Source: an uncultured Candidatus Saccharibacteria bacterium
GTDB lineage: Bacteria; Patescibacteriota; Minisyncoccia; UBA6257; GWB1-50-10
Length of the DNA: 53,157 nucleotides
NCBI GenBank assembly: GCA_964466475.1
Contig: CAYXNB010000002.1
Location: 1 to 53,157 of the forward strand
Direction: 5' to 3'
Notes under the pieces: generated by a model
What the model was told of the DNA's origin: nothing
The model's input: the letters and a program-made list of their open reading frames with translations, nothing else
Databases searched by the model: none
In this document: positions 1 to 53,157 of the stretch, piece after piece
How the letters are laid out: every line of letters starts with the position of its first letter
Position numbering within the stretch: position 1 is the first letter of the stretch
Translations under genes and position numbers: made by a program

Positions 1-582
1 TGCACGCGGCGTCGCTCCATCAGGCTTTCGCCCATTGTGGAATATTCTCGACTGCGGCCACCCGTAGGTGTAGGGTCCGTGTCTCAGTACCCTCGTCGGA
101 GGTCAGGCTCTCACCTCTCCTACCCGTCATTGCCTTGGTAGGCCATTACCCTACCAACAAGCTGATGGGACCAAGGCCCCTCCTCAAGCGCAAACACTCT
201 CTTTTAAATATTCTTTGGAAATTTGAAAGCGATATAACGAGACAAGTTCACGAAACGACGAGGAAGGTGTGCTCTGCACTCCGAGGAGGAGTGACAAAGA
301 ACTTGGCCGTTATATCGCTTCCCAAAGGGCGGGCGAATCTTGTCAAAATTCGCTCCGTCAAATTCCAAACAATATCTAAAAGAGAGTGTCCCTTTACCCT
401 TGCGGGACTATCGGGTATTAGCTCGCCTTTCGGCGGGTTATCCCCGACTCGAGGGTAGGTTCCAAGGTATTACTGACTCGTTCGCCACTGGTTTGCTTCC
501 TTGCGGAAACAAACCCGTTTGACTTGCATGCCTTATCCACGCCGCCAGCGTTCGTCCTGGACCAGGATCAAATCCTCAAGAA
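1..582 (-). rRNA. rrs: 16S ribosomal RNA, 5' portion (gene continues beyond window start)
   Basis: Reverse complement reads gaggatttgatcctggtccaggacgaacgctggcggcgtgg (5' end, about 577-537) and cctacgggtggccgcagtcgagaatattccacaatgggcgaaagcctgatggagcgacgccgcgtgca (about 70-1). These are classic 16S conserved blocks. ORFs called here are spurious. Confidence 0.95.
193..390 (-). other. About 190-nt structured insertion (expansion segment or intervening sequence) inside 16S rRNA, V2/helix-10 region
   Basis: About 575 nt are needed to reach the block that lies near position 400 in E. coli numbering. The extra segment is closed by a 19-bp stem (194-212 with 371-389) and holds a second about 20-bp stem (229-249 with 299-318). 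It has no credible ORF. Confidence 0.75.
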
Positions 583-740
583 AAATCTTGGGATGACAAA
601 AAAACTCTTTTATTACTCTTTGTTTGTTTACTTAATTTGGCTTATTTACCCCTCTCTTTGCAAAGCAAAGTGTGGGGTTGCTACATCAGTTTTCAAAGAC
701 CGGTCGGGCAGAAAAAAAGAACCGCTTCAGGGCATTGTCT

Positions 741-768
741 ATTATATGCATCAAAACCCTCTTGTCAA
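741..768 (-). promoter_or_regulatory. Sigma70-type promoter for the rRNA operon (TTGACA-16 nt-TATAAT)
   Basis: Minus strand reads ttgaca agagggttttgatgca tataat, about 160 nt upstream of the 16S 5' end. Confidence 0.7.
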
Positions 769-790
769 ATCCGAAAAAACCATCTACCAT
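762..790 (+). promoter_or_regulatory. Candidate rpmE promoter (TTGTCA-17 nt-TACCAT); its -35 overlaps the divergent rRNA -35
   Basis: Hexamers at 762-767 and 785-790. The ATG at 801 implies a near-leaderless mRNA. Confidence 0.4.
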
Positions 791-800
791 ACACCTTGTT

Positions 801-1106
801 ATGAAAAAAGACATTCATCCGACTTATTATAAGGAAGCGCGCATCGTATGCGTCTGCGGCAATTCCTTTACTCTGGGTGCAACCCAAAAGGAAATTCAGG
901 TTGAAATCTGCTCCAACTGCCACCCCTTCTATACCGGTAAGCAAAATCTGATAGACACCGCCGGCCGCGCCGAGCGCTTCAAAACGCGAGCCGCAAAAGC
1001 AAGCGCGGAAAAAGTGATTAAGAAAAAAGAGAAAAAAGCGACCCGCGTGGCGAAAAAAAAGCCGAAGGTAATTGACGCAAAAGCAAAAACATCAAAAAAG
1101 AAATAA
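801..1106 (+). CDS. rpmE: 50S ribosomal protein L31
   Basis: [23 protein letters not shown]...[12 protein letters not shown], a typical L31 with a CxxC pair. Start moved to the internal ATG at 801; the lysine-rich tail follows. Confidence 0.95.
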
Positions 1107-1147
1107 AGCGCCTTAAATCATTAATCTTTAATCCTTAATCCTCGTCC

Positions 1148-1783
1148 ATGCAACTACAAACCTCCCCTCGAACCATTCTCGGCAAAAAAGTAAAATCCCT
1201 CCGCAAAAAGGGCCTGATTCCCGCGGAACTCTACGGACGCGGAAAGGAAAACAGGCATCTTGAGGTTTCAAAAAAGGATTTCGAAAAAATATATAAAACC
1301 GCGGGAGAACATACTATTATAGAAACTCTGGTGGAAGAAAAGAAAATCCCGACTCTCATCGCAAGCATACAAAAAAATCCGGTAACGGATGAATTTCTCT
1401 CCGTGGATCTCCACGAGATCCGCATGGACGAAGAAATCAGAACCCACATTCCCGTGGAATTCATAGGAATCGCTCCGGGCTCAAAACTCGGCCTCATGGT
1501 GGTAAAGGTAATGGATGAAATTGAGATCGAAGCCCTGCCCGCAAATCTCCCTCCGAAAATTGAAGTCTCCCTGGAACCCCTTGCAAAAGACGGCGACACG
1601 ATTCACGTGGGCGACCTCAAACTCCCCAAAGGGGTGAAAGTCCTGGTAGAACCCCAAACCGTTATCGTAACCATTTCCGAACACAAAGAAGAAAAGTTTG
1701 AAGAAGCCCCCGCCCCCGTAGCGGAGGCGGCGGAGGAAGGTGAGGAGAAAAAAGAATCGTCCGAAGAAACGAAAAAGGAATAG
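1148..1783 (+). CDS. rplY: 50S ribosomal protein L25 / general stress protein Ctc
   Basis: N-terminus LRKKGLIPAELYGRGKENRHLEV plus the Ctc-type C-terminal beta domain and an acidic tail. Confidence 0.9.
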   Translation: MQLQTSPRTILGKKVKSLRKKGLIPAELYGRGKENRHLEVSKKDFEKIYKTAGEHTIIETLVEEKKIPTLIASIQKNPVTDEFLSVDLHEIRMDEEIRTHIPVEFIGIAPGSKLGLMVVKVMDEIEIEALPANLPPKIEVSLEPLAKDGDTIHVGDLKLPKGVKVLVEPQTVIVTISEHKEEKFEEAPAPVAEAAEEGEEKKESSEETKKE

Positions 1784-1816
1784 CGACATCTTTACATATT
1801 TAAATTTTTAAATATT

Positions 1817-1856
1817 GAAACCACAAAACCTCCCATTCGGGAGGTTTTGTGGTTTC
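1817..1856. terminator. Perfect 18-bp hairpin downstream of rplY
   Basis: gaaaccacaaaacctccc attc gggaggttttgtggtttc. Confidence 0.55.
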
Positions 1857-1872
1857 ATGATACAATAATTCC

Positions 1873-3240
1873 ATGAAGAAAATTTCTGCTCTGTTTTTCG
1901 TTCTCACAATAATCGCAAATGCCGCCTCGCCGTATTCCGCACGCGCGCAAAATCTCTCCCCGGACGGTAAAACCCGGGCCGAACTCGAAGCCGAACTCGC
2001 GGAGCTGGAGCGCAAAATCGAAGAACAGCAAAAGGAAGTAACCAAGTACAAAACCCAGGGCACGACCCTGAAAAACGAGATAAATTCCCTGAACGCGCGA
2101 ATCAATAAACTAAATCTCCAGATCAAATCCCTTGACCTTACTATAGAAAAAGTCGGGCAAAACATAGTGGAAACTCAGCGAAGCATCCTGACCACGGAAC
2201 AAAAAATAGAAATACATAAAGATGCCCTGACAACCGCCGTGCGCAATCTCTACGAACAGGATCAGGAGGGTCTTGTGGAGATTCTCTTGAAAAACAAAGA
2301 ACTCTCGGACTTCTTCGGCGGCATGAACGAGATAGCGAGAGTGCAGACCAATCTCCGCGTGGCGCTTGAAGAGATTATGGGCCTCCGCCAAAATCTTGTC
2401 GCGCAAAAAAATGAACTCGAACTCGAAAAACGGGATAATGAAAATCTAAAGCAGGCCCAGGAACGGCAGAAACAAACCACCCAACTGACTCAAAAAGAAA
2501 AAGATCAGTTGTTGAAAGCCACGAAAGGAAAAGAATCCGAATATCAGAAACTATTGGAAAAATCCAAAGAAACCGCGGCGCAAATCAGAAGCCGCATCTT
2601 CCAGCTTTTGGGCGGCGGAGAACTGACCTTTGAAAAGGCGTACGAATTCGCCAAGCTCGCGGAAAAAGCGACCGGAGTCCGCGCCGCCTTTATCCTCGCG
2701 ATCTTAAACCAGGAATCCGCCTTCGGCCGGAACGTAGGCCAGTGCAAATACAACACCATCATGTCCCAGACCGGAAAGACCGTCATGCGCCCCTCGGACA
2801 TCCCTTATTTCGAGGAGCTCCTTCGCCGCCTCGGCATTGATCCGGAATCCCGCGCCGCCTATGTCTCCTGCCCTATTTTGCGGGACGGCAATCACGGAGG
2901 CGCGATGGGTCCGGCACAATTCATCCCTTCCACGTGGAAATTATATGAAAAAGAAATCGCCCGCGTAACGGGCAATAACCCCCCGAACCCGTGGTCAAAC
3001 TCTGATGCCTTTGCGGGCACCGCCCTCTATCTCAAGGACTCCCTAAACTCGTCATCATGCAGAAATTACGTGAATGAAAACAAACACATCGCGGACGCGC
3101 AAATCCTGGCCGAACGCTGCGCCGCCTCCCAATACTACGCCGGAGGCAGGTGGTATACCTACCGCTGGGTCTATGGAGAACCGGTGATCCAAAAAGCCCA
3201 AAAATTCCAGGCGGATATAAACGTATTGGAAGGGGCGTAA
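1873..3240 (+). CDS. Secreted coiled-coil protein with C-terminal lytic transglycosylase (MltB/SLT-like) domain
   Basis: Signal peptide MKKISALFFVLTIIANAASPYSARA, a long heptad-rich region, then ILNQESAFG and GAMGPAQFIPSTW, which are transglycosylase motifs. Confidence 0.75.
   Translation: MKKISALFFVLTIIANAASPYSARAQNLSPDGKTRAELEAELAELERKIEEQQKEVTKYKTQGTTLKNEINSLNARINKLNLQIKSLDLTIEKVGQNIVETQRSILTTEQKIEIHKDALTTAVRNLYEQDQEGLVEILLKNKELSDFFGGMNEIARVQTNLRVALEEIMGLRQNLVAQKNELELEKRDNENLKQAQERQKQTTQLTQKEKDQLLKATKGKESEYQKLLEKSKETAAQIRSRIFQLLGGGELTFEKAYEFAKLAEKATGVRAAFILAILNQESAFGRNVGQCKYNTIMSQTGKTVMRPSDIPYFEELLRRLGIDPESRAAYVSCPILRDGNHGGAMGPAQFIPSTWKLYEKEIARVTGNNPPNPWSNSDAFAGTALYLKDSLNSSSCRNYVNENKHIADAQILAERCAASQYYAGGRWYTYRWVYGEPVIQKAQKFQADINVLEGA
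3197..3233 (+). repeat. 37-bp direct repeat, copy 1 (3' end of the transglycosylase gene)
   Basis: cccaaaaattccaggcggatataaacgtattggaagg matches 5239-5275 at 36 of 37 positions. Confidence 0.9.
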
Positions 3241-3262
3241 ATTAACATCTATAATAAAACAC

Positions 3263-5236
3263 ATGTCATTCAATCCGGAAGTTCACATGTTCCAAATCCC
3301 GGAAGAAAACACGCGAGCAAAATCGGCAGAACTCGCGGAGAATCTGATGGAATTAAGCGCGGAAATAAGCGCGTGCGTACCGAAGAACGTGGAGATATTT
3401 ACATCGCCGGAATCAAAAACCCGACAAGATCTCTATTATGAAATATCTGCCGCCTGCACGGCCCAAGAGCAAGGCGGAGAAATCCCTGAAAAAACCTTAA
3501 ACCAGATTGCGGCCGACATGACAATATTCCTTGGTGAACATCCATTCAATAAAAGAATCGTATTCTATTACCCGGCGCACCTGATGCCGGATTGCGGAAA
3601 AGAACAAAGACAAAAAAATCCGGAACGCGAAACATTCGCGAAAACTTACGCCGAAAAATGGAAAGAACTCGTCATGGGAGAAAGCGCCGAAGAATCCATG
3701 GAGGCGCTGGAACAAATATCCGCGCTTCTTGAAAAAAATATCGTTACGCCGAATGAGGTGGAAGAAATAATCAGAAATCCGGCGGTCGCGCGAAACGCGA
3801 TGTGCGTGCCGGAATGCGTTACTTCAAAAATTTTTGACAGACAAACCTTTCCGCTAAATGAGTGGAAAAACGCGGTTGAGTCGGCCGCGTCCCGTTTTGA
3901 GGCGCAGCAATACCTGCAAATCTTACCAACCCTCATGGAATACGGGATAGCGGACGCGGATTCGTGGGAAAAAGCAATTCACAACGAAAAAACTCATATC
4001 CGGACAGAAGCCGCGCTGATTGTTCCGCGAATGATAGAAAAAGGAAAAATACGATTTTCAACGGAAGAGTGGAGAGATCTCGCAAGAAATTCCTCGCTAA
4101 GCGTTCGAGAGGCCGCCTTTTCCATATTATCCGACCTGCTCCGTCTTGGGGCAATAACAAAAGAAACTCTGCCCATCGAAGAAATACGAAAAGCCGCGGC
4201 CGGGAAAGACACGGCTCTGCAGGAACACATTATAGATTCTTTTCCGGAATTGATGGAAATGGGCATGATATCAATCGGACAATGGAAAAATCTGCTAAAA
4301 AACCCGAAAAAAGAAATTAGAGAAAAAGCAATAAGTATCCTGCCAGAATTGACGGGTAAAAATCTTCTGACAAAAGAAAATTTTCAAACACCGGAATGGA
4401 TCGCCCTTCTTACAGACAACGAGGAAGACGTCCGAAGAAAAGCGGCAAAAATGATAGGAGCGCTTCTGGACGCGGGTATAATAGAAAATACCGACACATA
4501 CCGGCAACTCCTCCAAAGCACCGACAAGGCAACTCGTTCGGGAGCGATAGAAATCCTGTCCGCGCAAATACGCAAGGGCAGAATAACGCCAAAAGAAATC
4601 ACCGAGCTTACCATGCAAATACCGAACCTTACGCTCCCGCGGGGATTCACGGAAAACCCTGACCTGAAAGAAGTGGTAATGGATGTAAAAATGTTACGAA
4701 AAGCGATTCAAAAAATCGCGCAAAAACACCCAAAAATGCTGCCGGGGTTCCTTCTTCTTGGATCAGCGGCAAAAGGCTACAGCGTTCCGTCGTCCGACCT
4801 GGATATCGCCATAATAATTCAAAAAGATATTTCTTTTGAGGAGCAGGAGGAGATACAAAACGCGATTATACAAGCGGGATTAGAGATGAATGTGATTATA
4901 GACGGATATCACACAATCCCTGTGTCTGATTTTGAACAACCCCGCCTCGCGTCAATGCTTCCGGAAGAAGAGATAGCGACACTCATGATAGGAGAAGTAG
5001 TCGGATCCGATGCGATGGTAAAAGTCCGAGATGCGATTATCAAGGACTTCCAAGAAAAAACGACGGAAAAAGAAGAAACAAATGTCTTGCGAACTATGGA
5101 AACGCACCTGCTTCGCTGGAATATCGCCGAGGAAGCGATGCAACGGGCATATACAAGAGAAAAACCTTACGACAAAAAAGATCCGCAATATAAAGAAGTC
5201 GCGACGCTCGCCTTCCTTACGAAACTGGTTTTATAA
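3263..5236 (+). CDS. HEAT-like repeat protein with C-terminal minimal nucleotidyltransferase (pol-beta superfamily) domain
   Basis: Repeated xxVRxxAaxiLxxLxxxG units (SVREAAFSILSDLL, EIREKAISILPEL, DVRRKAAKMIGALL, ATRSGAIEILSAQI), then LLLGSAAKGYSVPSSDLDIAIII, a GS...DxD nucleotidyltransferase motif. Confidence 0.7.
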   Translation: MSFNPEVHMFQIPEENTRAKSAELAENLMELSAEISACVPKNVEIFTSPESKTRQDLYYEISAACTAQEQGGEIPEKTLNQIAADMTIFLGEHPFNKRIVFYYPAHLMPDCGKEQRQKNPERETFAKTYAEKWKELVMGESAEESMEALEQISALLEKNIVTPNEVEEIIRNPAVARNAMCVPECVTSKIFDRQTFPLNEWKNAVESAASRFEAQQYLQILPTLMEYGIADADSWEKAIHNEKTHIRTEAALIVPRMIEKGKIRFSTEEWRDLARNSSLSVREAAFSILSDLLRLGAITKETLPIEEIRKAAAGKDTALQEHIIDSFPELMEMGMISIGQWKNLLKNPKKEIREKAISILPELTGKNLLTKENFQTPEWIALLTDNEEDVRRKAAKMIGALLDAGIIENTDTYRQLLQSTDKATRSGAIEILSAQIRKGRITPKEITELTMQIPNLTLPRGFTENPDLKEVVMDVKMLRKAIQKIAQKHPKMLPGFLLLGSAAKGYSVPSSDLDIAIIIQKDISFEEQEEIQNAIIQAGLEMNVIIDGYHTIPVSDFEQPRLASMLPEEEIATLMIGEVVGSDAMVKVRDAIIKDFQEKTTEKEETNVLRTMETHLLRWNIAEEAMQRAYTREKPYDKKDPQYKEVATLAFLTKLVL

Positions 5237-5238
5237 AT

Positions 5239-5275
5239 CCCAAAAATTCCAGGCGGATATAAACGTGTTGGAAGG
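5239..5275 (+). repeat. 37-bp direct repeat, copy 2 (orphan gene 3' end followed by stop and terminator)
   Basis: cccaaaaattccaggcggatataaacgtgttggaagg. It still encodes ..QKFQADINVLEG, followed by a stop codon. Confidence 0.9.
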
Positions 5276-5285
5276 AATGTAAAAT

Positions 5286-5309
5286 AAGCGCACCCTAAAA
5301 GGTGCGCTT
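5286..5309. terminator. Bidirectional hairpin between convergent genes
   Basis: aagcgcacc ctaaaa ggtgcgctt. Confidence 0.65.
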
Positions 5310-5316
5310 ATCGTAT

Positions 5317-6621
5317 TCAGAGACCCGCGATTTCCCTAAACTGCCGGACACCGGCATGGAGTTTCTCCGTGATCACGGGCAGATGAGGCACCGTGAAAGC
5401 GTCAGGCGAACCAACCGCTCTGCCGGTTAGACACACCGCCGTAAGTTCATCACGGCCGATCACGCCTTCCTGAACCAAGCGAATGTACCCAGCAAGCGTT
5501 GTACCGCCCGCTGGTTCAACCGCGATGCCCTCAGTGGCAAAGAGGACCTCCATCGCCCGGAGAACCTCTTCGTCAGACGGAGAAACTCCCATCCCACCGG
5601 ATTCGCGAACCGCCCGAACCGCCGTCGGCCCATCCGCCGGCGAACCGATAGCAAGAGCGCTCACTATCGTTTTTGGAGTCCGCACCGGACGAATCTCGCG
5701 AAACCCGCCCCGAATAGCATCCACGATCGGTGAACAACCGGAAGGTTGCGCGACGTGCAGTCGACACGACGCGACGTCCACCAAACCGAAATGTTCGAGA
5801 TCGCGAATGGCACGAGAAACACCACGAATTAGAGTTGCGCCCGCGACAGGCAGAACGACGTGCTCTGGCAAGCGGCCGCCAAACTGGGCGAAAAGTTCGA
5901 AGAGAATCGTCTTCGCGCCCTCGGCGTACCACGGACGAAGATTCACGTTGACGAACGCCACGCCGCCATCTTCTGCGCCAGCGATAAGCCCGCACAGAGT
6001 ATTCACATCATCGTAGGTCCCGTCAACCAGGATAACGAGACCGCCGAACGAAGTGATCGCCTGGATCTTGTGTGCCTCAAGCGAGCGCGGCACAAGAACA
6101 AAGGCGGGAAGATTGAGGGCCTGGGCCTGAGCAGCAACGGCACGAGCGAGATTGCCCGTACTCGCGCAACCAAAAGCCCTCCAACCCTGCTCAAGTGCCG
6201 CGCTGAAAGCAACGGCAACGACCCGATCCTTGTATGAACCGGAAGGCAGATTCGAGGAGTCAAGCTTCAGAAAGAACGTACCGGGAAGAACGCCCAGCGC
6301 GCGACCGAGTTCGTCAGCGGGGTGAAGCGATGTGCCGCCCGATTCACGACCAACCGCAAGTTCGTTGATCGGCAGAAACGGCAAGGCCCGCTCCAGCGCC
6401 GAAAGTGACGTATCAAACAGACGCTCTTTCACGGCAGTCGACGACAGTCCGGTAAAATCGTACCCAATTGCAAGCGGAGCGAAGCACCGCTCGCACGAAT
6501 AACGATTCCGCTCAATGGAGAAGCTTGCCTCGCACTCCAGACAAACGAGGCGAGAAACGAACACAGAGAAATCCTTTCCAGAAATTGTAAATGTGCGGAA
6601 GTGAGGTGCCTTCCTCCCCAT
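5317..6621 (-). CDS. thrC: Threonine synthase-like PLP-dependent enzyme with N-terminal zinc ribbon
   Basis: CLECEASF...SCERC zinc ribbon and the SGSYKDRV PLP-lysine motif; the length and glycine-rich loops fit the ThrC family. Confidence 0.65.
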   Translation of the reverse strand: MGRKAPHFRTFTISGKDFSVFVSRLVCLECEASFSIERNRYSCERCFAPLAIGYDFTGLSSTAVKERLFDTSLSALERALPFLPINELAVGRESGGTSLHPADELGRALGVLPGTFFLKLDSSNLPSGSYKDRVVAVAFSAALEQGWRAFGCASTGNLARAVAAQAQALNLPAFVLVPRSLEAHKIQAITSFGGLVILVDGTYDDVNTLCGLIAGAEDGGVAFVNVNLRPWYAEGAKTILFELFAQFGGRLPEHVVLPVAGATLIRGVSRAIRDLEHFGLVDVASCRLHVAQPSGCSPIVDAIRGGFREIRPVRTPKTIVSALAIGSPADGPTAVRAVRESGGMGVSPSDEEVLRAMEVLFATEGIAVEPAGGTTLAGYIRLVQEGVIGRDELTAVCLTGRAVGSPDAFTVPHLPVITEKLHAGVRQFREIAGL

Positions 6622-6649
6622 CGGACGAAAGCACCCATCTCCAGCCCAT

Positions 6650-6692
6650 TTTCAAAAAAATACAAAAAAACACCCCGGGAAGGCCGGAGGTG
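6650..6692 (-). terminator. Hairpin plus U-run about 30 nt upstream of the thrC start (prfA terminator and/or attenuator)
   Basis: Minus strand reads gcacctccggccttcccggggtg tttttttgtattttttt. Confidence 0.45.
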
Positions 6693-6805
6693 CTTTTGAA
6701 ACATCTATGTCGTAACGAACGCTACAACGCACAACCTAACCTTCCCATAGGGTGGCGCATCATCATGCCTGAAACAATGTAAATCACAAAACTCATAATA
6801 AAATT

Positions 6806-6833
6806 ATTATAAAAAACACGAAGAAGAAGTCAA
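6806..6833 (-). promoter_or_regulatory. Candidate promoter TTGACT-16 nt-TATAAT between prfA and thrC
   Basis: Minus strand reads ttgact tcttcttcgtgttttt tataat. Confidence 0.5.
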
Positions 6834-6839
6834 GCGCAG

Positions 6840-7577
6840 TTATCCCCCCTCCCGAAACCCCCTCACAATCTTATCAAACCCCCCGTTCATAATCCCCTCG
6901 ATATTTCCCCACTTCTTGCCGATGCGGTGGTCCGTAATCCTGTCCTGCGGGAAGTTATAAGTCCGAATTTTTTCTGAACGATCTCCGGTGCCAATCTGCT
7001 CCCGTCGGATCTGATCAATCGAGCCGACCTGCTGTTCCCTTTGCGCCTCATACAGTTTCGCCCGCAAAACCCCCATGGCCCGCTCGCGGTTGGCGTGCTG
7101 ACTCCGCTCCTCGCGCGAAGAAACCACAATCCCCGTGGGTTTATGGAGTATCCGAACCGCGGTCTCCACCTTATTCACGTTCTGCCCTCCGGGCCCTCCT
7201 GCCCGCGAAAAAGTAATTTCCAAATCCCCCTCGTTCAAACGCACCTCGGTTGGCTCCACATACGGCAATACCGCAACTGAAGCAGTGGAAGTATGAATCC
7301 TTCCCTGCCGCTCGGTTTTCGGCACCCTCTGCACCCGATGCACCCCCGACTCGTGCTTCATCTCGTCATACGCTCCTTCGCCGGAAATTTCTCCCACTAA
7401 CGTCTTAAAACCGCCGGACGGGTTCTCGCTTGCGTCAAGAATGGAAAATTTCCATCCCCGATGCTCCGCGTATCTGCGGTACATATTCACAAGGTCTCCG
7501 GCAAAAAGCCCGGCCTCGTCTCCTCCTGCTCCTGCCCGCACCTCCAAAATTATTTTTTTAATTTGTTTTTCGTCCAT
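6840..7577 (-). CDS. prfA: Peptide chain release factor 1-like protein lacking N-terminal domain 1
   Basis: GGQ motif ([10 protein letters not shown]) and a PxT-type decoding motif ([13 protein letters not shown]). Alignment by eye starts at about residue 105 of E. coli RF1. There is no room upstream for the missing domain. Confidence 0.8.
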
Positions 7578-7620
7578 AAATTACGATACGCATACTACCG
7601 AAAAAAACCCGAAGAATCAA

Positions 7621-8100
7621 TCAACGAAACGCGGACACGTCTTCTCCCAATTCTGCGAATGGCGCCTCCAAAATAATCCTTCCGGTGACCGCGTCCTGCA
7701 AAACCGCGTATCCCAGATTGTAACTCGAAGTGCTTGTGTAAAACGCGGAAGGATTGTTTGGATCAAAAACAACCTTGGCAAGATGCCTTGGAAAAACACA
7801 GGGCAATAAATCATACCCCGAAACATCGGACGATATCATGGTTGAACTTGAGGGAAAAGATCCCGCCTCGCACAAAAACACCCCCTTATTATCGAACATG
7901 TTCTCGCTAACTGCGCTTAAAAGCAAATTGACATGAACCCTCCGCTCATCGTTCCTGAGTTTTGCGAAACGAACGCCTGGATTCACAAAACCAACAAGCC
8001 CCGCCCCAAGCACCGCAAGAAACGCGAAAACAATTACAATCTCCAACACAGTAAATCCGCCTCCTGCTTCGTTATGCGTTTTTCGCCACCCGTACCTCAT
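7621..8100 (-). CDS. Type IV pilin-like protein (class III signal, E5)
   Basis: MRYGWRKTHNEAGGG/FTVLEIVIVFAFLAVL prepilin cleavage-methylation motif. Confidence 0.8.
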   Translation of the reverse strand: MRYGWRKTHNEAGGGFTVLEIVIVFAFLAVLGAGLVGFVNPGVRFAKLRNDERRVHVNLLLSAVSENMFDNKGVFLCEAGSFPSSSTMISSDVSGYDLLPCVFPRHLAKVVFDPNNPSAFYTSTSSYNLGYAVLQDAVTGRIILEAPFAELGEDVSAFR

Positions 8101-8125
8101 AAATTCATCTTTCGTGCTTTACGCA

Positions 8126-8524
8126 TTAAAAACTCGCCTTCTCCGCGAATGAAATCTGCTCCAAAGTATATCCGTGGACAACTAATTCCAAATTCACAAA
8201 CGATCCGCGAGCAGTTGAACTCGCTCGTACGGTAATCGTACTCGTTCCAAACGCAATAGGCAAAATTTCACAAGGCACGCCCCCCGCCGAAAACGTCTCC
8301 TCACCGGAATACGTGCCGGCGGCCAAACGCAAAAGCGCGTGCCGAAGACACCCTTCCGCCGCGTGAAAAGCAGTCCGCTTCGCCTCAAAGCCCGCGGTAT
8401 CCGCATATCCGGAAAAACCACTCTGCCCGATAAGCACTACGGCCCCCAAAAGAAAGGCCAGTACGATGATCGCGCTCGTAATGGCGACAAATCCTCCTTT
8501 GGATGTATCGTATATCATCTTCAT
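8126..8524 (-). CDS. Minor pilin-like protein lacking E5 (PilX/GspK-like)
   Basis: MKMIYDTSKGG/FVAITSAIIVLAFLL. Start moved to abut the upstream gene's end at 8526. Confidence 0.6.
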   Translation of the reverse strand: MKMIYDTSKGGFVAITSAIIVLAFLLGAVVLIGQSGFSGYADTAGFEAKRTAFHAAEGCLRHALLRLAAGTYSGEETFSAGGVPCEILPIAFGTSTITVRASSTARGSFVNLELVVHGYTLEQISFAEKASF

Positions 8525-8525
8525 A

Positions 8526-9053
8526 TTAAAACTTTGGCAAGCGAAATGTGCGCACAATAGTTGAAGAAATCGAGACGCGAGAAGGGTCCTGTAACGTCAG
8601 CAGAAATTCCAGGGTGGAAGACGCCTCGGAATGGGAAATATGGGTCGCGCGAAAATTTGCGGCACGCGCCCGATCGTTTGTAAGTGGTGTTGGAGTCCCG
8701 CTTGCGAACGAAAGGAGAATTTCCCCGCCAAAAAACGTGAATGCCGCCGGACTCGTGCTCGCCTGGCTTGTCCGCAGCCGAAACTCGGTGAAAGAAGTTT
8801 CCCCGGGAGCCGGCGACTCAATGGCTTCTGCCTGGGCAAAAATCCAATGTATCCGCTCCCCCACAAGCTCATGGTTCGCGAGAATCTCGTGCCGCAGAGA
8901 AAGTTCGCGGTTCGAAGTAAGAACATTGTGCACCACCAAAAACGCCGACCCCAAAAACAAGGAAAGAATCGCGGAATACAAGAGCACCTCTAATAAGGTA
9001 AATCCATCACCATGCTCTTCACGTTTTTTCATGTTTCGTATTCCGTATCTCAT
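8526..9053 (-). CDS. Minor pilin-like protein
   Basis: EEHGDG/FTLLEVLLYSAILSLFL prepilin motif. Confidence 0.75.
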   Translation of the reverse strand: MRYGIRNMKKREEHGDGFTLLEVLLYSAILSLFLGSAFLVVHNVLTSNRELSLRHEILANHELVGERIHWIFAQAEAIESPAPGETSFTEFRLRTSQASTSPAAFTFFGGEILLSFASGTPTPLTNDRARAANFRATHISHSEASSTLEFLLTLQDPSRVSISSTIVRTFRLPKF

Positions 9054-9064
9054 AATTCAACGAA

Positions 9065-10522
9065 CTAATTTCCGGGTCCGATAACACGAAGCGCGTCATT
9101 GCTCCGCACGACCGCGTATACCCGATTATCCTCAAAATCAACTCCCGCCGCATCCTGCGGATAATTGAATGAACTGATCTGAGAGATAGATTCAGGGTCC
9201 CCAACGTCAAGCACGAGAAGTTCAGCAGTAGAAAGCGAAGTGGCGAGAAAGACGTATCTGCCGATCGCAACAATGTCATTCACGCTTCCGGAAACCAGAT
9301 AAGATCCGTACGGCGTAATAGCGGAACTCGAAGCCGCGTTTAACACAAAAAGCCGCGCGCTTGTCCCGAAAAATATCTTGGTGGGACCAACCGCGTACAC
9401 GCTCCTGCCGGCCCCGGAATCGCTCTCTCCCTGCAAAGAAAACGACCCCGAAAGAACGGGAGATGCGGGGTTCGAAACGTCAAAAACCATAAACTCTTCC
9501 CCCGCCTTTTTTGTGGCAAGATATGCGCGCGGACCCAAAACGTGCACATCGCCAACCTCGGCTCCGATATCTACGCTCCCCAAAACAAGAGGATTCGAAG
9601 GCGACGAAACGTCAATAATAACAAATTCGTCAATGGCACCCCCTGCCCTGCGTCCCACATACGCAAGCGTTCCGGAAAGAAAAACGGAAACCGCGTCCTC
9701 AGCACCGGAAAAATTCAGAGACCCGGCCTCCGAAATGCCGGAAGGGTTGGAAACATCGAGAACAATAAACTCTTTCGAGTTCGAGGGGGAAGCAACATAC
9801 GCGTATGTAGAGGTAACCGCGAGCGAATTCAAAGAGTCGCCGGTATTAAACTCTCCGATTTGCGAAGGATTGACGGGATCGCTAACGTCAAAAACTGTAA
9901 ACGAGGCGCTGTTGCCCGCGCGCGTTGTCGTGATATACGCCCGGTCATTAAAAAGAGCAATGTCCGTTCCCTGCCGACCCGAAGGAGATACGTCTTCGGA
10001 ACTTATGGTCTCGGGGTGCAGCCAATCTCCGGAAAGGCCGGAATCCTCGCCTCCCCCGGGAGCGCCGCCGGACTCCACAGCATCCTTCCATCGGCTTACG
10101 ATGGTGGGGATCTGAACAAAAAGCGCGCGCTCCGAATCCGCCTGCCAAAGAACCCGCACCAAAATTTCTTTCCGAAAATCATCAAGATCCGTAATCACAA
10201 CACTTCGTATAAATCCGCTCTCTTCATCCGGCAAAGATTGAAACGCCCACGAGCTTGTTGAAACAATAAGTCCGTACGTGCCCGCGATAGCGCCCTCCCA
10301 GTCTAAAAAAACAAGCGTCGCAGCAGCGGCTGCGCCCTCTTCCGCGAGCGCCTGCGCACGGATGGTATGAACGCGATCCTGGTACACGCTCGCTCCCCCG
10401 ACAACAAAAAAAACACCAAAACTGATTCCCAACGCAAGAAGCGCGATCCCCACAAGCGCTTCCGCGAGGGCCTGACCGGACTCACCCGATATATGTTCAC
10501 CAAAAAACCGCTCCATAGGCAT
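9065..10522 (-). CDS. Pilin-like N-terminus fused to an LVIVD-repeat beta-propeller (candidate pilus tip adhesin)
   Basis: SG/QALAEALVGIALLAL (E at +5), followed by at least 6 repeats of the type FTVFDVSDPVNPSQIG, FIVLDVSNPSG, FVIIDVSSPSNP, FMVFDVSNPASP and LLVLDVGDPES. Confidence 0.75.
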   Translation of the reverse strand: MPMERFFGEHISGESGQALAEALVGIALLALGISFGVFFVVGGASVYQDRVHTIRAQALAEEGAAAAATLVFLDWEGAIAGTYGLIVSTSSWAFQSLPDEESGFIRSVVITDLDDFRKEILVRVLWQADSERALFVQIPTIVSRWKDAVESGGAPGGGEDSGLSGDWLHPETISSEDVSPSGRQGTDIALFNDRAYITTTRAGNSASFTVFDVSDPVNPSQIGEFNTGDSLNSLAVTSTYAYVASPSNSKEFIVLDVSNPSGISEAGSLNFSGAEDAVSVFLSGTLAYVGRRAGGAIDEFVIIDVSSPSNPLVLGSVDIGAEVGDVHVLGPRAYLATKKAGEEFMVFDVSNPASPVLSGSFSLQGESDSGAGRSVYAVGPTKIFFGTSARLFVLNAASSSAITPYGSYLVSGSVNDIVAIGRYVFLATSLSTAELLVLDVGDPESISQISSFNYPQDAAGVDFEDNRVYAVVRSNDALRVIGPGN

Positions 10523-10940
10523 TCACGCTTACGCTGTCAACCTGCTCATTGCCGCGAAAAATAACCCACCCCGCCGCCCCCAAAGGCAGTCCGGAAACAG
10601 GAGAAAATACGATCTCGGAAGGGCCGGAAAAAGACAGAAGCGAAGATCGATCATGCGTTTCATCGTACCGCACATCCCGCCCTGCATAAGAACTGCCGCG
10701 AAACACCACGAACGAATCAGGTTGTATGGAAACTCCATGCGCGCGCCCCCCGACGTTCGCAAATGAAAGCCGCTCCGCCTTTCGCAAAAGATCCACGAAG
10801 CGCTTACCTTCGGAACGCAGAGAAAAATCCGCGTACGCATTTGAAAGCAATGGCCCGCCAACACCAAAAAGCACGGCAAGAAGAGCAGTCGCAAGTACCG
10901 CCTCTATGAGCGTAAACCCGGTCCGTGATTCGTAATTCAT
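10497..10940 (-). CDS. Minor pilin-like protein (GspH/FimT-like)
   Basis: MNYESRTG/FTLIEAVLATALLAVL. Start moved to the internal ATG at 10940. Confidence 0.7.
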   Translation of the reverse strand: MNYESRTGFTLIEAVLATALLAVLFGVGGPLLSNAYADFSLRSEGKRFVDLLRKAERLSFANVGGRAHGVSIQPDSFVVFRGSSYAGRDVRYDETHDRSSLLSFSGPSEIVFSPVSGLPLGAAGWVIFRGNEQVDSVSVNAYGAVFW

Positions 10941-10962
10941 GCTTCGTAATTCGAAGTTGCCG

Positions 10963-12012
10963 CTAAAAACTTGGCGTGGAAATTTTATAAATCGGCAAAA
11001 TAATGGAAATCGCGACAAATCCGACCAAAAGCCCCATGGTAAGAAGGAGGAACGGCTCCAGAACCGAAGTAAGATTTTTTACGTTGTCATCAACTTCTCG
11101 CTCATAAAATTGGGCAAGATATAAAAGGTTTTCCTCCAAATGTCCGGTGGTCTCTCCCACTCGAATCAAATTAATGACCATGGGAGGAAAACGCCGTTTC
11201 CGCCGCCGCATATATTCCGCGATCTGCTCCCCCTTGCGCACATACTGGGCTGCGGCAAGAATTTCGCGTTCATAACACATATTGCGCAGACCGCCTGCGG
11301 CAATGGTAAGCGCATCAATGATATTCACTCCGCTTCGCAACAAAAGCCCGAGCGAACGCGTAAAATCAACCATGGTAACTCCCAAAGAAACCTTGGAAAG
11401 AACGGGAACATGAAGTAAAAGAAGGTGGGAAAAAAAACGCACCCGTCTCACGCGCAAAAGAAGGTGTAAAAAAACAATGAAAAGAAAGACGCCGCCTGCG
11501 GCATACGCGCCATACTCCGAAGCAAAATTCACCAACGCGATGAGGAAACGCGTCGTCGCGGGCAACTCCACCTGGAGATCGCTCAAAACGGGCAGAATCT
11601 TCGGTAAAACGAAAAACACGAGAAAGAGAGTGATACCGACCGTGGCGAATAAAATAATGACGGGATAAACCAGGGCCGCCTTCACTTTCGAATGAAGTTC
11701 TTTTTTCTTTTCCAACTCCTCCGCGAGATGAAGTAAGCTTTCGGAAAGATTGCCGCTCTTTTCCCCGATCTCAACAACGCTGACAAAAAAGGATCCGAAA
11801 AGACGCGCGTGCCTGCGAAGGCCCTCGGAAAGAAATTTGCCGTTTTGAATATCATCGATAAGTTCTCTGATAATGGAGCGGAAAAAACGTGACTGCGCCT
11901 GCTCCTCGATAAGACGCAGACCGTCCACAAGCGCGAGCCCCGTCTGAATCGTCAAGTGGAGATGTCTCGCAAAATTGATCCGTTCCTGCAACGATATGGA
12001 AGAAAAAAACAT
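10963..12012 (-). CDS. pilC: Type IV pilus platform protein PilC (GspF family)
   Basis: Two GspF-like repeats with 3 TM segments and the typical ending PLLLLTMGLLVGFVAISIILPIY. Start set after the pilB stop. Confidence 0.85.
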   Translation of the reverse strand: MFFSSISLQERINFARHLHLTIQTGLALVDGLRLIEEQAQSRFFRSIIRELIDDIQNGKFLSEGLRRHARLFGSFFVSVVEIGEKSGNLSESLLHLAEELEKKKELHSKVKAALVYPVIILFATVGITLFLVFFVLPKILPVLSDLQVELPATTRFLIALVNFASEYGAYAAGGVFLFIVFLHLLLRVRRVRFFSHLLLLHVPVLSKVSLGVTMVDFTRSLGLLLRSGVNIIDALTIAAGGLRNMCYEREILAAAQYVRKGEQIAEYMRRRKRRFPPMVINLIRVGETTGHLEENLLYLAQFYEREVDDNVKNLTSVLEPFLLLTMGLLVGFVAISIILPIYKISTPSF

Positions 12013-12019
12013 AATATAG

Positions 12020-13279
12020 TTATTCCTGCGAAACCCGGAGGACTTCCTCGATGGTAGTAATTCCCTGAAGCGCCTTTTGAAACCCGTCCTCAAGCATGGT
12101 CTGCATTCCCGCCCGCCGCGCGGCCTGCTTTAGCTGGTCGGCATTGCCGTGCTGCATGATAAGCTGGCGTATGGCCTCGTCCACCTCAAGCACCTCGTGA
12201 ATCCCGATCCTCCCCTTGTATCCCGACTGCCCGCACGCCGCACATCCTGCGCCAACGTAAAACACCTTCCGTCCCTGCAGCACGTCTTCGGAAACCAAAT
12301 TTTTCAAAGTCGCATACTCATCTTCGGTAAGCTGTTTCTCCTTGCGGCAATCCAGGCAAATGCGCCGCACAAGTCGCTGATTAACCGCAACATTGACCGT
12401 CGAAGCAATGAGGAAAGGAGGGACGCCCATATCCAAAAGGCGGGGCAGGGTAGTTGCCGCATCGTTCGTGTGCAGAGTCGACAAAAGCAAATGCCCGGTC
12501 ATTGCCGCGTTTACGGCGATATTCGCGGTCTCGTTATCACGGATTTCTCCAACCATAATGACGTTGGGATCCTGACGTAAAATAAAACGAAGGCCCTCGG
12601 CAAAAGTAAGGTTCGTCTGTTTGTGCACCTGGATCTGATCAATGCCCGCGATCGAATATTCTATTGGATCCTCGATGGTGATCACGGAAACCTCTGGCCG
12701 GTTCAGTTCCCGGAGCACGGCGTAAAGCGTAGTCGTCTTCCCCGCACCCGTAGGCCCGGTAACCAGGATCATGCCGAACGGCCGGTGAATCGCCTTTCGG
12801 ATTTTGGCAAGGTTGCTTTCTGAAAATCCGATAGTGTCAAGAGTGAACCCAACTGCCTGATCGGCAAGAATACGCATCACGCAGTTTTCGCCATAATAAG
12901 TGGGCGCGATAGAAACGCGGATATCTACGTCTCCCCGCTTGCCGATATGCAAACGAAACCGCCCGTCCTGCGCCGCCTGATGCTCGTCCGTGCGAAGCCC
13001 GGAAATAACCTTGATGCGCGTAATAATTTCTGAGTGAATTTCTTTGGGAAAGGAAAAGGCCTCCTGCATCACCCCGTCCACGCGAAACCGCACACGAATC
13101 TTGTCTGGGTCCGGATCAATGTGAATATCGGAAGCCCGCATCAAATACGCGTATTCAACCAAGGCGTCCAAAATCCGAATGATGGAAAGTTCCTCGGTGT
13201 TTTCAAGCGCTTCCGCAATAAAAATCCGCAACTCCTCCGTCCTTTCCCGATCCTCTTTTATTATTTGTGTTTCGTCCAT
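12020..13279 (-). CDS. pilB: Type IV pilus assembly ATPase PilB (GspE family)
   Basis: Walker A VTGPTGAGKTTTLYA, Asp/His boxes and the tetracysteine motif CLDC...CAAC. Confidence 0.9.
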   Translation of the reverse strand: MDETQIIKEDRERTEELRIFIAEALENTEELSIIRILDALVEYAYLMRASDIHIDPDPDKIRVRFRVDGVMQEAFSFPKEIHSEIITRIKVISGLRTDEHQAAQDGRFRLHIGKRGDVDIRVSIAPTYYGENCVMRILADQAVGFTLDTIGFSESNLAKIRKAIHRPFGMILVTGPTGAGKTTTLYAVLRELNRPEVSVITIEDPIEYSIAGIDQIQVHKQTNLTFAEGLRFILRQDPNVIMVGEIRDNETANIAVNAAMTGHLLLSTLHTNDAATTLPRLLDMGVPPFLIASTVNVAVNQRLVRRICLDCRKEKQLTEDEYATLKNLVSEDVLQGRKVFYVGAGCAACGQSGYKGRIGIHEVLEVDEAIRQLIMQHGNADQLKQAARRAGMQTMLEDGFQKALQGITTIEEVLRVSQE

Positions 13280-13291
13280 GACAGCGACCGA

Positions 13292-14548
13292 CTACACCTC
13301 AAAATACCCCTTAAGCAAATGCTCCTGCGAATACCGCGCCAACTCCTCCCGCCCGAAATACTCCATAAAAATCTTGTTCCAAAGCGCCTCATGCTGATGG
13401 TAAGTAAACTTCACGCGCTCCGCCTTTTTAACCAAACTGAATCCAACGTCAACAAGATCAAAACTGAGTAATATATCATTCCCGTCCTCGTCGCGAAAAT
13501 AATCCGCGGCAAAACCGAGATCCCGCCAAAACGCGAGCCCGTCCGCGCGATGATCCATCTTCTTCTCCACCTCTATCAGATTCTCCTCCGCCCGCAACCA
13601 GTGAATCGCCTCCGGATTGATGTGCGGTTGAAACAAGCGCCACTCATTCGGATCGTCTTTCCACAAATATCGCTGAACCACGAGCCAAAGGGATTTCTCC
13701 GACTCCGGCGGACGCTCCTCGATCACGTCTCCGCGCAAAAGCGAGGTCAAGTTCGCGGAAAATGTTTTCGGATCCGCGGAGATCCGCCGGAACATGTCCG
13801 AATAATACGGCACTTCGGAAAGATAATGAAAAATCAAACTCGTCATGCGCAGTATCTCGCCCGAAATCCCGAAGGTCGCGGGAATAACGAATACCACCCC
13901 CATCTCCTTCAAATGCGAAATATTATGCAGTTTATGAGTCAAAAAATGCTCCGCGGCCTTCACCCACTTTTGATCCAAAACCCGCAAACGGATCTCCCGC
14001 TCCTCAAAATCATCGGGTGTTAAAGACTCATACTGCTTAAAAAATACGCCGTTCATCCACTCCATGTCTTCAACAAACCTGAGGGCGCTGTATACCTCAA
14101 GCAAATCCTCTTTCTCGAGCATTTCCTTGGCCGTAGAATACCCCAAATATTCCAAAACCTTTTTTGGCGGCTCGGTCTCCAAAAATTCCCGCGCCTTTTC
14201 TTCTTTCAAAAAAAATCCCTTTGAAACGCCCGCAACCTCGCCTATCGTCCCAAGTACGCGCTCCAGATCCCCGGCCCGCGAAGCGTCGGGATTCCCGAAC
14301 GCCTTCAAAAGATAGGCCTCGTCCTCCTCCACCCGCGCAACGAGGGCGGAAAATATCTCACGGGGACGGGCGGAGGGCGAAACCCCGAGCCGGCCCAGGG
14401 ACGCGGAAATCACACGCTCATTTTCCGTGACAATGGACTCCATGACCCCCTTCTTTCCCGTAACTTCCCCCAGGCGCCTCTCGATCTTCAAAATATAATC
14501 CTGATCCGTCCGCAAAATATTAGCCAACTTTCTGTGTGCTTCATTCAT
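13292..14548 (-). CDS. Hypothetical cytoplasmic protein at the head of the pilus operon
   Basis: A 418-aa ORF with a coding-like composition, 13 nt upstream of pilB. I recognise no motif. Confidence 0.6.
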   Translation of the reverse strand: MNEAHRKLANILRTDQDYILKIERRLGEVTGKKGVMESIVTENERVISASLGRLGVSPSARPREIFSALVARVEEDEAYLLKAFGNPDASRAGDLERVLGTIGEVAGVSKGFFLKEEKAREFLETEPPKKVLEYLGYSTAKEMLEKEDLLEVYSALRFVEDMEWMNGVFFKQYESLTPDDFEEREIRLRVLDQKWVKAAEHFLTHKLHNISHLKEMGVVFVIPATFGISGEILRMTSLIFHYLSEVPYYSDMFRRISADPKTFSANLTSLLRGDVIEERPPESEKSLWLVVQRYLWKDDPNEWRLFQPHINPEAIHWLRAEENLIEVEKKMDHRADGLAFWRDLGFAADYFRDEDGNDILLSFDLVDVGFSLVKKAERVKFTYHQHEALWNKIFMEYFGREELARYSQEHLLKGYFEV

Positions 14549-14586
14549 AATTTCGTGGATTCGGATAATTCGTAGTTTCGGAACGA

Positions 14587-15588
14587 TTACAGCGGTTCTA
14601 CATCCAAATCAAGATACTTCCATCTCTTGTCCGCGAACTGCTTTTTTGTAAGCACTCCGGCCTGTGCCCCGATATCTTCCACCACAGAAGTCGCGTTTGC
14701 GGTCCCGAGCCGCAAGGCGTAGGGAATGTCCCCGCCCTGCAAAAGTCCGGCGACAAATCCGGATCCAAAGGCATCCCCGGCTCCGGTCCTGTCCTTCACC
14801 TCGCCGGAAAAAATGCCCGCGCGATACAGATATCTGCCGTCCGAAACGAGCGACCCCTTCCCCCCCTCTGTCATTACCGCGATCCCGGGCACCACCCCGT
14901 CAAAAGCGCGAAAAATATTTTTTTCCTTGGCGTAATCCTCGCGGGTAAGCTCCGCCGCCTCTTCGCGGTTCATAAACACGATATCGGTTTTCTGAAATAC
15001 GGGTGAAAGTTTCCGCAAACCCAGTTTCAGATGAAACTTCGAGGGCGCGAGAGCAATCTTCGCCCCAGCCCGCTTCCCGTGCTCCACGAGGGAAAGCAGG
15101 AGCGCGAAAGGAAGATGTCCGGAAACAACGTAAAGCCACTTGGCCTTAAGTTTGGAAAACGGAATGTCTTTTTTTGAGATCGCGCTCGAGGCCCCGCGAT
15201 AGGCAAGCACCGTGCGCTCCCCGTCCTTGTTTAAAATAATGGTTGAGTACCCCGTGCCCTCTTTTGTGTCAAAAGAAACAAAAGGAGTAATTCCCGCACC
15301 CTTCACAAAACGCGCGATTCCCTCGCCAAACTCGTCCTTTCCCACCTTAAAACAGGCGCCCGTCCGAAACCCGAAAGAAGCAAAAGTAAAGGCCGCGTTC
15401 AAGGCCCCGCCCCCCAAAGTCATGACGGGCCGCTCAATCTCCATCTTCGCGCCCATGGCAAAGCACTCGGCCTCTTCGGACCGAAAGCCCAATTTTTCAA
15501 GAAAAGTCCGGTCTCGGGTCACCGTAAAGCCCTCGCCCGTAATAAACACGTCGCGGGTCGCCGTCCCCAAAGTAATCACATCCAGCAT
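14587..15588 (-). CDS. PfkB-family carbohydrate kinase
   Basis: C-terminal DRTGAGDAFGSGFVAGL ribokinase/PfkB signature. Confidence 0.85.
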   Translation of the reverse strand: MLDVITLGTATRDVFITGEGFTVTRDRTFLEKLGFRSEEAECFAMGAKMEIERPVMTLGGGALNAAFTFASFGFRTGACFKVGKDEFGEGIARFVKGAGITPFVSFDTKEGTGYSTIILNKDGERTVLAYRGASSAISKKDIPFSKLKAKWLYVVSGHLPFALLLSLVEHGKRAGAKIALAPSKFHLKLGLRKLSPVFQKTDIVFMNREEAAELTREDYAKEKNIFRAFDGVVPGIAVMTEGGKGSLVSDGRYLYRAGIFSGEVKDRTGAGDAFGSGFVAGLLQGGDIPYALRLGTANATSVVEDIGAQAGVLTKKQFADKRWKYLDLDVEPL

Positions 15589-15622
15589 ACACTCCCATTA
15601 TACCCGAAAAACACCCTGCGCG

Positions 15623-16609
15623 CTACCTCCGTTTCAAAACCTTCTTCGTCGCCTTCACGATATCCTTAACCCCCATTCCATACTTTTCCCACAGATCAAA
15701 GGGCGGGCCGGACTCGCCAAAAGTGTCCTGCATGCCGATAAATTCCATGGGAAAGGGTGTAGTTCGGGCAAGAAATTCCGCAACCGCGCTCCCAAGTCCG
15801 CCAAGCACGCTGTGCTCCTCAACAGTCACCACTGCCCCGCACTTTTTCGCCAAAGACAAAATCGTCTTTTCATCCAGGGGCTTAATCGTATGAACATTCA
15901 AAACCGCCACAGGCACGCCTGCCTTTTTTAACTCCAAAGCCGCGCGCAAAGCGTTGTGCAATAACGGCCCGCACCCGATGATTAAAACCTTTGCCGCGGG
16001 AGCGCGAAAAAATATCTCCGCCTTCCCGATGGTAAACGGCGTCTCCTCCGTGGTGATAACCGCGGTCTTCTCGCGCGAAAAACGCAGATACACCGGCCCC
16101 CAAACGCCCGCCGCCTGCTCCACGGCCTTCCTCGCCTCCAGAGCATCGCAAGGGACAACAACCCGCATATTCGCCATAACACGCATGGTGGCAATATCTT
16201 CTATGGCCTGGTGAGTGGCCCCGTCCGGCCCCACGGAAATTCCTGCATGATGCCCCGCGATTTTTACATTTGAATCGTTGTATGAAATCGTCGTCCGTAT
16301 CTGCTCCCAGTTCCTGCCCGGAGAAAACGTGGCGTACGAAGCGATAAAAGGAATTTTTCCCGAAATCCCAAGCCCCGAAGCAATGGTCGCCATGCCCTGC
16401 TCCGCGACCCCGCACTCGAAAAACCTGTCCGGAAACTTTTTCGCGAACTCCTCGGTGCGCGTGGACTCCGTCAAGTCAGCGCATAGCGCGACTACGTTTT
16501 TATTCGCCTCTCCCGCGCGCACCAACCCTTCTCCATATCCGTCCCGAGTAGGCCTCATCTCCGGAGTGTCAGTGAATGCCTTGGTATTCAAATATGCTTT
16601 CTTACTCAT
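15623..16609 (-). CDS. tktB: Transketolase, C-terminal subunit (pyrimidine-binding plus C-terminal domains)
   Basis: FECGVAEQGMATIASGL and related motifs. It overlaps the N-terminal subunit gene by 8 nt. Confidence 0.9.
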   Translation of the reverse strand: MSKKAYLNTKAFTDTPEMRPTRDGYGEGLVRAGEANKNVVALCADLTESTRTEEFAKKFPDRFFECGVAEQGMATIASGLGISGKIPFIASYATFSPGRNWEQIRTTISYNDSNVKIAGHHAGISVGPDGATHQAIEDIATMRVMANMRVVVPCDALEARKAVEQAAGVWGPVYLRFSREKTAVITTEETPFTIGKAEIFFRAPAAKVLIIGCGPLLHNALRAALELKKAGVPVAVLNVHTIKPLDEKTILSLAKKCGAVVTVEEHSVLGGLGSAVAEFLARTTPFPMEFIGMQDTFGESGPPFDLWEKYGMGVKDIVKATKKVLKRR

Positions 16610-17459
16610 GTTCGCTCTTAATTTTACCTTCCAAAGTCCGCAAATCCCTCATCGCCTTTTTCGCCTCGTCCTTATTCGGCGGCTTCCCATGCCAGCGAAA
16701 ATCTCCCTCCATAAAACTCACGCCCTTCCCAGGAATTGTGTGTGCGACGATGACGGTTGGCGCCTCATATATCGCCTCGGCCTCATGACAGGCGTCCACG
16801 ATCTCGCGGATATTATGTCCGTCTATTTCCAAAACGTTCCACCCAAACGCCTTATATTTTTCCGCGAAGGGCTCAAGAGGCATGACCTCCTCGGTTCGTC
16901 CGTCTATCTGGATGAAGTTCCGGTCGACGATCGCGGTCAGGTTTCCCAGCCGGTGCCGACGCGCGAACATCACGGCCTCCCAGTGATTCCCCTCCTGATG
17001 CTCCCCGTCTGAAGTAATGCAATACACGCGATGCTTTTTCCCGTCGAGCCGCGCCGCGAGTGCCATTCCGCACGCCTGCGCAAGGCCGGAACCAAGCGGA
17101 CCGGAGGTCGTCTCAACCCCGGGTAAAGCCCCGCGGTGCGGATGCCCCTGCAAACGGCTCCCGAGTTTTCGAAGCGTCTTTAATTCATCCATAGGAAAAT
17201 ATCCCGCCGAAGCAAGGGCTACGTATTGCATCGGGCAAATATGTCCGCAGGAAAGCACAAGCCGGTCCCGATCCGGCCACTCCGGCCGCCGCGGGTCATG
17301 CCGCAAAACATAAAAATAAAGAGCGGCAAAAACTTCGGCTGTCCCCAAGGGTCCCGCCGAATGGCCCGAGCCGGCCTCCAGAAGCGCTTCGATCAGCACC
17401 TCGCGCAACCTCACCGCCCGCTCCTCCAATGATTTTAATTGCCCTTCGTGCAATGACAT
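16602..17459 (-). CDS. tktA: Transketolase, N-terminal (ThDP-binding) subunit
   Basis: GHSAGPLG, LSCGH and ITSDGEHQEGNHWEA, which are ThDP-binding motifs. Confidence 0.9.
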   Translation of the reverse strand: MSLHEGQLKSLEERAVRLREVLIEALLEAGSGHSAGPLGTAEVFAALYFYVLRHDPRRPEWPDRDRLVLSCGHICPMQYVALASAGYFPMDELKTLRKLGSRLQGHPHRGALPGVETTSGPLGSGLAQACGMALAARLDGKKHRVYCITSDGEHQEGNHWEAVMFARRHRLGNLTAIVDRNFIQIDGRTEEVMPLEPFAEKYKAFGWNVLEIDGHNIREIVDACHEAEAIYEAPTVIVAHTIPGKGVSFMEGDFRWHGKPPNKDEAKKAMRDLRTLEGKIKSEHE

Positions 17460-17461
17460 AG

Positions 17462-18820
17462 TTAAGGAATCAAAGAAAGATCGCTCCCCGCCTCGTACAC
17501 CGCATCATCGCTCCCGCCGTCAGTAAGCGCCCTCGAGCCGTTTTTCGAATCCTCAAAACGAACATTGATCTCATACGTTCCGCGCGAAGAGCAGGAAAAA
17601 ACATAATGATATCGGGAAGTATTCACCGGATCTCGCGGAGTATTGGTTACGATAGGACCCTCGACGCCTTCTTTCCGCAAGTCCACGGGGAGCCAGTTGG
17701 TGCCCCCGCCGGAAACGCTCGTAGATTTAAATGCCTTGCCGTAAAGACCTTCGCAAAAATTCGGACGCCTCGAAGCAATGCCGTCAAAAACAAACACAAG
17801 AGTCGAAATATCAGAAAGCCGTTTCTGGTCGCGATCCGCCTGCAACGCGGAAAGCTCCTCCCCTCGCGGACCGGAACGCACCAAGCTCTTTCCCCCGCCG
17901 AATCCAAAAGCGAAAAACTGACGCACATCGAACATTTCCGTAACAGCGGGAACAAAACGCGCCGCGCCGCGAAGAGTAACGAACGGAGTCGCGACAAAGA
18001 TCACAAGGCCGGCCAAAACGACAAGAGCGAATATTTGGGTATGCAACAACTCTTCGCGTACGCGGGGTTTCCGGTCACGCAAGGCGACAAAAATTCGAAA
18101 AGCATATAAAAACCCGAGAGGATACAAAAATATCCATGAAATAAGATTCACGAAAATATCCGCCGGCCCGAAAGAGAGGACGGAGACGAGCAAAAATCGC
18201 AACGAGACCAAAAGCGCCGCCCCCGCAAGAAATGCGGACAGAAGGCGGAAAAAAACTCCAAACCAATTTCCGCGCACGTACAAAAAACTGCGCGCGAGCG
18301 CGTGAAGGCCCTTATCTCCGCCGTCAAAAAGCGTAAAAAACGCGAACGCGAAACAAACCGCGAGATACACCCCCGGCAGAATAAAAAATGCGAATCCCGC
18401 GAGAAGCGAAAAATAAAGCAGTGTAAAAATCCAAAAAAAGGAACCTATCTTGGGGAAGCTCCGCGCGTACGATATCCAAAACGGCTCCGCGTTTTCTGAG
18501 GTAACCGCGTAAAAAAAAGTCGCGCCCCCCCACGCCTGCAAAAGAAGGACGAAAGCGCCGAAAAGCACGACGCCCAGAAACACCGCCGGAGAAAAAAGAA
18601 GTCCCGGGGTAAGCCGAGCAGCCTCCGCATCCGCCATACCAAACACTCCGACGAAAAGGACGAAAAGCAACACCGTAGGTATCCCGAGGATAAAGATAAA
18701 TGAGAAAAAACGCCGAGCGTATGACAAAAACGCCTCAACGCAAAGAGTAATGGGCGAAGGCAAAACAATTTTATTGCCTTGCCGAGGAACCGAAATGGCA
18801 GGAGAGGAAGTAGGTGCCAT
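17462..18820 (-). CDS. Polytopic membrane protein with a C-terminal pilin-head-like domain
   Basis: About 8 predicted TM helices, then RDQKRLSDISTLV...LTDGGSDDAVYEAGS, which resembles CPR pilin globular domains. Start set at MAPTSS, after the rpe stop. Confidence 0.6.
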   Translation of the reverse strand: MAPTSSPAISVPRQGNKIVLPSPITLCVEAFLSYARRFFSFIFILGIPTVLLFVLFVGVFGMADAEAARLTPGLLFSPAVFLGVVLFGAFVLLLQAWGGATFFYAVTSENAEPFWISYARSFPKIGSFFWIFTLLYFSLLAGFAFFILPGVYLAVCFAFAFFTLFDGGDKGLHALARSFLYVRGNWFGVFFRLLSAFLAGAALLVSLRFLLVSVLSFGPADIFVNLISWIFLYPLGFLYAFRIFVALRDRKPRVREELLHTQIFALVVLAGLVIFVATPFVTLRGAARFVPAVTEMFDVRQFFAFGFGGGKSLVRSGPRGEELSALQADRDQKRLSDISTLVFVFDGIASRRPNFCEGLYGKAFKSTSVSGGGTNWLPVDLRKEGVEGPIVTNTPRDPVNTSRYHYVFSCSSRGTYEINVRFEDSKNGSRALTDGGSDDAVYEAGSDLSLIP

Positions 18821-18828
18821 AGTTAAAT

Positions 18829-19482
18829 CTAGACAACACGCGAAAGTAAAAAAAATGCCTCCCGGGGATTCGCGTGATTCCACAAAAAAGAAGAGGAAAC
18901 GACGACATTCGCCCCCGCGCGAAAAATGGAAGGAAGAGTTTTATCACTGACTCCTCCGTCTACTTCTATTATAACATTGTGGTCGCGCTCTCGAAGCGTG
19001 CGAACTTTATCCAGTACGCGATCATCGAATTTCTGGCCGGAAAATCCGGGCGAAACCGCGAGAAATTGCACGAACCGCACGCGATCCAAATACGGATACA
19101 CCCTCTCTGCTGGGGTATCAGGCAACACCGCGAGTCCAATTTCTACGTTCCGGAATCCGATTTCCTTAGGGAATTCGGGCTTCGTAAAAATGGTTTCAAT
19201 ATGAAATATAATACGCCTCGCCCCAGCCCTCACCCATCGCTCCGCATACTCCTCCGGACTCTCCGCCATCAAATGAACTTCAACAGAAATCCTAGACCCT
19301 AGTGGCGAATGGTTAGCGGCTAATACCTCCGGTTCATTCCAAGTAACCGCAGGTGTAAACTTCCCGTCCGAAACATCAAAATGAACCCATTCCGCGGGAA
19401 TACTGTTCAGAATTTCCAAATGCTTCTTCACACACTCCGCGTCGCCGCAATTTATGGCAGGGATTACTTGCACAAAAATCAA
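18829..19482 (-). CDS. rpe: Ribulose-phosphate 3-epimerase
   Basis: HFDVSDGKF, HLM, FHIE, SPGFSGQKF and VDGG motifs. Confidence 0.9.
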   Translation of the reverse strand: MIFVQVIPAINCGDAECVKKHLEILNSIPAEWVHFDVSDGKFTPAVTWNEPEVLAANHSPLGSRISVEVHLMAESPEEYAERWVRAGARRIIFHIETIFTKPEFPKEIGFRNVEIGLAVLPDTPAERVYPYLDRVRFVQFLAVSPGFSGQKFDDRVLDKVRTLRERDHNVIIEVDGGVSDKTLPSIFRAGANVVVSSSFLWNHANPREAFFLLSRVV

Positions 19483-19946
19483 TGAGGTTTTTCTTGTATT
19501 TCTATCTCGAGTTTTGAAATCTTATCCCTCCTTCTCCGGTGCCGCTCCTCGTTCGCGAACGGCGTCCCGAGCCAGGTGGTGACGATCCGCTTCACGTCAT
19601 CAGGGCGCACATAGTTGGCAGGCAGGGCAAGCACGTTCGCGTCGTCGTCATTGCGCGCGTCAAACGCCTGGTCGGGCGTCATTACTAAAGAAGCCCGCAC
19701 CCGCGGGAACTTGTTTGCAACGATATCCACCCCCACGCCGGAGCCGCAGATCACGATCCCCCGCGCGTTTTCGTAATCATTGCTCACCTTCCCCGCCACA
19801 GCCGAGGCAAAGTCCGGATAATCATCCGCCGGATCCATCTCTGCGTTCCCCAGGTCATAGACCTGGTACCCCAGCCCCTGAATAAATTGTTTTATGTCTT
19901 CCTTTAACGCGAATCCCCTGTGATCTGCCCCGATGTATATAACCAT
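19479..19946 (-). CDS. rpiB: Ribose-5-phosphate isomerase B
   Basis: IYIGADHRGFALK and GIVICGSGVGVDIVANK. Confidence 0.9.
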   Translation of the reverse strand: MVIYIGADHRGFALKEDIKQFIQGLGYQVYDLGNAEMDPADDYPDFASAVAGKVSNDYENARGIVICGSGVGVDIVANKFPRVRASLVMTPDQAFDARNDDDANVLALPANYVRPDDVKRIVTTWLGTPFANEERHRRRRDKISKLEIEIQEKPH

Positions 19947-19997
19947 ATACGTAGTATATCAGAAAACAATCAATTTCTATAAATTTCTACGTAATTT

Positions 19998-21014
19998 CTA
20001 CCGAATTTCCGCGTATGGCTGGAATGTTTCCGAAGTCCGAATCGGCAACTCTTCCACCCGAGAAACCTTTTCGTCCCGAATGAAGACGCGAAGCATGAGC
20101 CCCCGCATGGTCTCTTCCGAAAAACTCTGGTCAAACACAAAATTCCCCAAACTATACGCGATCCATCCGTCCTTATATTTCTCAACTTCCTGTACCACGT
20201 GCGGATGATGTCCGACTACCAAATCCGCCCCGGCATCTATAATCGCGCGAGCAACTTCTCTTTGTGCGACACTCGAACTCGTTGCGTACTCCTCGCCCCA
20301 ATGATACGAAACTACGAGAATATCCGCCTGCCCGCGCGCCTCCGCGACGCGTTCCAAAACATACTCCAAACGCGCATCGCTCACTCCGGGCCGCTCTTCC
20401 CCGGCAACCAATCCCTCAGGATACAAATTCGTATATGCCAAAAAACCAACTCGAATTTCACGAGCCGAAGGCGAGTTAATTTCTACAAATTTCGTTTCAT
20501 TCGCCTCTTCATAATTTCTCCCCGCCCCCACGGGCGCGATATTATTTTCTTTCAAAAGCGTAATCGTATCCTCCAGAGCATCCTGACCCCAGTCCATAAT
20601 GTGATTGTTCGCGAGAGACAAAACATCAAACCCCGCGAGCCGAAGTCCTTCGATAACCCGCGGATCCGCGCGAAAAGAATATATCGAGCCCTGATTCGCT
20701 CCGCGCGAAGAAATAGGACCCTCAAGGTTTCCAAATGTAATGTCCGCAGAGGCAAGCGTGTCCGCTATCAACCGAAACGGATACGCGAAATCACTTTCCC
20801 TTTGCATCGCGGCTCCCACGCTCCTTGAGAGCATAATATCCCCGACAAAAAGCAGTTCCACCTCTTTCGTAGATTCGGATAATTCGTAGTTTCGGAGCGG
20901 TTCTCTTTGTAGATTCGGAAGATTCGTGGTTTCGGAGCGGTTTAAAAAATACAAAACCCCCGAAAACCCGAAGGATACAAGTGAAAGTAAAAAAACAAAA
21001 ATCCAATACCTCAC
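19998..21014 (-). CDS. capA: CapA-family metallophosphatase (poly-gamma-glutamate synthesis-like)
   Basis: VGDIML, LANNHIMDWG, VSYHWGEEY and VVGHHPHVVQ. An N-terminal TM segment is followed by a region encoded by a tandem nucleotide repeat. Confidence 0.8.
   Translation of the reverse strand: MRYWIFVFLLSLVSFGFSGVLYFLNRSETTNLPNLQREPLRNYELSESTKEVELLFVGDIMLSRSVGAAMQRESDFAYPFRLIADTLASADITFGNLEGPISSRGANQGSIYSFRADPRVIEGLRLAGFDVLSLANNHIMDWGQDALEDTITLLKENNIAPVGAGRNYEEANETKFVEINSPSAREIRVGFLAYTNLYPEGLVAGEERPGVSDARLEYVLERVAEARGQADILVVSYHWGEEYATSSSVAQREVARAIIDAGADLVVGHHPHVVQEVEKYKDGWIAYSLGNFVFDQSFSEETMRGLMLRVFIRDEKVSRVEELPIRTSETFQPYAEIR
20865..20940 (-). repeat. Two imperfect tandem units (about 35-40 nt) with four TTCGGA half-sites, inside the capA 5' region
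   Basis: tttcgtagattcggataattcgtagtttcggagcgg followed by tttgtagattcggaagattcgtggtttcggagcgg. The 25-mer at 20872-20896 is identical to 14558-14582. Confidence 0.85.
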
Positions 21015-22027
21015 AAAAGACCGATAACCTTCTCCGTGTGCCTCACCAGCGTAGACACATACCCCGCCTCATTGTCATACCAGGAAAGCACCTTGACCAA
21101 GTTCCCGTCCACCACGCGGGTAAAGGAAAGGTCCGCAATAGCGCCGTGCTTCTGTCCCACGATATCCGAAGAAACAACCGGATCTTCCGTAGTCGTAAAA
21201 ATTCCCTCCCACTTCGCCGACTTCGACGCCCTGCGCAAAATGTCGTTCACCTCCTCCGCCGTGGTCTTGCGCTTCGCCACGAAAGTAATGTCCGCGATAG
21301 ATCCCGCGATCACAGGCACGCGCATCGCGATGCCGTCAAACTTGCCCTGCAACTCCGGCAACACTCGCCCAACCGCAATAGCCGCGCCCGTTGAAGACGG
21401 GATAATGCTGTGCGCCCCCGCCCTTCCGCGGCGGAAGTCGCTTCCCTTTACCGTATTGTCCACAATGCTTTGTGTGGCGGTATAAGCATGCACCGTGTTC
21501 AGCATCGCTTTTCGTATTCCCGGATCCTCGCTCAAAATCTGCATGAGCGGAGCCGAAGCATTGGTGGTGCAAGATCCGTTTGAGGTCAAAACCGCGCCCT
21601 TCAAATCCGCGTCATTGATGCCGATAAGCACCGTCTTCCCGTCCGTGCCGTCCTCGTCTTTTGCCGGAGCAGTAATGATGACCCGCCTCGCCCCGGCCAT
21701 CAGATGCACCTTCGCTTTTTCATATGATTCAAAAGCTCCGGTTGATTCCAAAACAAGGTCAACGCCGAGCCGCTTCCACGGCAGTTTCATAGGGTCCGGT
21801 TCGCGCAAAAACTGGATCACGACCTTCCCCACGCGCAGATTCCCCTCTTCCACCGCGACTGCTTCGGCGAATTTTCCGTACACCGAATCGTATTCCAAAA
21901 GATACGCCAAACTCTCCGGAGTTCCCAAATCGTTTATCGCGACAATGTTGATATTTTTGTTTCCGATCGCTTCCCGTAAAAATAATCTGCCGATTCGTCC
22001 GAATCCGTTTATTGCGATGTTTGCCAT
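21011..22027 (-). CDS. gap: Glyceraldehyde-3-phosphate dehydrogenase
   Basis: INGFGRIGR and the active-site SCTTNASAP motif. Confidence 0.95.
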   Translation of the reverse strand: MANIAINGFGRIGRLFLREAIGNKNINIVAINDLGTPESLAYLLEYDSVYGKFAEAVAVEEGNLRVGKVVIQFLREPDPMKLPWKRLGVDLVLESTGAFESYEKAKVHLMAGARRVIITAPAKDEDGTDGKTVLIGINDADLKGAVLTSNGSCTTNASAPLMQILSEDPGIRKAMLNTVHAYTATQSIVDNTVKGSDFRRGRAGAHSIIPSSTGAAIAVGRVLPELQGKFDGIAMRVPVIAGSIADITFVAKRKTTAEEVNDILRRASKSAKWEGIFTTTEDPVVSSDIVGQKHGAIADLSFTRVVDGNLVKVLSWYDNEAGYVSTLVRHTEKVIGLL

Positions 22028-22518
22028 GAACCTATTGTATCAGATATCTTCGAACGCAAAACAAACTTATCCCCAGTTTTGATGCTCAAACGCTCCGCGG
22101 TCCCGGCCATGACCTCAAAAACCATATCCACAACACCCGGCGATGTATATAAAGGAAGCGCCGAAAGCGGCGCGTCAGACAAGGGCGCGGGCGCGCTCCG
22201 CTCCACTCCGATTACCCTTCCCTCGCGTAGCCAAATAATATCAATCGGGAAATTCATCTCCTTCATCCAAAAACTCTGTATCTCGGCCTCCGGAAAAAGA
22301 AACAACATCCCCCGCCCTTCTTCCAGCGATTCCCGCCCCGAAAGCCCTTGCGCCCGCGCGGTCGGAGTGTCCGCGACCTCTGCCACAAACTCATGCCCGC
22401 CGAGAGAAACCAATGCCTCACCCTCCCCAAGCCCGCCCCCCTGCCTCCAAGCAAAGAAAAAAACCAAAGCCAAAACCCCAACCAAACCAATTACCAAAAT
22501 AAAAATTCGCTGTTTCAT
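22009..22518 (-). CDS. DUF192-family protein with N-terminal membrane anchor
   Basis: GLSGRESLEEGRGMLFLFP...FWMKEMNFPIDIIW is typical of COG1430/DUF192. Start moved to MKQRIF. Confidence 0.7.
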   Translation of the reverse strand: MKQRIFILVIGLVGVLALVFFFAWRQGGGLGEGEALVSLGGHEFVAEVADTPTARAQGLSGRESLEEGRGMLFLFPEAEIQSFWMKEMNFPIDIIWLREGRVIGVERSAPAPLSDAPLSALPLYTSPGVVDMVFEVMAGTAERLSIKTGDKFVLRSKISDTIGSWQTSQ

Positions 22519-22522
22519 CCCA

Positions 22523-23011
22523 TTATCTATTTTCCCGCAACCGGTACGCCACAATCCCGAACGCAACTGAAACGTTCAACGACTCCTTTTTTCCGAACAT
22601 CGGAATTTCTAAAATCGTGTCCGCCCGCCTCAAAATTGCCGAGGAAAGACCGCGCACCTCGTCGCCAAACACAAGCGCAATGTGCGCGTCGAGGTTCGGC
22701 CTCGAAACGTTTTGGAGGCCGAACCTCAAAACCGACACTGACCGAGGGTCTTGCTCCACCGCGAAAATCAAATATCCCTCCTTCTTTAGTCCGTCCAAAA
22801 GCCGTGTCGTTGAGGCATAATACTCCCACGAAACATTCCGCTCCGCGCCAAGCGCGACTTTGGCCATATCCTTGCGCGGCCTACCAAACCTGTCCAAAGG
22901 CGTAGGCGTTACCCCGCACAAATACATCTTTTCGATGCCCGCCCCGTCCGCGGTGCGAAACATGGACCCCACGTTATAAACGCTCCTGATGTTGTGCAAT
23001 ACCGCAACCAT
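22523..23011 (-). CDS. SpoU/TrmH-family RNA 2'-O-methyltransferase
   Basis: NVGSMFRTADGAG, LVFGDEVRGL and LEIPMFGKKESLNVSVAFGI, which are SPOUT motifs. Confidence 0.85.
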   Translation of the reverse strand: MVAVLHNIRSVYNVGSMFRTADGAGIEKMYLCGVTPTPLDRFGRPRKDMAKVALGAERNVSWEYYASTTRLLDGLKKEGYLIFAVEQDPRSVSVLRFGLQNVSRPNLDAHIALVFGDEVRGLSSAILRRADTILEIPMFGKKESLNVSVAFGIVAYRLRENR

Positions 23012-23028
23012 AGTACAATAAGCATACT

Positions 23029-23517
23029 ATGCTCCGCGGCATCCTGAAAATCCTCGTCATCATGGGCCTGGTATATGGCGCGACCTACCTCATCCCCAAA
23101 GACGCACGGGAAAAGGCGCTCTCTCGGCTTGGAAACCTGATATCCGCGATCACGCCCGCCTCCGTGAAAGAAAAAATGGAACCCGTCATCTTCTCCCCCA
23201 TGGAACGCAGACAGAAACTCCTGGATCAGCTGGAAAAAAATATTGAAACAATAAAATCCGGCATTTCAAAAACTGCCGCACCCGGCAACGCGACGGCCGC
23301 AGACCCCGCAAACCCCGATACGCAAAAAAATGAAGAGCCCCCCGCCCCCGAAGAACTGGTAAGAACGCTTGAAGAAACGCAAAAAATAATCGAAGAAATA
23401 GAGGAGATAAACGACGAGCAGGGCGTGGTAAACAAAGTCACCACGAAAATATATAAATCGGTAACCGGAGGGGGCAGCGAAGCTGCCGAAACCTGCTCGT
23501 GCGAACAAAAACCATAA
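23029..23517 (+). CDS. Hypothetical membrane-anchored protein with acidic tail
   Basis: N-terminal TM segment ILKILVIMGLVYGATYL; no motif recognised. Confidence 0.55.
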   Translation: MLRGILKILVIMGLVYGATYLIPKDAREKALSRLGNLISAITPASVKEKMEPVIFSPMERRQKLLDQLEKNIETIKSGISKTAAPGNATAADPANPDTQKNEEPPAPEELVRTLEETQKIIEEIEEINDEQGVVNKVTTKIYKSVTGGGSEAAETCSCEQKP

Positions 23518-23526
23518 CGCGAAGGC

Positions 23527-24672
23527 ATGATCCAAAAAATCATCTCCTTTTTTACCGCCCTTATCACGAGTATCACCGCCCTTTTTCAGGTATCCGCCCC
23601 GCAAACACCCCCTCCCCAAACCGAGACCGAAATACCCGGGGCAACCTCGACCGCAACCGAGATCCCGAAGATCGAAATTCAAAAGCCGACTTCAAAAAAT
23701 CCGAAATTCACTCCGCCCGCCCCAGCGCCGGAACCGCAAAAAATTTTACAAACTCTACAACCGGAAGAAACTCCGAAACCCGCGCCCCCGCCCAAATCCG
23801 TAAAACCCGGACCAATAGACCTACGCTCCGTGGTAGGCCTTCTCTGCGAATTTGAAAACGCAGCTCAAAAAACCCAGCACCGCGGCTCCGGCGTCGTAAT
23901 CCGCGAAGGGACGTATAAAGAAGGGACGTATATTTTAACAAACAGGCACGTCGTGGATCTTGAATACGCGAATAAGATAAGCGGATCGGATGATATTGAC
24001 CCGGATCTCAAACTGAAAGAATGCAAAGTGCATATCTTAAAAACCGGAAACCCGATCCTGCCCGAAGAACGCTACCCCTATCCCTACTACGACTTAAAAA
24101 CAATCTCCGGCTTACAATACGACTTCAGGGCGCGCCTCGCCTACCTGCCGGAGACCGCGGGACTTTCGGCGGATGAAATATACGCGCTTGACTACGCAAT
24201 TCTGGAAATAACCGAAAAAAACCAAAGCAAATATTTCGCGCATGAAAATCCCCGCCTCCCCGCGGCCCCAGCCCTCATTCCCGAGCCCGAAGAATGGTTC
24301 GAAATTATAAATGAAAAAAGAGTCGTCATGCCCGGATACGCCTTTCAGCAGGCGGGATCCGGATCATTCGAGGAATTCCGCCTCCTCACGAAAGACGGGG
24401 TGGTAAAAGATATCTACGCCGGAGACAAAAAAATGCAAAACACGCCCATATCCCTCATTATCGAAATCCCTCCGGACGCCTACGGCGGCCGATCCGGCTC
24501 CCCGATATTTTACCAAGGATACCTGATAGGACTTGTGGCAACCAAGGCGCTTCCAGCCCCGAATTCGGGCGACTTTCGCTCCCCCCAGCCCGCGATCACC
24601 GGCATCATGGAAAACATAAAGTCGCGCGCCGACATACGAAACATCTTTCAAAACATAACATATTTCGAATAA
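23527..24672 (+). CDS. Membrane-anchored trypsin-like serine protease
   Basis: TM segment plus a proline-rich linker, then TNRHVVD (His) and GGRSGSPIF (Ser), a chymotrypsin-fold signature. Confidence 0.7.
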   Translation: MIQKIISFFTALITSITALFQVSAPQTPPPQTETEIPGATSTATEIPKIEIQKPTSKNPKFTPPAPAPEPQKILQTLQPEETPKPAPPPKSVKPGPIDLRSVVGLLCEFENAAQKTQHRGSGVVIREGTYKEGTYILTNRHVVDLEYANKISGSDDIDPDLKLKECKVHILKTGNPILPEERYPYPYYDLKTISGLQYDFRARLAYLPETAGLSADEIYALDYAILEITEKNQSKYFAHENPRLPAAPALIPEPEEWFEIINEKRVVMPGYAFQQAGSGSFEEFRLLTKDGVVKDIYAGDKKMQNTPISLIIEIPPDAYGGRSGSPIFYQGYLIGLVATKALPAPNSGDFRSPQPAITGIMENIKSRADIRNIFQNITYFE

Positions 24673-24699
24673 ACAAAAATAATATCGTATAATAAACCC

Positions 24700-25755
24700 A
24701 TGCCCAGAAAACGCGCGCCGCGCGGCAAAAAAATAAAGCAGACAAGAACCCCGCTCGCGAAAACGCTCGCGCCCTGGGTCATGCTCCTTGTCGCGGGATC
24801 CGCGGCGATACTCGTCCGCCTCGGAGCGAAAGCGGATGAAAATCCGGGAACCGATATTTCTTCCGTCGCGGCGGAACAAGTCGCCTGGAACGACATCTCC
24901 GGCTGGTGGGACTTCCACAACACGCACAGCGTGCAGGTGCACGGAACCTATCTGGAGGGCTACGCGAGTTCGAGCGTCGGCGACATTTCGCTCGACTGCG
25001 CGACCACGCGTCACGAGCCAAACCGAAACATCTGCACAACTCATGCAAACTACGGCATCTGCAACGGTCCGGGCCCCCATTTTACAGACGGTACCTGCCC
25101 AAATGGAGACGCCACCGGAATCCTGACTGGTTACGGATGGAGCGATGCTATCGGATGGATAAGTTTTAACTGCGACCAGACCTCGCACGGCGGAACAAAC
25201 AACTGCGCCTCGTCAAACTACCGCGTGGAAATAGACGGTAACACCGGGGACTTTTCCGGATACGCGTGGAATGATGTAGTGGGGTGGATCCGCTTCAACG
25301 ATCCCGGCAATTACAAGGTAAAAACCGCCTGGCGCGCCACAAGCACGCTGGGATTTCTGGAATCCTCCGTATTCGACACCCAGGCGCAGAACGGCGTGGT
25401 CTTGAACAGCATCATCTGGCACGGAACCCAGCCGGGCGGAGACGCATCGGTCGACTTTCAAATCGCGGTCTCAAACTGCCCGAACGGAGCGGAAAACCCG
25501 CCGGACTGCACCGCGGGCACATGGGAATTTATCGGCCCGGACAGCACAAACGAAACCTATTACGGCCTCTACAGCGAAGGATGTTCCATATTCGGCCAAG
25601 CCTCCCCCGCGGCGGGACCCGGAGTGCCGATCTGCATTGATCCGAACCAAACTTTGAACTTTCGCTACCTGCGGTATAAAGTTCGCCTCAAATCAAATCT
25701 GACACAAACCGAATCGCCGGTAATCCAGGACATCATCTTGAACTGGAGTGAATAA
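24700..25755 (+). CDS. Membrane-anchored surface protein with GY(A/G)WxDxxGWIxFN repeats
   Basis: GYGWSDAIGWISFN, GYAWNDVVGWIRFN and WNDISGWWDF repeats. Confidence 0.6.
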   Translation: MPRKRAPRGKKIKQTRTPLAKTLAPWVMLLVAGSAAILVRLGAKADENPGTDISSVAAEQVAWNDISGWWDFHNTHSVQVHGTYLEGYASSSVGDISLDCATTRHEPNRNICTTHANYGICNGPGPHFTDGTCPNGDATGILTGYGWSDAIGWISFNCDQTSHGGTNNCASSNYRVEIDGNTGDFSGYAWNDVVGWIRFNDPGNYKVKTAWRATSTLGFLESSVFDTQAQNGVVLNSIIWHGTQPGGDASVDFQIAVSNCPNGAENPPDCTAGTWEFIGPDSTNETYYGLYSEGCSIFGQASPAAGPGVPICIDPNQTLNFRYLRYKVRLKSNLTQTESPVIQDIILNWSE

Positions 25756-25764
25756 AAATGACGT

Positions 25765-27192
25765 ATGCTAATCCACGACTCTCTTTCCGGTAAGAAAAAA
25801 GAATTGGGAAAAAACAAAAAACCTATCAAACTCTTTGTATGCGGCCCCACGGTCTACGACGATTCTCACCTGGGACATGCTCGCACGCAGATTGTTTTTG
25901 ACATCATTGTCCGCTACCTCCGCGCCCGAGGCTGGAAGATAACGTATCTCCAGAACATCACGGATGTTGATGATAAAATCATTGCGCGAGCAAAACAGGA
26001 AAACACGCACCCGCTCGAGCTGGCAAAAAAATTTGAAAAAAGGTATCGCGAAGACCTGAAAGTGCTCGGGGTGAATCAAATTGATACGCTCGCCCGCGCC
26101 TCAGATTTCATCCCTCAGATCACAAAACAGGTTCAGACTCTCGTAAAAAAAGGATATGCATATACAATCGAAGGAGAAGGGATTTATTTTGACATCAAAA
26201 AATTCAAAAACTACGGCAAACTCGCCCGCCGATCCGTGGAGCAGGCCGAAGACGGCGTTTCGCGCATCGACGAGGCAGACAAAAAAAGAAACAAAGGCGA
26301 CTTCTGTTTGTGGAAATTCGTTCCCATCCCTACTGGCTATACCCTAATGGCTAGTGGCCCTACTCTCGTAAACGGCGAACCCGCGTGGAAAAATCGGTTC
26401 GGCTGGGGAAGGCCCGGCTGGCATATTGAAGACACGGCGATCACCGAACATTTCTTCGGACCCCAATACGACATCCACGGCGGCGGCCTTGATCTGAAAT
26501 TCCCCCACCACGAAGCCGAAATAGCCCAGCAGGAAGCCGCCTCCGGCAAAACCCCGTTTGTAAAAATCTGGATGCACGCCGGGCTTCTTCGCGTAAACGA
26601 TCAAAAAATGTCCAAAAGCACGGGCAACTTCATCACCATCAGGGAATTTCTAAAAGAAAACGACGCGCCCTCCCTCCGCTGGCTCGTTCTTTCCCACCAC
26701 TACCGTTCCCCCGCGAACTATTCCCAAGAACTCCTCAAAAACGCGAAGGAATCGATCCGAAGCATCCGGGATTTTTTGGAAAAACTCGCCTTCGTGGAAA
26801 AAAATCAAAAAAAAGCGAAAATAAAAAATTTCGGAGATCAGATAAAAAAAGCCGAGAAGGAATTCCACGCCGCAATGGAAACGGACCTTAATACCCCCCT
26901 CGCGCTGGCCGCGCTCTTTACCCTTATGCGCGAAGCAAACGCAAACATGTGGCTCCTTTCCAAAAAAGACGCCCGCGCCGCAAGCCGGTTTGCGCAACAA
27001 ACCCTTGCCTCCCTTGGTTTTGCCATAAAATCCCGAAAAACCCCGAAAAATGTCGAAAATCTGGCCCGCGCGCGCGAGTTATCCCGAGGCAGTAAACACT
27101 TTATCCAAGCCGACGCATTGAGAAAAAAAATAGAAGGACTAGGATATATGGTAGAGGACACTCCAATCGGACCTCTGATTTTGAAGAAATAG
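25765..27192 (+). CDS. cysS: Cysteinyl-tRNA synthetase
   Basis: [16 protein letters not shown] (HIGH) and KMSKSTGN (KMSKS). Confidence 0.95.
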
Positions 27193-27203
27193 GAGACGAA
27201 CAA

Positions 27204-27432
27204 GAATCTCTCCTTATGATTGAGAAGCAACTCTCGCAGACGCGCCGGGCTTGGTCCCCGAAGGGGCCGGCGCGTCGAGAGCGTAGTGGGTTCATTCGTC
27301 CGGGGGATGAATGAACAGGCGACAAACCTTGTGCGATAGAATGTCGCCCGGGAGCGAAGAGTCGCTGGAAGATTCGTTCGTCCGGGGGACGAACGAATGA
27401 CACCCGGTGCTTCGAAACATAAGGAGAGATTC
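27204..27432 (+). ncRNA. Family-A structured element, copy 1 (unknown class)
   Basis: A 15-bp closing stem (27204-27218 with 27418-27432). A 70-nt core is 97% identical to 51479-51548, and a conserved 3' segment ccggtgcttcgaaaca is also shared. Three extra hairpins lie in the variable region. Confidence 0.6.
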
Positions 27433-27439
27433 CGCAACT

Positions 27440-28810
27440 ATGGAACACAAAAATTTCAAACTTCCTCCCCAAGATCTGGAAGCCGAAACATCCGTCCTCG
27501 GCGCCTTGATGCTGGACAAAGACGCGATCCTGAAAATCGCGGACACGCTCGCCCCGAACGACTTCTACGCTCCGGGCCACCAAAAAATATACAAAGCCGC
27601 GCTCGAACTCTTTGAACAGGGCAAACCCATTGACGCCCTGACCATCCAGGCGCGCCTGAAGGAAAAAAGCGAACTGGAGGGTGTGGGCGGGGCGTCATAT
27701 CTGTCGGATCTCATTGAATCAGTTCCCTCTTCCGCGCACATCACGCACTACGCGGACATCGTGCGTGAAAAACGGGTGCGCCGCGACCTCCTCCGCGCCT
27801 CCTCGGAAATAAATGAAAAAGCGTTTGATCCGGAAAATTTTGAAGAAATTCTGGACGGCATCGAAAAACGCATCTTCTCCATCTCCCAGCTCTCGCAAAC
27901 GCAAAAATTCGTACATGTAAAAGACGAGCTCGCCTCGAGTTTTGAACGCTTCCAAAAGCTCCACGAAGGCGAAGGGGGGCTTCGCGGAGTGCCGACAGGA
28001 TTTTCTAAACTCGATTCTATTCTCTCCGGATTCCAAAGGTCCGACCTCATCCTCCTCGGCGCCCGCCCCTCGTTCGGAAAAACATCTCTCGCGCTCGACA
28101 TGGCGCGGCACGCGGCTCACGCGGGATTTTCAGTGGGGATCTTCTCCATCGAAATGTCCATCGAACAGATCATGGATCGTCTGATCGCCTCCGAAGCTCA
28201 GGTGCCGCTCTGGAAAATGCGCACCGGACGCCTGCGGGATGAAACCGACTTTGAACTGATCCAGCATGCTCTAGGCAAACTCTCGGAACTGAAACTTTTT
28301 GTTGACGACACCCCCTCGCCAACCATTCTCCAGATGCGTTCTATGGCGCGCCGCCTGCAGATGGAGCACGGCCTTGATCTGGTGGTAATCGATTACCTCC
28401 AACTCGTCAAACCAAGAAGCGAAGCGGCGGGCATGGTCCAGCAGGTTACGGAAATTTCACGCGGACTGAAATCTCTGGCGCGCGAAATGAACGTGCCCGT
28501 CCTTGCCCTCTCCCAGCTCTCCCGCGGCGTGGACAAGCGCGAAGGCGACAAAACTCCCCGCCTTTCGGATTTAAGAGAATCGGGATCTCTCGAGCAAGAC
28601 GCCGACGTGGTGATGTTTCTCGCGCGCAAAGACAGAGAAAACTACGGGTCGGAAAAGCACGAAGCGCTCTCGGACGAAGACCAAAATACCGTGCGCATCG
28701 TGGTGGCAAAACACAGAAACGGACCCTTGGGAGATGTAAGATTAAAATTCGACGCGGAACGCGTCTCATTCCGAAGTATCGACGAACATCATAGCAATGA
28801 TAATTTCTAA
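27440..28810 (+). CDS. dnaB: Replicative DNA helicase DnaB
   Basis: PPQDLEAETSVLGALM N-terminus and Walker A GARPSFGKTSLAL. Start moved to MEHKNF. Confidence 0.95.
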   Translation: MEHKNFKLPPQDLEAETSVLGALMLDKDAILKIADTLAPNDFYAPGHQKIYKAALELFEQGKPIDALTIQARLKEKSELEGVGGASYLSDLIESVPSSAHITHYADIVREKRVRRDLLRASSEINEKAFDPENFEEILDGIEKRIFSISQLSQTQKFVHVKDELASSFERFQKLHEGEGGLRGVPTGFSKLDSILSGFQRSDLILLGARPSFGKTSLALDMARHAAHAGFSVGIFSIEMSIEQIMDRLIASEAQVPLWKMRTGRLRDETDFELIQHALGKLSELKLFVDDTPSPTILQMRSMARRLQMEHGLDLVVIDYLQLVKPRSEAAGMVQQVTEISRGLKSLAREMNVPVLALSQLSRGVDKREGDKTPRLSDLRESGSLEQDADVVMFLARKDRENYGSEKHEALSDEDQNTVRIVVAKHRNGPLGDVRLKFDAERVSFRSIDEHHSNDNF

Positions 28811-28828
28811 AAATAGTTTATTTCCGTT

Positions 28829-29419
28829 ATGATCCCAACGAATATCCGAATCTTCGTCGAAGCGTGGAAAAAACTCCCGGGCCTGGGCCCCAGAGCAGCG
28901 ACCCGGCTGGCATTTCACGTCGCAGCCATGAACCCCGAAGAACGCAACGCGCTCCAGAGATCCCTTGAAGCCCTGAACGAATTGGATGCCTGTCCAGAAT
29001 GTTTTTCCCAAAAAGAGAAGGGCAGACCGGCCTGCGCCATCTGCGCGAACCCGGAAAGAAAAAAAGAAATCATGGCAGTCGTGGAAAAAGACACGGATCT
29101 CCTGACCCTCGAACGTTCCCGCGAATTTGGCGGAACCTATTTTGTCCTTGGAGATCTGCGAGCAAACGGCCTCTTGGAAGAAAGCCATAAAGAACGGCTC
29201 GCCCGCCTAAAGCATCGCGCGGAAAAAGAAAAAATAAAAGAAGTAATCCTCGCCATGAGCCCGAACACGCTCTCGGATATGCTCTATGAAATGATCAAAC
29301 GGGACCTTACGCCCCTAGGTGTTCTGATAACCCGCCTGGGACGCGGCATCCCGACAGGAGGAGAAATAGAGTTCGCGGATGAGGAAACACTAAAAAGCGC
29401 CTTTCGCCGCAGAATCTGA
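28829..29419 (+). CDS. recR: Recombination protein RecR
   Basis: LPGLGPRAATRLAF helix-hairpin-helix, a C4 zinc finger CPEC...CAIC, and a Toprim domain. Confidence 0.9.
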   Translation: MIPTNIRIFVEAWKKLPGLGPRAATRLAFHVAAMNPEERNALQRSLEALNELDACPECFSQKEKGRPACAICANPERKKEIMAVVEKDTDLLTLERSREFGGTYFVLGDLRANGLLEESHKERLARLKHRAEKEKIKEVILAMSPNTLSDMLYEMIKRDLTPLGVLITRLGRGIPTGGEIEFADEETLKSAFRRRI

Positions 29420-29427
29420 TTTTCACA

Positions 29428-30432
29428 ATGAAGCAAATTTTCACGATCATCATTCTTTCAATATTCAGCGTAAGTATAGGATACGTCCTGCGTTCGCAAA
29501 CCAACGAATACGAGGTGAGGACCGCCTCGCTCGAGCCCCCCGTAAAAAACATAAAGATGCCGGACATCGAACCGACACCCGATATCCAAAACACGGCAAA
29601 AACTCCGCCTCCGCCCGCCCCCGAACCGCAAAAACCGAAAATGACATTATCCGAAAAAATCCTCGAACAGGGCGACGCGCTTTTGGTCTCCATGGAGCAC
29701 GAAAAAGCGGTAACGCTCCAAATCAAAAACAAAACAATACCGCTGGTTTCCATTGATCCGCGAAAAAGCATCGCGATCTACGGCATTGATGTCCGCGAAG
29801 AGCCCGGCGCGATCTCCGTCACGCTCCTGCAAGACAACGAGGTCTTACAAGAAGAAAAGATAAACATTACAAAACGAAACTTTCCCGTAACCCAACTCGT
29901 CTTAAGCGACACGCAAGTGCAAGCAGGCGTGACGCCGGAAAAAGCGGCGACGCAAATAGTTCAAAACGACAACGCGAAACTCTACGAAATCCTCGACGAC
30001 CCCCTGCCCGAAATACACTTCAAAACCTCGTTCGCCCACCCCCTGCCAAGCCAAATCATCGTGGGCGGCTTTGGAAACATCAGAAAATCCGGCGAAACAG
30101 AAATCCGCCACCTGGGCGTTGATCTCGATGGAAAGCGCGGCGACCCGGTAAAAACGATTCAAGACGGCGTGGTACGCCTGACCCGCAACCTCTCAAACTA
30201 CGGCAACACAATAGTAATTGACCACGGTGCAAGCATCTTCTCCATGTACCTGCACTTAAACTCCGCGAGCGTAAAAGAAGGCGACAAAGTGGAGAAAGGA
30301 AAAACAATCGGCACAATCGGCAACACGGGCGACTACTCTCTGGACCCCCACCTCCACCTTTCTATAAAAGCAAACGGGGCCTCCGTAGACCCCATTCGTT
30401 TTATTGAAACAACACGAAAAATTCCGCGATAA
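29428..30432 (+). CDS. M23-family peptidoglycan endopeptidase
   Basis: HLGVDLDG and GNTGDYSLDPHLHLSI metal-binding motifs, plus an N-terminal TM segment. Confidence 0.85.
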   Translation: MKQIFTIIILSIFSVSIGYVLRSQTNEYEVRTASLEPPVKNIKMPDIEPTPDIQNTAKTPPPPAPEPQKPKMTLSEKILEQGDALLVSMEHEKAVTLQIKNKTIPLVSIDPRKSIAIYGIDVREEPGAISVTLLQDNEVLQEEKINITKRNFPVTQLVLSDTQVQAGVTPEKAATQIVQNDNAKLYEILDDPLPEIHFKTSFAHPLPSQIIVGGFGNIRKSGETEIRHLGVDLDGKRGDPVKTIQDGVVRLTRNLSNYGNTIVIDHGASIFSMYLHLNSASVKEGDKVEKGKTIGTIGNTGDYSLDPHLHLSIKANGASVDPIRFIETTRKIPR

Positions 30433-30437
30433 ATTTC

Positions 30438-30456
30438 GCCCCGCCATCGGCGGGGC
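30438..30456. terminator. GC hairpin between convergent genes
   Basis: gccccgc catcg gcggggc. Confidence 0.55.
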
Positions 30457-30473
30457 TAATTTCTGTTGTATTT

Positions 30474-30773
30474 CTATTGTATTTCCACCGCGGTAAACGG
30501 CTGGCGATGCCCCTTTTTCTTTCTGTATCTCGTCTTTGAGTGGTACCGAAAGACAATCTTCTTTTTCCCCCTGCCCTGGCCCAACACCTTGGCTTCCACT
30601 ACTGCGCCGGAAACATAAGGGGCACCGATCTGTACCCCCTTTTCGTCCGCCAAAAGCAAAACCTTGTCGAATTTCAAAACACTTCCGGCATCTCCGGGCA
30701 ATTTCTCTACCTGAATCGCCTTTCCCGTCTCTACCTTATATTGCTTCCCTCCTGTCTCGATAATTGCAAACAT
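30474..30773 (-). CDS. rplU: 50S ribosomal protein L21
   Basis: MFAIIETGGKQYKVETGK is canonical L21. Confidence 0.95.
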   Translation of the reverse strand: MFAIIETGGKQYKVETGKAIQVEKLPGDAGSVLKFDKVLLLADEKGVQIGAPYVSGAVVEAKVLGQGRGKKKIVFRYHSKTRYRKKKGHRQPFTAVEIQ

Positions 30774-30832
30774 AGTAAAGAAAATACACGAAAAAAAGAA
30801 TTAGGTCAACTCGACATTAGATTCGCATTAAA

Positions 30833-31062
30833 GGAAACTTCGCCGCAGTGTTCGAGCGGATTCTGAGGCCGTTTTGGCATGGTCTCCGACCCGCCGTCCG
30901 CCGACTGGCGGAGGCGGGGAGGAGCAAAACGGCCGAGGCCTCGGAGCAAGCGGCTGGGCCCAATCGTCCGGGGGACGATTGGGCGGGCAAGCAACCGAAG
31001 TTATAATCCGTGCTTGCCCGGGACCGAGCGAGAATGAGCGAGGACACTGCGGCGGAGTTTCC
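30833..31062 (+). ncRNA. Family-B structured element, copy 1 (unknown class)
   Basis: An 18-bp closing stem (30833-30850 with 31045-31062) encloses at least 4 internal helices. Differences from the 50244-50452 copy are compensatory. G-U pairs favour the + strand. Confidence 0.65.
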
Positions 31063-31070
31063 GTACCAGC

Positions 31071-31114
31071 AAAATAAAAACAAAGCCCCTCCGACGCTGT
31101 GTCAAGGGGCTTTG
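31071..31114 (-). terminator. Intrinsic terminator of the membrane-protein gene
   Basis: Minus strand reads caaagcccct tgacacagcgtcgg aggggctttg tttttatttt. Confidence 0.7.
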
Positions 31115-31138
31115 TAAATCTCAATTTGAGCGAAAAGC

Positions 31139-31819
31139 CTAGTCCTCACTTACATGGCTTTCCAACTTCTTCAACACTTTTGCAGCCGACTCCTTGCCTC
31201 CCAGACCAAAGGCGATACCGCCCGCGAGAGCGAGCATGCCGATAAATCCGGTCACAAGAGCATTGATGATCGAAACCGCTACCCCAAGCTGGGAAAGCGA
31301 TGCCAAAAATCCGAAGATAACAACCGCCCACCAGGTAAGACTCCCCAGAAAATTGGGCGAATGGAGTCGAGCACCCTTTACCGAGGCCGAAACGATCTGC
31401 TTCAAGAAATGCGCAACAACAATTGCCGCGAGCATAATGAGGATCGCGACAACCACATTTGGCACATAGAGAAGCACCTGCTCAAGAAAGCTCGAAAGCG
31501 TGTCAAAGCGAAGAATGTCCGCAACGGCAAGCAAAAACACGATAACAAAAAACCAATACACAAGCTTGCCGAAAAACTTGCCGCTGTTGATGCGGATTCC
31601 TGCCCGACCGAAATGCTCTTCCACTCCAAGCTTCTTCAAGACATCATCAATCTTTACAATCTTTACAATCCGCTCCACGATCGCCGCGATCCCGGAGGCG
31701 ACAATAAGCCCGATAACGAGCACGATAAGAGCTCCGATGACGCTCCCCAATACCGCGACAGCGCCAACCCAAAGACTCTGCAACGAATCAACCACAACCT
31801 GAACCCAATCTTGAATCAT
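31139..31819 (-). CDS. Membrane protein with conserved TM-helix repeats (mechanosensitive-channel N-terminal-like)
   Basis: Repeated amphipathic and TM units (LIVLVIGLIVA..., VAILIMLAAIVVAHFL...). Confidence 0.6.
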   Translation of the reverse strand: MIQDWVQVVVDSLQSLWVGAVAVLGSVIGALIVLVIGLIVASGIAAIVERIVKIVKIDDVLKKLGVEEHFGRAGIRINSGKFFGKLVYWFFVIVFLLAVADILRFDTLSSFLEQVLLYVPNVVVAILIMLAAIVVAHFLKQIVSASVKGARLHSPNFLGSLTWWAVVIFGFLASLSQLGVAVSIINALVTGFIGMLALAGGIAFGLGGKESAAKVLKKLESHVSED

Positions 31820-31913
31820 TTTGATAGTATGTACTCAAAATATAATGCTCGACCTTTGTATATATTATAACACATGAAGACAAAAGCGCCTCTCTCCCTG
31901 TGAATAGAAAACA

Positions 31914-33596
31914 TCAAAACTTGGAAGCAACCTTGCGCATCAGCAGCTGATCCGTTTCCCGAAGTTGTGCGAGGATCCGCATCTCCGGATCAATCGCAAT
32001 CGTCTTTCCAAGATACTGCCCCGCGGTAAAGTTCGGAAAAAGCACATAGTCCGCGCCGCGGCGATAAAGCGCCCGAGCGCCCTCATCGTCCTCCGCGCGC
32101 AGAATGATGCGCGGACGCGCCTTGGCGGATATTCCGGAAAAAAGCGAAAGAACGAGAAGATTATCCTCCATGCTTGGACTTGTGGAAATAACGATCTTCA
32201 TACTCTCCAACGGAATGCGGCTCGCGATGTCCGGGTCCGCGATATCGCCAAACACATGGCTGAATCCGCGTCGCTCGAGCTCACGAACAACCTCAGGGTC
32301 AAAGTCGACGATAAGGAGGTCTTTTTTCGGAAGATGCAGGGCGATGCTCTGCCCCGTGCGATGGCATCCGATGAGAAGGATGGATTTCGCCCCCGGATCG
32401 GGAGAATCCCGCTCCGCAACTTTCTTCCGCTCAAATATGGAAAGAAGGGAGGAGAGATACCGATAAAGCGTATCGCTATAAATAATAAAATAGGTTGAAA
32501 CCGTAATAGTGATGACCCCGACCGCGGTAACCAGCGCAACAACCTCCGGAGAAAGGTGGCCGAGTCGCGCGCCCAAAGCAACAAGAACCAGACTAAATTC
32601 GGAAATCTGGGCAACCGTAAGACCGGTCAAAAAACTCGTCCGTTTTCGGTATCCCATAATCCCCATGATAATAAGAACGATAAGGGGATTTCCGAAAAGC
32701 ACAAAGAGGGAGAACACGATAACCGGAAACCCGACCTGCCCAACGCCGGAGGAGGCAAGCGAGAATCCGAGAATGACAAAAAACACGAGAATAAAAAAAT
32801 CTCGAAGCGGCTTGACCCTCGCTGCGATCTGAAAATGCTCCGAAGAGTTCGCGAGTGCGAGCCCGGCAAGAAATCCGCCCATCTCAATGGAAAATCCGAG
32901 GCGCTCCACAATGGAAACCATGAGAAAAACCCAGGCAAGCGCGACCAAAAACAAAAGTTCCTGCGAATGGGATGCCCGATGAAAAACCGAAGGCAGGATC
33001 CTCTGCCCTAAAAACAGCATTGCGCCGAAAAGAACGGCACCCTGAATCAGGGTGAAAAAAATTTGAAGAAAAGAAAAGCTCCCCTCCCCCTGCAATCCGG
33101 TGAGGAATACAAGAATGATAATGGCGACAAAATCCTGGACCAGGAGGAAACCGATGCTGATACGCCCGTACAGGCTATTTTCATCCCGCTTCTCGGATAG
33201 AAGTTTCAAAATGATGATGGTGCTGGAGAATGTAAGCGCTACTGCGATATAAAGCGAAGGGACGATGGGAAACTGAAAAAGACGGGCAATACCAAATCCG
33301 ATCAAAGAGGTGAAAGCGATCTGGGCAAGCCCCAAAATAAGAGAAACCCTCCCCACGCTCCGTATGGTGGAATAGTTAATTTCAAGCCCGATAAGAAAAA
33401 GAAGAAACATCACTCCCAGACTGGAAAAAATCTGGAGTGTTCCCTCCGCGGAGAAAGTAATAAGGCCGAAAACCGCGCCAACGACACCGGTCGCGAGATA
33501 TGCGAGAATCAAAGGCTGCTTCAAAAGCCGGGCAGCCAAGGAAAGCGCGGCCGCGAGAAGAAAAATAATCGCGAGATCAAAAAGTCCGGAACTCAT
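31914..33596 (-). CDS. CPA2-family cation:proton antiporter with C-terminal RCK/TrkA-N domain (Kef-like)
   Basis: About 12 TM helices, then ILLIGCHRTGQSIA, a Rossmann-type RCK motif. Confidence 0.8.
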   Translation of the reverse strand: MSSGLFDLAIIFLLAAALSLAARLLKQPLILAYLATGVVGAVFGLITFSAEGTLQIFSSLGVMFLLFLIGLEINYSTIRSVGRVSLILGLAQIAFTSLIGFGIARLFQFPIVPSLYIAVALTFSSTIIILKLLSEKRDENSLYGRISIGFLLVQDFVAIIILVFLTGLQGEGSFSFLQIFFTLIQGAVLFGAMLFLGQRILPSVFHRASHSQELLFLVALAWVFLMVSIVERLGFSIEMGGFLAGLALANSSEHFQIAARVKPLRDFFILVFFVILGFSLASSGVGQVGFPVIVFSLFVLFGNPLIVLIIMGIMGYRKRTSFLTGLTVAQISEFSLVLVALGARLGHLSPEVVALVTAVGVITITVSTYFIIYSDTLYRYLSSLLSIFERKKVAERDSPDPGAKSILLIGCHRTGQSIALHLPKKDLLIVDFDPEVVRELERRGFSHVFGDIADPDIASRIPLESMKIVISTSPSMEDNLLVLSLFSGISAKARPRIILRAEDDEGARALYRRGADYVLFPNFTAGQYLGKTIAIDPEMRILAQLRETDQLLMRKVASKF

Positions 33597-33617
33597 TACG
33601 CACTATCATACCAGATT

Positions 33618-34058
33618 TTATGCCGAATGATAAGAAATTTTTTCAATTACATATCGGAAGTCCGGACGCGCCAGAAGAAAAATTTCGTCCCCGACTTTTT
33701 TCCCCAAAAGTGCGCGGCCAAAAGGCGACTCATCACTTATCTTGCCCAAAACCGGATTCGCCTCAGCAGTTCCGACAAGCCGCACTTCGTGCAAGCGGCC
33801 GGTAGTTGTGGCGCGGGCAAGCACCGTCGCCCCGAGGCGCACCTCATCCCGATCCCGGGGCAGGGGCGGACGGATAACGGCGTGCGAAGAAAGGATCTCG
33901 GAGATGTCTCGCAAACGCCTTTCTATAACAAGAAGATCTTCGCGACCTTCTTCTCCGGACGCCACAAGCAGAGACCTTTCATCTTCCAGGCGTCGAAATT
34001 CCTCGCGGATTGCCCGAAGTCCCTCTTTGGTAAGATAAAACAATTTCTTCAATGCCAT
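33618..34058 (-). CDS. greA: GreA/GreB-family transcript cleavage factor
   Basis: N-terminal coiled coil and C-terminal GKISDESPFGRALLGKKVGDEI. Confidence 0.8.
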   Translation of the reverse strand: MALKKLFYLTKEGLRAIREEFRRLEDERSLLVASGEEGREDLLVIERRLRDISEILSSHAVIRPPLPRDRDEVRLGATVLARATTTGRLHEVRLVGTAEANPVLGKISDESPFGRALLGKKVGDEIFLLARPDFRYVIEKISYHSA

Positions 34059-34186
34059 GATAAAAATATAGAAAAGTTTGCATAATAAACTAAAAACGCA
34101 AAAAAAGTATGGAAAACAAACTAAATCATATTAAAAAGTATGTTTTTCAAACAAAGACAAGTCAAGAAAATATGTGGATAACCCGG

Positions 34187-34666
34187 CTACACATAGGAAG
34201 GGGTGCGGGGAAGATCCGTCACATGTACGACGACATCCCGAACCCCGGGAAACGTGGAAATGTGCGCGTGAAGAAACTGATCAATATCAGGCAGAGTTGG
34301 TGCCGCCACCCCCAAAACGACGTTGTGCACGTCATATACTTTGGTTAAAAGGTATACCCCCGGCAGACTCCCCGCCGCCTGAAGGAAGGAGTCCGTATGG
34401 CGGGGATCGATCTCAAGATGGACGAGCGCCGAAGCCGAATGAACATGTTCCATCTTAACTCTTCCGCACACCGAAAGGGTTCCCGCCCGAGTCATCTTCA
34501 AAACCCGCTTCTTCACCCCAACGGCAGTAAGCCCGGTGGCTTCGGCAAGGTCTGCGTATGACGCCCTGCCGTTTTCCGAAAGAATGGAGAGAATGCGAAA
34601 ATCAGTCTCATCAAGACGCACCAAACGATGCGGACCACGGATATTTTTTTTAAAAGACGTAAGCAT
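34187..34666 (-). CDS. Lrp/AsnC-family transcriptional regulator
   Basis: DFRILSILSENGRASYADLAEATGLTAVGVKKRV helix-turn-helix plus a C-terminal RAM-like domain. Confidence 0.8.
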   Translation of the reverse strand: MLTSFKKNIRGPHRLVRLDETDFRILSILSENGRASYADLAEATGLTAVGVKKRVLKMTRAGTLSVCGRVKMEHVHSASALVHLEIDPRHTDSFLQAAGSLPGVYLLTKVYDVHNVVLGVAAPTLPDIDQFLHAHISTFPGVRDVVVHVTDLPRTPSYV

Positions 34667-34847
34667 ACAAATTCACGTAAGGATATACTAAAGAAACGAC
34701 TCAATCAACGTCACGTTATCCACAGAAATACATCAGAAATAAACTCGAAAAAAGAAAGCAGAAATATGGAGTAGTCCCTGTATTCCGTACGAAAACTCCG
34801 AGAAAGGGGATGTAAAAGTTACGAAACTCACCCGAACCAAACAACCC

Positions 34848-35861
34848 CTACTCGTCCCAGGACAACGCCCCGGTCTGGTACTCCGTAACCCGGGTCTCGA
34901 AAAAGTTCTTTTCTTTTTTCAGGTCCATAATCTCGCTCATCCACGGATACGGATTTGCCGCGCCATACGCCTTAGGCAGGCGAATGCGCTCCAGGCGGCG
35001 GTCCGCGATGTATTTTACATATTCATAAATAGTCTCCGCGTTCAATCCCAGAATCCCCTTTGGCATGCAATCCTTGGCATACTCATATTCCAACTCAACA
35101 CCCTTTTTGATGTTTTCAACAAGAACATGCTGGAAATCCTCGGTCCAAATCTCGGGATTTTCAGCGACAATGGCGTTTATAAGATCGGAACCAAAGGCAA
35201 GATGCACCGACTCGTCCCGCAAAATAAACTGAAACTGCTCCCCGACGCCGACCATCTTGTTTTGCCGAAGCAGGGAAAGCATCATCACAAACCCCGCGTA
35301 AAAGAAAATTCCCTCCATAATAACGTAATACCCGACAAGATCGTGAACAAAGCGCTGGATATTTTCCCTGCCCTCGGTCGTAAAGTCGTGATCAAGAACC
35401 GATTTAGTTATCTCAATCACAAAATCGTCTTTCTTTTTAATGCTTGGTATGGAGCTATACATCGTATACACCTCATCCGGATCAAGTCCCAGCGTATCGC
35501 AGGTGTAAATAAAGGTATCCGTGTGCACCGCCTCCTCGTAGGCCTGGCGAAGCAGATACTGCCTGCACTCCGGATTGGTAATATGTCGGTAAATCGCGAG
35601 CACGATATTGTTGGCCGTAAGAGATTCCGCGGTGGAAAAAAAACCCATGTTCCATAAAATAACCCGCCGCTCCTCGGGCGTAAGAGCGTCCCGTGACTGC
35701 CACTGCTCCACGTCTTTCTGCATGTTCACCTCCTCCGGAACCCAATTATTCGCGACTCCGGACTTATAATGCGTCCGCGCCCATTTATACTTCATGGGCA
35801 AAATCTTATTCGGATCCGTAACACTGCAATTCAATATTTTCTTTTCTTCTTGGTTACTCAT
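34848..35861 (-). CDS. nrdB: Class I ribonucleotide reductase beta subunit
   Basis: Di-iron ligand motifs EEAVH and RDESVH; C-terminal tail. Confidence 0.9.
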   Translation of the reverse strand: MSNQEEKKILNCSVTDPNKILPMKYKWARTHYKSGVANNWVPEEVNMQKDVEQWQSRDALTPEERRVILWNMGFFSTAESLTANNIVLAIYRHITNPECRQYLLRQAYEEAVHTDTFIYTCDTLGLDPDEVYTMYSSIPSIKKKDDFVIEITKSVLDHDFTTEGRENIQRFVHDLVGYYVIMEGIFFYAGFVMMLSLLRQNKMVGVGEQFQFILRDESVHLAFGSDLINAIVAENPEIWTEDFQHVLVENIKKGVELEYEYAKDCMPKGILGLNAETIYEYVKYIADRRLERIRLPKAYGAANPYPWMSEIMDLKKEKNFFETRVTEYQTGALSWDE

Positions 35862-36100
35862 AATTCAAAAAATATAACGAAAAATCCCATAACAAGCAAC
35901 AACACAAATACACGATAGGCCGAGGGAGCGATGTTTCGAACGCTTTTCGGAGCGGAGCCGACCATTCTGCGAACGAATAGCGATTTTCCAGGGAACCCCC
36001 GCCGAATAGGCGAGTGGGTCGGAAAATCGCGTATATGAGTGAGCAAAGAATGGTGCGACGCGGAGAATTAGTGAGAAACATTGCTCACTCGAGCCGAAGA

Positions 36101-39100
36101 TCACCCCTCGCACGACTCACAAACCTCCCCTACAACCTGCACCTCTCGGGCCGCTTCGTCAAGCGGCAAAGATCCCGAATGCACTGAAGGACTGCCTTTT
36201 GTCAAGCTAAAATTCGCTGCGTCCGCGATCACTTCCGACGGACGCGCGGAAACCAAAACCGCCTCTCGTTCTTCGCGCGCCGCGGATTTCTGAGACGCAC
36301 CCTCCGCTTTCGAAGCGTCCTCGTATTTCTTGTTAATGTCAAGCGTGCTCTTTTCAATACCCGAGGCGGCGAGCGTCCGGAGATAATACGTGGTCTTAAG
36401 ACCCATGCTCCACGCGGCCATATAGATATCCGAAAGCGCCTTCCCGGACTTAGTGCTGGTAAAAATATTCAGCGACTGGCTCTGGTCAATCCATTTTCCG
36501 CGGTAGGCGGCATGTTTTAAAAGCCATATGGGTTCAACCTCAAACACCTCTTTGTATTTGGCGCGAAGTTCAGCCGGAATTTCCGCAATCGACTGAACGC
36601 TCCCGTCATAATACTTGATACGCAAAAGCATGGACTCGTCCCAGAGGCCCGCCCTCTGCAAATCCTCCACCAGATACTCGTTAATAATGGTAAATTCGCC
36701 GCTAAAGTTCGATTTGGTATAAACATTTTTATAAATAGGCTCGATGGAAGGAACGCATCCGTTGATATTCGCGTTTGTCGCGGTAGGGGCGATCGCCATG
36801 CAGTTTGAATTCCTCATGCCGTACATTCGCACATGTTCCCGGACGGGGGCCCAATCCATCCGTTCGCGAAGGTCCAGATGAGTGGATACGCCGCGCTCCT
36901 CCTCCAGAAGCCGGACCGTATCTACCGGAAAGATCCCGCGATCCCATTTCGAGCCCCGGTACGTCTCGTACGTCCCGCGCTCCTTGGCAAGTTCCGAGGA
37001 ACCGAGGACCGCATGATAAGAAATAAATTCCATAAGCCGGTCGGAAAGATCCACCGCCTCGTCAGAATCAAAGCGCATTTCCATAAGGTACAGGGCATCC
37101 TGAAATCCCATTAGTCCGAGACCTACCGGCCGGTGCCGCAAGTTTGAATACTTGGCCTCCGGCGTAGGATAAAAATTGGGATCAATGACATTATCAAGCA
37201 TGCGCATCGCGGTCCGCACGCTCCGTCCAAGTTCCTCCCAATTAAACTGAGTTCCGGAAATATGCCGCGAAAGATTGACCGATCCCAGGTTGCAGACCGC
37301 GGTCTCGTCGCGCGAAGTGTTCAGGGTGATTTCCGTGCATAAATTTGAACTATGCACCACCCCCGCGTGATCCTGCGGACTCCTCACGTTGCAGGCATCT
37401 TTGAACGTAATCCAAGGATGTCCCGTTTCGTAGAGTTGAGTAAGCATCTTTCGCCACAAATCTCGCGCCCTCATCCTCTTCCAAAGATTAATCCTCCCCT
37501 GGTCCGCGAGCGCCTCATATTCCTCGTAACGCTTCTTGAAGGCGGCGCCGTACATATGGTGCAGATCCGGAGTTTCATCCGGAGAAAAAAGCGTCCATTC
37601 GCCGTCATCGCGAATCCGCTCCATAAAAAGATCCGGAACCCAGTTCGCGGTATTGGTGTCATGGGTTCGTCTCCGGTCGTCTCCGGTATTTTTACGAAGC
37701 TCCAAAAACGCCTCAATATCATAATGCCACGTCTCGAGATACACGCACGTGGCGCCCCTGCGCTTTCCGGATCTGTTTATTGCCGCAGTGGTCGCGTCCA
37801 CGATCTTCAAAAAAGGAATGACTCCCTGACTCCCCACGTTCGTGGATTTGATCATCGCCCCGGTTCCGCGAAGATTCGTCCAGTCGTTCGCCACTCCCCC
37901 GCTCCACTTGGAAAGTTGGGCATTATCGCCCACACACTTGAAAATATGGTGCAGATCGTCCTCCACCGTGGTCAGAAAGCAGGAGCTCATCTGGGGATGC
38001 TTGGTGCCCGCGTGAAAAAGCGTGGGCGTGGAAGGCACATAATAAAGTTGGGACATTACATTGTAAAACTCAACGGCCCGATCCTCGGGATTCGGCTCAT
38101 CAAGCGCCAGCCCCATGGCAACCCGCATCCAGAAGTACTGGGGAACCTCCAGGTGATTTTGGTCGTAATCGCGCAAAAAATAGCGGTCATACAGGGTCTG
38201 CGCTCCCAAATACTTCAAAAACGAATCCCGCTCGATCTGAATGGCATCCTGCAAGCGGACAAAATCAAAATCAAGCATCCGTTCTTCCAGTCGCCCGCAT
38301 TCCACCCCCCTTCGAATGGCGCGCGCGAGCCCCTTGCGATACTGCGCGTCAAATCCCTCCTCAAACTCCGCAAGTCCCAAAACGTCTTTATAGAGATCGT
38401 TAAAAAGCAGTTTTGCGGAAAGATAAGAATACAAAGGGTCCCGCTCAATACGCCCGCGCAAAACCATAATAACGGCCTTGTTGATATCACGGGTCGAAAT
38501 GCCGTCATACAAATTTTTCTTCGCCTCCTCGATAATCTCGACAAGCGAGGTCTCCTCTATAGCGGATCCGAAAACACCTCGCAAAAATTCGGCAATATGA
38601 GAGATGTCAAAAAACGCCTGCGTGCCGTCGCGCTTCTTCACGCGGATCTCGCTCCGCTCGATCTTTTGCAAAAGATCATGCCGTCGCGCCTCGCGCGCCC
38701 GCTCACGCTCTTTGCGGTATAAAATATACGATTTCGAAACCTCAAAAAGCCCGTGCTCCGCTATTTTCCGCTCTACGGAATCCTGCACATCCTCAACCGA
38801 AGGCACGACACCGCGAAAACGTGATTCAATATCCTCCACCACGCGATCCGTAATGGCTCCGACAACAACGGAAGAAACGGAAACCCCGGTCGCCGCGCAA
38901 GCCCGTTCAATCACCCGCTCGATCTTGGCCGGATCAAACTCCACAATACGGCCATCGCGCTTTTTCACCTGCTCCACCCTGCCATCGCGAATAAGGTAGG
39001 CGGCGTGCCGCAGGGCGATCTGCCGATCCCGCTCCTCACGCAATTTTTCACGCTCCTTGCGGTATAAAATATATGATTTCGCGACGTGAAAAAGTCCGTT

Positions 39101-39328
39101 TTCCGCGAGCACCCGCTCCACCGTGTCCTGCACGTTTTCAACTGAAGGAGTTGCCTCCTCGAAATCAGGCTTTAATTTCTGGATCACCTTCCCGGCAAGC
39201 GCGCGCAGCAATTCAGGGGTATAAGGGGTATGGGTCGCCAGGCACGCCTTCTCTATTGCGTGCTCGATCCTCGTCCGATCAAACGATACAACCCGGCCGT
39301 CCCGCTTGGTGATATATTGTATAGACAT
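36101..39328 (-). CDS. nrdA: Class I ribonucleotide reductase alpha subunit with three N-terminal ATP-cone-like repeats
   Basis: Catalytic SSNLCTEI and a C-terminal CESCEG tail. ATP-cone starts are ITKRDGRVVSFDRTRIEHAIEKA, VKKRDGRIVEFDPAKIERVIERA and VKKRDGTQAFFDISHI. Confidence 0.95.
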   Translation of the reverse strand: MSIQYITKRDGRVVSFDRTRIEHAIEKACLATHTPYTPELLRALAGKVIQKLKPDFEEATPSVENVQDTVERVLAENGLFHVAKSYILYRKEREKLREERDRQIALRHAAYLIRDGRVEQVKKRDGRIVEFDPAKIERVIERACAATGVSVSSVVVGAITDRVVEDIESRFRGVVPSVEDVQDSVERKIAEHGLFEVSKSYILYRKERERAREARRHDLLQKIERSEIRVKKRDGTQAFFDISHIAEFLRGVFGSAIEETSLVEIIEEAKKNLYDGISTRDINKAVIMVLRGRIERDPLYSYLSAKLLFNDLYKDVLGLAEFEEGFDAQYRKGLARAIRRGVECGRLEERMLDFDFVRLQDAIQIERDSFLKYLGAQTLYDRYFLRDYDQNHLEVPQYFWMRVAMGLALDEPNPEDRAVEFYNVMSQLYYVPSTPTLFHAGTKHPQMSSCFLTTVEDDLHHIFKCVGDNAQLSKWSGGVANDWTNLRGTGAMIKSTNVGSQGVIPFLKIVDATTAAINRSGKRRGATCVYLETWHYDIEAFLELRKNTGDDRRRTHDTNTANWVPDLFMERIRDDGEWTLFSPDETPDLHHMYGAAFKKRYEEYEALADQGRINLWKRMRARDLWRKMLTQLYETGHPWITFKDACNVRSPQDHAGVVHSSNLCTEITLNTSRDETAVCNLGSVNLSRHISGTQFNWEELGRSVRTAMRMLDNVIDPNFYPTPEAKYSNLRHRPVGLGLMGFQDALYLMEMRFDSDEAVDLSDRLMEFISYHAVLGSSELAKERGTYETYRGSKWDRGIFPVDTVRLLEEERGVSTHLDLRERMDWAPVREHVRMYGMRNSNCMAIAPTATNANINGCVPSIEPIYKNVYTKSNFSGEFTIINEYLVEDLQRAGLWDESMLLRIKYYDGSVQSIAEIPAELRAKYKEVFEVEPIWLLKHAAYRGKWIDQSQSLNIFTSTKSGKALSDIYMAAWSMGLKTTYYLRTLAASGIEKSTLDINKKYEDASKAEGASQKSAAREEREAVLVSARPSEVIADAANFSLTKGSPSVHSGSLPLDEAAREVQVVGEVCESCEG

Positions 39329-39448
39329 GAAATAATAAAAAATTTGAGTGATTATCCGACCTCATACATAGTATATCTTGAAGGCAAAAGAAACGCATGT
39401 GGACAACCCAAAAAAATCCCCTGAAAAGAGGAGGAAAAGGCGTCTTGA

Positions 39449-40369
39449 CTAAAGCCACCGGTTCCGCGCGAAAAGAACTGCGAGAGCAAAGGAAACAGCA
39501 AGCGTAAAAAAGGATATCCCCAAAAACGCGTACGGTGAGTCCGAAAACGGCAGATGCACGTTCATGCCGTAAAAACTCGCGATCATGGTGGGAATGGTAA
39601 GAAGGACCGTAAGCGAAGTAAAAAGCTTGATAACGCGATTGAGGTTGTTCGTCATGATGGTGGAATACGCTTCGCGGATATTCACGATGGTCTTCAGGTT
39701 CGACGTTGAGAGTTCAATAAGCTCGCCCGTGGTCAAAGACAAGTCCTCCACCAAGTCGCGGTCTTCTTCGTATAGCTTCAAACGATTTCCGGAAAGCAGG
39801 TTGGTAAGGACGTTTTTGGTGGGAACCAGGGAACTTAAAAAATCATTCAGCGATGCCTCAAACCGCACAAACTGAATAATATCCCGGTTCCGGATCTCTT
39901 CGAGCCGCACCCCCGCACTCCGGACATCGCGATTGATACGGTTCAGGCTCCTGCGGTACGCGCGGTAAATGCCGGAAAACATCTGAAGAAACAGCTTGGT
40001 TCGCTGAGTGGTATGAAGATCAGCATCGCCCTTGCGAAACGGGGAAAAAAACGGAAGATCTGCCAAAGAAATCGTGACAAGATAATTGTCGCTTATCGCA
40101 AAAAGCACGGGCAAAGTCCGCGTCTCTTCTTCTGCGCCGTGAGGTACGCGGGCAAACACGTAGGAAACGCCGTCTTTTACCTCGAGACGCGGCACCTCAT
40201 ACGGATCAAGCGCATCCAAAAGAATTCCCTCGTCAAGCGAAAGTTCCTTAGCAAGGCTGGAAAGCTCCTGCGAAGTAGGACTCTCCACATACACCCACGA
40301 GCCCACGCGGAACGAATCAAGGGCCCTGGTTTTTTTGTCCTTGACCGTCCTCTGATAAATCTCAATCAT
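39449..40369 (-). CDS. corA: CorA-family magnesium transporter
   Basis: C-terminal FYGMNV motif between two TM helices. Confidence 0.9.
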   Translation of the reverse strand: MIEIYQRTVKDKKTRALDSFRVGSWVYVESPTSQELSSLAKELSLDEGILLDALDPYEVPRLEVKDGVSYVFARVPHGAEEETRTLPVLFAISDNYLVTISLADLPFFSPFRKGDADLHTTQRTKLFLQMFSGIYRAYRRSLNRINRDVRSAGVRLEEIRNRDIIQFVRFEASLNDFLSSLVPTKNVLTNLLSGNRLKLYEEDRDLVEDLSLTTGELIELSTSNLKTIVNIREAYSTIMTNNLNRVIKLFTSLTVLLTIPTMIASFYGMNVHLPFSDSPYAFLGISFFTLAVSFALAVLFARNRWL

Positions 40370-40402
40370 TCGCTGGTAACTAAAAATTAATAATTTAAAA
40401 TT

Positions 40403-40561
40403 TCAAAATATACCCTTTTTCTTCGTGGTCTCCTCAAAAATTCCCCCGAAACATCCGATAAGAAATGCGAAAACTTCGGTTGCGTACAAAAACCAAATAA
40501 CCGGACCAGCCATCAAAACCAGGGTCAGCAAAAAACCCAAAATTCTCGAAAACGATTCCAT
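40403..40561 (-). CDS. Possible 52-aa small membrane protein (below the ORF-track cutoff)
   Basis: MESFSRILGFLLTLVLMAGPVIWFLYATEVFAFLIGCFGGIFEETTKKKGIF has two hydrophobic helices. It fills the corA-ddl gap. Confidence 0.35.
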   Translation of the reverse strand: MESFSRILGFLLTLVLMAGPVIWFLYATEVFAFLIGCFGGIFEETTKKKGIF

Positions 40562-40575
40562 TATATAAAATTATA

Positions 40576-41622
40576 CTATTCAAGCGCCATCCGAATCAAT
40601 CGGTCCAGAAGTTCGGGAAAAGAAATCCCGGCGGCTTTTGCGGATTTCGGAAATAGGCTTGCCGACGTCATGCCGGGCATGGTGTTTGTTTCAAGTACGT
40701 AAAGACGATTCGTCTTGGCCTCTAAAATCATGTCCGTGCGCGAAATATGCCGGCACTTCAGGGCGCGATGCGCCCGAAGCGCCAGATCCTGCGCCTTCCT
40801 GGTAATCGCGGCGGAAAAAGGCGCGGGTACGATCTCATCAACAAGATCGGAGTTATACTTCACCTCGTAATCAAACCACGCCCCCTTTTTCTTCGGCCGT
40901 ATCTCGATTACAGGGAGCGCCTCCTCGCTCAAAACCGGCACCGTAATCTCACGTCCGGAAATAAATTTTTCCACAAGCGCCTCGCCCTTCCGGTCCGCCC
41001 GGAGCGCGGCTTCGATGGCCGCCTGCAAATCCCGCTTCTTTTTTATAATAGCGACCCCGACACTCGACCCAGAATTCATGGGCTTCACAACGCACGGAAA
41101 CGTAACATTCCGGATTTGTTTCGCGTAAACTTCCGCATCTGTTCCGCGCTTGCTAAAAACCCAGTATGGCGCGGTCGAGATTTTCTCCGCGATAAAAATC
41201 TTTTTTGCCATAAGTTTGTCCATGGCAAGCGCGGAAGCGAGGGTATCCGACCCCACAAATGGAACTCCCGCGAGCTCCAAAAATCCCTGCAACGTTCCGT
41301 CTTCCCCGTACGGCCCGTGCATAACGGGAAAAACAACGTCCACCGGAGGAGACCCCGCGCCCGAAATCACCAAAGATCGCTGTACATCCGCTTCTGCCTC
41401 ATTTTTTGAAATGGAAAGCGAAAACTCCTTTTTTGCCCTAGCTGCAAGGTAGTGAAGCGACTTCCCGGGCGAAAGCCATCTCCCCTCCCTCGAGATCGCG
41501 ACCGGAATCACCTCATATTTTGACTGGTCCAAACTCGAAATAACCGAAGCAGCGGAATTCACGGAAACCTCATGCTCCCCGCTTTTCCCGCCGAACAAAA
41601 CGCAAACTTTTATCTTTCGCAT
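40576..41622 (-). CDS. ddl: D-alanine--D-alanine ligase
   Basis: MRKIKVCVLFGGKSGEHEVSVNSA, an ATP-grasp fold, and LETNTMPGMT. Start moved to 41622. Confidence 0.9.
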   Translation of the reverse strand: MRKIKVCVLFGGKSGEHEVSVNSAASVISSLDQSKYEVIPVAISREGRWLSPGKSLHYLAARAKKEFSLSISKNEAEADVQRSLVISGAGSPPVDVVFPVMHGPYGEDGTLQGFLELAGVPFVGSDTLASALAMDKLMAKKIFIAEKISTAPYWVFSKRGTDAEVYAKQIRNVTFPCVVKPMNSGSSVGVAIIKKKRDLQAAIEAALRADRKGEALVEKFISGREITVPVLSEEALPVIEIRPKKKGAWFDYEVKYNSDLVDEIVPAPFSAAITRKAQDLALRAHRALKCRHISRTDMILEAKTNRLYVLETNTMPGMTSASLFPKSAKAAGISFPELLDRLIRMALE

Positions 41623-41641
41623 ATACGTCCTATTGTATCTT

Positions 41642-41693
41642 AAACAGAAACACAACAAAACCACCCGCCGTTCGCTAGGGTGGTTTTGTTGTG
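41642..41693 (-). terminator. Strong 16-bp hairpin terminator downstream of tRNA-Pro and its trailing element
   Basis: cacaacaaaaccaccc (11-nt loop) gggtggttttgttgtg, followed by tttctgttt on the minus strand. Confidence 0.7.
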
Positions 41694-41695
41694 TT

Positions 41696-41908
41696 TTCAG
41701 TCGGGCCGCCGGGAATTTCACTACTCGTCCCTCGCCTTCGCTCGGGACTGCGCTTAAGAAACCCTCGGTTTCTTACGTCGTCCGCCTATCGGCGAACTCC
41801 TATTTTCCGACACGGAGGGAATCAAAGATGCGGGGCATCTTTGATTGGTGGGTCCCCCTCCGACCCACCCCAGTTCAATTCCCGTCGTCCCTCCTTCACT
41901 TCGTTCAG
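41696..41908 (-). mobile_element. Family-C hairpin-rich insertion (about 186 nt plus a 22-bp duplicated tRNA 3' end) directly after tRNA-Pro
   Basis: The 22-mer ttcagtcgggccgccgggaatt occurs at 41696-41717 and 41904-41925. The interior holds at least 5 perfect hairpins. Confidence 0.6.
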
Positions 41909-41979
41909 TCGGGCCGCCGGGAATTGAACCCGGTCTACACGAACCCGAATCGTGCGTACTACCGGCATACTCCGGCCCG
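41909..41979 (-). tRNA. tRNA-Pro (anticodon CGG)
   Basis: Cloverleaf: acceptor cgggccg/cggcccg (C1-G72, A73), anticodon arm cacga-ttCGGgt-tcgtg, T arm ccggg-ttcaatt-cccgg. No CCA is encoded. Confidence 0.8.
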
Positions 41980-41983
41980 AATT

Positions 41984-43486
41984 TCAAACTTTATGCTTCC
42001 TCTTCATCTCCTCCTCTGCCCCCATCTCCTCTTTCGCCACCTTCTCCTTCCCCCGCCTTGCCAATTCCTGCAGCTCCTTGTCCGTCAACTTCCCTAATTC
42101 TTTAATCCTTAATCCTAAATCCTTAACCTTGTTTCGCGCCGGTTCCTCCAAAACCTCATCCATAAGCGCGGACAATATCCATCCTACCTTGGGCGAAGGC
42201 GGAATATCAAGAATCTTCATAATATCATCCCCATTGACCGCAAGCATTTTAGGCGATATAGGGTCCCTCCGCACCTTGTCTATCATAAACAAAAGATGTC
42301 GGATTTTATACGGCTTCGCCTTTGGCACTCCGGACCCGATCCTATCCGCTTCCCGAATTTTCATAAGGTCATCAAGGTGCTCCACCCCAACACGCGCGAG
42401 AAATCTGCGCACCCCGGCGGGCGAAACCTCCCCAACGTTGTAAAAAAACATATGATACCGAACCAAATGAGTTGCCTTTTCTACAACATCGTTTGAAAAG
42501 CGCATTCGTTCAAGCGCCTTCCTCGCCATCCGCGCGCCGATAATCTCATGCCCGTAAAACGTGGAGCGCTTGCCTTCCCCGCGCTTAGAGCGCGGCTTCC
42601 CCACGTCGTGCAAGAACGCGCCAAGCCGGATTTCCAAACCATACCCCTTGCCCGCCGCGTAATCCAAAGCCCGAAGATTATGCTCCCACACGTCATAAAT
42701 ATGGTGCAGATTCTGCCCGCACCCGATCCCTTCCCGAAGTTCCGGAATAATATACTTTAAAAGCCCCAAATCCTCGAGCATCTGCACGCCCCGGGCCGCA
42801 TCTTTGGACATCACGAGTTTTATAAATTCATCGCGAACACGCTCCAAAGCAATATCTTTCAACCCTCCGGAAAACTTTACTATTGCCGCCGCGGTTTCCT
42901 CCTCAATCTCAAACCCCAATTCTGTGGCAAGCCGCACCGCCCGCATGAGCCGCAGAGCGTCTTCGGAAAATCTTTCCTCCGGCCTCCCGACTGCCCGGAT
43001 AATTTTTTTCTTCAAATCACTTTGCCCGCAAAAGATATCAATAATTTTAAATTTTACGTCGTTGTTTTGCGTTTTTCGCTTTTCGCTTTGCACTTCAATC
43101 GCCATCGCGTTTACCGTAAAATCACGACGGCTCAAATCCTCCTCGATTGTTTTCGCGAACCTCACCTCGTCCGGATGCCGCTTGTCCGTGTACTTCCCCT
43201 CCTCCCGAAACGTCGTAACCTCGACAATGTCGGAGTTGTTATTTTGCGCTTTTCGCTTTTCGCTCTGCACTTTCACTCCCACCGTTCCAAATTGATTCTC
43301 ATACACCGAATCAGGAAAAATCTTCAAAATCTGCTCCGGCAAAGCGTTTGTCGCGATGTCCCAGTCCTTGGGCTCCCGTCCGATCAAAATATCCCGCACG
43401 CACCCGCCGACCAAATACGCCTCAAATCCGCCCTCTTGCAAAGTGCTTCCTACGCGTAAAATCTCTTGCGGAACATTGAGTTTCAT
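41984..43486 (-). CDS. cca: CCA-adding tRNA nucleotidyltransferase with HD domain
   Basis: YLVGGCVRDILIGREPKDWDIAT, RRDFTVNAMA and an HD domain (HDVGKP). Confidence 0.9.
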   Translation of the reverse strand: MKLNVPQEILRVGSTLQEGGFEAYLVGGCVRDILIGREPKDWDIATNALPEQILKIFPDSVYENQFGTVGVKVQSEKRKAQNNNSDIVEVTTFREEGKYTDKRHPDEVRFAKTIEEDLSRRDFTVNAMAIEVQSEKRKTQNNDVKFKIIDIFCGQSDLKKKIIRAVGRPEERFSEDALRLMRAVRLATELGFEIEEETAAAIVKFSGGLKDIALERVRDEFIKLVMSKDAARGVQMLEDLGLLKYIIPELREGIGCGQNLHHIYDVWEHNLRALDYAAGKGYGLEIRLGAFLHDVGKPRSKRGEGKRSTFYGHEIIGARMARKALERMRFSNDVVEKATHLVRYHMFFYNVGEVSPAGVRRFLARVGVEHLDDLMKIREADRIGSGVPKAKPYKIRHLLFMIDKVRRDPISPKMLAVNGDDIMKILDIPPSPKVGWILSALMDEVLEEPARNKVKDLGLRIKELGKLTDKELQELARRGKEKVAKEEMGAEEEMKRKHKV

Positions 43487-43532
43487 GCCCCCTCATTGTA
43501 CACTGAAAAGGTTAAGAAGAAGAAATGCGCAT

Positions 43533-43607
43533 GCGCCCGTGGTGAAACGGATATCACAATTGCCTTCGGAGCAATAATTCCGGGTTCGAATCCTGGCGGG
43601 CGCGCCA
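43533..43607 (+). tRNA. tRNA-Arg (anticodon UCG), CCA encoded
   Basis: Acceptor gcgcccg/cgggcgc, anticodon arm attgc-ctTCGga-gcaat, T arm ccggg-ttcgaat-cctgg, then gcca. Confidence 0.85.
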
Positions 43608-43610
43608 CAA

Positions 43611-43643
43611 ACTAAAACCCCCGCCATGGCGGGGGTTTTAGTT
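43611..43643. terminator. Bidirectional hairpin after tRNA-Arg and the convergent 759-aa gene
   Basis: actaaaacccccgc catg gcgggggttttagt. Confidence 0.7.
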
Positions 43644-45917
43644 GGATCCTAAAAGAAAGAATGCGTTGCGTACTGCGCGAAGCAGATTACCTCCCTGCTG
43701 AACTCCGCCATCGCTTGGGAGCGGAGGAGGCGGAGGCGGAGGAAATCCTCCTCCCCCGTCAGGCGGCAAGGGCGGAGGAGAAAACGTGCCTCCTTCTGGC
43801 GGACGAAAACCTCCGAATTCCCCACCCGGAGACGGCGCCTGAAATCCGCCCTGCGGAACAAATCCTCCCTGAAAACTCCCTTCCGGAGGTCGAAATTCTC
43901 CTCCCTGAGGCGGATGAAACCCTTCGGGCAACTGCGGAAATTCTCCTTGTGGCGGCAATCCTCCGGGCCCGAAACTCTGCCCCTCGAATCCCTGTCCGCC
44001 GACAGGCAGGACGCTCCGAATCTGTCCCTCTATCTGCCCGCGAATCTGGCCTTCCACCTGTCGACGAATGTCTCCCTCAATTCGGGACGTATCAAATCCC
44101 CGCTCCGCATCTCCTTCACGAATTGTTTCCCTGAATCTTGCAGGATCAAAATTCGGTTCTGAAAACGCCTCATTAAATTGCGAAGGGTCAAACCCGCGGC
44201 TCTCCAGTTCTTTCTTTAACTGTTCGCGTAAAATAGGATCCTGCGGATTCGGCACTCCTCTGTCCTGTCCGAAAAAGGGCGTAGCGCGATTTTCCGGACG
44301 AAACTGACTCGGATCCGGACGAAACGGAGGCCGAACACCCTCAGGCAAATTTCCTTCAGGTCCATGAGGAAATTCGCCCTCTCCTCCCTGAGGAGGGAAC
44401 CCGCCCCCCGGACCCTGTCCCTGCGGACGGAAATTCCGGAAACACTCGTCAATTATTTCATGAGGATCAAACCCGCCCCCCTGATTTTGCAGAAAAGTGG
44501 CGACATCTCCTCCGGTCTTGGAATTCAAACAGGTCGCGATCTCCGGCGGAGCGCTCCGCAAAAATCTCTGCATCTCCTCTATGCCTCTCGCGCCGCCCCC
44601 GTCATCCTCCCCAAAGCCGCCCTGAAATCCCCCTTGAAAACGCGCCTGCTCTCCGCAAACACGGAACACATCTCCCGTCTGCGGAGTAAATTGAAGATCT
44701 CCATTCTGTAATTTTTCAAAATCATCTCCCAATTTTTCCCGCGCGCACGAAGCAATCTCCGGCGGCACGCGCTGGAATATCTCGCGGGGATCGGGACCGG
44801 ATCCGTGCTTTTCAAAACATTCCCGCACCCGCTCGCCGATCTGCGGCCCCGGCGAAAGCCGTCCCGCCTGAATGTCCGCGATAATATTTTCCCCGAGCCG
44901 CGCCTTCAGGCACTGCGCCACCTCCGGCGGAGCAAATTCAAGCCCCTGTTTTAATTGAGTAAAACCCTCCTTCGCCCGTTTCAATTCTTCCGGACGGATA
45001 AGGTTATGCTTTTCCGCGAAAGCGAAACACTCCTCTTGATGAGAGGGGTCATTACAATACGCACGGCACTCCCGCTCGCCCCTGCACCCTCCGGGACCCC
45101 CTTCGCGCATCACCTGCCGCGCCATCTGCACCTCCTCGGGTTTCATAAAACCCGCCTTTTCGGCAAAAGCGATGCACTCGTCCGCGTTGTCCGGATTATT
45201 GCAAAACCGGTCACACTCACCCTTGGATTTGCATCCTCCGGGGGTCTCGCCGCTTGCCATAAGTTCCTGGATTTTCGAAAACTGCTCCTCATTCTGCGGT
45301 CCGTGCTCACCCTCTCCCTCATCTAAAAATCCCGCTTCTTTTGCAAATCGGAAACATTCCTTCGCGTGACTGAAATCGCCGCAATATTTCTCGCACGATT
45401 CTTTACTCGTACATCCTCCGGGCATTTGCCCGCCGCGACGCAAATAATCCCGGATCTTCCGCGCCTCCTGAAGGTCTTCGTCGTTTCCGTGCACACCCTC
45501 ATCCTCCGCGAATTGCAAACAGGTTTCAATATTCGCGACATTCTCGCAAAACGCCTCGCATTCCTTAGGAGTCCTGCATCCGCCGGGACCTCCGCGCTCC
45601 TGCAATGCGCCGCCAAACTTCCGGGCGCGCTCCGCCTCCGCTTTGTTCATGAGCCCGTTCTTCTCCGCGAACACAACGCACTCCGTAAGGTGCGCCGGAT
45701 CATCGCAATACCTCTTGCACTCCGTTTTATCGCGACAACCCCCGAGTTCCGCCACAGGAAAGGCGATTCCGCTCGCCTCAATTTTTTCCTCGCTTGGCGC
45801 CCGCGGAACATTTTGTGCCTGAGCCCCCGGAACAACTAAAAACGCGACCACAAAAAAGACTGCCGTAAAAGCAAAAAGAAAAAGTAAATATTCAAAACGC
45901 AATGTTTGTGCGCGCAT
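43638..45917 (-). CDS. Secreted protein with five 4-Cys repeat domains, three 2-Cys PPE(I/V)A repeats and a G/P/Q/F-rich low-complexity tail
   Basis: Signal/TM N-terminus. Repeats are of the form GGC(x3-4)C(x2)[YF]C(x7-8)EC(x2)FAEK; the tail is GGFQ/PPQGGEF-rich with a PPPPPPP run. Confidence 0.7.
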   Translation of the reverse strand: MRAQTLRFEYLLFLFAFTAVFFVVAFLVVPGAQAQNVPRAPSEEKIEASGIAFPVAELGGCRDKTECKRYCDDPAHLTECVVFAEKNGLMNKAEAERARKFGGALQERGGPGGCRTPKECEAFCENVANIETCLQFAEDEGVHGNDEDLQEARKIRDYLRRGGQMPGGCTSKESCEKYCGDFSHAKECFRFAKEAGFLDEGEGEHGPQNEEQFSKIQELMASGETPGGCKSKGECDRFCNNPDNADECIAFAEKAGFMKPEEVQMARQVMREGGPGGCRGERECRAYCNDPSHQEECFAFAEKHNLIRPEELKRAKEGFTQLKQGLEFAPPEVAQCLKARLGENIIADIQAGRLSPGPQIGERVRECFEKHGSGPDPREIFQRVPPEIASCAREKLGDDFEKLQNGDLQFTPQTGDVFRVCGEQARFQGGFQGGFGEDDGGGARGIEEMQRFLRSAPPEIATCLNSKTGGDVATFLQNQGGGFDPHEIIDECFRNFRPQGQGPGGGFPPQGGEGEFPHGPEGNLPEGVRPPFRPDPSQFRPENRATPFFGQDRGVPNPQDPILREQLKKELESRGFDPSQFNEAFSEPNFDPARFRETIREGDAERGFDTSRIEGDIRRQVEGQIRGQIEGQIRSVLPVGGQGFEGQSFGPGGLPPQGEFPQLPEGFHPPQGGEFRPPEGSFQGGFVPQGGFQAPSPGGEFGGFRPPEGGTFSPPPLPPDGGGGFPPPPPPPLPSDGGVQQGGNLLRAVRNAFFLLGSN

Positions 45918-46231
45918 TACTCAAATGGATTTTTATACGTCCCCTTCAACGGATTCACCGGAACCGGCGCCGCGGTTTCCGGCAAAGCGTTCTTCAAAGG
46001 ATTCGCGGCATTCTGAAAAATCTCGGTCCCGATGTCCGCCCCCTCCAACTCCTCTCCGGTCGGCGTCTCGATAACGTCCTCTGTTTGCGAAGTGCGATAC
46101 GCGCGGTCTGCCGGAACCTGATACCTCCAATACAAATACGCCACAATACACCCCGCAATCACGATCGCAAAAATAACCCAAGGAACATTGTAGTGATGCT
46201 TTGACTCAGAAATTCCGTTTGCCATATACAT
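45917..46231 (-). CDS. Small single-pass membrane protein
   Basis: TM segment VPWVIFAIVIAGCIVAYLYW. Its stop overlaps the start of the downstream 759-aa gene. Confidence 0.5.
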   Translation of the reverse strand: MYMANGISESKHHYNVPWVIFAIVIAGCIVAYLYWRYQVPADRAYRTSQTEDVIETPTGEELEGADIGTEIFQNAANPLKNALPETAAPVPVNPLKGTYKNPFE

Positions 46232-46298
46232 ATAGTATACAACAAAAGATAAACTACAGCACAAATCTGTGCATAACGCCGCGCAAGCGGAAAATACA

Positions 46299-46327
46299 TT
46301 GCCATTTTTCAGTTTCTCGCCTAAAAT
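46299..46327 (+). promoter_or_regulatory. Promoter TTGCCA-17 nt-TAAAAT upstream of tRNA-Lys
   Basis: Hexamers at 46299-46304 and 46322-46327, 10 nt before the tRNA 5' end. Confidence 0.6.
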
Positions 46328-46337
46328 CATACGAAAA

Positions 46338-46413
46338 GCCCCTATAGCTCAGCTGGTAGAGCACTCGCCTCTTAAGCGATTGGTCCTAGGTTCGAATCCT
46401 AGTGGGGGCACCA
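46338..46413 (+). tRNA. tRNA-Lys (anticodon CUU), CCA encoded
   Basis: gcccctatagctcagctggtagagcactcgcctCTTaagcgattggtcctaggttcgaatcctagtgggggcacca. Confidence 0.9.
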
Positions 46414-47129
46414 TGATCGCAGTTATAGCAGCCGCGGGCCGCGGAACCCGCATGGGCGAACTTACAAAAAACCGGCCCAAGCATCTCATTGAAGTTGCGG
46501 GGCGTCCTTTTCTCTACCACGTCCTCCAAAATTTGAAGCAGGGCGGCGTCACAAAATTCATTCTTGTCGCAGGCTACCACGCCGAAGCCATGCGGGAATT
46601 CGCGGAAAAATACACGGATGAATTTAATATCACGCTCGTCAACCAGTTCGAAAAATTCGGCGAGGAAAAATACGGCACCTCGGTGCCGATAGAGGCCGGG
46701 GAGCCAGAAATAAAAAACGAATCCTTTCTCGCGATCTACGGCGACAACCTCTATTCCCCCAAAGACGTGGAGCGGCTCATCGCAACCGATGACTTCAATT
46801 ATATTTCCGTCCTCGAGCACCCGGAGCCGCAAAAATACGGAGTCGCGGTTTTAGACAACGAGGGCTTTCTCCAAACCATCGTGGAGAAGCCGAAAGAATA
46901 TATTTCCAATCTCATAAACACCGGCCTCTATAAATTCACTCCGGAAATTTTTGAGGAAGTGAAAAAAGTGCGAAAATCCCCGCGCGGAGAATATGAACTT
47001 ACAGACGCGGTGCAAGCCCTTGCCGCGCGCCGCCGCGTCAAAGTGCTAAAATTACATGATTACTGGCAGGACTTCGGCAAGCCCGAAGATATCCAAAATG
47101 TAGAAAAATTTCTAAGCGAAACAAAGTAA
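46413..47129 (+). CDS. Sugar-phosphate nucleotidyltransferase (G1P thymidylyl/uridylyltransferase-like)
   Basis: MIAVIAAAGRGTRMGELTKNRPKHLIEV signature. Start moved to the ATG that overlaps the tRNA CCA end. Confidence 0.8.
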   Translation: MIAVIAAAGRGTRMGELTKNRPKHLIEVAGRPFLYHVLQNLKQGGVTKFILVAGYHAEAMREFAEKYTDEFNITLVNQFEKFGEEKYGTSVPIEAGEPEIKNESFLAIYGDNLYSPKDVERLIATDDFNYISVLEHPEPQKYGVAVLDNEGFLQTIVEKPKEYISNLINTGLYKFTPEIFEEVKKVRKSPRGEYELTDAVQALAARRRVKVLKLHDYWQDFGKPEDIQNVEKFLSETK

Positions 47130-47144
47130 AGCGTTCATAAAAAT

Positions 47145-48077
47145 ATGTTGCGCCACGTTCTAACTGCAGACCAATTCTCCCGCAAAGACATCGAGCATTT
47201 TTGCGAAAGAGCCGCCTGGTACAAAACCAGATTAAAAAATCAAAATACTCGCCTGAAACTCCAAAAAACCTTTCCCGGACGGCTCATGCAGTCACTTTTT
47301 TTTGAACCCTCCACCCGCACCGACCTTTCTTTCCGCGCCGCCGGCCACCACCTGGGGCTTGCGGTTCACGCGGTCCAAAACGCGAAAGAATTTTCTTCCG
47401 CGGTGAAAGGCGAACGTCCGGAGCATACCGGCCGCGTCATCTCCGGCTATTATCCGGACGCTATCGTGGTGCGCCACAACGAAGAAGGCGGCCCGGCAAA
47501 AATCGCGGAGCAGAGCAATGCCCCGGTTATAAACGCGGGAGACGGCGGAGGCGAGCACCCTACCCAGATGCTCCTCGATATGTTCACGATACAAGAACGG
47601 TTCAAAAAAATAGACGGCATCCGCGTCGTCCTTGCCGGGGACTTAAAATACGGCAGGACCACCCGCTCCCTTGCTATCGCGCTTGCGAAATTCAAAAACG
47701 TGAACTGTGTTTTCGTTGCCCCGAAAGAACTTGAAATGCGGGAAGATGTAACAACACATCTGCAGGGAAATATAGAAATCTCGACATATCAAAATATCAA
47801 GGAAGCCCTCGCCCATCCTTTCGACGTCTGGTACCACACCCGGATTCAAAAAGAACGCCTGCAAGGCGAATCAGTAACCGAAGATATTCAAAAAAATTTT
47901 ACGATAACAAAAGAAGTCATGGGCCGCTTCCCCCGGCAAGCAATCCTCATGCACCCCCTCCCCATTGCCGGAGAAATAGATCCGGAGGTGGACCGCGACC
48001 CAAAAGCATTTTATTTCACCCAGGCGGACAACGGCCTCCCCATGCGTATGGCAATTTTGGAATGGGTGCTTTCCTAG
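47145..48077 (+). CDS. pyrB: Aspartate carbamoyltransferase catalytic subunit
   Basis: FFEPSTRTDLSF, HPTQMLLD and MHPLP motifs. Confidence 0.85.
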   Translation: MLRHVLTADQFSRKDIEHFCERAAWYKTRLKNQNTRLKLQKTFPGRLMQSLFFEPSTRTDLSFRAAGHHLGLAVHAVQNAKEFSSAVKGERPEHTGRVISGYYPDAIVVRHNEEGGPAKIAEQSNAPVINAGDGGGEHPTQMLLDMFTIQERFKKIDGIRVVLAGDLKYGRTTRSLAIALAKFKNVNCVFVAPKELEMREDVTTHLQGNIEISTYQNIKEALAHPFDVWYHTRIQKERLQGESVTEDIQKNFTITKEVMGRFPRQAILMHPLPIAGEIDPEVDRDPKAFYFTQADNGLPMRMAILEWVLS

Positions 48078-48089
48078 TACAATGGAGGC

Positions 48090-50225
48090 ATGCTTCCTCT
48101 CGATCTCCCCATAGAAAATCTGCCGCGCGTCAGCAAATATTTTGTTTCCCGTTTCAAAAAAATGGGGATAAAAACAATCCGCAATCTTCTCTACCACTTC
48201 CCCGCGCGCTACGACGACTTCTCCGAAATCTGCGAGGTCATAAATCTCATTCCCGGCCAAGTCGCGACCATCCAAGGCAAAGTAAAAACGATAAAAACAC
48301 GGCAGGCGTGGAAACGCCGCCGCATGCAAATTACCGAGGTAAAAGTTGGAGACGATACGGGCGAAATAGAAATCATCTGGTTCAACCAGTCCTATGTGGC
48401 AAATCAACTAAAACCGGAAACGCCGGTCAGCATTTCCGGAAAAATATCCCAGTCCGGCGAAAAACTCCAGCTCAAAAACCCGACCTTTGAAATCCTCCAT
48501 GAATGGAAGGGCGAAACAACGCACACGGGCAAATTAGTCGCCAAATATCCGGAAACCCAGGGAATGACCTCAAAAGGCATCCGCCACTTCATGGATATAG
48601 TCCTCCGTCAAATGCCGAAAATCGAGGAACCGCTCCCCGAAGAAATCTTACGAAAACTGGGGCTCCAAAACATTCAGGAAGCCCTGCGTCAAATCCACCA
48701 GCCGGACACAATAGAAAACGCAATCCAAGCGCAAAAACGCTTCTCCTTTGAAGACCTCTTTTATCTCCAGATTTTCAACCTTAAGGAAAAACAAAAACTG
48801 AAAGAAGAAAACGCCCCGGAAATCCCCGTTGACATAGAAAAAATAAAATCGCTCCTCCGGGCCCTGCCCTTCGAACTTACGACCTCGCAAAAAGCCGCGC
48901 TCTGGGAAATTGTGCGGGATCTAGGGAAATCCCACCCCATGAACCGCCTCCTGCAAGGCGACGTCGGCTCCGGCAAGACCATCGTCGTGGCGCTCGCCGC
49001 CCTCCTTGCCGCCGAAGAAGGATTTCAGGTCGCCTTCATGGCCCCGACCGAAATCCTGGCCCGTCAGCACTTCGAGACCATGAAAAAATTTTTTCCCGAA
49101 ACCGAAGAAGGCCTCGCGCTCCTCACCTCCTCTGAATCCCGCGCGTATTACGGCGAAAATCTGGAGCATGCGGCGAAAAAACCGGAACTGAAAAATGAAA
49201 TAGAGGCCGGAAACATAAAAATCGTCTTCGGCACCCATGCCCTGATTCAAAAAAATGTTTCATTCCAAAACCTCGCCTTGGTAATTATCGACGAACAACA
49301 CCGCTTTGGCGTCCGCCAGCGCGCCGAACTTGCCCGCCGCTCCATGCCGCATTTTCTATCTATGTCAGCAACCCCGATTCCCCGCACCCTCTCTCTTACG
49401 CTCTGGGGCGACCTGAATCTCTCGCTCATAAACGAACTCCCGAAAAACCGCCACCCGATCACCACAAACGTAGTACCTCCGGAAAAACGAAATGAGGCAT
49501 ATGCGTTTATCCGCGCCCAAATCAAAGAAGGCCGCCAGGCATTCGTCGTCTGCCCGCGTATCGAGCGAAGCGAAGATACGCGTCCCGAGCAAAGTGAGGG
49601 ACATCCTTATGCGTGGATATCCGATATCCAAAAATTAGACGTAAAATCCGTAAAAGAAGAATTTGAAAAACTTACCAAGCACGTCTTCCCCGACATTCGG
49701 GTTGCCATGCTCCACGGCAAGATGAAGCCGAAAGAAAAAGAAGAAGTCATGCGAAACTTCAAGGATGGCAAGTCCGACATCCTGGTCTCCACCTCCGTTA
49801 TCGAAGTGGGCGTGGACGTGCCAAACGCCACAATCATGATGATAGAAAGCGCGGACAGATTCGGCCTAGCCCAACTCTACCAGTTTCGGGGCCGCGTAGG
49901 CCGCGGAGCGCACAAATCATACTGCCTGCTCTTCACCGAATCCTCCTCCAAATCCACGGCGGCCCGCCTGCACGCAGTCGAAAAAGCGAAAAACGGAATG
50001 GAACTCGCCGAATATGACTTAAAAACCCGCGGCCCCGGAGAATTTTTGGGCGAAGTGCAGACCGGCATGCCCGATCTCGCGATGAAAGCCCTCAAAAATC
50101 CCGATCTCGTAAAAGAAGCGCGCCATCTCGCCGAAGATCTTCTGCAAAAAGATCCGAAGATGAAAACCCACCCCCTCCTTCGCGAACATATACAAAAATT
50201 CCAAACCCGCATCCACTGGGAGTAA
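48090..50225 (+). CDS. recG: ATP-dependent DNA helicase RecG
   Basis: Wedge/OB N-terminus, GDVGSGKT, DEQHRFGV and QFRGRVGRG. Confidence 0.95.
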   Translation: MLPLDLPIENLPRVSKYFVSRFKKMGIKTIRNLLYHFPARYDDFSEICEVINLIPGQVATIQGKVKTIKTRQAWKRRRMQITEVKVGDDTGEIEIIWFNQSYVANQLKPETPVSISGKISQSGEKLQLKNPTFEILHEWKGETTHTGKLVAKYPETQGMTSKGIRHFMDIVLRQMPKIEEPLPEEILRKLGLQNIQEALRQIHQPDTIENAIQAQKRFSFEDLFYLQIFNLKEKQKLKEENAPEIPVDIEKIKSLLRALPFELTTSQKAALWEIVRDLGKSHPMNRLLQGDVGSGKTIVVALAALLAAEEGFQVAFMAPTEILARQHFETMKKFFPETEEGLALLTSSESRAYYGENLEHAAKKPELKNEIEAGNIKIVFGTHALIQKNVSFQNLALVIIDEQHRFGVRQRAELARRSMPHFLSMSATPIPRTLSLTLWGDLNLSLINELPKNRHPITTNVVPPEKRNEAYAFIRAQIKEGRQAFVVCPRIERSEDTRPEQSEGHPYAWISDIQKLDVKSVKEEFEKLTKHVFPDIRVAMLHGKMKPKEKEEVMRNFKDGKSDILVSTSVIEVGVDVPNATIMMIESADRFGLAQLYQFRGRVGRGAHKSYCLLFTESSSKSTAARLHAVEKAKNGMELAEYDLKTRGPGEFLGEVQTGMPDLAMKALKNPDLVKEARHLAEDLLQKDPKMKTHPLLREHIQKFQTRIHWE

Positions 50226-50243
50226 AAAACACGCAATCGGAAA

Positions 50244-50452
50244 AGAAACTCTGCCGCGGTGTTCGAGCGGATTCTGAGGCCGTTTTGGCATGGTCTCCGA
50301 GCCGAGCGAGGAGCAAAACGGCCGAAGCCTCGGAGCGAGCGGCTGGGCCTAATTGTCCGGGGGACAATTAGGCGGGCAAGATACCGAAGTAATAAATCGA
50401 ATCTTGCCCTGGACCGAGCGAGAATGAGCGAGGGCACTGCGGCAGAGTTTCC
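50244..50452 (+). ncRNA. Family-B structured element, copy 2
   Basis: Same architecture as 30833-31062. Closing stem is 50244-50261 with 50435-50452. It has a shorter apical hairpin and compensatory substitutions in three helices. Confidence 0.65.
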
Positions 50453-50467
50453 GTGCGTCGCAACACC

Positions 50468-50914
50468 CTACTCATATTCAATATAATGAATCGCGATCCC
50501 AAACCTCTCCGCCACGTCATGTTCCAAAACCGAAGTTGGAGAGATCTCCCACCGCGGAGCGAAAAAAGCGTCCGTGATGTGTCCGGATTCCAGAACCTGC
50601 GCCGCGAGATCCGCGTAATGCCGCGCGGCATATCCCGCCTCCTTCAGGCGCGCCAACGTCTCCAGCGTAAAGGCGTCCTGCAAAGTAAAAATCGGAAAAT
50701 GGCGCATCTCCTGTAATACTCCGGCAAGGCGGATCAGTTCTTCCCGATTATCCGGAACCCGATGCGGCCCGTCTGAAGTTATGACGCCGGAAACATACCC
50801 GATCCTCGGATAATGATATTCATGCCGGAATTTTTTAAGCGCGTGCACAATGTGCCCGTACGCATCCTCAAAATTCCGCGCAAGCCCCGCCGCGTCCCGC
50901 AAATGACTTCTCAT
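50468..50914 (-). CDS. Hypothetical protein, possibly DUF4406/nucleoside 2-deoxyribosyltransferase-like fold
   Basis: RIGYVSGVITSDGP...N.EEL resembles the YISGPM-type N-terminal motif; the assignment is weak. Confidence 0.4.
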   Translation of the reverse strand: MRSHLRDAAGLARNFEDAYGHIVHALKKFRHEYHYPRIGYVSGVITSDGPHRVPDNREELIRLAGVLQEMRHFPIFTLQDAFTLETLARLKEAGYAARHYADLAAQVLESGHITDAFFAPRWEISPTSVLEHDVAERFGIAIHYIEYE

Positions 50915-50956
50915 GCCTCTATTATAGCGTATTCATGGATTCCCCCAACACGAATA

Positions 50957-51448
50957 TCAACAATCCTGCGTCCGTAAAAATTCAAAAAATTCGTCAAAAG
51001 AAGTAAAGATGGCTCCGCGCTTCAAAATCATATGTAACACATGCGCGTTTATGGAAACCGGATCGGATTCATATACCAAGTACACCGGCTTTTCGTAATC
51101 AAACGCTTTCTGCATTTCGCGAAGCGTCCCGCCCATGGCGGGACGCTCGGGAAAATGTGCTATTAAAAAATCACTGCCAAGCACCGCCTCATGATTCCAC
51201 CTCCAGATATCATCCATAAGCGAAGTAAAAAGTGTCCAGTCATGAGATTTTTTGGCGTTATCAACTTTCTCTCGTCGTTCATAAATATCCGATGTTCCTC
51301 CTAAAACAACGTTTCCCGTAGGATCAAATACGCCAATACCAAACGCGGCAAGACGAGGGACAACGCTCTCCCTCCATCCCTTCCCATAATCCGAAGCACC
51401 CTCAATGGGGCCAATAAGATATGCTGTTTTTTTATATTTGGAAAGCAT
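50957..51448 (-). CDS. Nucleoside 2-deoxyribosyltransferase-like protein
   Basis: KTAYLIGPIEGASDYGKGWR...FDP and the later GTLREMQKA pattern. Start moved to 51448 because the annotated N-terminal extension reads through the family-A element. Confidence 0.5.
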   Translation of the reverse strand: MLSKYKKTAYLIGPIEGASDYGKGWRESVVPRLAAFGIGVFDPTGNVVLGGTSDIYERREKVDNAKKSHDWTLFTSLMDDIWRWNHEAVLGSDFLIAHFPERPAMGGTLREMQKAFDYEKPVYLVYESDPVSINAHVLHMILKRGAIFTSFDEFFEFLRTQDC

Positions 51449-51462
51449 AATAAAATCTGAAA

Positions 51463-51607
51463 GCGCAAGGCGGTTTTGATTTAGAAGCAACTCTCGGAGA
51501 CGCGCCGGGCTTGGTCCCCGAAGGGGCCGGCGCGTCGAGAGCGTAGTGCTGCGCCGTGCCGCCGGAGCACGGCGACAGCCGGTGCTTCGAAACAAAACCG
51601 CTTGCGC
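51463..51607 (+). ncRNA. Family-A structured element, copy 2 (compact version)
   Basis: The closing stem (51463-51478 with 51593-51607) has a different sequence from copy 1 but is still complementary. The core is identical. A single hairpin gccgtgc..gcacggc replaces the three hairpins of copy 1. Confidence 0.6.
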
Positions 51608-51616
51608 GCAAAATCT

Positions 51617-52756
51617 CTACCGCAACTCCGCCCCAAACTGCTCCGCCGTCTTTTTGTAAATCTCGCCCTGGATCGCGTCCACCTCGCTTGAAAGAAGCGT
51701 CCTCTCGTTGCTTCGGTACACGATTCGGTACGTATAACTCACGCGATCTTTCCCGAATTTCTTCTCATCTTCGTATTTGTCCAAAAGCTCCACCTCCTCC
51801 ACCAGGTCCCCGCCCAGCTCCCGGATCAAATCAAAATAATTGTTCGGCACAAAGTCCTTCCCCACCACAAACGAAATGTCCCGCGTAACCGACGGATACT
51901 TGCTCACCTCCTTAAACTCCTGCCCCAGTTTTAACTGCCGCGTAACGCGCGGATCCTCTGACCACAAAAGCCGGATGTCCGGCAAGCCCATGCTCAAAAT
52001 CGCGAGCCGTTCCAAACCGAATCCGAATGCCCAGCCGTTATATATTTCCGGATCAATATCAAGCGACTTCAACACGTTCGGATGCACAAGTCCGCTCCCC
52101 AAGACTTCCACCCAGCTCCCGTCCGCCTTTTTAATTTCCATTTCGCAACTCGGGTCAGTGTACGGAAACGAATCAATGTTAAAACGATACTCCACGGCCG
52201 GACCGAAAACCGCCTTCGCCACATCCGCTAAAATTTCCTTCAGATCATCTACCGCGTAGACCTTCTCGGATTTGGGACGAAGCCCCCACCCGTCTATCTG
52301 ATGAAACACGTTCATGTGTCGCCTGTCGATCTCGTCTTTGCGATACACCTTGCCGAACGAAAGCGAGCCAACCGGCTCCCCCCTCCCCAAACGCTCGCGC
52401 ACGGACCGCTCGTTCACATAGTAATACCACATGACCGTGGTGTGCGTACGCAAAATATTTTTTTCATCCACATAGTATGTATCAGAACGAGACCGCGCCG
52501 GATGATCCGCCGGAAAATTAAAAAGATCAAAACTGATGTCAGCAGGCACGATCTCCGGCACCGTAATCACATCGAGTTCCGCCATACCCGGAATCTTCAA
52601 AATCCTCTGCACCAGTTCCCGCAAAGGGCTTCCCTCCTGCCGCGAAAGATCCGGCATATCCAAATACCGCCTCATCCGCAGGGCCTCGAAATCAGTGCGT
52701 GATTCAAGCTCCTTCCGCAGCCGCGCCTCGTCTTTGGAAACAATTTCAATAATCAT
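51617..52756 (-). CDS. pheS: Phenylalanyl-tRNA synthetase alpha subunit
   Basis: Class II motifs: FPADHPARS, LRTHTT, FHQIDGW and GFGLERL. Confidence 0.9.
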   Translation of the reverse strand: MIIEIVSKDEARLRKELESRTDFEALRMRRYLDMPDLSRQEGSPLRELVQRILKIPGMAELDVITVPEIVPADISFDLFNFPADHPARSRSDTYYVDEKNILRTHTTVMWYYYVNERSVRERLGRGEPVGSLSFGKVYRKDEIDRRHMNVFHQIDGWGLRPKSEKVYAVDDLKEILADVAKAVFGPAVEYRFNIDSFPYTDPSCEMEIKKADGSWVEVLGSGLVHPNVLKSLDIDPEIYNGWAFGFGLERLAILSMGLPDIRLLWSEDPRVTRQLKLGQEFKEVSKYPSVTRDISFVVGKDFVPNNYFDLIRELGGDLVEEVELLDKYEDEKKFGKDRVSYTYRIVYRSNERTLLSSEVDAIQGEIYKKTAEQFGAELR

Positions 52757-52765
52757 AAAACAATA

Positions 52766-53104
52766 TCACCGGCGACGGGCGTCCATTTCTTCAAGTTGCC
52801 GATACCCGATCACGCGGTTCGCACACCCGCGCAAATAACGCTCGCACGGGGTCGCTCCGAGACCATACTCATTTACTTCCGCAAACATTTTCTCAATGGA
52901 AACGTCGCCGTCCTCCCAAGACCGGATTTTCGTCCACATTTCAAAATCTCTCTCACTCACCTCCTCGGGATTAATGTCTCGCAAATCCGTGTCCGCGGAT
53001 TCTTGCTTCTGCTCTTGCGCAATATAATGGCGAAAATCTTCCAACGAATGAACTTCATTCGCTGCGATCTCCTTCTCCTTCGAAACAAAAGATGTTTCTT
53101 TCAT
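52766..53104 (-). CDS. Hypothetical acidic protein
   Basis: A 112-aa ORF, 9 nt upstream of pheS; no motif recognised. Confidence 0.45.
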   Translation of the reverse strand: MKETSFVSKEKEIAANEVHSLEDFRHYIAQEQKQESADTDLRDINPEEVSERDFEMWTKIRSWEDGDVSIEKMFAEVNEYGLGATPCERYLRGCANRVIGYRQLEEMDARRR

Positions 53105-53157
53105 AGTGCGCGGGCGACCGGAATCTCACTGCTCGCCCCGCCAACGGCGGGGTTGCG
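53105..53157 (-). repeat. Partial second copy of the family-C element 3' end (cut by the window edge)
   Basis: 53111-53139 aligns with 41702-41731 at about 24 of 29 positions (cgggc-gaccggaatctcactgctcgcccc versus cgggccgccgggaatttcactactcgtccc). A GC hairpin follows in both. Confidence 0.45.

Follow-up and report, generated by a model that had tools for sequence, protein, structure and literature searches.

The window analysed here is a stretch of 53,157 nt from the genome of a CPR/Patescibacteria bacterium, a tiny genome of 769,775 bp that was obtained by metagenome assembly in 44 contigs and is 99.6% complete. The region of interest extends from a core gene for an SLT_2 lytic transglycosylase (SLT) to a convergent prfA gene and includes a gene, referred to here as the cargo, with a copy of the SLT gene end on either side. 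The only Rfam match was a 16S fragment at positions 1-583. The features of the region are the following:

1873-3240, plus strand: host core gene (SLT), coiled-coil plus SLT_2 lytic transglycosylase, 455 aa
3193-3245, plus strand: repeat copy 1, the last 15 codons and the stop of the SLT gene (48 nt), plus 5 nt
3226-3255, plus strand: promoter-like site TTGGAA-18 nt-TATAAT, ending 7 nt before the cargo ATG (3263)
3263-5236, plus strand: cargo gene, 657 aa, N-terminal domain, HEAT-type alpha-solenoid and MNT/Pol-beta-type nucleotidyltransferase
5235-5287, plus strand: repeat copy 2, probable displaced SLT gene end (SQKFQADINVLEGM-stop), non-coding here
5286-5309, bidirectional: strong hairpin with a 9-bp stem
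5317-6621, minus strand: thrC, threonine synthase, 434 aa, lineage-specific
6622-6839, minus strand: thrC leader and promoter region, which completes the 3.6 kb missing from relatives between SLT and prfA
6840-7577, minus strand: short prfA (RF1-type), convergent with SLT and conserved as the right-hand border of the hotspot

The original prediction had placed a 37-mer at 3197-3233 and again at 5239-5275, and both copies were recovered at these positions with a single difference (A/G at 3225/5267; 36/37), whereas no such match appeared in 100 dinucleotide-preserving shuffles. Ungapped extension yielded a 53-nt direct repeat (3193-3245 versus 5235-5287) with 47/53 identical positions and a spacing of 2042 nt. 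The longest exact common run of the two copies is 28 nt, five of the six mismatches lie outside the 37-nt core, and the sequences flanking the 53 nt show no significant similarity (shuffle p = 0.61 for the left flank and 0.28 for the right). The search for the 37-mer elsewhere, which had been proposed as a check, revealed that the repeat is unique to this locus: no third copy is present in the whole 769,775-bp genome, even when 10/37 or 6/28 mismatches are allowed. A self-BLAST of the genome did not detect any other gene-end duplication and yielded paralogue blocks and a palindromic intergenic repeat family (about 90 nt) only.

Copy 1 completes the SLT reading frame and is the real 3' end of gene 1873-3240. 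Copy 2, which in its own frame reads S-QKFQADINVLEG-M-stop, differs from copy 1 by two synonymous changes (GTA/GTG, GGG/GGA) and one Ala to Met replacement; it still encodes SQKFQADINVLEGM-stop and abuts the hairpin, as had been noted before. This hairpin is real and strong, with folding energies of -18.7 kcal/mol on the plus strand and -20.3 kcal/mol on the minus strand (z about -6), and it has a U-tract on the minus (thrC) side only, where the last 12 nt of copy 2 form its U-rich tail. Its stem core CGCACC/GGTGCG is shared with the hairpins that follow SLT in both same-genus genomes, G001 and G002. Copy 1 keeps SLT intact, and copy 2 is a relic beside the ancestral hairpin. The earlier suggestion that the ancestral gene ended at the second copy is therefore probable, and copy 2 together with the hairpin probably represents the displaced original gene end. 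The two copies match each other at 36/37 positions, whereas they match the relatives at only 28-33/37, and the derived codons ATA and TTG are common to both. Since these lineage-specific codons are shared, the duplication arose within this lineage, and judged by the same codons both copies are shown to come from its own SLT allele.

Because the organism is known from a single sample, as exact-protein searches revealed, and its genome is a metagenome assembly in 44 contigs, an assembly artefact or a chimera of co-occurring strains had to be weighed. The exact SLT, cargo, and thrC proteins occur solely on one Logan contig of run SRR5011273, and this separate assembly is 100% identical over 14,689 nt and spans both repeat copies. 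Repeat collapse cannot explain the structure, since the copies share no 31-mer (their longest exact repeat of 28 nt is below k=31), and their six differences show that they are not a collapsed or duplicated read pile. In addition, the locus is syntenic with relatives on both flanks. An artefact, which had been named as what would undo the observation, is thus extremely improbable.

All relatives searched (61/61) carry the SLT gene; its closest known counterpart (86% amino acid identity) is encoded on contig L031. Alignment with related genomes, the second check that had been proposed, identified the empty site: of the 21 relative loci compared, 15 have SLT and the convergent prfA only 0-200 nt apart, among them the same-genus genome G002 (64 nt) and the contig with the closest SLT. 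Ancestrally, the SLT stop was followed by a hairpin and then by the prfA stop. Since most relatives checked have SLT followed directly by prfA, the extra DNA here amounts to 3.6 kb and not 2 kb, and consists of the HEAT-nucleotidyltransferase gene, copy 2, the hairpin, and thrC with its leader. The proposal of a 2042-bp one-gene insertion therefore stands as far as an insertion relative to relatives is concerned, but not in its size, since thrC (5317-6621) and its leader are missing from relatives as well. The cargo gene was found in 0/60 relatives, and thrC is absent from the 36 same-family relatives searched. This thrC looks foreign. Its closest homologues do not exceed 49% identity, those with a name are from non-Patescibacteria, and its GC content is 58.6% (95th percentile of the genome) with GC3 at the genome median. 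The cargo, in contrast, ranks within the lowest 5% of the long ORFs of the genome for both GC and GC3. This opposite composition, with an ameliorated GC3 in thrC only, points to separate origins of the two genes.

In other lineages this spot is occupied by other genes, namely a PaaX-like gene (G001), a 598-aa and an 83-aa ORF (L033), and a 212-aa ORF (G046), and therefore the SLT-prfA interval is considered a gene-gain hotspot, in which the present lineage stacked two accessory genes. None of these three occupied sites shows an SLT-end repeat. In G003 and G008 no prfA follows SLT, and the downstream genes are housekeeping genes and not islands. On the prfA side, a mirror-image scar was considered, as the thrC C-terminus VRQFRE resembles VRGFRE of prfA, but it was rejected because the DNA similarity is not significant (p = 0.64). 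Overall, we regard it as highly probable that the locus represents a genuine insertion specific to this lineage, in which a gene end was duplicated.

The cargo is a divergent member (16-21% identity) of a Patescibacteria-wide family of about 640 aa, from which an exhaustive HMMER search retrieved distant members only (16-30% identity); among 5.8 billion clustered proteins there was no close homologue. The AlphaFold prediction has a mean pLDDT of 62.5, and Foldseek gave no functional lead, its matches being generic HEAT solenoids (PP2A A subunit, importins) with TM 0.2-0.3. The unique DNA between the repeats (3246-5234) corresponds almost exactly to a single ORF: 17 nt precede the ATG, and none (0 nt) follow the stop codon, which overlaps the start of copy 2. 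Compared to its homologues the cargo is 4-8 residues short at the C-terminus, and the ORF ends right at the junction, one residue short of a Pro that is invariant in the family. Such a clipped ORF end fits an imprecise join; it may, however, simply reflect protein divergence, which would count against a recombination scar. The predicted TTGGAA-18 nt-TATAAT at 3226-3255 was also found and ranks second-best among promoter-like matches in 6 kb, its -35 element (TTGGAA) lying within repeat copy 1. Because this site ends 7 nt before the ATG and no Shine-Dalgarno sequence precedes it, the cargo mRNA would be leaderless.

In the original prediction, the arrangement was regarded as typical of an integrase-mediated insertion, yet lacking a recombinase. 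The geometry does fit: direct repeats (53 nt, 36/37 core) flank the insert (3246-5234) and duplicate the target gene, the function of which is restored, and a tyrosine integrase classically leaves a direct repeat of a gene's 3' end that is identical in the core and diverged in the arms. Here, a minimal att-bearing element, either a single-gene cassette or a decayed CIME-type island, would have been integrated site-specifically by a tyrosine recombinase in trans (from a phage, plasmid, or ICE, or the host Xer). The attP of the element would have contained the last 16 codons of SLT in a diverged form, and a crossover in the 28-nt core would have generated attL (copy 1, with an element-derived right arm) and attR (copy 2, the original gene end). 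The compact unit of essentially one ORF plus repeat and the atypical GC3 of the cargo are consistent with this origin. There is indeed no recombinase in the insert; moreover, no integrase is encoded in or near the cargo unit, and neither relaxase nor integrase nor conjugation genes were found at or near the site in this genome or the relatives. The sole tyrosine recombinase of the genome is of the Xer type and sits in a housekeeping context beside a Mur ligase gene, and thus a cognate integrase was detected neither in the element nor in the genome. Three serine recombinases are also encoded, but these would not leave 28-37 nt of identity. Neither an integrase nor a duplicated SLT end was present at the site in the relatives examined, and the SLT-end motif is duplicated in none of 95 family genomes. 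A degenerate version of the motif was matched in none of the viral contigs scanned, nor did the metagenome contigs scanned contain the exact 23-mer of the core, so that repeated use of the same att site was not observed in the 95 family genomes, the 21 loci, or the viral and metagenome contigs. Likewise, none of 28 loci encoding cargo homologues has flanking repeats, and decay to exactly one ORF fits poorly with a nearly intact repeat. A dedicated integrase is thus not supported, and we consider integration of an att-bearing element possible but unlikely.

The known elements closest in form are the CIMEs (cis-mobilizable elements) of 1.2-13 kb, without any recombination genes, and other integrase-less islets at the 3' ends of protein genes, for example fda, rpmG, and rpsI in streptococci (PMC7563491). 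They share with the present locus a cargo of 1-13 kb, direct repeats that duplicate the 3' end of the target gene, the lack of recombination and transfer genes, and an intact target. However, CIMEs derive from ICEs or IMEs with the same att site and usually lie in tandem with them, whereas here no ICE, IME, or integrase occurs at the site in 95 family genomes, neither derivation from nor accretion with such an element was seen, a single ORF makes up the unit, and the host belongs to the Patescibacteria. With integron cassettes the unit shares a single ORF, almost no non-coding DNA, and one repeat of the size of a recombination site. In contrast to such cassettes, it has no attC-type palindrome or hairpin (folding energy was no better than for shuffles on either strand of either copy; z about 0), no IntI-type integrase, and no array; its repeat is the host gene's own coding end and its cargo has its own promoter-like site. 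A transposon or IS does not fit either, as terminal inverted repeats are lacking and the single ORF is the HEAT-nucleotidyltransferase gene. A duplication of 48-53 nt is also far longer than known target-site duplications.

A module of the Xer/dif type (IMEX or pdif-like), with the repeat as an Xer site and the gene moved by the host Xer, would agree with the one Xer-type recombinase in the genome and with a unit that has no recombinase of its own. But no dif-like third copy is found in the 99.6%-complete genome, palindromic arms are missing (the only inverted pairing inside the repeat is the 5-bp TTCCA/TGGAA pair; folding z about 0), and the site lies within a coding region, which makes such a module scarcely credible. 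A bolder version, in which the 2,042-bp unit would be a native minimal mobile cassette of Patescibacteria, with one ORF and a site of ~50 nt mimicking the 3' end of a conserved cell-wall gene, moved by a trans recombinase (host Xer or visiting element) and expressed as a leaderless mRNA from a promoter assembled across the junction, is rather improbable.

Two explanations are left that do without mobile-element genes. In a local replication-based rearrangement, the cargo would have entered the SLT-hairpin spacer without a repeat, and a later template switch or slippage would have copied the SLT end across, or both steps would have taken place in reverse order. The origin of both copies from the same lineage allele and the absence of mobile-element genes are compatible with this, but two independent events would be required, with their boundaries falling at the ends of the cargo ORF; furthermore, the junction is not of the complex, microhomology-rich kind, and the genome contains no further copy of this sort. 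Therefore, we hold it for improbable.

In the favoured explanation, the locus is a real, one-off recombination scar at a site of gene gain in relatives, and a homology-anchored scar explains the data at least as well as an integrase does. The site shows what would be expected of a hotspot scar, with an empty site in relatives and cargo that differs by lineage. A 2-3-nt overlap (TAA/AAA), a possible microhomology junction, lies at 5234-5237, and the cargo C-terminus is clipped. Since the SLT end is the locally best-conserved stretch of DNA, it is a natural homology anchor. DNA was probably taken up from a close relative in which the hotspot had another occupant, and the duplication would have arisen in the process by one of two routes. 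In the first, a single homologous crossover within one of the flanking core genes, SLT or prfA, together with a single illegitimate join at the 2-3 nt of microhomology, would have merged an 'SLT-cargo' haplotype with an 'SLT-hairpin-thrC' haplotype. In the second, circular DNA would have been integrated by a Campbell-type single crossover through 28-53 nt of shared sequence. Either way, the SLT reading frame would stay complete, the cargo would gain a promoter with its -35 element inside the SLT end and would probably be leaderless, and the thrC terminator would take its U-tract from the tail of the relic. We rate a mechanism of integrase-independent recombination, with the conserved 3' end of SLT as its anchor, as about an even call. 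Apart from the integrase-like footprint, the position of most mismatches outside the core and the near-single-ORF unit look cassette-like, and illegitimate joins that leave a duplication and not a deletion are rare. Moreover, the organism is known from one sample only, and the protein and metagenome searches revealed neither a closer relative nor an empty site from the same species, nor either of the possible donor haplotypes (SLT-cargo lacking the repeat, or SLT-hairpin-thrC lacking the cargo).

Homology-facilitated illegitimate recombination and short-homology Campbell integration have reportedly been described for natural transformation in Acinetobacter and Streptococcus. As in these systems, a single homologous anchor within a conserved gene, combined with a join across a few bases of microhomology, would suffice here and no recombinase gene would be needed; the host encodes ComEC, DprA, and RecA, type IV pilus genes adjoin the locus, and the junction clips an ORF end. 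The classical outcomes, however, are replacement or deletion and not a 48-nt duplication. The locus also resembles core-gene-flanked hotspots of horizontal gene transfer that lack mobile-element genes, with unrelated accessory genes between two conserved convergent genes, but double-crossover turnover normally leaves no repeat, whereas here a scar is preserved.

Under either reading, the wider significance is limited because this is a single event in a single metagenome genome. Surveys of Patescibacteria list 'genomic islands' and transferred genes in large numbers but do not report the junctions (PMC12455944), and gene gain in these ultra-small bacteria is poorly documented at base-pair resolution. 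In this context, the locus provides an exact before-and-after picture, with two stacked acquisitions and a 48-nt scar that marks one junction. As an att site, the repeat would make the unit a cassette of very small size without an integrase. A recombinational scar would be a concrete case of gene gain via conserved gene ends in a CPR bacterium that is likely naturally competent.

The original prediction of a 37-mer, CCCAAAAATTCCAGGCGGATATAAACGT[A/G]TTGGAAGG, at 3197-3233 and 5239-5275 was confirmed, with one A/G difference and no further occurrence within the window; 100 dinucleotide-preserving shuffles yielded 0 matches. Ungapped extension gave a direct repeat of 53 nt with 47/53 identical positions and the copies 2042 nt apart, and no significant likeness of the flanks was found outside these 53 nt. 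The search for the 37-mer elsewhere revealed no second such repeat pair in the whole 769,775-bp, 44-contig genome, even at 10/37 or 6/28 mismatches. The region is organized as follows:

1873-3240, gene for a coiled-coil plus SLT_2 lytic transglycosylase (SLT)
3193-3245, copy 1, containing the final 15 codons and stop of the SLT gene
3226-3255, promoter-like TTGGAA-18-TATAAT
3263-5236, plus strand, cargo gene (657 aa)
5235-5287, copy 2, encoding SQKFQADINVLEGM-stop in a frame other than that of the cargo ORF
5286-5309, hairpin
5317-6621, minus strand, lone thrC, passing the TIGR00260 cut-off (5317-6839 with its leader region)
6840-7577, minus strand, convergent prfA

The cargo TAA (5234-5236) overlaps the opening bases of copy 2. 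An assembly artefact was not borne out: the Logan contig of run SRR5011273 matches the window at 100% over 14,689 nt, both copies included, and the flanks on both sides are syntenic with relatives. Since the longest exact run common to the copies is 28 nt and thus shorter than k=31, the repeat cannot have produced a mis-join.

Repeats of other kinds were also observed in the genome. Between genes, imperfect palindromes of about 90 nt (TCCTAATCTAC...CCGAATC...GATTCGGAAGATTCGTAG..TTCGGAGCGG) form several arrays with a recurrence every 1-4 kb and resemble dispersed repeats of REP or terminator-like type:

Window, 14551-14582 and 20865-20896
Source genome G000, contig C2, 63629-63714, 64789-64876 and 67535-67624
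Contigs C13, C12 and C9, further sites

Four window blocks of 130-210 nt each (27217-27419, 30919-31064, 50254-50454, 51459-51610) are 84-96% identical to segments on contigs C9, C12, C30, C32 and C44 and to one another, and would represent either dispersed repeats or conserved paralogue ends. Contig C4 (L035 160-2952; G000:C4:27219-30011) may carry an invertible-segment system: around a serine recombinase gene with an open frame of 543 aa, stretches of about 1 kb and 1.5 kb are delimited by perfect inverted repeats, two pairs of 100-101 nt.

In the neighbourhood, no DNA stretch is better conserved than the SLT end. Copy 1 and copy 2 agree at 36/37 positions, either copy agrees with relatives at only 28-33/37, and both have derived codons for Ile (ATA) and Leu (TTG) that are present in no relative; both therefore originate from the SLT allele of this lineage itself or of a very close relative. 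The hairpin following copy 2 is a strong structure on either strand (-18.7 and -20.3 kcal/mol, z about -6); its U-tract, present on the minus strand only, is supplied by the final 12 nt of copy 2. The mismatches cluster in the right arm, and this cluster also has a functional explanation: with the copy 2 bases, the tail of the thrC terminator becomes richer in U (UUAUUUUACAUU versus UUAAUUUACGCC in the copy 1 equivalent). The stem core CGCACC/GGTGCG recurs in hairpins downstream of SLT in two same-genus genomes, G001 and G002, which supports the suggestion that copy 2 plus hairpin represents the ancestral SLT gene end; the proposed regeneration of the gene end is likewise favoured by the comparative data. 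TTGGAA-18-TATAAT is indeed present 7 nt ahead of the cargo ATG; only one other promoter-like site within the surrounding 6 kb scores better.

The source organism is a Patescibacterium, and the named SLT homologues are Jorgensenbacteria-like. The SLT gene was detected in 61/61 relatives searched and the 657-aa cargo in 0/60. The conserved order is rpmE-rplY-SLT followed by a convergent short prfA, with 0-200 nt between the SLT and prfA stops in 15/21 relative loci compared; the gap is 64 nt in G002, and the contig with the closest known SLT (86% aa) has one of about 0. Here the gap is 3603 nt. Thus, the empty site in relatives supports an insertion, but not its predicted size of 2042 bp: the lineage-specific DNA is larger and more composite, comprising cargo, copy 2, hairpin, thrC and thrC leader. 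Other occupants of the interval are:

Same-genus genome G001, a PaaX-like gene with a Cas2-like domain on about 1 kb of DNA
Contig L033, a 598-aa ORF and an 83-aa ORF
Genome G046, a 212-aa ORF

At none of these three sites is the SLT end duplicated, and among 96 family genomes the SLT-end motif occurs twice only in this one. Accordingly, the SLT-prfA interval is a gene-gain hotspot and the repeat a one-off. In G001 (L004 2817-3850; G001:C25), the 205-aa PaaX_M/Cas2-like-domain gene of the roughly 1-kb insert has a copy of a 36-nt perfect palindrome, CTATCTTTAG.AGACGGCCGTCT..TAAAGATAG, on either side; this palindrome is dispersed at 7 loci of that genome and may be an operator or REP-like element. 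In the more distant lineage of L033 (2825-4850), SLT is 62% identical and its C-terminus still reads ...QKFQADINVLEGA; the 598-aa ORF has an HEMGH motif and neither a Pfam nor a PADLOC match, and the 83-aa ORF comes after it.

The cargo combines HEAT repeats with an MNT/Pol-beta-type nucleotidyltransferase domain (motif GSAAKGYSVPSSDLD). No close homologue was found among 5.8 billion clustered proteins, and an exhaustive HMMER search yielded about 70 remote relatives, all similar to it in length. This Patescibacteria-wide family of about 640 aa, for which a full-length Pfam model appears to be lacking, shares invariant R54, Y102, P104, W133 and GS..K.Y..D.D as well as a conserved C-terminal block, LQYRLMHKGY...FWDSGYRRLATKLF..RVFLP (cargo 3263-5236, loci L041-L090), ending ...RVFLPxL. 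The cargo itself terminates in ...KLVL, exactly at the junction to copy 2: the near-invariant Pro would be its next residue, and its homologues extend 4-8 residues further. At 28 loci encoding homologues no flanking repeats were detected (best local alignment score ≤ 25 versus 76 here). The cargo structure model, of medium to low confidence, matched generic HEAT solenoids only, and weak MntA and PDC-S09 matches give no more than a hint of a role in defence or of a toxin-antitoxin-like kind. For thrC, no counterpart was found in 36 same-family genomes and only distant matches in two same-order genomes; its nearest homologues are ≤ 49% identical, the named ones being non-Patescibacteria (Phycisphaerae, Acidobacteriota, Armatimonadota). 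The gene product is extended N-terminally by a CxxC...CxxC stretch and, at the C-terminus, runs about 24 residues past the family model. Among 477 long ORFs, the cargo ranks in the lowest 5% for both GC and GC3, whereas thrC is in the top 5% for GC and at the median for GC3; given this and the thrC homologues, the histories of the two genes differ, with thrC probably the older resident.

Integrase-mediated insertion, as originally predicted, was unsupported: the sole tyrosine recombinase in the genome has Xer-type architecture and adjoins a Mur ligase gene, and no relative examined carries an integrative element at the SLT end. The genome also encodes three serine recombinases; such enzymes are not known to leave tens of bases of identity. 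attC-like and dif-like models were rejected because the repeat does not fold and no third related site exists in the genome. The host encodes ComEC, DprA and RecA, and a type IV pilus operon begins directly after prfA. Given the Xer-only tyrosine recombinase, the failure of the attC-like and dif-like models, the lack of integrative elements at the SLT end of relatives, these uptake and recombination genes and the conserved SLT end, we favour, at about an even chance of being correct, that the duplication is the scar of integrase-independent recombination. The classical alternative, in which a recombinase acting in trans integrated a minimal att-bearing cassette or a CIME-like remnant (CIME as defined in PMC7563491), fits the one-ORF compactness and the identical core with diverged arms of the repeat; we consider it less likely. 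Integrase-independent recombination could have taken two routes. Two alternative haplotypes of the hotspot, SLT-cargo and SLT-hairpin-thrC, might have merged through a single homologous crossover within a flanking core gene and a single imprecise join where TAA and AAA overlap, a join that would also clip the final codons of the cargo; or a Campbell-type crossover might have passed through 28-53 nt of common sequence. Overall, an ordinary kind of event, hotspot gene gain with target-end duplication, is cleanly documented in an unusual host, albeit from one genome of one sample.

Follow-up and report, generated by a model that had tools for sequence, protein, structure and literature searches.

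A structured element between cysS and dnaB is one copy of a widespread folded repeat family of ultra-small groundwater bacteria

Does a structured element in the gap between cysS and dnaB of an uncultured Candidatus Saccharibacteria bacterium regulate the gene downstream of it? The element lies in a 53,157-nt stretch of DNA (here, the window), and the original prediction, made from the letters of that stretch, proposed it as a cis-acting dnaB leader whose closing stem sequesters the only Shine–Dalgarno (SD)-like sequence before the gene and controls its translation. Here, we report that this element (family A copy 1) is an intergenic member of a folded repeat family that is widespread among ultra-small groundwater bacteria and had not been catalogued before; the family is carried by Paceibacteria/Patescibacteria of the Candidate Phyla Radiation (CPR) and by related groundwater bacteria.

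Copy 1 has a structure far beyond chance: it folds at -120.4 kcal/mol, compared with -79.8 +/- 4.7 kcal/mol for shuffled sequences (z = -8.7), and none of 200 shuffles folds as well. All that had been described from the letters about the sequence is borne out (Table 1). The closing stem (P1) is a perfect 15-bp helix, the inner helices form in the minimum-free-energy fold as GAAGCA with TGCTTC and as CTCTC..GACGCGCCGG with CCGGCGCGTC..GAGAG, and three extra hairpins stand between GTAGTG and CCGG, two of which carry GUCC-GGG-GGA(C/U) tips (27290-27316 and 27372-27398). The G–U pair noted in the first of these two hairpins is present as a single pair, and the + strand is the structured strand, as proposed. 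A second copy in the window (copy 2) is a true homologue. It matches the originally delimited 70-nt core block at 68 of 70 positions (72 of 75 between 27214-27288 and 51474-51548) and shares the 3′ segment CCGGTGCTTCGAAACA exactly; the 38-nt core hairpin occurs twice in the window, where zero occurrences are expected. Copy 2 is antisense to both of its neighbours, starting 9 nt from the stop codon of a minus-strand pheS-like gene (51617-52756) and ending 14 nt from the start of a minus-strand gene at 50957-51448. A public 1.7-kb assembly contig ends at this copy.

Table 1 Features of the window that bear on the cysS–dnaB element.
Feature	Position	Strand	Basis or remark
cysS, upstream neighbour of copy 1	25765..27192	+	Translation; tRNA-synt_1e in syntenic relatives
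Family A copy 1, whole element, 229 nt	27204..27432	+	Between cysS stop (27192) and dnaB ATG (27440), sense to both genes
P1 5′ arm GAATCTCTCCTTATG, copy-specific sequence	27204..27218	+	Pairs with 27418-27432; P1 varies between copies yet stays paired
GA step 27222-27223 (opposite GA 27414-27415), then P2 5′ arm GAAGCA (partner 27408-27413)	27222..27229	+	Fold
P3 domain: CUCUC, GCA bulge, 10-bp stem, GCUUGGU bulge (27249-27255), CCCC-GAA-GGGG hairpin, GAGAG	27231..27281	+	One base differs in copy 2
Junction J3/4 CGUAGUG; family consensus CGYAG	27282..27288	+	Family alignment
Expanded P4 region: hairpins 27290-27316 and 27318-27348, branched arm 27349-27406 (inner hairpins 27353-27366 and 27372-27398)	27289..27406	+	Fold
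P2 3′ arm UGCUUC, conserved CCGG(U) junction just before	27408..27413	+	Fold
P1 3′ arm CATAAGGAGAGATTC, includes SD-like AAGGAGAG at 27421-27428	27418..27432	+	Fold
dnaB, downstream neighbour of copy 1	27440..28810	+	Homologues with Pfam DnaB and DnaB_C
Family B copy 1, related architecture with P3-like module	30826..31066	+	R1 partial match 30863-30937, E 4e-4; repeats D2, D7, D8
recG without insertion	48090..50225	+	tblastn and alignment; empty-site comparison for the in-frame copy in L089 recG
Family B copy 2	50245..50452	+	R1 partial match 50276-50325, E 9e-5
Family A copy 2, 145 nt, canonical single P4	51463..51607	+	R1 130.8 bits, E 2e-30; fold

A search with a covariance model, of the kind that the original prediction had recommended, recovered about 110 homologues from Paceibacteria (CPR) genomes and groundwater metagenomes. 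With nhmmer and this model (R1), 80 dnaB loci of Paceibacteria yielded 15 full copies and 80 loci from metagenomes yielded 94; on copy 1, R1 matches positions 27230-27319 (54.7 bits, E 1e-11). The copies span 128-229 nt, with closing helices of 13-25 bp, and share one architecture throughout. P1, the closing stem, is long and variable; a tandem G·A step and the short helix P2 follow it and lead into a three-way junction whose loops are invariant. The motifs CUCUCGGAG, GCUUGGUC and GAGAG are invariant across the family. P3 holds the invariant CUCUC-GGA motif and, in its bulge, GCUUGGUC; P4, which the family alignment identifies as the variable or insertion-prone arm, typically consists of a single hairpin with a CGCUGGAG loop, in place of which copy 1 carries its expanded region. 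G·A/A·G juxtapositions at the P1/P2 junction account for 180 cells across the family. Compensatory changes are found in 43 of the 51 pairs, and pairing holds in 92% of cells, a level that none of 500 shuffles (60-65%) reaches. The structure is thus genuinely conserved, its closing stem covaries, and the family unit is the whole stem-closed module of ~130-230 nt.

The family is spread across deep divergence (53-65% DnaB identity), and cores that are 97-100% identical between copies carry unrelated P1 and P4. A role for P1 as a guide was rejected, since its arms have no significant second match within the window. An origin of P1 by inverted duplication of host sequence is not supported: the RecG and MnmA residues are suggestive but lie on opposite arms, and in PrfB both arms are extra.

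The element matches no Rfam family, a hit to which would, according to the original prediction, have removed its novelty. Rfam 15, with its riboswitches, ribozymes, 6S, SRP, Y RNA, tmRNA, RNase P, HEARO/omega RNAs and group I/II introns, was searched at gathering and permissive thresholds with the whole window, with each of the two copies and with 14 loci that carry the element. The region 27100-27500 gave no hit even at E <= 10, the region 51400-51700 gave only a chance match to CRISPR-DR38 (E 7.8), and the carrier loci gave tRNAs only. Compared by eye, the hammerhead ribozyme does not fit, having a 7/3/1-nt junction with CUGANGA/GAA as opposed to the 1/5/4-nt junction here. A strict three-part DNA pattern found no match in genome or viral collections; two viral matches to a looser pattern were dismissed as chance, neither being matched by R1.

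One strand of the element is favoured. The strand represented by the model is the more stable one in 79 of 90 copies (p = 3e-14), and GU pairs outnumber AC juxtapositions by ~3:1 overall and by 20:3 in the P1 of copies inside open reading frames (ORFs). This preferred strand is the same in every context, whatever the orientation of the neighbouring gene. No replication bias is seen: measured on the strand of the element, GC skew has a negative sign for 43 copies and a positive one for 32, and coding strand usage amounts to 76.6k same and 64.2k opposite. Copies are found in either orientation to their neighbours (opp/opp 32, same/opp 19, same/same 17 and opp/same 14), and also as head-to-head doublets and nested in larger composite structures. 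No transposase or conserved termini linked to the family were found, and flanking direct repeats among 87 copies are chance-like, the longest being 0 nt in 42, 1-3 nt in 43 and 5 nt in 2.

About 12% of the copies lie in frame and free of stops inside conserved genes (mnmA, tgt, prfB and recG), the hosts being MnmA (six loci), Tgt (two), RF2, RecG and a membrane protein. All 11-14 in-ORF copies preserve the host frame without stop codons, at a per-frame chance of ~0.54, and the host genes always read them antisense to the best-folding strand. The element splits Pfam domains of the host proteins, and uninterrupted homologues lack exactly the P1-to-P1′ unit, which is read through as a loop insertion of ~48 residues. 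A split-gene reading of mnmA and tgt was discarded, as the unmasked ORFs run straight through the element. The reading frame through the element varies between hosts, so conservation is not at the protein level. Orthologous copies, for example in mnmA of five or six species, retain the fold while P1 diverges, which argues for purifying selection in place and thus against a dead selfish insert. A peptide profile of the in-ORF inserts found one 80-aa ORF, and phmmer with this ORF against 1.84 billion representatives returned itself alone; clustering and low complexity hide the inserts.

On balance, these observations suggest that copy 1 is probably an ordinary intergenic copy of a strand-specific folded repeat family, an insertion element resembling the Rickettsia palindromic element (RPE) and not a sensor serving dnaB. 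Such an element would be tolerated wherever no gene is broken, and its conserved single-stranded fold (RNA or single-stranded DNA of the model strand) would be the form recognised by a propagating or maintaining agent. The pairing of AAGGAGAG within P1 would be a by-product of an arbitrary P1 sequence, and any effects on the co-expression of cysS and dnaB, for example by RNase III-type processing or by way of a strong hairpin on the shared transcript, would be side effects. We infer the mobility of the family from its distribution only. Against this reading stand the lack of a transposase, target-site duplication and conserved termini, the retained fold of orthologous copies, the strand preference in every context and the depth of divergence that the family spans.

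The RPE (Ogata et al. 2000 per PMC10969869) can be regarded as the closest analogue. RPEs are palindromic, ~150 bp long and, in nearly half of cases, fused in frame to ORFs (PMC10969869). The two have in common dispersed palindromic repeats of ~100-150 bp with a stable hairpin-like fold (128-229 nt in the family here), a placement between genes and, unusually often, in frame within unrelated housekeeping ORFs, the addition of a ~30-50-residue peptide at tolerated positions, and the lack of a linked transposase, terminal inverted repeats and target duplications. They differ in their hosts, which are CPR/Paceibacteria (represented by metagenome-assembled genomes) here and Alphaproteobacteria for the RPE, and the two appear unrelated in sequence. 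Whereas the RPE is a simple hairpin, the family has a three-way junction, invariant loops and tandem G·A steps; in addition, its closing helix is copy-specific, its frame differs between hosts, and its strand-specific covariation stays strong over deep divergence as well as within ORFs. That the family shares its descent with the RPE is very unlikely; it works like the RPE without being one.

Miniature inverted-repeat elements (MITEs) such as Correia/NEMIS and ERIC are a second point of comparison, as non-autonomous, dispersed 100-200-bp repeats that are co-transcribed with their neighbours, can be RNase III substrates and occasionally lie within genes with open frames. However, a MITE is flanked by target-site duplications and ends in terminal inverted repeats that are conserved among copies, whereas here the P1 termini are the most variable part, being entirely different between copies with identical cores, and there is no duplication, on which grounds assignment to this class was rejected. 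The family is also unlike most MITE bursts in spanning deep divergence.

Palindromic repeats that code for protein have so far passed for a peculiarity almost confined to Rickettsia. The existence in the CPR of a second family, unrelated and structurally far more elaborate, would, if true, show the phenomenon to be a recurrent one among reduced genomes, and an unusually rich set of hundreds of copies with full covariation could address how such repeats spread without a recognisable transposase and remodel proteins. For annotation, the family accounts for long 'structured intergenic' regions, for ~48-residue low-complexity inserts in CPR housekeeping proteins and for assembly breaks. That one strand is fold-competent regardless of host transcription, and that identical cores carry unrelated helices, point to a mechanism of recognition or renewal.

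It is possible, and we put this forward tentatively, that the structured strand has a function of its own as a single-stranded nucleic acid, either as a new class of structured RNA (for example a ribozyme, a cis-antisense regulator or the scaffold of an RNP) or, equally, as a single-stranded DNA recognition structure for an as yet undiscovered mobilisation system, under purifying selection even when antisense in essential genes; P2-P3 would then be a lineage-specific, constant 'handle', while a dedicated mechanism would renew or diversify P1 and P4.

Functional RNAs typically have tandem G·A steps and invariant loops, and a rival reading would make each copy a gene for a small or cis-antisense RNA, or a ribozyme or RNP site, expressed from the model strand and kept by selection at the host level, copy 1 being co-transcribed with cysS and dnaB. 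We consider this somewhat unlikely. The covariation of all helices, the invariant loops and G·A steps, the excess of G–U pairs on one strand independent of gene orientation, and the retention of orthologous copies with compensated P1 are what it would lead one to expect. The flanking space, too, is larger on the 5′ side (medians 100-175 nt) than on the 3′ side (9-74 nt), and good -10-like hexamers are in weak excess 3-14 nt upstream of P1 (17% of copies, as against 5% on the control side). However, mean -10 and promoter scores anchored on P1 do not exceed those of shuffles and show no positional peak for sigma-70 promoters; no U-tract signal above shuffles is seen at P1, a T-run following it in only 8% of copies; and where a copy is embedded antisense in an ORF there is no space for a promoter. 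The combination of identical cores with unrelated P1 and P4, the doublets, the nesting and the in-frame insertion into ORFs is how a repeat behaves, rather than a typical small-RNA gene, and no Rfam family matches.

Many copies lie just downstream of genes, which raises the question of whether the element is a host-domesticated intergenic hairpin of the REP/BIME kind, serving after stop codons as a terminator, a 3′-end protector or an insulator against convergent transcription. Twenty copies antisense to the gene and seven sense to it start 2-20 nt after a true stop codon, and head-to-head doublets stand between convergent genes (for example between recR and its neighbour in L052, and also in L124 and L142). 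The 15 nt on the 5′ side of the model strand are A-rich (37% A), giving a U-rich tail on the transcript of the adjoining gene. Still, a T-run of at least 4 occurs there in only ~20% of copies, and the window already has canonical hairpin-plus-U terminators elsewhere, for example at 30432-30470. The mRNA would carry the less stable strand, termination needs no three-way junction with invariant loops, and in-ORF copies cannot terminate. These points make a domesticated hairpin improbable. REP, BIME and REPIN elements with RAYT (Y1 HUH) transposases resemble the family in being multi-copy structured palindromes with inverted doublets, sites just after genes, a single strand that matters and long vertical persistence, and a GYAG tetranucleotide lies 5′ of the hairpin in both (at J3/4-P4 here, as the GTAG head in REPs). 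REPs, however, are 20-40 nt long and strictly extragenic, whereas the units of the family measure 130-230 nt and also lie in ORFs. A link to RAYTs was rejected: Y1_Tnp genes are present in the relatives L178, L176 and L008, none of which carries the element. The RAYT-like gene in L008 is flanked by a different, 29-nt palindrome, its own REP.

The dnaB leader of the original prediction is, given this distribution, very unlikely. Its structural part stands: AAGGAGAG is wholly paired within the 15-bp helix, 11 nt before the ATG, much as in riboswitch expression platforms and RNA thermometers, in which an SD-like sequence is buried in a helix before the start codon. It is the sole strong SD-like match among the 47 starts in the window, and the dnaB start lacks the TAnAAT box that precedes many other starts by 5-8 nt. 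The regulatory part is not supported. Unlike SD-sequestering leaders, the family has no fixed position or orientation relative to a downstream gene; copy 2 has the same fold yet is antisense to its neighbours, and the ~110 copies occupy unrelated contexts. The element is absent from the syntenic cysS–dnaB gaps of seven relatives (L001, L002 and L175-L179), and where that neighbourhood does have it, in L009 and L026, it is on the opposite strand and precedes cysS. In the five closest relatives, cysS and dnaB overlap or are separated by 42 nt or by AT-rich DNA of unrelated sequence, with neither element nor SD. SD sites are usually spaced less than 11 nt from the start codon, and the SD-like letters fall within the freely variable P1. 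The caveat attached to the original prediction, that SDs are few and the overlap may be incidental, proved apt: SD-like 4-mers at 8 of the 47 starts equal the 16.8% background, and the organism, judged by these starts, does not rely on SD sites. Because SD usage equals background, AAGGAGAG in the variable stem is most likely incidental, and because the family lies both between genes and in frame in essential genes, copy 1 is probably no dedicated dnaB switch. The distribution of the family thus removes the case for a dnaB riboregulator, while at the copy 1 locus alone an occlusion of dnaB initiation, incidental or even adaptive, may be possible.

The bottom strands of integron attC sites fold antisense to the gene whose stop codon the site abuts, a geometry that recurs here. 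A single-stranded DNA recombination site of this kind, with one folded strand through which a recombinase moves the adjacent gene, would also share with the family a folded single strand as the active form, selected regardless of the direction of transcription, stems that conserve structure more than sequence, and a position that abuts or covers the stop codon of the gene before it. We give this reading very little credence. The R″/R′ core sites (RYYYAAC / GTTRRRY) are absent from the ends of copies 1 and 2, and the family has a conserved centre and variable ends, the reverse of attC. Its neighbours are housekeeping genes in conserved synteny (cysS, dnaB and pheS) and not cassettes, copies lie within ORFs, and no integrase is linked.

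An intron, or another kind of intervening sequence that is cut out of host mRNA, which the interruption of conserved genes at loop positions and the long helix joining both boundaries might recall, is scarcely credible, since all in-ORF copies keep the frame free of stops, the fold-competent strand is antisense to the mRNA and Rfam gives no group I or group II signature.

Beside family A, the window holds two copies of a related element (family B; Table 1). The second of these folds at -111.9 kcal/mol on the + strand and at -98.1 kcal/mol on the - strand, and ends 15 nt before the stop codon (50468) of a minus-strand gene at 50468-50914.

Copy 1 of Family A, the element between cysS and dnaB, is closed by the perfect 15-bp stem GAATCTCTCCTTATG / CATAAGGAGAGATTC described in the original prediction, and its + strand folds at −120.4 kcal/mol, compared with −79.8 ± 4.7 kcal/mol for dinucleotide shuffles (z = −8.7). 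The core common to copies 1 and 2 is identical at 72 of 75 positions, both copies carry the 3′ segment CCGGTGCTTCGAAACA, and a 38-nt core hairpin occurs twice against zero expected. The closing stem of copy 2, GCGCAAG-G-CGGTTTTG / CAAAACCG-CTTGCGC, is unlike that of copy 1 yet equally complementary. The extra hairpins reported for copy 1 were verified as its sole departure from the family consensus, an expansion of the inner helix P4 to three hairpins; long P4 insertions are also seen in other members. The structure seen earlier is real, and its structural interpretation is supported. Rfam 15 gave no match to the window element, whether at its gathering score or with the limit relaxed to E ≤ 10.

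Coordinates of features in the window and in related genome and metagenome loci (handles L001–L180)
Feature	Position	Strand	Remark
16S rRNA gene, 5′ part	1–583	−	201-nt insertion relative to bacterial SSU model
Gene starts (examples)	1873, 3263, 21011–22027, 23029, 24700, 48090, 50914
Family A copy 1	27204–27432	+	229-nt module
Common core, copy 1	27214–27288
P4 hairpins, copy 1	27289–27406
SD-like AAGGAGAG	27421–27428		11 nt 5′ of dnaB ATG
Family A copy 2	51463–51607	+
Common core, copy 2	51474–51548
Family B, first copy	30826–31066	+	P3-like module, R1 match E 4e-4
Family B, second copy	50245–50452	+	P3-like module, R1 match E 9e-5
GUCC-GGG-GGA(C/U) hairpins	27290–27316, 27372–27398, 30959–30983, 50348–50372		~25 nt each
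recG of the window	48090–50225		Lacks insert
L001, cysS–dnaB gap	9860–9999		AT-rich inverted repeats
L002, cysS–dnaB gap	385–502		AT-rich inverted repeats
L008, REP–RAYT layout	3034–3879		Jorgensenbacteria MAG
L008, Y1_Tnp gene	3080–3805	−	IS200-like/RAYT-like
L008, palindrome AATTTTCCGAGGCGAAACCTCCGAAAATT	3053, 3614, 3832		29 nt; inverted at 3832
L026, promoter	about 60–112	−	TTGACA-N17-TATACT
L029, promoter	about 6600–6630		TTGACA-N17-TATACT
L097, inverted copies and enclosed gene	10341–12517
L124, element	5017–5157

The window organism, a Paceibacteria/Parcubacteria (CPR) bacterium, has a DnaB 74–87% identical to those of Jorgensenbacteria-like MAGs and a 16S rRNA gene with an insertion of the kind typical of CPR. 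Searching 80 dnaB-centred loci from GTDB genomes by nhmmer with both window copies gave six homologues, all sharing one fold. In a seven-sequence MAFFT alignment, not fitted to structure, compensatory changes occur at 43 of 51 pairs, and paired cells reach 92%, compared with 65% in shuffles (0 of 500 as high) and 36–48% in slid controls. R1, the covariance model built on this alignment, gave 15 full copies in the 80 GTDB loci in addition to the two window copies. A pattern of invariant motifs then retrieved 94 metagenome stretches, and in the 80 fetched as loci (L081–L160) R1 confirmed 94 copies (79 distinct), whose pairing statistics match those of the seven-sequence alignment. Viral collections yielded no Family A copies. 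Family A is an uncatalogued, widespread family.

The consensus begins with the closing helix P1 (13–25 bp, free sequence), followed by a tandem G·A step, P2 (4–7 bp) and one junction nucleotide. Within P3, CUCUC is followed by a GGA bulge, a free 10-bp stem, a GCUUGGUC bulge and a hairpin, and GAGAG closes the domain; CGYAG then leads to P4 (~12 bp, loop CGCUGGAG), (C)CGGU and the 3′ arms P2′ and P1′. Three consensus motifs were imposed by the metagenome pattern, which had no bearing on the P4 loop, CGGU or any of the helices.

The assignment of the + strand as the structured one is correct for copy 1 and general across the family, in both G–U excess and stability. On the model strand, the strand that folds as R1 describes, G–U outnumbers A–C in paired columns by 143 to 45, and G·A/A·G juxtapositions number 180, compared with about 20 for U·C. 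Of 90 copies, 79 fold more stably as model-strand RNA than as its complement (mean difference 6.7 kcal/mol; Wilcoxon p = 3e-14). The roughly 3:1 G–U:A–C excess recurs in every class of flanking-gene orientation relative to the element (same/same, 32:10; intergenic opposite/opposite, 22:8) and in copies inside genes (17:5).

Copies also lie within genes for MnmA (L095, L092, L122, L126, L131 and L137), Tgt (L125 and L139), a class-I release factor with PCRF and RF-1 domains (L157), RecG (L089) and a membrane protein (L146). In unmasked sequence each host ORF continues through the element, in frame and stop-free; the apparent splitting of MnmA and Tgt genes into halves on the opposite strand arises only when elements are masked. 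Pfam confirms the hosts, with the MnmA HUP domain and TGT each matched in two stretches and PCRF lengthened by ~48 residues. The insert is absent from uninterrupted homologues (window recG, L050 recG and L035 prfB), and the 48 extra residues of the L089 RecG correspond to the entire P1-to-P1′ unit of 146 nt. Because the frame is kept and stop-free in every such copy, the sequences argue for translation through the insert rather than splicing. The encoded peptide, ..G.S.APAA..LRSR...GDQAR.ASESF.., for which Pfam has no family, is what the complement of the invariant loops encodes, and in Tgt the second half of the element is read in a different frame; conservation is therefore at the nucleic-acid level, not the protein level. 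In every credible in-ORF copy (11–14 among 90 distinct elements), the host gene reads antisense to the model strand. Open frames are commoner on the complement (54%) than on the model strand (33%), which accounts for part of this bias, without statistical force. In L124, a convergent 435-aa gene runs 128 nt into an element without a prior stop, acquiring a ~43-residue element-encoded C-terminal tail.

With in-ORF copies excluded, 20 elements start 2–20 nt past the genuine stop codon of a gene to which their model strand is antisense, compared with seven in sense orientation, including window copy 1. About 10 loci contain head-to-head doublets with 15–90 nt between the copies; most of these lie between convergent genes, which places each copy antisense to the gene it adjoins. 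The spacer on the model-strand 5′ side is usually 70–180 nt, and element orientation shows no bias relative to GC skew or local coding strand. Family A copies show no detectable sigma-70 promoter peak, U-tract or target-site duplication. Textbook promoters lie directly past the element 3′ end, pointing away, in L026 and L029, so sigma-70-type promoters are recognisable in such genomes where present.

Copies with 97–100% identical P2–P3 cores, among them the two window copies and those in L136, L082, L141 and L144, have unrelated outer P1 arms and P4 stems differing by several compensated pairs; among 34 pairs with core identity of at least 90%, P1 is as similar in four. Orthologous mnmA copies retain their position while P1 has diverged yet remains paired; antisense to the mRNA, its G–U:A–C ratio is 20:3. 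Simple drift cannot give both patterns. Gene conversion limited to the core, arm-to-arm templated repair and a mechanism renewing P1 and P4 are the candidate explanations.

Among known biology, the best match to Family A, by behaviour and not descent, is the class of Rickettsia palindromic elements (RPEs), ~150-bp palindromic repeats without recognisable transposition machinery, nearly half of which are fused in frame to unrelated ORFs (PMC10969869). On this likeness, copy 1 is read as an intergenic insertion of an RPE-like element, whose fold would be the element's own recognition structure. The likeness is one of behaviour: Family A carriers belong to a different phylum, and Family A differs from RPEs in architecture, being built around a three-way junction with invariant loops and G·A steps. 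RPEs are the closest analogue, and some features could prove categorically new. Full covariation, invariant loops, persistence at orthologous sites and strand-specific selection whatever the host transcription, even within essential ORFs, are usual hallmarks of a functional RNA and are strong in Family A. That the family is a functional RNA or single-stranded DNA element of a new kind, and not merely a tolerated insert, is a reading we regard as rather unlikely.

Regulation of dnaB by copy 1, as originally proposed, is not borne out, given mixed contexts, relatives without the element and Shine–Dalgarno (SD) usage at background. Flanking-gene orientations are mixed across the family; copy 2 is antisense to both neighbours, which are on the minus strand: a pheS-like gene (tRNA-synt_2d + FDX-ACB) and a 163-aa gene. 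The cysS–dnaB adjacency is kept in the closest relatives (L001, L002 and L175–L179), whose junctions contain no R1 match and no SD. The gap is unrelated AT-rich sequence, 115–145 nt long in L001, L002 and L175 and 137 nt in L179; L178 has 42 nt between the genes, and those of L176 and L177 overlap. L009 and L026 each carry a copy upstream of cysS, on the opposite strand. Nor is the proposed SD occlusion supported: the SD-like letters sit inside P1, the least constrained part, and SD-like 4-mers precede 8 of 47 window starts, equal to the background of 16.8%. This fits the original caveat that most genes lack an SD, and the overlap is most likely incidental. TAnAAT boxes (TACAAT / TATAAT) 5–8 nt before the ATG at many window starts suggest widespread leaderless or very-short-leader mRNAs. 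The L001 and L002 gaps hold inverted repeats of AGAAATT/AGAGATT heptamers, palindromic filler of another kind at this junction.

Membership among MITEs, REP/RAYT systems, attC sites, introns or leaders each fails a defining test; RAYT-like Y1_Tnp genes in three relatives have their own 29-nt REP, without a Family A element. The L008 locus shows the classic REP–RAYT layout, and homologues of its Y1_Tnp gene lie two genes upstream of cysS in L178 and L176.

In L097, L117 and L150, two similar inverted copies flank a gene for a 570-aa POTRA/ShlB-type outer-membrane protein, next to a CHASE2–SpoIIE gene (domains read by eye); given this neighbour, the carriers may be diderm and outside CPR, and Family A may extend beyond CPR. 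The publicly assembled Logan contig L180 (1701 nt) carries the identical pheS-like gene and ends 36 nt past its stop, at the copy 2 edge; this repeat seems to break short-read assemblies. In ten loci (L090, L107, L127, L132, L120, L129, L151, L106, L082 and L048; element ± 160 nt), Family A is nested in a composite of ~290 nt that adds a 13-bp outer helix, a CCAGCGAG-loop hairpin on the upstream side and a conserved CACCGUGCCCG on the downstream side; Rfam does not match this composite, which is conserved between contigs and shows covariation. Family B, the second two-copy structured element of the window (~92% identity, 20-bp closing stem), contains a P3-like module, CUGAGG-stem-GCAUGGUC bulge-hairpin, plus extra hairpins. 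As in Family A, its + strand folds better (−111.9 against −98.1 kcal/mol), and it probably belongs to the same superfamily with another architecture. Hairpins with a GUCC-GGG-GGA(C/U) tip occur within both Family A copy 1 and Family B, with one match in 179 other loci, and look like a genome-specific module added to larger elements.

Follow-up and report, generated by a model that had tools for sequence, protein, structure and literature searches.

To our knowledge, the structured RNAs of the Candidate Phyla Radiation (CPR) are almost unexplored; the genomes of these bacteria, at roughly 1 Mb, have little room for junk. The described systems closest to the element reported here are hairpin repeats and orphan structured RNAs. 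MITEs that carry a TA duplication include Correia/NEMIS, ERIC and the IS630-derived MITEs. With MITEs the element shares a length of 100–250 bp, an intergenic position, insertion polymorphism, folding as RNA when transcribed and the existence of variants with internal insertions, and in a Nitrospira subgroup it has true inverted ends and TA flanks. However, MITEs have conserved ends and an interior that drifts, whereas here the core stays unchanged from phylum to phylum, with strand-specific covariation in the closing helix, and the CPR copies differ further in having neither separate inverted ends nor a duplication. REPINs are mobile hairpins with frequent compensatory changes that are predicted to fold in single-stranded DNA or mRNA (PMC3116915). 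The element is, like the REPINs of the REPIN/RAYT system (Bertels & Rainey 2011, PMC3116915), short, non-coding, multi-copy, intergenic, non-autonomous and persistent, with a long single-strand hairpin and compensatory changes; in REPINs, however, the arms hold conserved 16-mers and the spacer varies, whereas the element has variable arms (the closing helix, P1) and an invariant centre, and it is also set apart by its three-way junction, its occurrence in two phyla and the lack of any RAYT gene seen nearby. The orphan RNAs HEARO, raiA, ROOL, GOLLD and OLE (Rfam; PMC12286853 for the ornate ones) were likewise discovered comparatively, and they have in common with it several helices, conserved loops, optional stems, a patchy spread and, sometimes, a link to mobile DNA. 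It matches none of them in sequence or structure, is much smaller than ROOL, GOLLD and OLE, and is tied to no neighbouring gene, whereas HEARO is tied to a neighbouring IscB. Retron msr-msd regions offer a further parallel in their variable closing stem (a1/a2), in a G in an AGC context directly after the 5′ arm and in their internal stem-loops; but a retron is followed by a reverse transcriptase gene, which was seen downstream at 0 of approximately 35 element loci, and the element has no long msd hairpin. We conclude that the element is small, mobile and structure-preserving, as the known hairpin repeats (REPINs, MITEs) are, although its CPR copies fail their defining features, and that its pattern of conservation resembles that of orphan structured RNAs.

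The window, by which we mean the whole 53,157-nucleotide stretch of DNA that was analysed, derives from a lineage of Patescibacteria near Jorgensenbacteria. An earlier note on it had described two copies of a structured element, and both were found at the positions given, 30833–31062 (B1; + strand, 230 bases, intergenic) and 50244–50452 (B2; + strand, with P1 formed by 50245–50264 and 50432–50452 and the 3′ motif at 50416–50433), with a common multi-helix fold. The copies aligned with 88% identity and a 22-column gap in the apical hairpin, and the tip of this hairpin is therefore 21–22 nt longer in B1, not 27 nt as had been claimed. Minimum free energies (MFE) of the + strands were −146.2 kcal/mol for B1 (z −11.1) and −111.9 kcal/mol for B2 (z −8.7), in each case with 0 of 200 shuffles as good, and the reverse complements folded approximately 14 kcal/mol more weakly. 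The compensated differences that had been listed proved real when both copies were aligned: P1 differs at four positions, all of which remain paired and one of which is a double change from C-G to U-A, and the mismatches left over in helices are G-U on the + strand.

To collect homologs, species-representative genomes were scanned for the exact 18-mer GAGCGAGAATGAGCGAGG, which gave 34 loci. Fourteen of these were true homologs, on four contigs of the Hainich groundwater Patescibacteria MAG H43-bin010_1 (one contig with two copies), in one Saccharibacteria MAG and on nine Nitrospirota contigs, including Nitrospira and Thermodesulfovibrionales. Metagenomes were scanned with the pattern CCTCGGAGC-N0-30-GAGCG-NNNNN-GAGCGAG; AGAAU was unchanged in every true match even though the pattern left this pentamer free, and where the pentamer differed, the match was fortuitous and lay in G+C-rich coding sequence. 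As the patterns used contained the 3′ motif, its apparent invariance is inflated, and copies found by profile do show variants. A profile search of the fetched loci recovered more diverged copies, giving three in 5.6 kb at locus L129, where they lie among ordinary genes, and a second copy in each of L027 and L100. In total the family has approximately 40 distinct homologs in the genome and metagenome collections, from Patescibacteria and many Nitrospirota, and the H43 MAG carries at least five copies. No match was found by blastn in plasmid and phage collections, or by the multi-motif pattern in viral contigs, where a 15-mer gave 120 loci that were all chance matches by profile search; nor was any copy found in approximately 100 kb of other Jorgensenbacteria-like contigs. 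B1 and B2 can thus no longer be regarded as a genome-specific pair, but are part of a family that crosses Patescibacteria and Nitrospirota. Further homologs whose substitutions preserve the helices had been expected if the original description was right, and this is what was found; the sequence is non-coding and the multi-helix fold of the + strand is under selection, in agreement with the earlier view that structure and not coding is selected. CPR bacteria and Nitrospirota share groundwater and sediment habitats.

The family shares an architecture of a closing helix, a three-way junction and optional modules, which differs in part from the helices first listed. In B1 the closing helix P1 is formed by a 5′ arm at 30833–30853 (GGAAACUUCGCCGCAGUGUUC) and a 3′ arm at 31042–31062 (GGACACUGCGGCGGAGUUUCC); the stem itself had been noted before, with a length of 18 bp, but it is actually 21 bp long. 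Across the family P1 ranges from 16 to 26 bp, and its sequence is unrelated between lineages while pairing is always kept. It is followed by a purine loop, in which GAGCGG (30854–30859), near-invariant in an alignment of 30 homologs termed A2, faces the invariant GAGCGA (31036–31041), and in which two central G-C pairs are retained in 29–30 of the 30 sequences. The loop reads as a tandem G-A step in a stable CGAG context, then two G-C pairs, then G-A and G-G. A C-GA-G context is where tandem G-A pairs are most stable, and a tandem sheared G-A motif in the context 5′-CGAG-3′ was reportedly described by SantaLucia and Turner in (rGGCGAGCC)2. The loop beside P1 appears similar in that it reads C-GA-G on both strands, although tandem sheared G-A is a local structural motif and not a family. 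Beyond the loop a 3-bp helix, P1b, pairs AUU (30860–30862) with AAU (31033–31035). The U-A pairs of P1b are invariant (30/30) and the first pair is A-U or G-U in 20/30; since the 3′ side never varies, covariation is impossible here.

The P2 arm, GGCCGUUUUG/CAAAACGGCC with an apical hairpin, occupies 30867–30934, and the MFE fold contains the P2 helix that had been proposed (ggccgttttg/caaaacggcc). P2 covaries across lineages: most Nitrospirota have UUUUGCC/GGCAAAA and some have UUUUCUC/GAGAAAA, and GGCCGUUUUG/CAAAACGGCC is the CPR form. It bears a conserved bulge of 6–7 nt (GAUAKUC or GCAUGGU) and a free tip of varying length; in B1 the 7-nt bulge GCAUGGU lies at 30877–30883 and is followed by the CUCC-GA...GA-GGAG apical hairpin with its variable tip, a hairpin that had also been recognised previously. 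The other arm of the junction, P3, is a CUCG/CGAG helix. Its 5′ strand (30940–30943) is part of CCUCGGAGC (30939–30947), which is unchanged in 28 of 30 homologs, and its 3′ strand (31029–31032) is part of the 3′ motif GAGCGAGAAUGAGCGAGG (31026–31043), which is exact in B1 and B2 and also provides AAU and the loop strand GAGCGA. RNAalifold pairs the two. There are several possible partners for CUCGG, and it had been drawn in a ctgag/ctcgg extension of P2. This extension is not a family helix, as it is found only in some CPR copies and is absent in the Nitrospirota and Saccharibacteria homologs, and in the predicted folds CUCG pairs more consistently with the CGAG of the 3′ motif, a choice on which covariation is silent because both segments are invariant. 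More generally, the AUU/AAU and CUCG/CGAG helices and the geometry of the loop never vary and are therefore neither supported nor contradicted by covariation.

P3 accepts optional hairpins in its loop. The window copies have two, which in B1 form a module at 30958–31019 comprising the 12-bp GUCC-GGG-GGAC hairpin (30958–30984) and the 9-bp hairpin described as the fourth helix (30985–31019), both as originally reported. Differences between B1 and B2 in this module are compensated. It is absent from every homolog outside the window but recurs within it, at 27287–27350 in the element designated Family A. At locus L100 an optional hairpin is located directly inside the CUCG/CGAG helix, the copies of the Hainich relative lack the two-hairpin module, and one of them (L004) also lacks P2. 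As optional hairpins and P2 are missing in some copies, the element is modular. GAGCG motifs are repeated in direct orientation on one strand, and within the 3′ motif GAGCGAG direct repeats lie 11 bp apart.

Covariation was assessed in alignment A2, which contains no window sequence and includes a fixed 16-bp piece of each P1 arm. Standard pairs made up 95.5% of cells, as against 40–57% in slid controls, and 23 of 37 pairs were changed on both sides compared with 12.0 ± 1.6 in shuffles (0 of 500 as high). Such double-sided changes affected 15 of the 16 aligned P1 pairs and 6 of the 7 P2 pairs. RNAalifold, unaided, recovered P1, the G-C pairs of the loop and CUCG/CGAG. A covariance model, R1, built from A2 and hence without any window sequence, matched B2 with 53.1 bits (E = 3e-11) and B1 with 23.8 bits (E = 6e-4), the latter match being local because of the inserts in B1.

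The pairing is also strand-specific. To avoid a biased choice of pairs, P1 was counted over a 16-bp span whose position was set by the conserved motifs alone, and in 34 elements this gave 447 Watson–Crick pairs, 81 G-U, 3 A-C and 13 other mismatches, G-U accounting for 15% of P1 pairs. The + strand had the lower MFE in all 34 elements, by a mean of 11.3 kcal/mol. In a duplex or cruciform, G-T and A-C would be equally costly; what is constrained is therefore the + strand in its single-stranded form. The simplest reading is that this strand is RNA; a single-stranded DNA intermediate is also compatible, as G-T wobble is tolerated in single-stranded DNA hairpins too and the strand bias is for this reason no proof of RNA. 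Three pairs of loci that are orthologous by their flanks (L027/L033, L071/L107 and L090/L092) have nine P1 differences, eight of which swap one standard pair for another and one of which involves A-C. This is suggestive only, the numbers being small and the polarity of the changes not given by the comparison, but it would fit a structure that is kept after insertion at orthologous loci.

Within the collections searched, the Hainich H43 organism is the nearest relative; its RecG is 84% and its CmpX-like protein 89% identical to that of the window. Its cmpX–rplU gap measures 94 nt compared with 365 nt in the window, and its gap downstream of recG 75 nt compared with 242 nt. At the former site the segment that is extra in the window spans 30811–31079 on the + strand (269 nt, between GGTCAAC and ACAAAGCCCC), placing the insertion of B1 between the cmpX terminator and the −35 box of rplU, and in the relative (L136/L137) GGAGTCAAC runs directly into the cmpX terminator ACAAACCCCCC. 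No target duplication was visible at the B1 junctions as defined against L136, and P1 forms the only ends that the window copies have. The recG locus of the relative (L133) carries only a plain hairpin, which follows a AAAAGAAAC tract also present ahead of B2. Both window sites therefore lack the element in the closest relative, which amounts to presence/absence polymorphism at orthologous sites. The relative's own copies lie at loci that have no canonical copy in the window. One of them is a canonical copy between ribonucleotide reductase (RNR) genes (L136, 5542–5675), and the RNR gap is the only site common to the two, where the window has a third, diverged, family-like element (35922–36090, + strand). 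The covariance model matched the latter over its full span with 21.9 bits (E about 0.002), it folds at −87.5 on the + strand and −74.3 on the − strand, and it has the same site and relative orientation as the copy of the relative. The window thus holds two canonical copies and one diverged copy, and five related structured elements overall. All five are co-oriented, as are 3/3 copies in L026 and 2/2 in L100, and the Nitrospirota contigs have copies in mixed orientations. P1 differs between copies of one CPR genome, yet is common to B1 and B2. Several copies occur at unrelated loci, where they are short and non-coding and have unrelated flanking genes, as MITEs do. We conclude that the element is mobile and insertion-polymorphic.

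In a Nitrospira subgroup the conserved unit extends past P1 to inverted ends of 17–20 bp (TAACCCACATAATTCATAAA), which were seen at both ends of 20 loci. TA flanks most copies, with CA at both sides in L131, and the loci are many and unrelated. Inverted ends together with TA flanks are the signature of a MITE with a 2-bp duplication, judged here from the sequences. Unlike P1, these outer ends have A-C and A-A mismatches besides G-U, as counted by eye in three copies. In the loci examined no autonomous element with the same inverted ends was found, and the ends bracket only the element of 175–235 bp. The CPR copies, including those of the window, have P1 only and no separate inverted ends, and the module thus occurs both with and without MITE ends.

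No protein family recurred when the open reading frames flanking 34 elements were compared all against all by BLAST, and no recurrent neighbour gene was seen at approximately 35 loci. The window copies are flanked by rplU, a cmpX-like gene, recG and genes for small proteins without a Pfam hit, and Pfam searches of the flanks of L129 and of the window returned ordinary genes only. None of the flanking reading frames examined encodes a TnpB, an IscB or an IS110 recombinase adjoining a copy, as would go with an IS200/IS605 omega/reRNA or an IS110 bridge RNA, a Y1/HUH transposase near one, or any other protein partner or mobilising enzyme. The orientation of the element to its neighbours is mixed, some being convergent, some divergent and some co-directional, and at least six copies are antisense to both. 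Mixed orientation and unrelated neighbours are not what is seen with a riboswitch or a ribosomal-protein leader. Relative to rplU, B1 is on the other strand and lies upstream of the promoter-like site of that gene (TTGACC-17-TATTTT, 30809–30781, − strand). This site and the cmpX terminator hairpin (31078–31120, on the strand opposite to B1) share the 365-nt gap, and B1 does not fill its intergenic space as had been stated. Since the flanking terminator and promoter both serve the opposite strand, read-through would not obviously transcribe B1. No sigma-70-like promoter or intrinsic terminator was found on the + strand at B1 or B2, with the proviso that promoters of these phyla may differ, and a scan for intrinsic terminators on either strand was also empty at both copies. 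Hexamers resembling a −10 box were not enriched upstream of P1 (6 upstream and 4 downstream in 19 independent copies). A U-rich 3′ end of P1 is seen in some CPR copies only. The folded strand has negative GC skew and is opposite to the 16S gene.

Comparison with known families gave no match. At the gathering threshold the 4227 models of Rfam 15 found only SSU rRNA and three tRNAs in the whole window, and the search of both copies that the earlier note had called for returned nothing either at gathering score or at E up to 10, beyond chance miRNA/snoRNA-type matches far below threshold, which were also all that was obtained for L021 and L014. ARAGORN and Rfam agree on just three ordinary tRNAs and no tmRNA. 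We found no description of the element in the literature, by sequence or by topic, and no similar annotated record. Several likenesses were considered and rejected. The segment GUGUCCGAGCGG resembles the D-arm of a class II tRNA, but there is no T-arm and no ARAGORN or Rfam match; a GAUGGU-type bulge is similar to that of 5S rRNA, but the order of arms differs and again Rfam has no match. A retron or diversity-generating (DGR) system lacks its reverse transcriptase, and the 119-nt repeat pair at 38685/39030 lies inside an ORF of 1075 aa (36101–39328) and is not adenine-specific. A small ORF starting from the invariant AUG would give unconserved peptides, as P1 is hypervariable, and its frames differ between B1 and B2. 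Derivation of P1 from a pre-existing target hairpin was rejected for B1/B2 and the Nitrospira subgroup, where the entire P1 is common to copies at different loci; it is possible in older copies.

The explanation that we favour, though we would put it no higher than an even chance, is that B1 and B2 belong to a multi-copy, non-coding, insertion-polymorphic element whose + strand must fold single-stranded, most probably as RNA. The family might alternatively consist of host-serving genes for a trans-acting small RNA, which could act, for instance, as the scaffold or sponge of a protein recognising the GAGCG/tandem-GA loops, with duplication and horizontal transfer being incidental. We regard this as unlikely but as having a real claim to attention: invariant loops sit beside freely covarying helices as they do in functional RNAs, substitutions at orthologous loci preserve structure, the element has been retained at the RNR intergenic site in two diverged CPR genomes, and the module, being found both inside MITE ends and without them, forms an independent unit. 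Streamlined CPR genomes, moreover, seldom retain useless DNA. Such a gene would, however, be expected to have a promoter or terminator signal, and none is apparent; copy number and positions differ among close relatives, and related contigs have no copy at all, which is unexpected for an RNA gene that is needed, and it is not obvious why one genome should carry several copies that differ in P1. A catalytic RNA, self-cleaving or of another new type, carried by a mobile element is very improbable. Invariant nucleotides clustered in internal loops and around the junction, variable and optional stems and a multi-copy, patchy distribution would all suit it, and bacterial self-cleaving ribozyme classes have a similar pattern of conservation; but models of the hammerhead, twister, twister-sister, pistol, hatchet and HDV ribozymes showed no likeness even at E = 10, and the junction is almost without unpaired conserved nucleotides.

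It is also conceivable, although distinctly unlikely in our view, that RNA is irrelevant and that the element is a non-autonomous single-stranded DNA transposon of a REPIN/RAYT- or IS200/IS605-like type, in which a HUH-type enzyme specific for one strand recognises the hairpin and junction of the + strand. In its favour are a pairing that is strand-specific and tolerates G-T, direct GAGCG repeats on one strand, insertions that are polymorphic in CPR and lack a target duplication, the shared orientation of copies within the window, L026 and L100, and the REPIN precedent of mobile hairpins with compensatory changes (PMC3116915). Set against these are the absence of a Y1/HUH gene from the vicinity of the copies, a conserved centre with variable arms that is the reverse of the REPIN arrangement, and the mixed orientations on Nitrospirota contigs; the 15% of G-U in P1 and a three-way junction rich in G-A loops are, in addition, typical of RNA. 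Judging from its negative GC skew and its position opposite to the 16S gene, the folded strand would by the usual rule not be the lagging-strand template that IS608-type elements use. It appears improbable that the element acts in cis on neighbour transcripts, be it by terminating them, by insulating convergent genes from each other or as a site for RNase III or mRNA stability. B2 occupies the very position at which the relative carries its plain hairpin behind the common AAAAGAAAC tract, B1 borders directly on the cmpX terminator, convergent genes flank many copies, and the P1 of CPR copies is A-rich at its start and U-rich at its end (for example GGAAAAAACC...GGUUUUUUCC); but the terminator scan was empty at B1 and B2, the U-rich end is not general in Nitrospirota, orientation to the nearest gene ends is approximately even, with six copies antisense to both neighbours, and a simple hairpin would suffice for such a role, which leaves a junction core invariant across phyla without explanation. 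Scarcely any weight attaches to the idea of an ordinary palindromic repeat in double-stranded DNA, for instance a site that binds protein or forms a cruciform, without any function as a single strand. The 11-bp spacing of the GAGCGAG direct repeats is typical of DNA-binding sites, and the Nitrospira outer ends, in the three copies inspected by eye, are without G-U bias as expected of ends that act at the DNA level, but P1 itself has 81 G-U against 3 A-C and 34/34 copies are more stable on the + strand.

Under our favoured explanation of a mobile element that folds as a single strand, the long closing helix P1 would clamp both ends together and lead into the symmetric purine loop, followed by the 3-bp AUU/AAU helix and the three-way junction of P2 and P3. 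P1 would need only to be a long duplex that joins the ends, and the invariant, purine-rich core at the junction would probably be a docking platform for a protein acting in trans, to judge from its sequence. We suggest that the fold serves the element's own propagation or persistence by being recognised by a mobilising or processing enzyme supplied in trans, and that it would not serve to regulate a particular neighbour gene; a cis-regulatory role is disfavoured, as no neighbour protein family recurs and orientation is mixed. More tentatively, and with rather less than even confidence, the element could represent a functional RNA of a new class that is mobile and has been exchanged between CPR and Nitrospirota, acting as a compact RNP scaffold built on a three-way junction or, possibly, as a catalyst, with the GAGCG/tandem-GA loops being read by protein and with Family A and the RNR-gap element belonging to the same system.

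Five related structured elements in 53 kb stand against the compactness of CPR genomes. The combination of an invariant core in two distant phyla, a covarying closing helix and mobility makes the family a well-defined target for experiments. Should the single-strand fold prove to be what is mobilised, the family would represent a bacterial analogue of structure-dependent non-autonomous elements, separate from both REPINs and classical MITEs; should it prove to be a host RNA, the family would constitute a new and widespread class of non-coding RNA. In both cases the family can serve to track gene flow between CPR bacteria and Nitrospirota, and it is a candidate Rfam entry.

Family A, a second family of elements in the window, is represented by two + strand copies, at 27204-27432 and 51474-51600. 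It shares with the family of the canonical copies B1 and B2 both the GUCC-GGG-GGAC hairpin, along with the hairpin that follows it, and the G-CWUGGU-CCCC bulged hairpin, and when the two Family A copies were compared with each other the central module was found to be swapped between them. As the gap between cysS and dnaB is only ~110 nt in the relative, we conclude that the first copy, A1, is also an insertion. The outer stem of this copy is 18 bp long (27204-27221 with 27415-27432), and the Shine-Dalgarno sequence of dnaB, AAGGAGAG, falls within its 3' arm, just 5' of the ATG at 27440. Because of this placement, the stem could mask the initiation of dnaB translation. The DnaB protein itself is 467 aa in the window; that of the relative (L136 15350-18034) is 894 aa and contains an intein as well as a LAGLIDADG domain.

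A third, diverged rod element resembling the B1/B2 family lies at 35922-36090 (+), between two ribonucleotide reductase genes. The Hainich H43 relative has a canonical copy at the same site, with the same relative orientation. The + strand fold of the window element is 13 kcal/mol better than that of the - strand. All of the structured elements in the window (5/5) are on the + strand, which is opposite to the 16S gene and has a negative GC skew throughout. Co-orientation was also seen in the CPR contigs L026 (3/3) and L100 (2/2), and element orientations were mixed in the Nitrospirota contigs L129 and L027.

A promoter-like site for rplU (30781-30809, -; TTGACC, 17 nt, TATTTT) lies exactly at the B1 insertion's left junction, and its -35 box is conserved in the relative without this insertion. 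The invariant motif of the family (31026-31043 and 50416-50433) contains overlapping AUG and UGA codons (AAUGA) a few bases 3' of GGAG; the ORFs that start from this AUG are short and show no conservation.

Other repeats are also present in the window. A pair of 119-nt repeats (38685-38803 and 39030-39148) with roughly 75-80% identity was considered as a DGR template/variable pair, but this was rejected, as the pair lies inside a 1075-aa ORF (36101-39328, -) and is an internal repeat of its coding sequence. A 53-nt direct-repeat unit is found at two gene ends (3193-3245 and 5235-5287), and a short direct repeat with a 38-nt unit has three copies (14551-14588, 20865-20942). In its 5' part (1-583, -), the 16S rRNA gene aligns with model positions 1-405 across 583 nt and contains an insertion of ~170 nt. 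A 30-bp stem (194-223 with 360-389) closes this insertion, which looks like an intervening sequence and is unrelated to the B1/B2 family.

One RecG homologue (P0003, 865 aa) has a GxxExxY-family domain inserted. In another relative, two long hairpin elements that differ from each other occupy the gap 3' of recG (L134 12179-12558), and the loop of one of them is GAGGCCGAGCGAGCGAGGGCGAG. This finding indicates that GAGCG-rich hairpin elements of several kinds populate this CPR clade, with the gap 3' of recG as a hotspot for them.

Follow-up and report, generated by a model that had tools for sequence, protein, structure and literature searches.

A 186-nt insert behind a Saccharibacteria tRNA-Pro gene belongs to an apparently undescribed family of protein-less, probably mobile structured elements of the Patescibacteria

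The 186-nt insert that follows the tRNA-Pro(CGG) gene in the window, the whole 53,157-nt stretch of Candidatus Saccharibacteria DNA analysed here, is one copy of a widespread family of protein-less structured mobile elements of the CPR/Patescibacteria, and the family is apparently undescribed so far. We favour, with some reserve, the explanation that its members are small mobile elements without open reading frames (ORFs) that insert at the termini of conserved genes; each is probably a non-autonomous, nucleic-acid-guided integrative micro-element. With comparable reserve, we assign the minus strand of 41696-41903 to this family as one 208-nt unit.

The element sits between the tRNA-Pro gene and its terminator, upstream of ddl (Table 1). 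The stop codon of the CCA-adding enzyme gene precedes the tRNA gene by 4 nt, and the tRNA gene encodes no CCA according to ARAGORN and Rfam; CorA and RNR are the other neighbour genes. The 22-mer TTCAGTCGGGCCGCCGGGAATT (plus strand) has exactly two occurrences in the window, while shuffles of the window give 0.01 expected by chance: one is part of the functional tRNA (copy 1), the other is an orphan (copy 2), which bears out the exact duplication of the tRNA 3' end noticed in the first-pass annotation. The repeat comprises the final 18 nt of the 72-nt ARAGORN call with 4 trailer nt, or 17 nt with 5 trailer nt when counted on the 71-nt Rfam match. The terminator that had been placed straight after the second copy is also present, as a 19-bp perfect hairpin that adjoins copy 2 and leads into a T-rich run; it is likely a bidirectional terminator of the tRNA/element transcript, and the ddl start codon (ATG, 41622) lies 25 nt beyond it. 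A promoter scan around the element returned no sigma-70-like promoter. In an independent Logan assembly of the source run, an 11-kb contig reproduces 41300-41937 with 0 differences, which rules out an assembly artefact as the origin of the insert. Among the Logan contigs of this run (X1) only the filled allele was assembled, with no excised or circular form and no empty-site junction.

Table 1. Coordinates of the tRNA-Pro(CGG) locus and of the parts of the element unit in the window.
Feature	Position	Strand	Remarks
tRNA-Pro(CGG), target gene	41908-41979	(-)	ARAGORN and Rfam
Repeat copy 1	41904-41925	(-)	T-loop 3' part, T-stem 3' strand, acceptor 3' strand, trailer TGAA
Leader/spacer CGAAGTGAAGGA	41892-41903	(-)	
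Anti segment GGGACGACGGGAATTGAAC	41873-41891	(-)	Complementary to T-loop, T-stem 3' strand and acceptor 3' strand
Junction J1/2 TGGGGTGGGT	41863-41872	(-)	Family comparison
Conserved helix P2	41813-41862	(-)	CGGAGGG 41856-41862 pairs with CCCTCCG 41813-41819
Junction J2/3	41775-41812	(-)	Conserved TGTCGGAAAA at start
Conserved helix P3, AAGAAACC-GAG-GGTTTCTT	41756-41774	(-)	Carries family-invariant AACCG
J3/4, variable helix P4 and 3'-terminal motif	41718-41755	(-)	
Repeat copy 2	41696-41717	(-)	Orphan copy of tRNA 3' end and TGAA
19-bp perfect hairpin, T-rich arms	41648-41696	(.)	Adjoins copy 2, then T-rich run

The insert is without ORF, in agreement with the first reading of the sequence, and all the hairpins listed there can be found in it. 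Its proposed closing helix has to be given up: GGAGGG at 41888-41893, then paired with CCCTCC, falls at the boundary between the leader and the target-complementary segment, and the family comparison pairs CCCTCCG with the CGGAGGG of helix P2 instead. The hairpin formed by GGTGGGTC and GACCCACC is a local fold that competes with P2. The loop of P2 holds a lineage-specific 36-nt insertion including the 12-bp hairpin (41820-41846), and J2/3 has an extra hairpin, CGCC-GATA-GGCG (41783-41794). J1/2 contains GGGT, with which the family-invariant GGGTCGG begins; the remaining CGG of this motif opens the 5' strand of P2. Helix P4 reads GTCCC-GAGCGAAGGCGA-GGGAC, with a recurrent GAGCGAAGCGA-type motif in its loop.

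Throughout the family, a unit is made of four parts, in this order: a leader, which often carries a terminator; an anti segment, which is target-specific and differs among copies; a conserved multi-hairpin core; and a duplicated gene end, which copies the terminal 12-94 nt of the target. The core consists of GGGGUCGG, helix P2, CCGUGGAGGAA, helix P3 with AACCG and variable P4 hairpins that bear GAGCGAAGCGA-type loops; its conserved length is only about 90 nt. Around one locus in related Patescibacteria, 19 of 214 tRNA genes (about 9%) have a copy of their own last 16 nt downstream (at most 2 mismatches, within 600 nt), against a chance expectation that we estimate at about 0.03; tRNA-Pro examples in relatives are L040, L053, L022 and L035. 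A scan of metagenomes with the conserved-core pattern, which biases the sample to canonical cores, yielded at least 120 further loci. The further copies that the first-pass annotation had proposed to look for are therefore plentiful, well over 120 elsewhere, while BLAST and the covariance model found no second copy inside the window. The covariance-model search that it had also suggested gave 100 matches in 692 kb with our family model R1, while Rfam 15, curated and permissive (E up to 10), let only the tRNA pass threshold in the window region and returned no relevant family on canonical members. A 13-bit Rfam match to 'tmRNA_permuted' was discarded, as it covers only the T-arm. Besides the canonical core there are other core types, namely those of the second unit at L107 and of L035, L053 and L068. 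Full-text literature searches turned up no description of the family; what they yielded was general background on the fragments of tRNA genes that integration leaves behind.

The targets comprise 28 tRNA anticodons, tmRNA next to smpB, the 3' ends of protein genes encoding the C-termini of GyrB, GAPDH (gap), L18 (rplR) and an MraY-like protein, and the N-terminal ends of EF-G (fusA), TypA and GH57 genes; the N-terminus of L11 (rplK) was read from the L176 sequence, with L11 among the neighbour ORFs. The element always lies on the same side of copy 1. It has the orientation of the tRNA at every associated tRNA; at the fusA, typA and rplK 5' ends it lies antisense to the gene. Empty sites, which had been named as a check, exist in relatives: at L084 the tRNA-Pro gene abuts the ddl start codon, and most of 56 related tRNA-Pro loci are without the element. 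In metagenomes of groundwater, sediment and soil, core sequences reach high copy numbers. An identical 60-nt core occurs at a tRNA-Asn gene (L093) and at an mraY-like gene (L134), and in one groundwater run 28 contigs with differing flanks pile on this core.

This arrangement has much in common with the site-specific integrative elements found at tRNA and tmRNA genes and with their non-autonomous, att-flanked derivatives, CIME-type elements and satellites. All of them use the 3' part of a tRNA or tmRNA gene, or a conserved protein-gene end, as target, supply a replacement gene end, leave an orphan fragment at the far side and accrete in tandem; here tandem units are found at L052, L035 and L107. 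The target gene stays intact since its end is present twice, and direct repeats of the target, in the manner of attL and attR, flank the element in the window as well as in the family. The att-like signature of the first-pass annotation thus stands in its logic, and so does its miniature non-autonomous integrative element, for which the missing ORF, the gene-end duplication, the empty sites and the other copies speak; their restriction to the tRNA T-loop does not, as the same core is also found at protein-gene termini and tmRNA. The duplication from the T-loop to past the 3' end is the classical tRNA att signature (PMC9897764), and islands also show tandem sites, as would be expected if the insert were the remnant of an integrase-mediated prophage or genomic island at the T-loop that was nearly all deleted. 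We reject such a decayed island as highly improbable, because the units keep a constant size of about 183 nt, their core is conserved and shows covariation, and an integrase is not linked to them. More than 120 units of the same small size, located at many unrelated targets, are homologues of the insert, and random deletion remnants would not share a common core. The linked integrase genes that had been suggested as a check did not turn up: none of the genes next to the window element encodes an integrase or a reverse transcriptase (RT), and among 150 ORFs neighbouring family members (at least 120 loci) neither these proteins nor transposases or other mobile-element proteins are enriched. Scans of viral contigs gave no related match; the single match, L082, has no tRNA and a fold z of -0.3, and is probably due to chance. 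Unlike known integrative elements, moreover, the units measure about 180 nt rather than kilobases, contain a target-complementary segment, and rely on one conserved core for dozens of unrelated targets, a range beyond the reach of a sequence-specific integrase.

GGGTCGG and AACCG are invariant in the family alignment A2, and helices P1-P3 covary: 88.7% of the cells are paired versus 70.8% in shuffles, and changes on both sides affect 435 cells versus 125 in shuffles, these pair counts being inflated by the fitting of alignment A4 to the model. When the partners are slid by 1-3 columns, paired cells fall to 33-61%. This covariation shows that the element folds as a single strand. The insert folds at -83.8 kcal/mol in the tRNA sense (z -5.9 versus shuffles) and at -68.5 kcal/mol on the other strand (z -5.3).

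A host-beneficial structured non-coding RNA, immobile, co-transcribed with the tRNA and either released by processing or acting on the tRNA 3' end, would fit this strong fold and its covariation, the signal in RNA libraries (see below) and the orientation that matches every associated tRNA. We nevertheless hold it to be very unlikely. The distribution is patchy, given the empty sites described above, a terminator separates the gene from the core in many copies, the repeats bear the signature of foreign alleles, and the core behaves as a high-copy repeat. Moreover, the same core is found in antisense orientation at the fusA, typA and rplK 5' ends, and the release of a structured RNA by tRNA processing, put forward earlier for this insert, therefore cannot be general.

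Folded single-stranded recombination sites are known from integron attC and from the attP hairpin of CTX phage, and IMEX use the host XerCD. Our elements are like these in that no recombinase of their own is needed (IMEX), structure is conserved over sequence, an internal stem mimics the duplex target, and tandem arrays occur. They differ in that attC and CTX attP serve one fixed target (attI or dif), while here there are many, matched by the element's own sequence. The family also carries gene-end cargo, and the single-strand folding shown by its covariation may be that of RNA or of DNA.

The match to the target lies in the anti segment. The inverted copy of the T-arm seen in the window at first reading is real and is a hallmark of the family, namely a stretch that can base-pair with the target on both sides of the junction; for this reason the role then ascribed to it, pairing with the tRNA in a co-transcript, is not supported by the family comparison. 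The 19-nt segment of the window is 89% complementary to 41911-41929, and its exact complementarity reaches 12 nt with copy 1 and only 8 nt with copy 2; the 12-nt duplex begins 4 nt left of the repeat boundary. The same holds for the family, in which the anti segment matches the intact target more closely than it does the orphan and mostly extends over the left repeat boundary: exact complementarity has a median of 11 nt with the gene copy, 7 nt with the orphan copy and 4.8 nt in controls, 44 cases favour the gene copy and 3 the orphan, and the duplex starts 3-9 nt left of the repeat in 30 of 51 cases. The register of the anti segment on its target, relative to the repeat boundary, goes from -9 to +20, and is looser than in known guide systems.

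Guides of this sort are used by mobile RNAs: the IGS of group I introns (P1/P10), the EBS/IBS pairs of group II introns and the bridge or seek RNA of the IS110 family. Their likeness to the family is a short internal segment that is complementary to both sides of the junction and varies with the target. The family guide differs in being a single unbroken run of 11-20 nt whose register varies, and none of these systems makes long gene-end duplications as the family does. With group I introns the resemblance, an internal guide pairing with both junction sides, is one of logic only. Neither a group I nor a group II core was recognised by Rfam, no Intron_gpI match and hence no P3-P9 catalytic core being found on the elements; the junctions read as examples have Watson-Crick pairs rather than the U.G wobble of the group I 5' splice site, and the copies at protein-gene 5' ends are antisense instead of sense in the transcript. 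The IS110 bridge RNA lies at the end of an insertion sequence with a DEDD recombinase, has two bipartite guide loops and goes with a duplicated 2-nt core. Here the guide is single and continuous, the repeats measure 12-94 nt, and no DEDD or serine recombinase was found among the ORFs next to family members.

A simple repeat search detects a repeat in no more than about half of the copies. Among the repeats, many are 100% identical, for instance at L134, L205 and L119; in others the left end is perfectly identical although the remainder has diverged. The diverged repeats include those at gap, fusA and rplR. In protein genes, differences between the two copies fall on codon positions 1, 2 and 3 in the ratio 30:16:78 (equal site numbers), and stop codons are kept. 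This prevalence of third-position changes in diverged duplicates marks one copy as a foreign allele: the differing copies behave as two functional alleles, one of them from another lineage. The orphan copies at L008 and L010 are identical to tRNA-Pro alleles of other lineages. In an acceptor-stem test of differing copies, pairing with the resident 5' strand is poorer for copy 2 at 7 loci and better at 1, a result that fits decay or foreign origin of copy 2 alike. Moreover, unit length is constrained and repeat length is not: units have a median of 183 nt, unit and repeat length are uncorrelated (rho 0.08), and the non-repeat part is anticorrelated with repeat length (rho -0.42, p 0.001).

These properties bear on a transposon-like MITE, in which staggered cuts would produce a long, variable target-site duplication whose copies are identical at birth and diverge in place. 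The fully identical repeats, the resemblance of the anti segment and copy 2 to terminal inverted repeats and the constant side of copy 1 on which the element lies agree with such a scheme, in which a new anti segment alone would suffice for retargeting. We regard it as distinctly unlikely. Target-site duplication with later drift is disfavoured by the codon-position spectrum, the third-position share being 63% versus about 44% expected by our estimate if the orphan drifted neutrally (chi-square about 20). Against it also stand the identical left end of otherwise diverged repeats, the orphan copies that match the alleles of other lineages, the fact that the unit and not the insert is of constrained length, with repeats of 12-94 nt, and the lack of a linked transposase or casposase.

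In general terms, the elements share with MITEs, REPINs and casposons that they are small, non-coding, hairpin-rich and multi-copy, with terminal inverted complementarity, flanking direct repeats and a similar choice of targets (tRNA 3' ends and translation GTPase genes). MITEs have common terminal inverted repeats and a fixed, short target-site duplication; in our family the inverted 'terminal repeat' comes from the target and varies among copies, the direct repeats vary in length and can be diverged alleles, and no autonomous partner was found. Casposons have a Cas1 casposase, terminal inverted repeats and a 14-15-bp target-site duplication, and insert at tRNA-Pro and EF-2 genes; the repeats of the family are variable and allelic, and its members have no linked protein.

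Transcripts could also be involved. Four metatranscriptome runs have contigs with core sequences, which reach depths of about 80-90, and one 163-nt core contig is common to two of the runs; these contigs do not indicate a direction, and the RNA libraries may contain carried-over DNA. Such signals would fit a SINE-like retro-element, in which the unit is transcribed, the core recruits an RT encoded elsewhere, and the cDNA enters the homologous gene end via target-primed synthesis or recombination. This would be a mechanistic sub-variant of the favoured explanation rather than a different kind of thing. The constrained unit length and the tandem units agree with this variant, and the covarying structure and a modest excess of G-U in P2 are in keeping with RNA; the G-U to A-C counts are 24:9 in P2, 53:35 in P1 and 25:33 in P3, the overall asymmetry being weak and compatible with RNA or ssDNA and with either strand. 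On the other side, no RT, such as would adjoin a retron, was found at the window element or near any of the at least 120 loci. Furthermore, the repeats include trailer nucleotides, sometimes the terminator, and lack CCA, so that they were copied from the gene and not from the mature tRNA; a retro-copy of mature tRNA was rejected on these grounds. On balance we judge the retro-element variant unlikely.

For the favoured guided integrative micro-element, we envisage that a unit-length intermediate with its own gene-end copy would recombine with the chromosomal gene at a site set by base pairing between anti segment and target. The intermediate may be circular and enter by a Campbell-type crossover, or it may be linear and single-stranded, its homologous tail invading the strand; the conserved core would be a scaffold or catalyst recognised by a trans-acting, probably widely conserved enzyme. 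If so, small CPR/Patescibacteria genomes would be populated by an unnoticed class of selfish micro-elements, which move without encoding protein, apparently choose their targets by base pairing and protect essential targets with a spare gene end. They would be a new kind of mobile DNA or RNA through which lineages could exchange gene-end alleles, would explain orphan tRNA and gene fragments as well as assembly breaks in CPR genomes, and may represent a compact principle of guide-directed DNA insertion.

A bolder reading, which we offer only tentatively, is that the unit is a programmable nucleic-acid-guided integration device without a protein gene of its own, composed of a 5' guide, a core and a 3' spare gene end. 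The 5' segment would base-pair with the target over the future junction, the core of about 90 nt could be a small catalytic RNA or DNA or a scaffold for a universal housekeeping enzyme, and the 3' tail would repair the entered gene, so that a new guide and tail might retarget the device to any conserved gene terminus. It would then represent a new class of mobile element, and might offer a new way of directing DNA insertion by a guide. Read most conservatively, the family is still a new and widespread structured nucleic-acid family missing from Rfam.

Finally, some stretches of the window unit outside the conserved helices recur at other loci. The 40 nt that lead from the tRNA 3' end through the leader to the start of the anti segment are 95% identical with the same stretch at L035, and the 3'-terminal motif GAGTAGTGA is common to the window unit, L138 and L173.

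On the minus strand of the window, the gene for the CCA-adding enzyme is followed after 4 nt by tRNA-Pro(CGG), the insert, copy 2, a terminator, ddl and corA. The repeated 22-mer, comprising the 3' part of the T-loop, the 3' strands of the T-stem and acceptor stem and the trailer TGAA, is present exactly twice in the window, with 0.01 occurrences expected from window shuffles. This exact repeat bears out the first-pass annotation, which had described a duplicated tRNA 3' end around a hairpin-rich insert without protein gene: all the hairpins it listed were located in the insert, the 186 nt separating the repeat copies contain no credible ORF, and a 19-bp perfect hairpin with T-rich arms adjoins copy 2 where a terminator had been proposed, the ddl start codon lying 25 nt further. 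The insert folds at -83.8 kcal/mol in the tRNA sense (z -5.9 vs shuffles) and at -68.5 kcal/mol in antisense (z -5.3), and was recovered with 0 differences in an independent assembly of the source run, a subsurface metagenome.

Features of the window and parts of its unit
Feature	Position	Strand	Remark
16S rRNA 5' part	1-583	minus	
Copy 2	41696-41717		window unit
J3/4 with P4 and GAGTAGTGA motif	41718-41755		window unit
P3	41756-41774		window unit
J2/3	41775-41812		window unit; private CGCC/GGCG hairpin
P2	41813-41862		window unit; private 36-nt loop insertion with a 12-bp hairpin within
J1/2	41863-41872		window unit
Anti segment	41873-41891		window unit
Leader	41892-41903		window unit
Copy 1 of the 22-mer	41904-41925		
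tRNA-Pro(CGG)	41908-41979	minus	CCA not encoded
CCA-adding enzyme gene	41984-43486	minus	
759-aa ORF	43638-45917	minus	between tRNA-Arg and tRNA-Lys; no Pfam match

The order tRNA-Lys/Arg, CCA enzyme, tRNA-Pro, kept across many Patescibacteria, was found in 80 related loci of species-representative genomes, often with tRNA-Ala(CGC) next after tRNA-Pro(CGG); relatives of the CCA enzyme are at most 76% identical and come from Patescibacteria (Wolfe-, Jorgensen- and Paceibacteria-type MAGs). A comparison of relatives for empty sites had been proposed, and indeed the insert is absent from most related tRNA-Pro loci, including L084 (CCA enzyme 67% identical), where tRNA-Pro directly adjoins the ddl start codon. 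Copies of the tRNA-Pro 3' end lie 45-350 nt downstream in L040, L053, L022, L035 (twice), L008 and L010. When all tRNAs of the related loci were searched with their last 16 nt (up to 2 mismatches, within 600 nt downstream), 19 of the 214 genes (Ala, Arg, Gly, Lys, Pro) had a copy of their own 3' end, against about 0.03 expected by chance in our estimate. The inserts of relatives share one fold, in which a 5' segment pairs with the 3' gene-end copy to form a long closing helix that encloses 2-4 hairpins. Upstream of tRNA-Pro in the closest relative (L083, 4245-4335), a GTCCCGCC-AA-GGCGGGAC hairpin resembles the P4 hairpins of the family; it may represent part of a unit in inverted orientation.

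Alignment of seven inserts that follow tRNAs for Pro, Arg, Ala and Lys revealed invariant GGGTCGG and AACCG motifs and compensatory pairs (RNAalifold). The wider search used R1, a covariance model, and a degenerate pattern matching five of the known copies. The pattern returned at least 120 metagenome loci, a sampling of the family biased by the pattern itself, and R1 detected 100 copies across 692 kb, frequently with several on a contig; Rfam holds no matching family. The consensus, in element sense, runs from the anti segment through gaaaGGGGUCGG, P2, CCGUggaGGAAa, P3 (..AACCG nnn GGUU..) and P4 with GAGCGAAGCGA-type loops to the gene-end copy. In the alignment of R1 copies, paired cells amount to 88.7%, against 70.8% in shuffles and 33-61% with partners slid, and both-side changes to 435 cells against 125 in shuffles, numbers that lean towards structure because the alignment is model-fitted. 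For the comparison of RNA with single-stranded DNA, the counts of G-U against A-C were 24:9 in P2, 53:35 in P1 and 25:33 in P3. The window unit shares about 80% identity with its best family matches over 60-90 nt, and its 86.7 bits against R1 are partly by construction, since it was among the seven training sequences; judged by its sequence, it is a diverged member. Several other units (the second unit of L107, L035, L053, L022, L063, L081 and L070) have the same layout of target-complementary segment, hairpins and gene-end copy with cores unrelated to GGGTCGG, suggesting that several core types make up a superfamily.

From repeat start to repeat start, units have a median length of 183 nt (5-95%: 158-253; 208 nt in the window) and may occur in tandem. 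Repeat length (12-94 nt) is uncorrelated with unit length (rho 0.08) and inversely correlated with the length of the remainder (rho -0.42, p 0.001): the longer the repeat, the shorter the other parts, and total size is therefore constrained. This constant size, together with the core common to the units, makes it scarcely credible that they are decayed integrase islands. The search for a linked integrase came out negative: the 150 ORFs neighbouring family members are housekeeping genes, with no enrichment of integrase, transposase or RT, and the viral contigs scanned held no family copy.

Among the matches listed, about 45% of copies lie behind a tRNA, always in sense and with the tRNA 3' end repeated behind them; at least 28 anticodons are represented. 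One copy targets tmRNA, with smpB adjacent; others target the 3' ends of gyrB, gap, rplR and an mraY-like gene, or, with the element antisense, the 5' ends of fusA, typA, rplK and a GH57 gene. Thus, of the earlier proposal of an att-like site in the tRNA T-loop, the duplication of the tRNA end stands and the restriction to tRNAs does not. The layout is in every case gene body, copy 1, leader, anti segment, core, copy 2 and flank. The repeats contain trailer nucleotides, sometimes an entire terminator, so that the gene and not the mature RNA is the template. A purely cellular non-coding RNA is very improbable in view of the patchy occurrence, the antisense copies and the terminators between gene and core.

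The inverted T-arm copy noticed in the first-pass annotation is present and complementary to its tRNA target over 12 nt exactly, from -4 to +8 (family register -9 to +20). Across the family, exact complementarity of the anti segment has a median of 11 nt to the gene copy, 7 nt to the orphan copy and 4.8 nt to controls, the gene copy matching better in 44 cases and worse in 3. In 30 of 51 cases, moreover, pairing begins 3-9 nt to the left of the repeat, where the sequence is unique to the intact gene. It follows that the anti segment fits the intact target on both sides of the junction, and given this complementarity the inverted copy is a guide-like segment.

The repeats themselves carry an allele signature. 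In 12 differing coding repeats, differences fall 30:16:78 on codon positions 1:2:3 with equal site numbers, and stop codons stay in place. The third-position share is 63%, against about 44% that we estimate for neutral drift of the orphan copy following target-site duplication (our chi-square about 20). Furthermore, the orphan copies at tRNA-Pro in L008 and L010 equal alleles of other lineages, and the left end of the repeat is identical even where the remainder has diverged. One repeat copy is thus, on sequence grounds, a foreign allele, and this signature speaks against a transposon with a long target-site duplication, which we consider decidedly unlikely.

We propose that a unit-length intermediate with its own gene-end copy would recombine with the chromosomal gene at the point of anti-segment pairing, duplicating the gene end and leaving the gene intact. 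The intermediate could be a circle, with a Campbell-type crossover importing copy 1, or a linear single strand whose homologous tail would invade the gene and import copy 2, the anti segment holding the displaced strand; both geometries fit the data, including acceptor-stem compatibility, by which copy 2 pairs worse in 7 loci and better in 1. A SINE-like retro-route, as a sub-variant of this explanation, seems unlikely. The conserved, covarying core with its invariant unpaired nucleotides would most simply be a scaffold or catalyst for a trans-acting, broadly conserved activity.

Att-flanked integrative elements carry a replacement gene end and leave an orphan fragment behind (PMC9897764), as this element would do. 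Its complementarity across the junction resembles that of group I/II intron guides and IS110 bridge RNAs, and its conserved structure without own recombinase resembles attC and CTX-type sites. Tested against the defining features of these classes, the element falls outside the integrative elements, the introns and the IS110 RNAs, and probably outside the attC and CTX-type sites. The full-text literature searched, which covers part of the journals, contains no description of the family.

An identical 60-nt core occurs at tRNA-Asn (L093) and at the mraY-like 3' end (L134), unrelated targets from different samples. In one groundwater run, 28 contigs with differing flanks pile on this core, where depth is about 380, whereas it stays below 20 in the flanking sequence. 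The core acts like a high-copy repeat of the whole community, and identical cores at different targets may reflect core exchange among elements. In sequencing runs X23 and X24, assemblies break at the same core into dozens of differently flanked contigs. Core sequences are present in contigs of four metatranscriptome runs (X28, X50, X52, X53; L134:3398-3470) at depths up to about 80-90, DNA carry-over being possible, and the same 163-nt core contig was found in two marine-sediment metatranscriptome libraries.

Further observations concern the window and other loci. Encoded CCA is absent from all three window tRNAs. The 16S rRNA 5' part is 583 nt long and spans model positions 1-405 only, which implies an insertion of about 180 nt; 16S gene insertions are common in CPR bacteria. 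In L022 (about 4770-4980, 200-400 nt past tRNA-Pro), a complete tRNA-Ala(CGC) is apparently nested within a split second tRNA-Ala-like gene and flanked by an inverted repeat, ACCCGCCCACCAT / ATGGTGGGCGGG (13 and 12 nt). A different mini-module lies behind tRNA-Lys (2748-2821, minus) and tRNA-Ala (4539-4610, plus) of L068: a partial second T-arm, its T-loop split after TTC by a 31-nt two-hairpin insert (..CCACCC-GTWR-GGGTGG), then a tRNA 3'-end copy. Behind tRNA-Gly of L002 (2449-2521, minus) are two exact 74-nt tandem units, each ending in the tRNA 3' end. These AT-rich units have no hairpin core, and duplication of 3' ends may therefore have a second route. Finally, L098 contains a group I intron (476-739, plus; Rfam, 82.7 bits) about 120 nt from a family member (861-990, minus).

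Follow-up and report, generated by a model that had tools for sequence, protein, structure and literature searches.

A candidate mobile repeat with a conserved three-way junction beside pheS in a CPR/Patescibacteria genome

The element that separates pheS from its downstream neighbour at positions 51463-51607 of the window (the whole 53,157-nt stretch of DNA that was analysed) recurs at a second site in the window and in other genomes. We put at roughly one in two the probability that this element, called copy 2 below, is one member of an undescribed, dispersed and non-autonomous family of structured, probably mobile repeats in CPR/Patescibacteria. Compensated helices and invariant junctions across distant bins argue that a single-strand fold has long been under constraint, and a patchy, multi-copy occurrence in both orientations, with gain and loss at orthologous sites, decay and no link to any gene, argues for a mobile non-autonomous element. 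Such a family would spread within and between genomes, landing in either orientation in intergenic spacers that are very short. Part of its closing helix would travel with the element, and the rest would consist of, or be a copy of, the local spacer, so that identical cores can bear unrelated stems. The conserved junction would be recognised on one strand by a trans-acting factor; candidates for this factor are a transposase acting on single-stranded DNA, a reverse transcriptase and an enzyme of RNA processing.

Copy 2 and its neighbours consist of the following parts.

50957..51448, - strand: 163-aa ORF, downstream of pheS, start codon 14 nt from copy 2
51463-51607, + strand: copy 2, whole element, 145 bases
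51463..51478, + strand: P1 5' arm GCGCAAGGCGGTTTTG, pairing with 51593-51607, one bulged G
51479..51489, + strand: internal loop ATTTA, then P2 5' strand GAAGCA
51491..51541, + strand: P3, consisting of P3a, a GAG bulge, P3b, a 7-nt bulge and P3c
51542..51550, + strand: junction strand CGTAGTGCT, containing the invariant GTAG
51551..51576, + strand: P4 hairpin GCGCCGTGC-CGCCGGA-GCACGGCG(A)C, loop consensus CGCNGGA
51577..51592, + strand: junction AGCCGG, P2 3' strand TGCTTC and GAAA
51593..51607, + strand: P1 3' arm CAAAACCGCTTGCGC, which also adjoins other flanks in the source metagenome
51617..52756, - strand: pheS, PheRS alpha core plus FDX-ACB domain, stop codon 9 nt from copy 2

The closing stem P1 comprises 15 bp and the one bulged G. 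In the internal loop, ATTTA stands where the family has the consensus UUGA, which forms the 5' side of a tandem G·A motif; copy 2 carries a G-to-U change here, and GAAA on the opposite strand is the 3' side. A single A lies between GAAGCA and P3a, which is CTCTCG/CGAGAG and invariant in the family. P3b (ACGCGCCGG/CCGGCGCGT) covaries between genomes, and the P3c hairpin (CCCCGAAGGGG) is preceded by the invariant 7-nt bulge GCTTGGT. C51549 pairs with G51578, a position occupied by A-U, G-C or C-G in other members, and the 3' strand of P4 after the loop CGCCGGA reads GCACGGCGAC. The earlier note had described this last part as a variable region reduced to one hairpin; the hairpin is present, but it is the conserved P4 of the family, and it is copy 1 that is unusual.

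Both flanking genes lie on the - strand, as had been stated, and copy 2 is antisense to them, which also bears out the statement that it cannot be a simple cis leader in both places. The 379-aa pheS product joins a class II core domain to a C-terminal FDX-ACB anticodon-binding domain, a single-chain architecture that recalls mitochondrial-type PheRS, unlike the usual bacterial alpha subunit. The neighbour called NDT-like is indeed a - strand gene, but its identity as NDT is weakly backed, by a Pfam match of E = 0.01 that falls below the cut-off. Neither a promoter nor a terminator consensus was found beside copy 2. The only transcript of copy 2 is most likely its reverse complement, as part of the pheS operon mRNA; this strand keeps the helices (-90 kcal/mol) and loses the sense-specific motifs. 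Copy 2 is probably a passenger without a regulatory role, which as a stem-loop between cistrons could at most influence how the mRNA is processed or how stable it is.

The second copy in the window is longer.

27205..27431, + strand: copy 1, between cysS and dnaB, co-directional with both
27289-27366, + strand: three extra hairpins inserted in copy 1
27372-27398, + strand: copy 1 equivalent of P4

The earlier note had reported a shared core with unrelated but complementary closing stems in the two copies, and this was reproduced with exact coordinates. A 56-nt core pattern matched the window only at 27231-27286 and 51491-51546, with one mismatch, where no match is expected by chance. Over 75 nt the copies are 96% identical (repeat family D3), and the 3' CCGGTGCTTCGAAACA is common to both. 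Their stems, AATCTCTCCTTATG/CATAAGGAGAGATT in copy 1 and GCGCAAGGCGGTTTTG/CAAAACCGCTTGCGC in copy 2, are unrelated in sequence, and each is fully paired. The 3' arm of P1 in copy 1, CATAAGGAGAGATT, includes the Shine-Dalgarno sequence of dnaB. Relative to shuffled sequence, folding z-scores were -6.0 for the + strand and -7.9 for the - strand of copy 2, and -7.8 for copy 1. With its three inserted hairpins, copy 1 is a derived form of the family. A covariance model detected no copy in the 53-kb window beyond these two, and closing stems of either type standing "empty", without the element, were not found elsewhere in it.

We searched one genome per species, about 185,000 species in all, with a 24-nt anchor pattern that had first been checked on the window. 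Matches occurred in only three species genomes. The mapping of copies in relatives, which the earlier note had proposed as a check, yielded three homologues and one divergent member, with a patchy distribution.

L009:5665-5806: homologue, bin labelled Saccharibacteria
L010:7482-7618: homologue, Minisyncoccia bin, peat
L011:1386-1516: homologue, Minisyncoccia bin, peat
L026:1867-2012: divergent member, covariance model score 28.8 bits

The covariance model, built from the homologues, scored the sense strand at 134-155 bits, compared to 12-19 bits for the antisense strand. Elements in the family are 130-230 nt long and share one fold, in which a long P1 (12-22 bp) leads through the tandem G·A motif (UGA/GAA, in copy 2 UUA/GAA) and a short P2 to a three-way junction carrying P3 and P4. 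P2 is AGCA/UGCU and is longer in the window copies by a paired GA/UC insertion. P3a (CUCUCG/CGAGAG) is invariant among members and is followed by an equally invariant GAG bulge; P3b, of 8-9 bp, differs wholly in sequence from genome to genome; the 7-nt bulge GCUUGGU is again invariant, and P3c is a variable hairpin. The strand CGUAGUG precedes P4 with its CGCNGGA loop, the strand ACANCCGG follows it, and P4 of copy 2 is accordingly a conserved hairpin of the family. The junction strands are thus constant, whereas compensatory changes have altered the sequence of P1, P3b, P3c and P4.

The earlier proposal of a conserved core with covarying helices therefore extends to other genomes. In an alignment fitted to the model, 98.5% of the cells were paired, and changes on both sides were seen in 26 of 43 pairs, compared to 5-6 in slid controls and to values in shuffles that never reached the observed ones, statistics that rest on 5-6 sequences. 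RNAalifold, run on a plain MAFFT alignment that was not fitted to the structure, returned the same fold with 23 compensated pairs; here the N of GUGNUGCGC pairs with the N of ACANCC as A-U, G-C or C-G. On the + sense strand the wobble cells comprise seven G·U and no A·C. This result indicates that the structure is read on the window + strand, as RNA or as single-stranded DNA. Two ideas concern invariant nucleotides of the fold: the GGA loop might act as a CsrA-type decoy, and the CCGG of J4/2 might form a pseudoknot with the P4 loop or with the GCUUGGU bulge.

Invariant junctions with randomised helices in Saccharibacteria-labelled, Minisyncoccia and Wolfebacteria-like bins are a classic signature of functional RNA and not of junk repeats. 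The strongest competitor of the mobile-repeat reading, possible though clearly less probable, is accordingly a functional structured RNA family (small RNA genes, cis-acting mRNA modules or a new ribozyme) in which the sense transcript is active and P1 merely has to be paired; copy 2 would then be either an independently transcribed antisense small RNA gene or a dead copy. Besides the invariant junctions and the full compensation of P1, P3b, P3c and P4, the restriction of wobbles to the sense strand, the conserved tandem G·A motif and the paired 2-bp insertion in P2 speak for it. So does the position of several copies: at five of six distinct loci the element runs in the direction of the surrounding genes, the dnaB Shine-Dalgarno sequence lies within P1 of copy 1, and the arm of the L010 copy stops at the dus start codon. 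A scattered multi-copy occurrence without gene association is, moreover, known for small ribozymes.

Against a functional RNA stand the searches of known families and of transcripts. Rfam 15 (4227 models) gave no match to copies 1 and 2 at the gathering score or even at E <= 10, nor to L009-L011 at E <= 5. A known catalytic core, hammerhead-like or other, was not seen by eye, and copy 2 has the promoterless and terminatorless surroundings described above. No RNA-seq run containing the window, L009, L010 or L011 was found, and the element was present in none of the RNA-seq runs searched. The narrower proposal of a riboswitch did not hold, because copy 2 is antisense, the L011 copy sits between convergent genes, and no downstream gene recurs: dnaB, a Lactamase_B_3 hydrolase, dus or nothing follows the element. 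The L009 copy lies about 78 nt from the next ORF.

The ends of P1 are the least conserved part of the element. Outer stems are unrelated in sequence among copy 1, copy 2, L010, L009/L011 and L026. The earlier description of a closing helix of free sequence needs correcting, however: the helix is not free at each locus, since the copy-2 stem recurs and one arm at L010 is native. In the same metagenome, contigs with the same 3' arm place the copy-2 stem beside at least two other flanks. A search of a representative protein library with the copy 2 antisense peptide retrieved a spurious antisense ORF, P0241, in which the stem is that of copy 2 but P4 and the flank are not; a chimeric six-frame peptide query for spurious ORFs across other copies gave no match. 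The stems of L009 and L011 are homologous and differ by one compensated change, though their neighbour genes differ. The outer 3' arm at L010, ATATAATCTAAAATCTTATG, has its homologue in the spacer native to L029 just upstream of dus, ATAGAATCTAGAATCTAGATTATG, and the 5' arm is a near-perfect inverted copy of the 3' arm. The recurrence of the copy-2 stem and the native origin of the L010 arm mean that "covariation" in P1 stems partly from insertion and propagation rather than from selection at each copy. Judged from these sequences, the inner P1 would belong to the element, and the outer P1 can be local sequence. The element may enter the dyad of an existing palindrome, or its insertion may make an inverted copy of the flank, and the composite of element and local stem could then propagate.

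The distribution of the element speaks for gain and loss. The nearest relatives of the window DnaB are in Patescibacteria (Wolfebacteria, Jorgensenbacteria, Paceibacteria), and in three relatives with 74-87% DnaB identity the cysS-dnaB spacer lacks the element; in two of the three it holds other hairpins, AT-rich long inverted repeats. The ftsX-dus spacer contains the element in L010 and only 0-31 nt in L022, L025 and L029; in L021 and L028 it is occupied by another kind of hairpin element. In L026, the same spacer contains the divergent member and a remnant of the family 5' half, AACTCTCGGAGGTGAAAAAGCTTG. This remnant (L026:1795-1825) is nearly identical to the P3 5' half of the L010 copy and lies 40 nt upstream of the divergent member, which points to turnover of elements within one spacer. 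About 300 kb of relatives' DNA contained no other copy. The element-free orthologous spacers, the absence from this DNA and the decayed L026 remnant all count against a functional RNA. Every copy observed is single, without clusters or inverted doublets, at a density of two per 53-kb window.

In the source subsurface metagenome, the core reached a depth of 550-780, about 20 times that of the flanks (22-34), whereas alternative P4 regions with their flanks had a depth of 18-35, equal to that of the host contig. This suggests about 20 copies, to which other species may contribute. The conserved 3' part of L009 had 2-5 times the depth of its flanks in its groundwater sample. Words of the element were present in DNA runs from groundwater, drinking water, peat, permafrost, soil and sediment. 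A joint marking filled and empty sites within one population was not present in the Logan contigs. No direct repeat that could be a target-site duplication surrounds any of the six copies or emerges from comparison with empty sites.

No transposase, RAYT, integrase or reverse transcriptase was found among about 55 ORFs of the window; the scanned ORFs of at least 70 aa have housekeeping functions or lack a Pfam match. None of these enzymes is encoded next to any copy. Phage and plasmid collections gave no match, and viral contigs, searched with two patterns, gave none or chance matches only.

The earlier note had pointed to the conserved GTAG as reminiscent of REP/BIME organisation, and we consider it unlikely, though less so than a host-evolved hairpin (see below), that the element is a REP/REPIN-like single-stranded DNA hairpin with a 5' GTAG, mobilised by a RAYT (Y1 HUH) protein encoded elsewhere. 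GCGTAGTG is invariant directly 5' of P4, a hairpin with a bulged A; strand-specific G·T tolerance suits single-stranded DNA as well as RNA; the element is multi-copy, intergenic and found in either orientation; and its hairpin modules form a mosaic with those of a second family, B. These likenesses to the RAYT-mobilised REP/BIME and REPIN of proteobacteria extend to strand-specific function. The invariant GTAG lies 3-4 nt 5' of P4 within a much larger conserved fold, however, and the conserved unit is a three-way junction of 130 nt (130-230 nt for whole elements) with long invariant strands, compared to a palindrome of 20-40 nt in REPs. A RAYT/Y1_Tnp domain is found neither in the 53-kb window nor among the genes listed for the fetched loci of relatives, the copies are sparse and single instead of clustered or in inverted pairs, and their junctions are identical across distant bins, whereas REPs are normally species-specific.

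A hairpin that evolved in place to serve the host between cistrons, as a terminator, an RNase III site or an mRNA stabiliser, with a functionless core and no mobility, is very improbable. Folding is strong on both strands, copy 2 lies only 9-14 nt from the flanking ORFs, and relatives have other long hairpins in the same spacers, all of which speaks for such a hairpin, as does the hairpin-closed insertion in the 16S gene of the same genome. It leaves unexplained why unrelated loci and different genomes should share near-identical cores and why unpaired nucleotides are invariant, and the U-tract signature of a terminator is absent at copy 2. As to the 16S gene, its 5' domain (Rfam positions 1-405) spans 583 nt (window 1-583, - strand) owing to an insertion of about 195 nt at 194-389. 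A 30-nt stem (90% complementary) closes this insertion, as in an rRNA intervening sequence, and no similarity to families A and B is seen in it.

Several known classes were compared and set aside. A MITE with terminal inverted repeats, including Correia/NEMIS, is contradicted by termini that are the least conserved part and by the lack of a target-site duplication, in keeping with the earlier note, which had argued against a terminal-inverted-repeat transposon. The catalytic core of the hammerhead has the consensus CUGANGA ... GAAA around three stems; the junction strands of the element (1, 9 and 8 nt) misfit this core by eye, and the Rfam search of the element gave no hit to the hammerhead or other small ribozymes. 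An integron attC site is contradicted by the sequence at the base of the stem, which misfits RYYYAAC ... GTTRRRY, and by the interior, which is conserved here and variable in attC. SRP RNA, 6S RNA, RNase P, tmRNA, 5S rRNA, T-box, Y RNA and twister misfit by Rfam or by their defining motifs.

The element is described neither in Rfam 15 nor in the literature searched in full text, and it differs from each of its nearest known counterparts in a defining respect. Like Correia/NEMIS of Neisseria and ERIC/IRU of enterobacteria, it is a hairpin repeat in short spacers (100-150 nt in those families) whose presence varies between relatives; those repeats are co-transcribed, and cutting of their stem by RNase III or RNase E can alter mRNA stability. 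They have conserved terminal inverted repeats, and Correia makes a TA duplication, whereas the termini of the present element are its most variable part and a conserved multi-branch fold makes up the interior. Rickettsia palindromic elements and mitochondrial GC-clusters and hairpins (sponge mtDNA, PMC2800124) likewise are GC-rich hairpins that invade small and reduced genomes, those of organisms dependent on a host, and encode no transposase, but they have no sequence relation to the element and no invariant junction core across distant hosts, and the Rickettsia elements often insert in frame into genes. With riboswitch aptamers and small ribozymes the element shares a closing P1, a three-way junction, invariant junction nucleotides, covarying helices and variable inserts, and it differs from them in matching none of the 4227 Rfam models and in having no consistent 5'-UTR position or regulated gene. 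Finally, insertion sequences that target palindromes (IS1397 and ISKpn1 in REP loops; IS110/IS1111) would acquire locus-specific complementary flanks by insertion at a hairpin centre, flanks such as are seen at L010 and perhaps at copies 1 and 2; those insertion sequences are autonomous and encode a transposase, whereas the element encodes nothing.

The two leading readings could also be combined, in that the three-way junction may be a new catalytic or ligand- or protein-binding RNA that rides on, or constitutes, a mobile element entering the dyads of intergenic hairpins. We regard this as rather unlikely, about as much so as REP-like mobilisation or slightly less. If true, the element could cut polycistronic mRNAs or free itself as a small RNA.

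Other repeats were observed in the same genomes. Family B is a second hairpin-closed element, present on the + strand of the window at 30830-31064 and 50241-50454 (214-235 nt, 90-94% identical), with relatives on the other strand at L021:9795-9950, L028:2970-3115 and L026:1700-1790, which lie antisense in the ftsX-dus spacer of other bins. With the family of copy 2 (family A) it shares a stem followed by a 7-nt bulge, GCAUGGU, and a hairpin, and also a hairpin with the loop GUCCGGGGGAC. Between L021 and L028 its closing stem differs by changes that compensate each other, and Rfam gave no match. In relatives without family A, AT-rich inverted repeats of units like ATTAGAAATTAGAGATT fill the cysS-dnaB and other spacers (L008:7972-8088, L008:6201-6377, L012:9864-10000), some with a GC-rich apical core. 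Intergenic hairpin elements thus seem to be general in the lineage. Three further features are of other kinds. The gyrA gene of the Saccharibacteria-labelled bin (L009:729-4544, - strand) bears an intein with a LAGLIDADG endonuclease domain. A 119-nt direct repeat of the window (38685-38803 and 39030-39148, 75% identity, 345 nt apart) lies inside the gene for the ribonucleotide reductase large subunit and represents its repeated ATP-cone domains. At L022:927-2311 and L023:936-2307, about 8 kb from ftsX-dus, an RVT_1 gene adjoins a weak bAvd-like match; the pair looks like a diversity-generating retroelement, and a link to the element was not seen.

CPR/Patescibacteria, which have tiny genomes, account for much of the diversity of bacteria, and to our knowledge almost nothing is known of their non-coding RNAs or repeats. 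The element joins the conservation and covariation of a functional RNA with the behaviour of a mobile repeat, which occurs patchily and in many copies and is gained and lost. Together with family B, it accounts for many GC-rich spacers of these bins that look "empty" and for genes spuriously extended at the N-terminus. Should it be a functional RNA, it would represent a new class with a well-defined three-way junction suited to biochemistry; if it is mobile, it would point to a mobilisation system that recognises structure, in genomes where transposases are very few.
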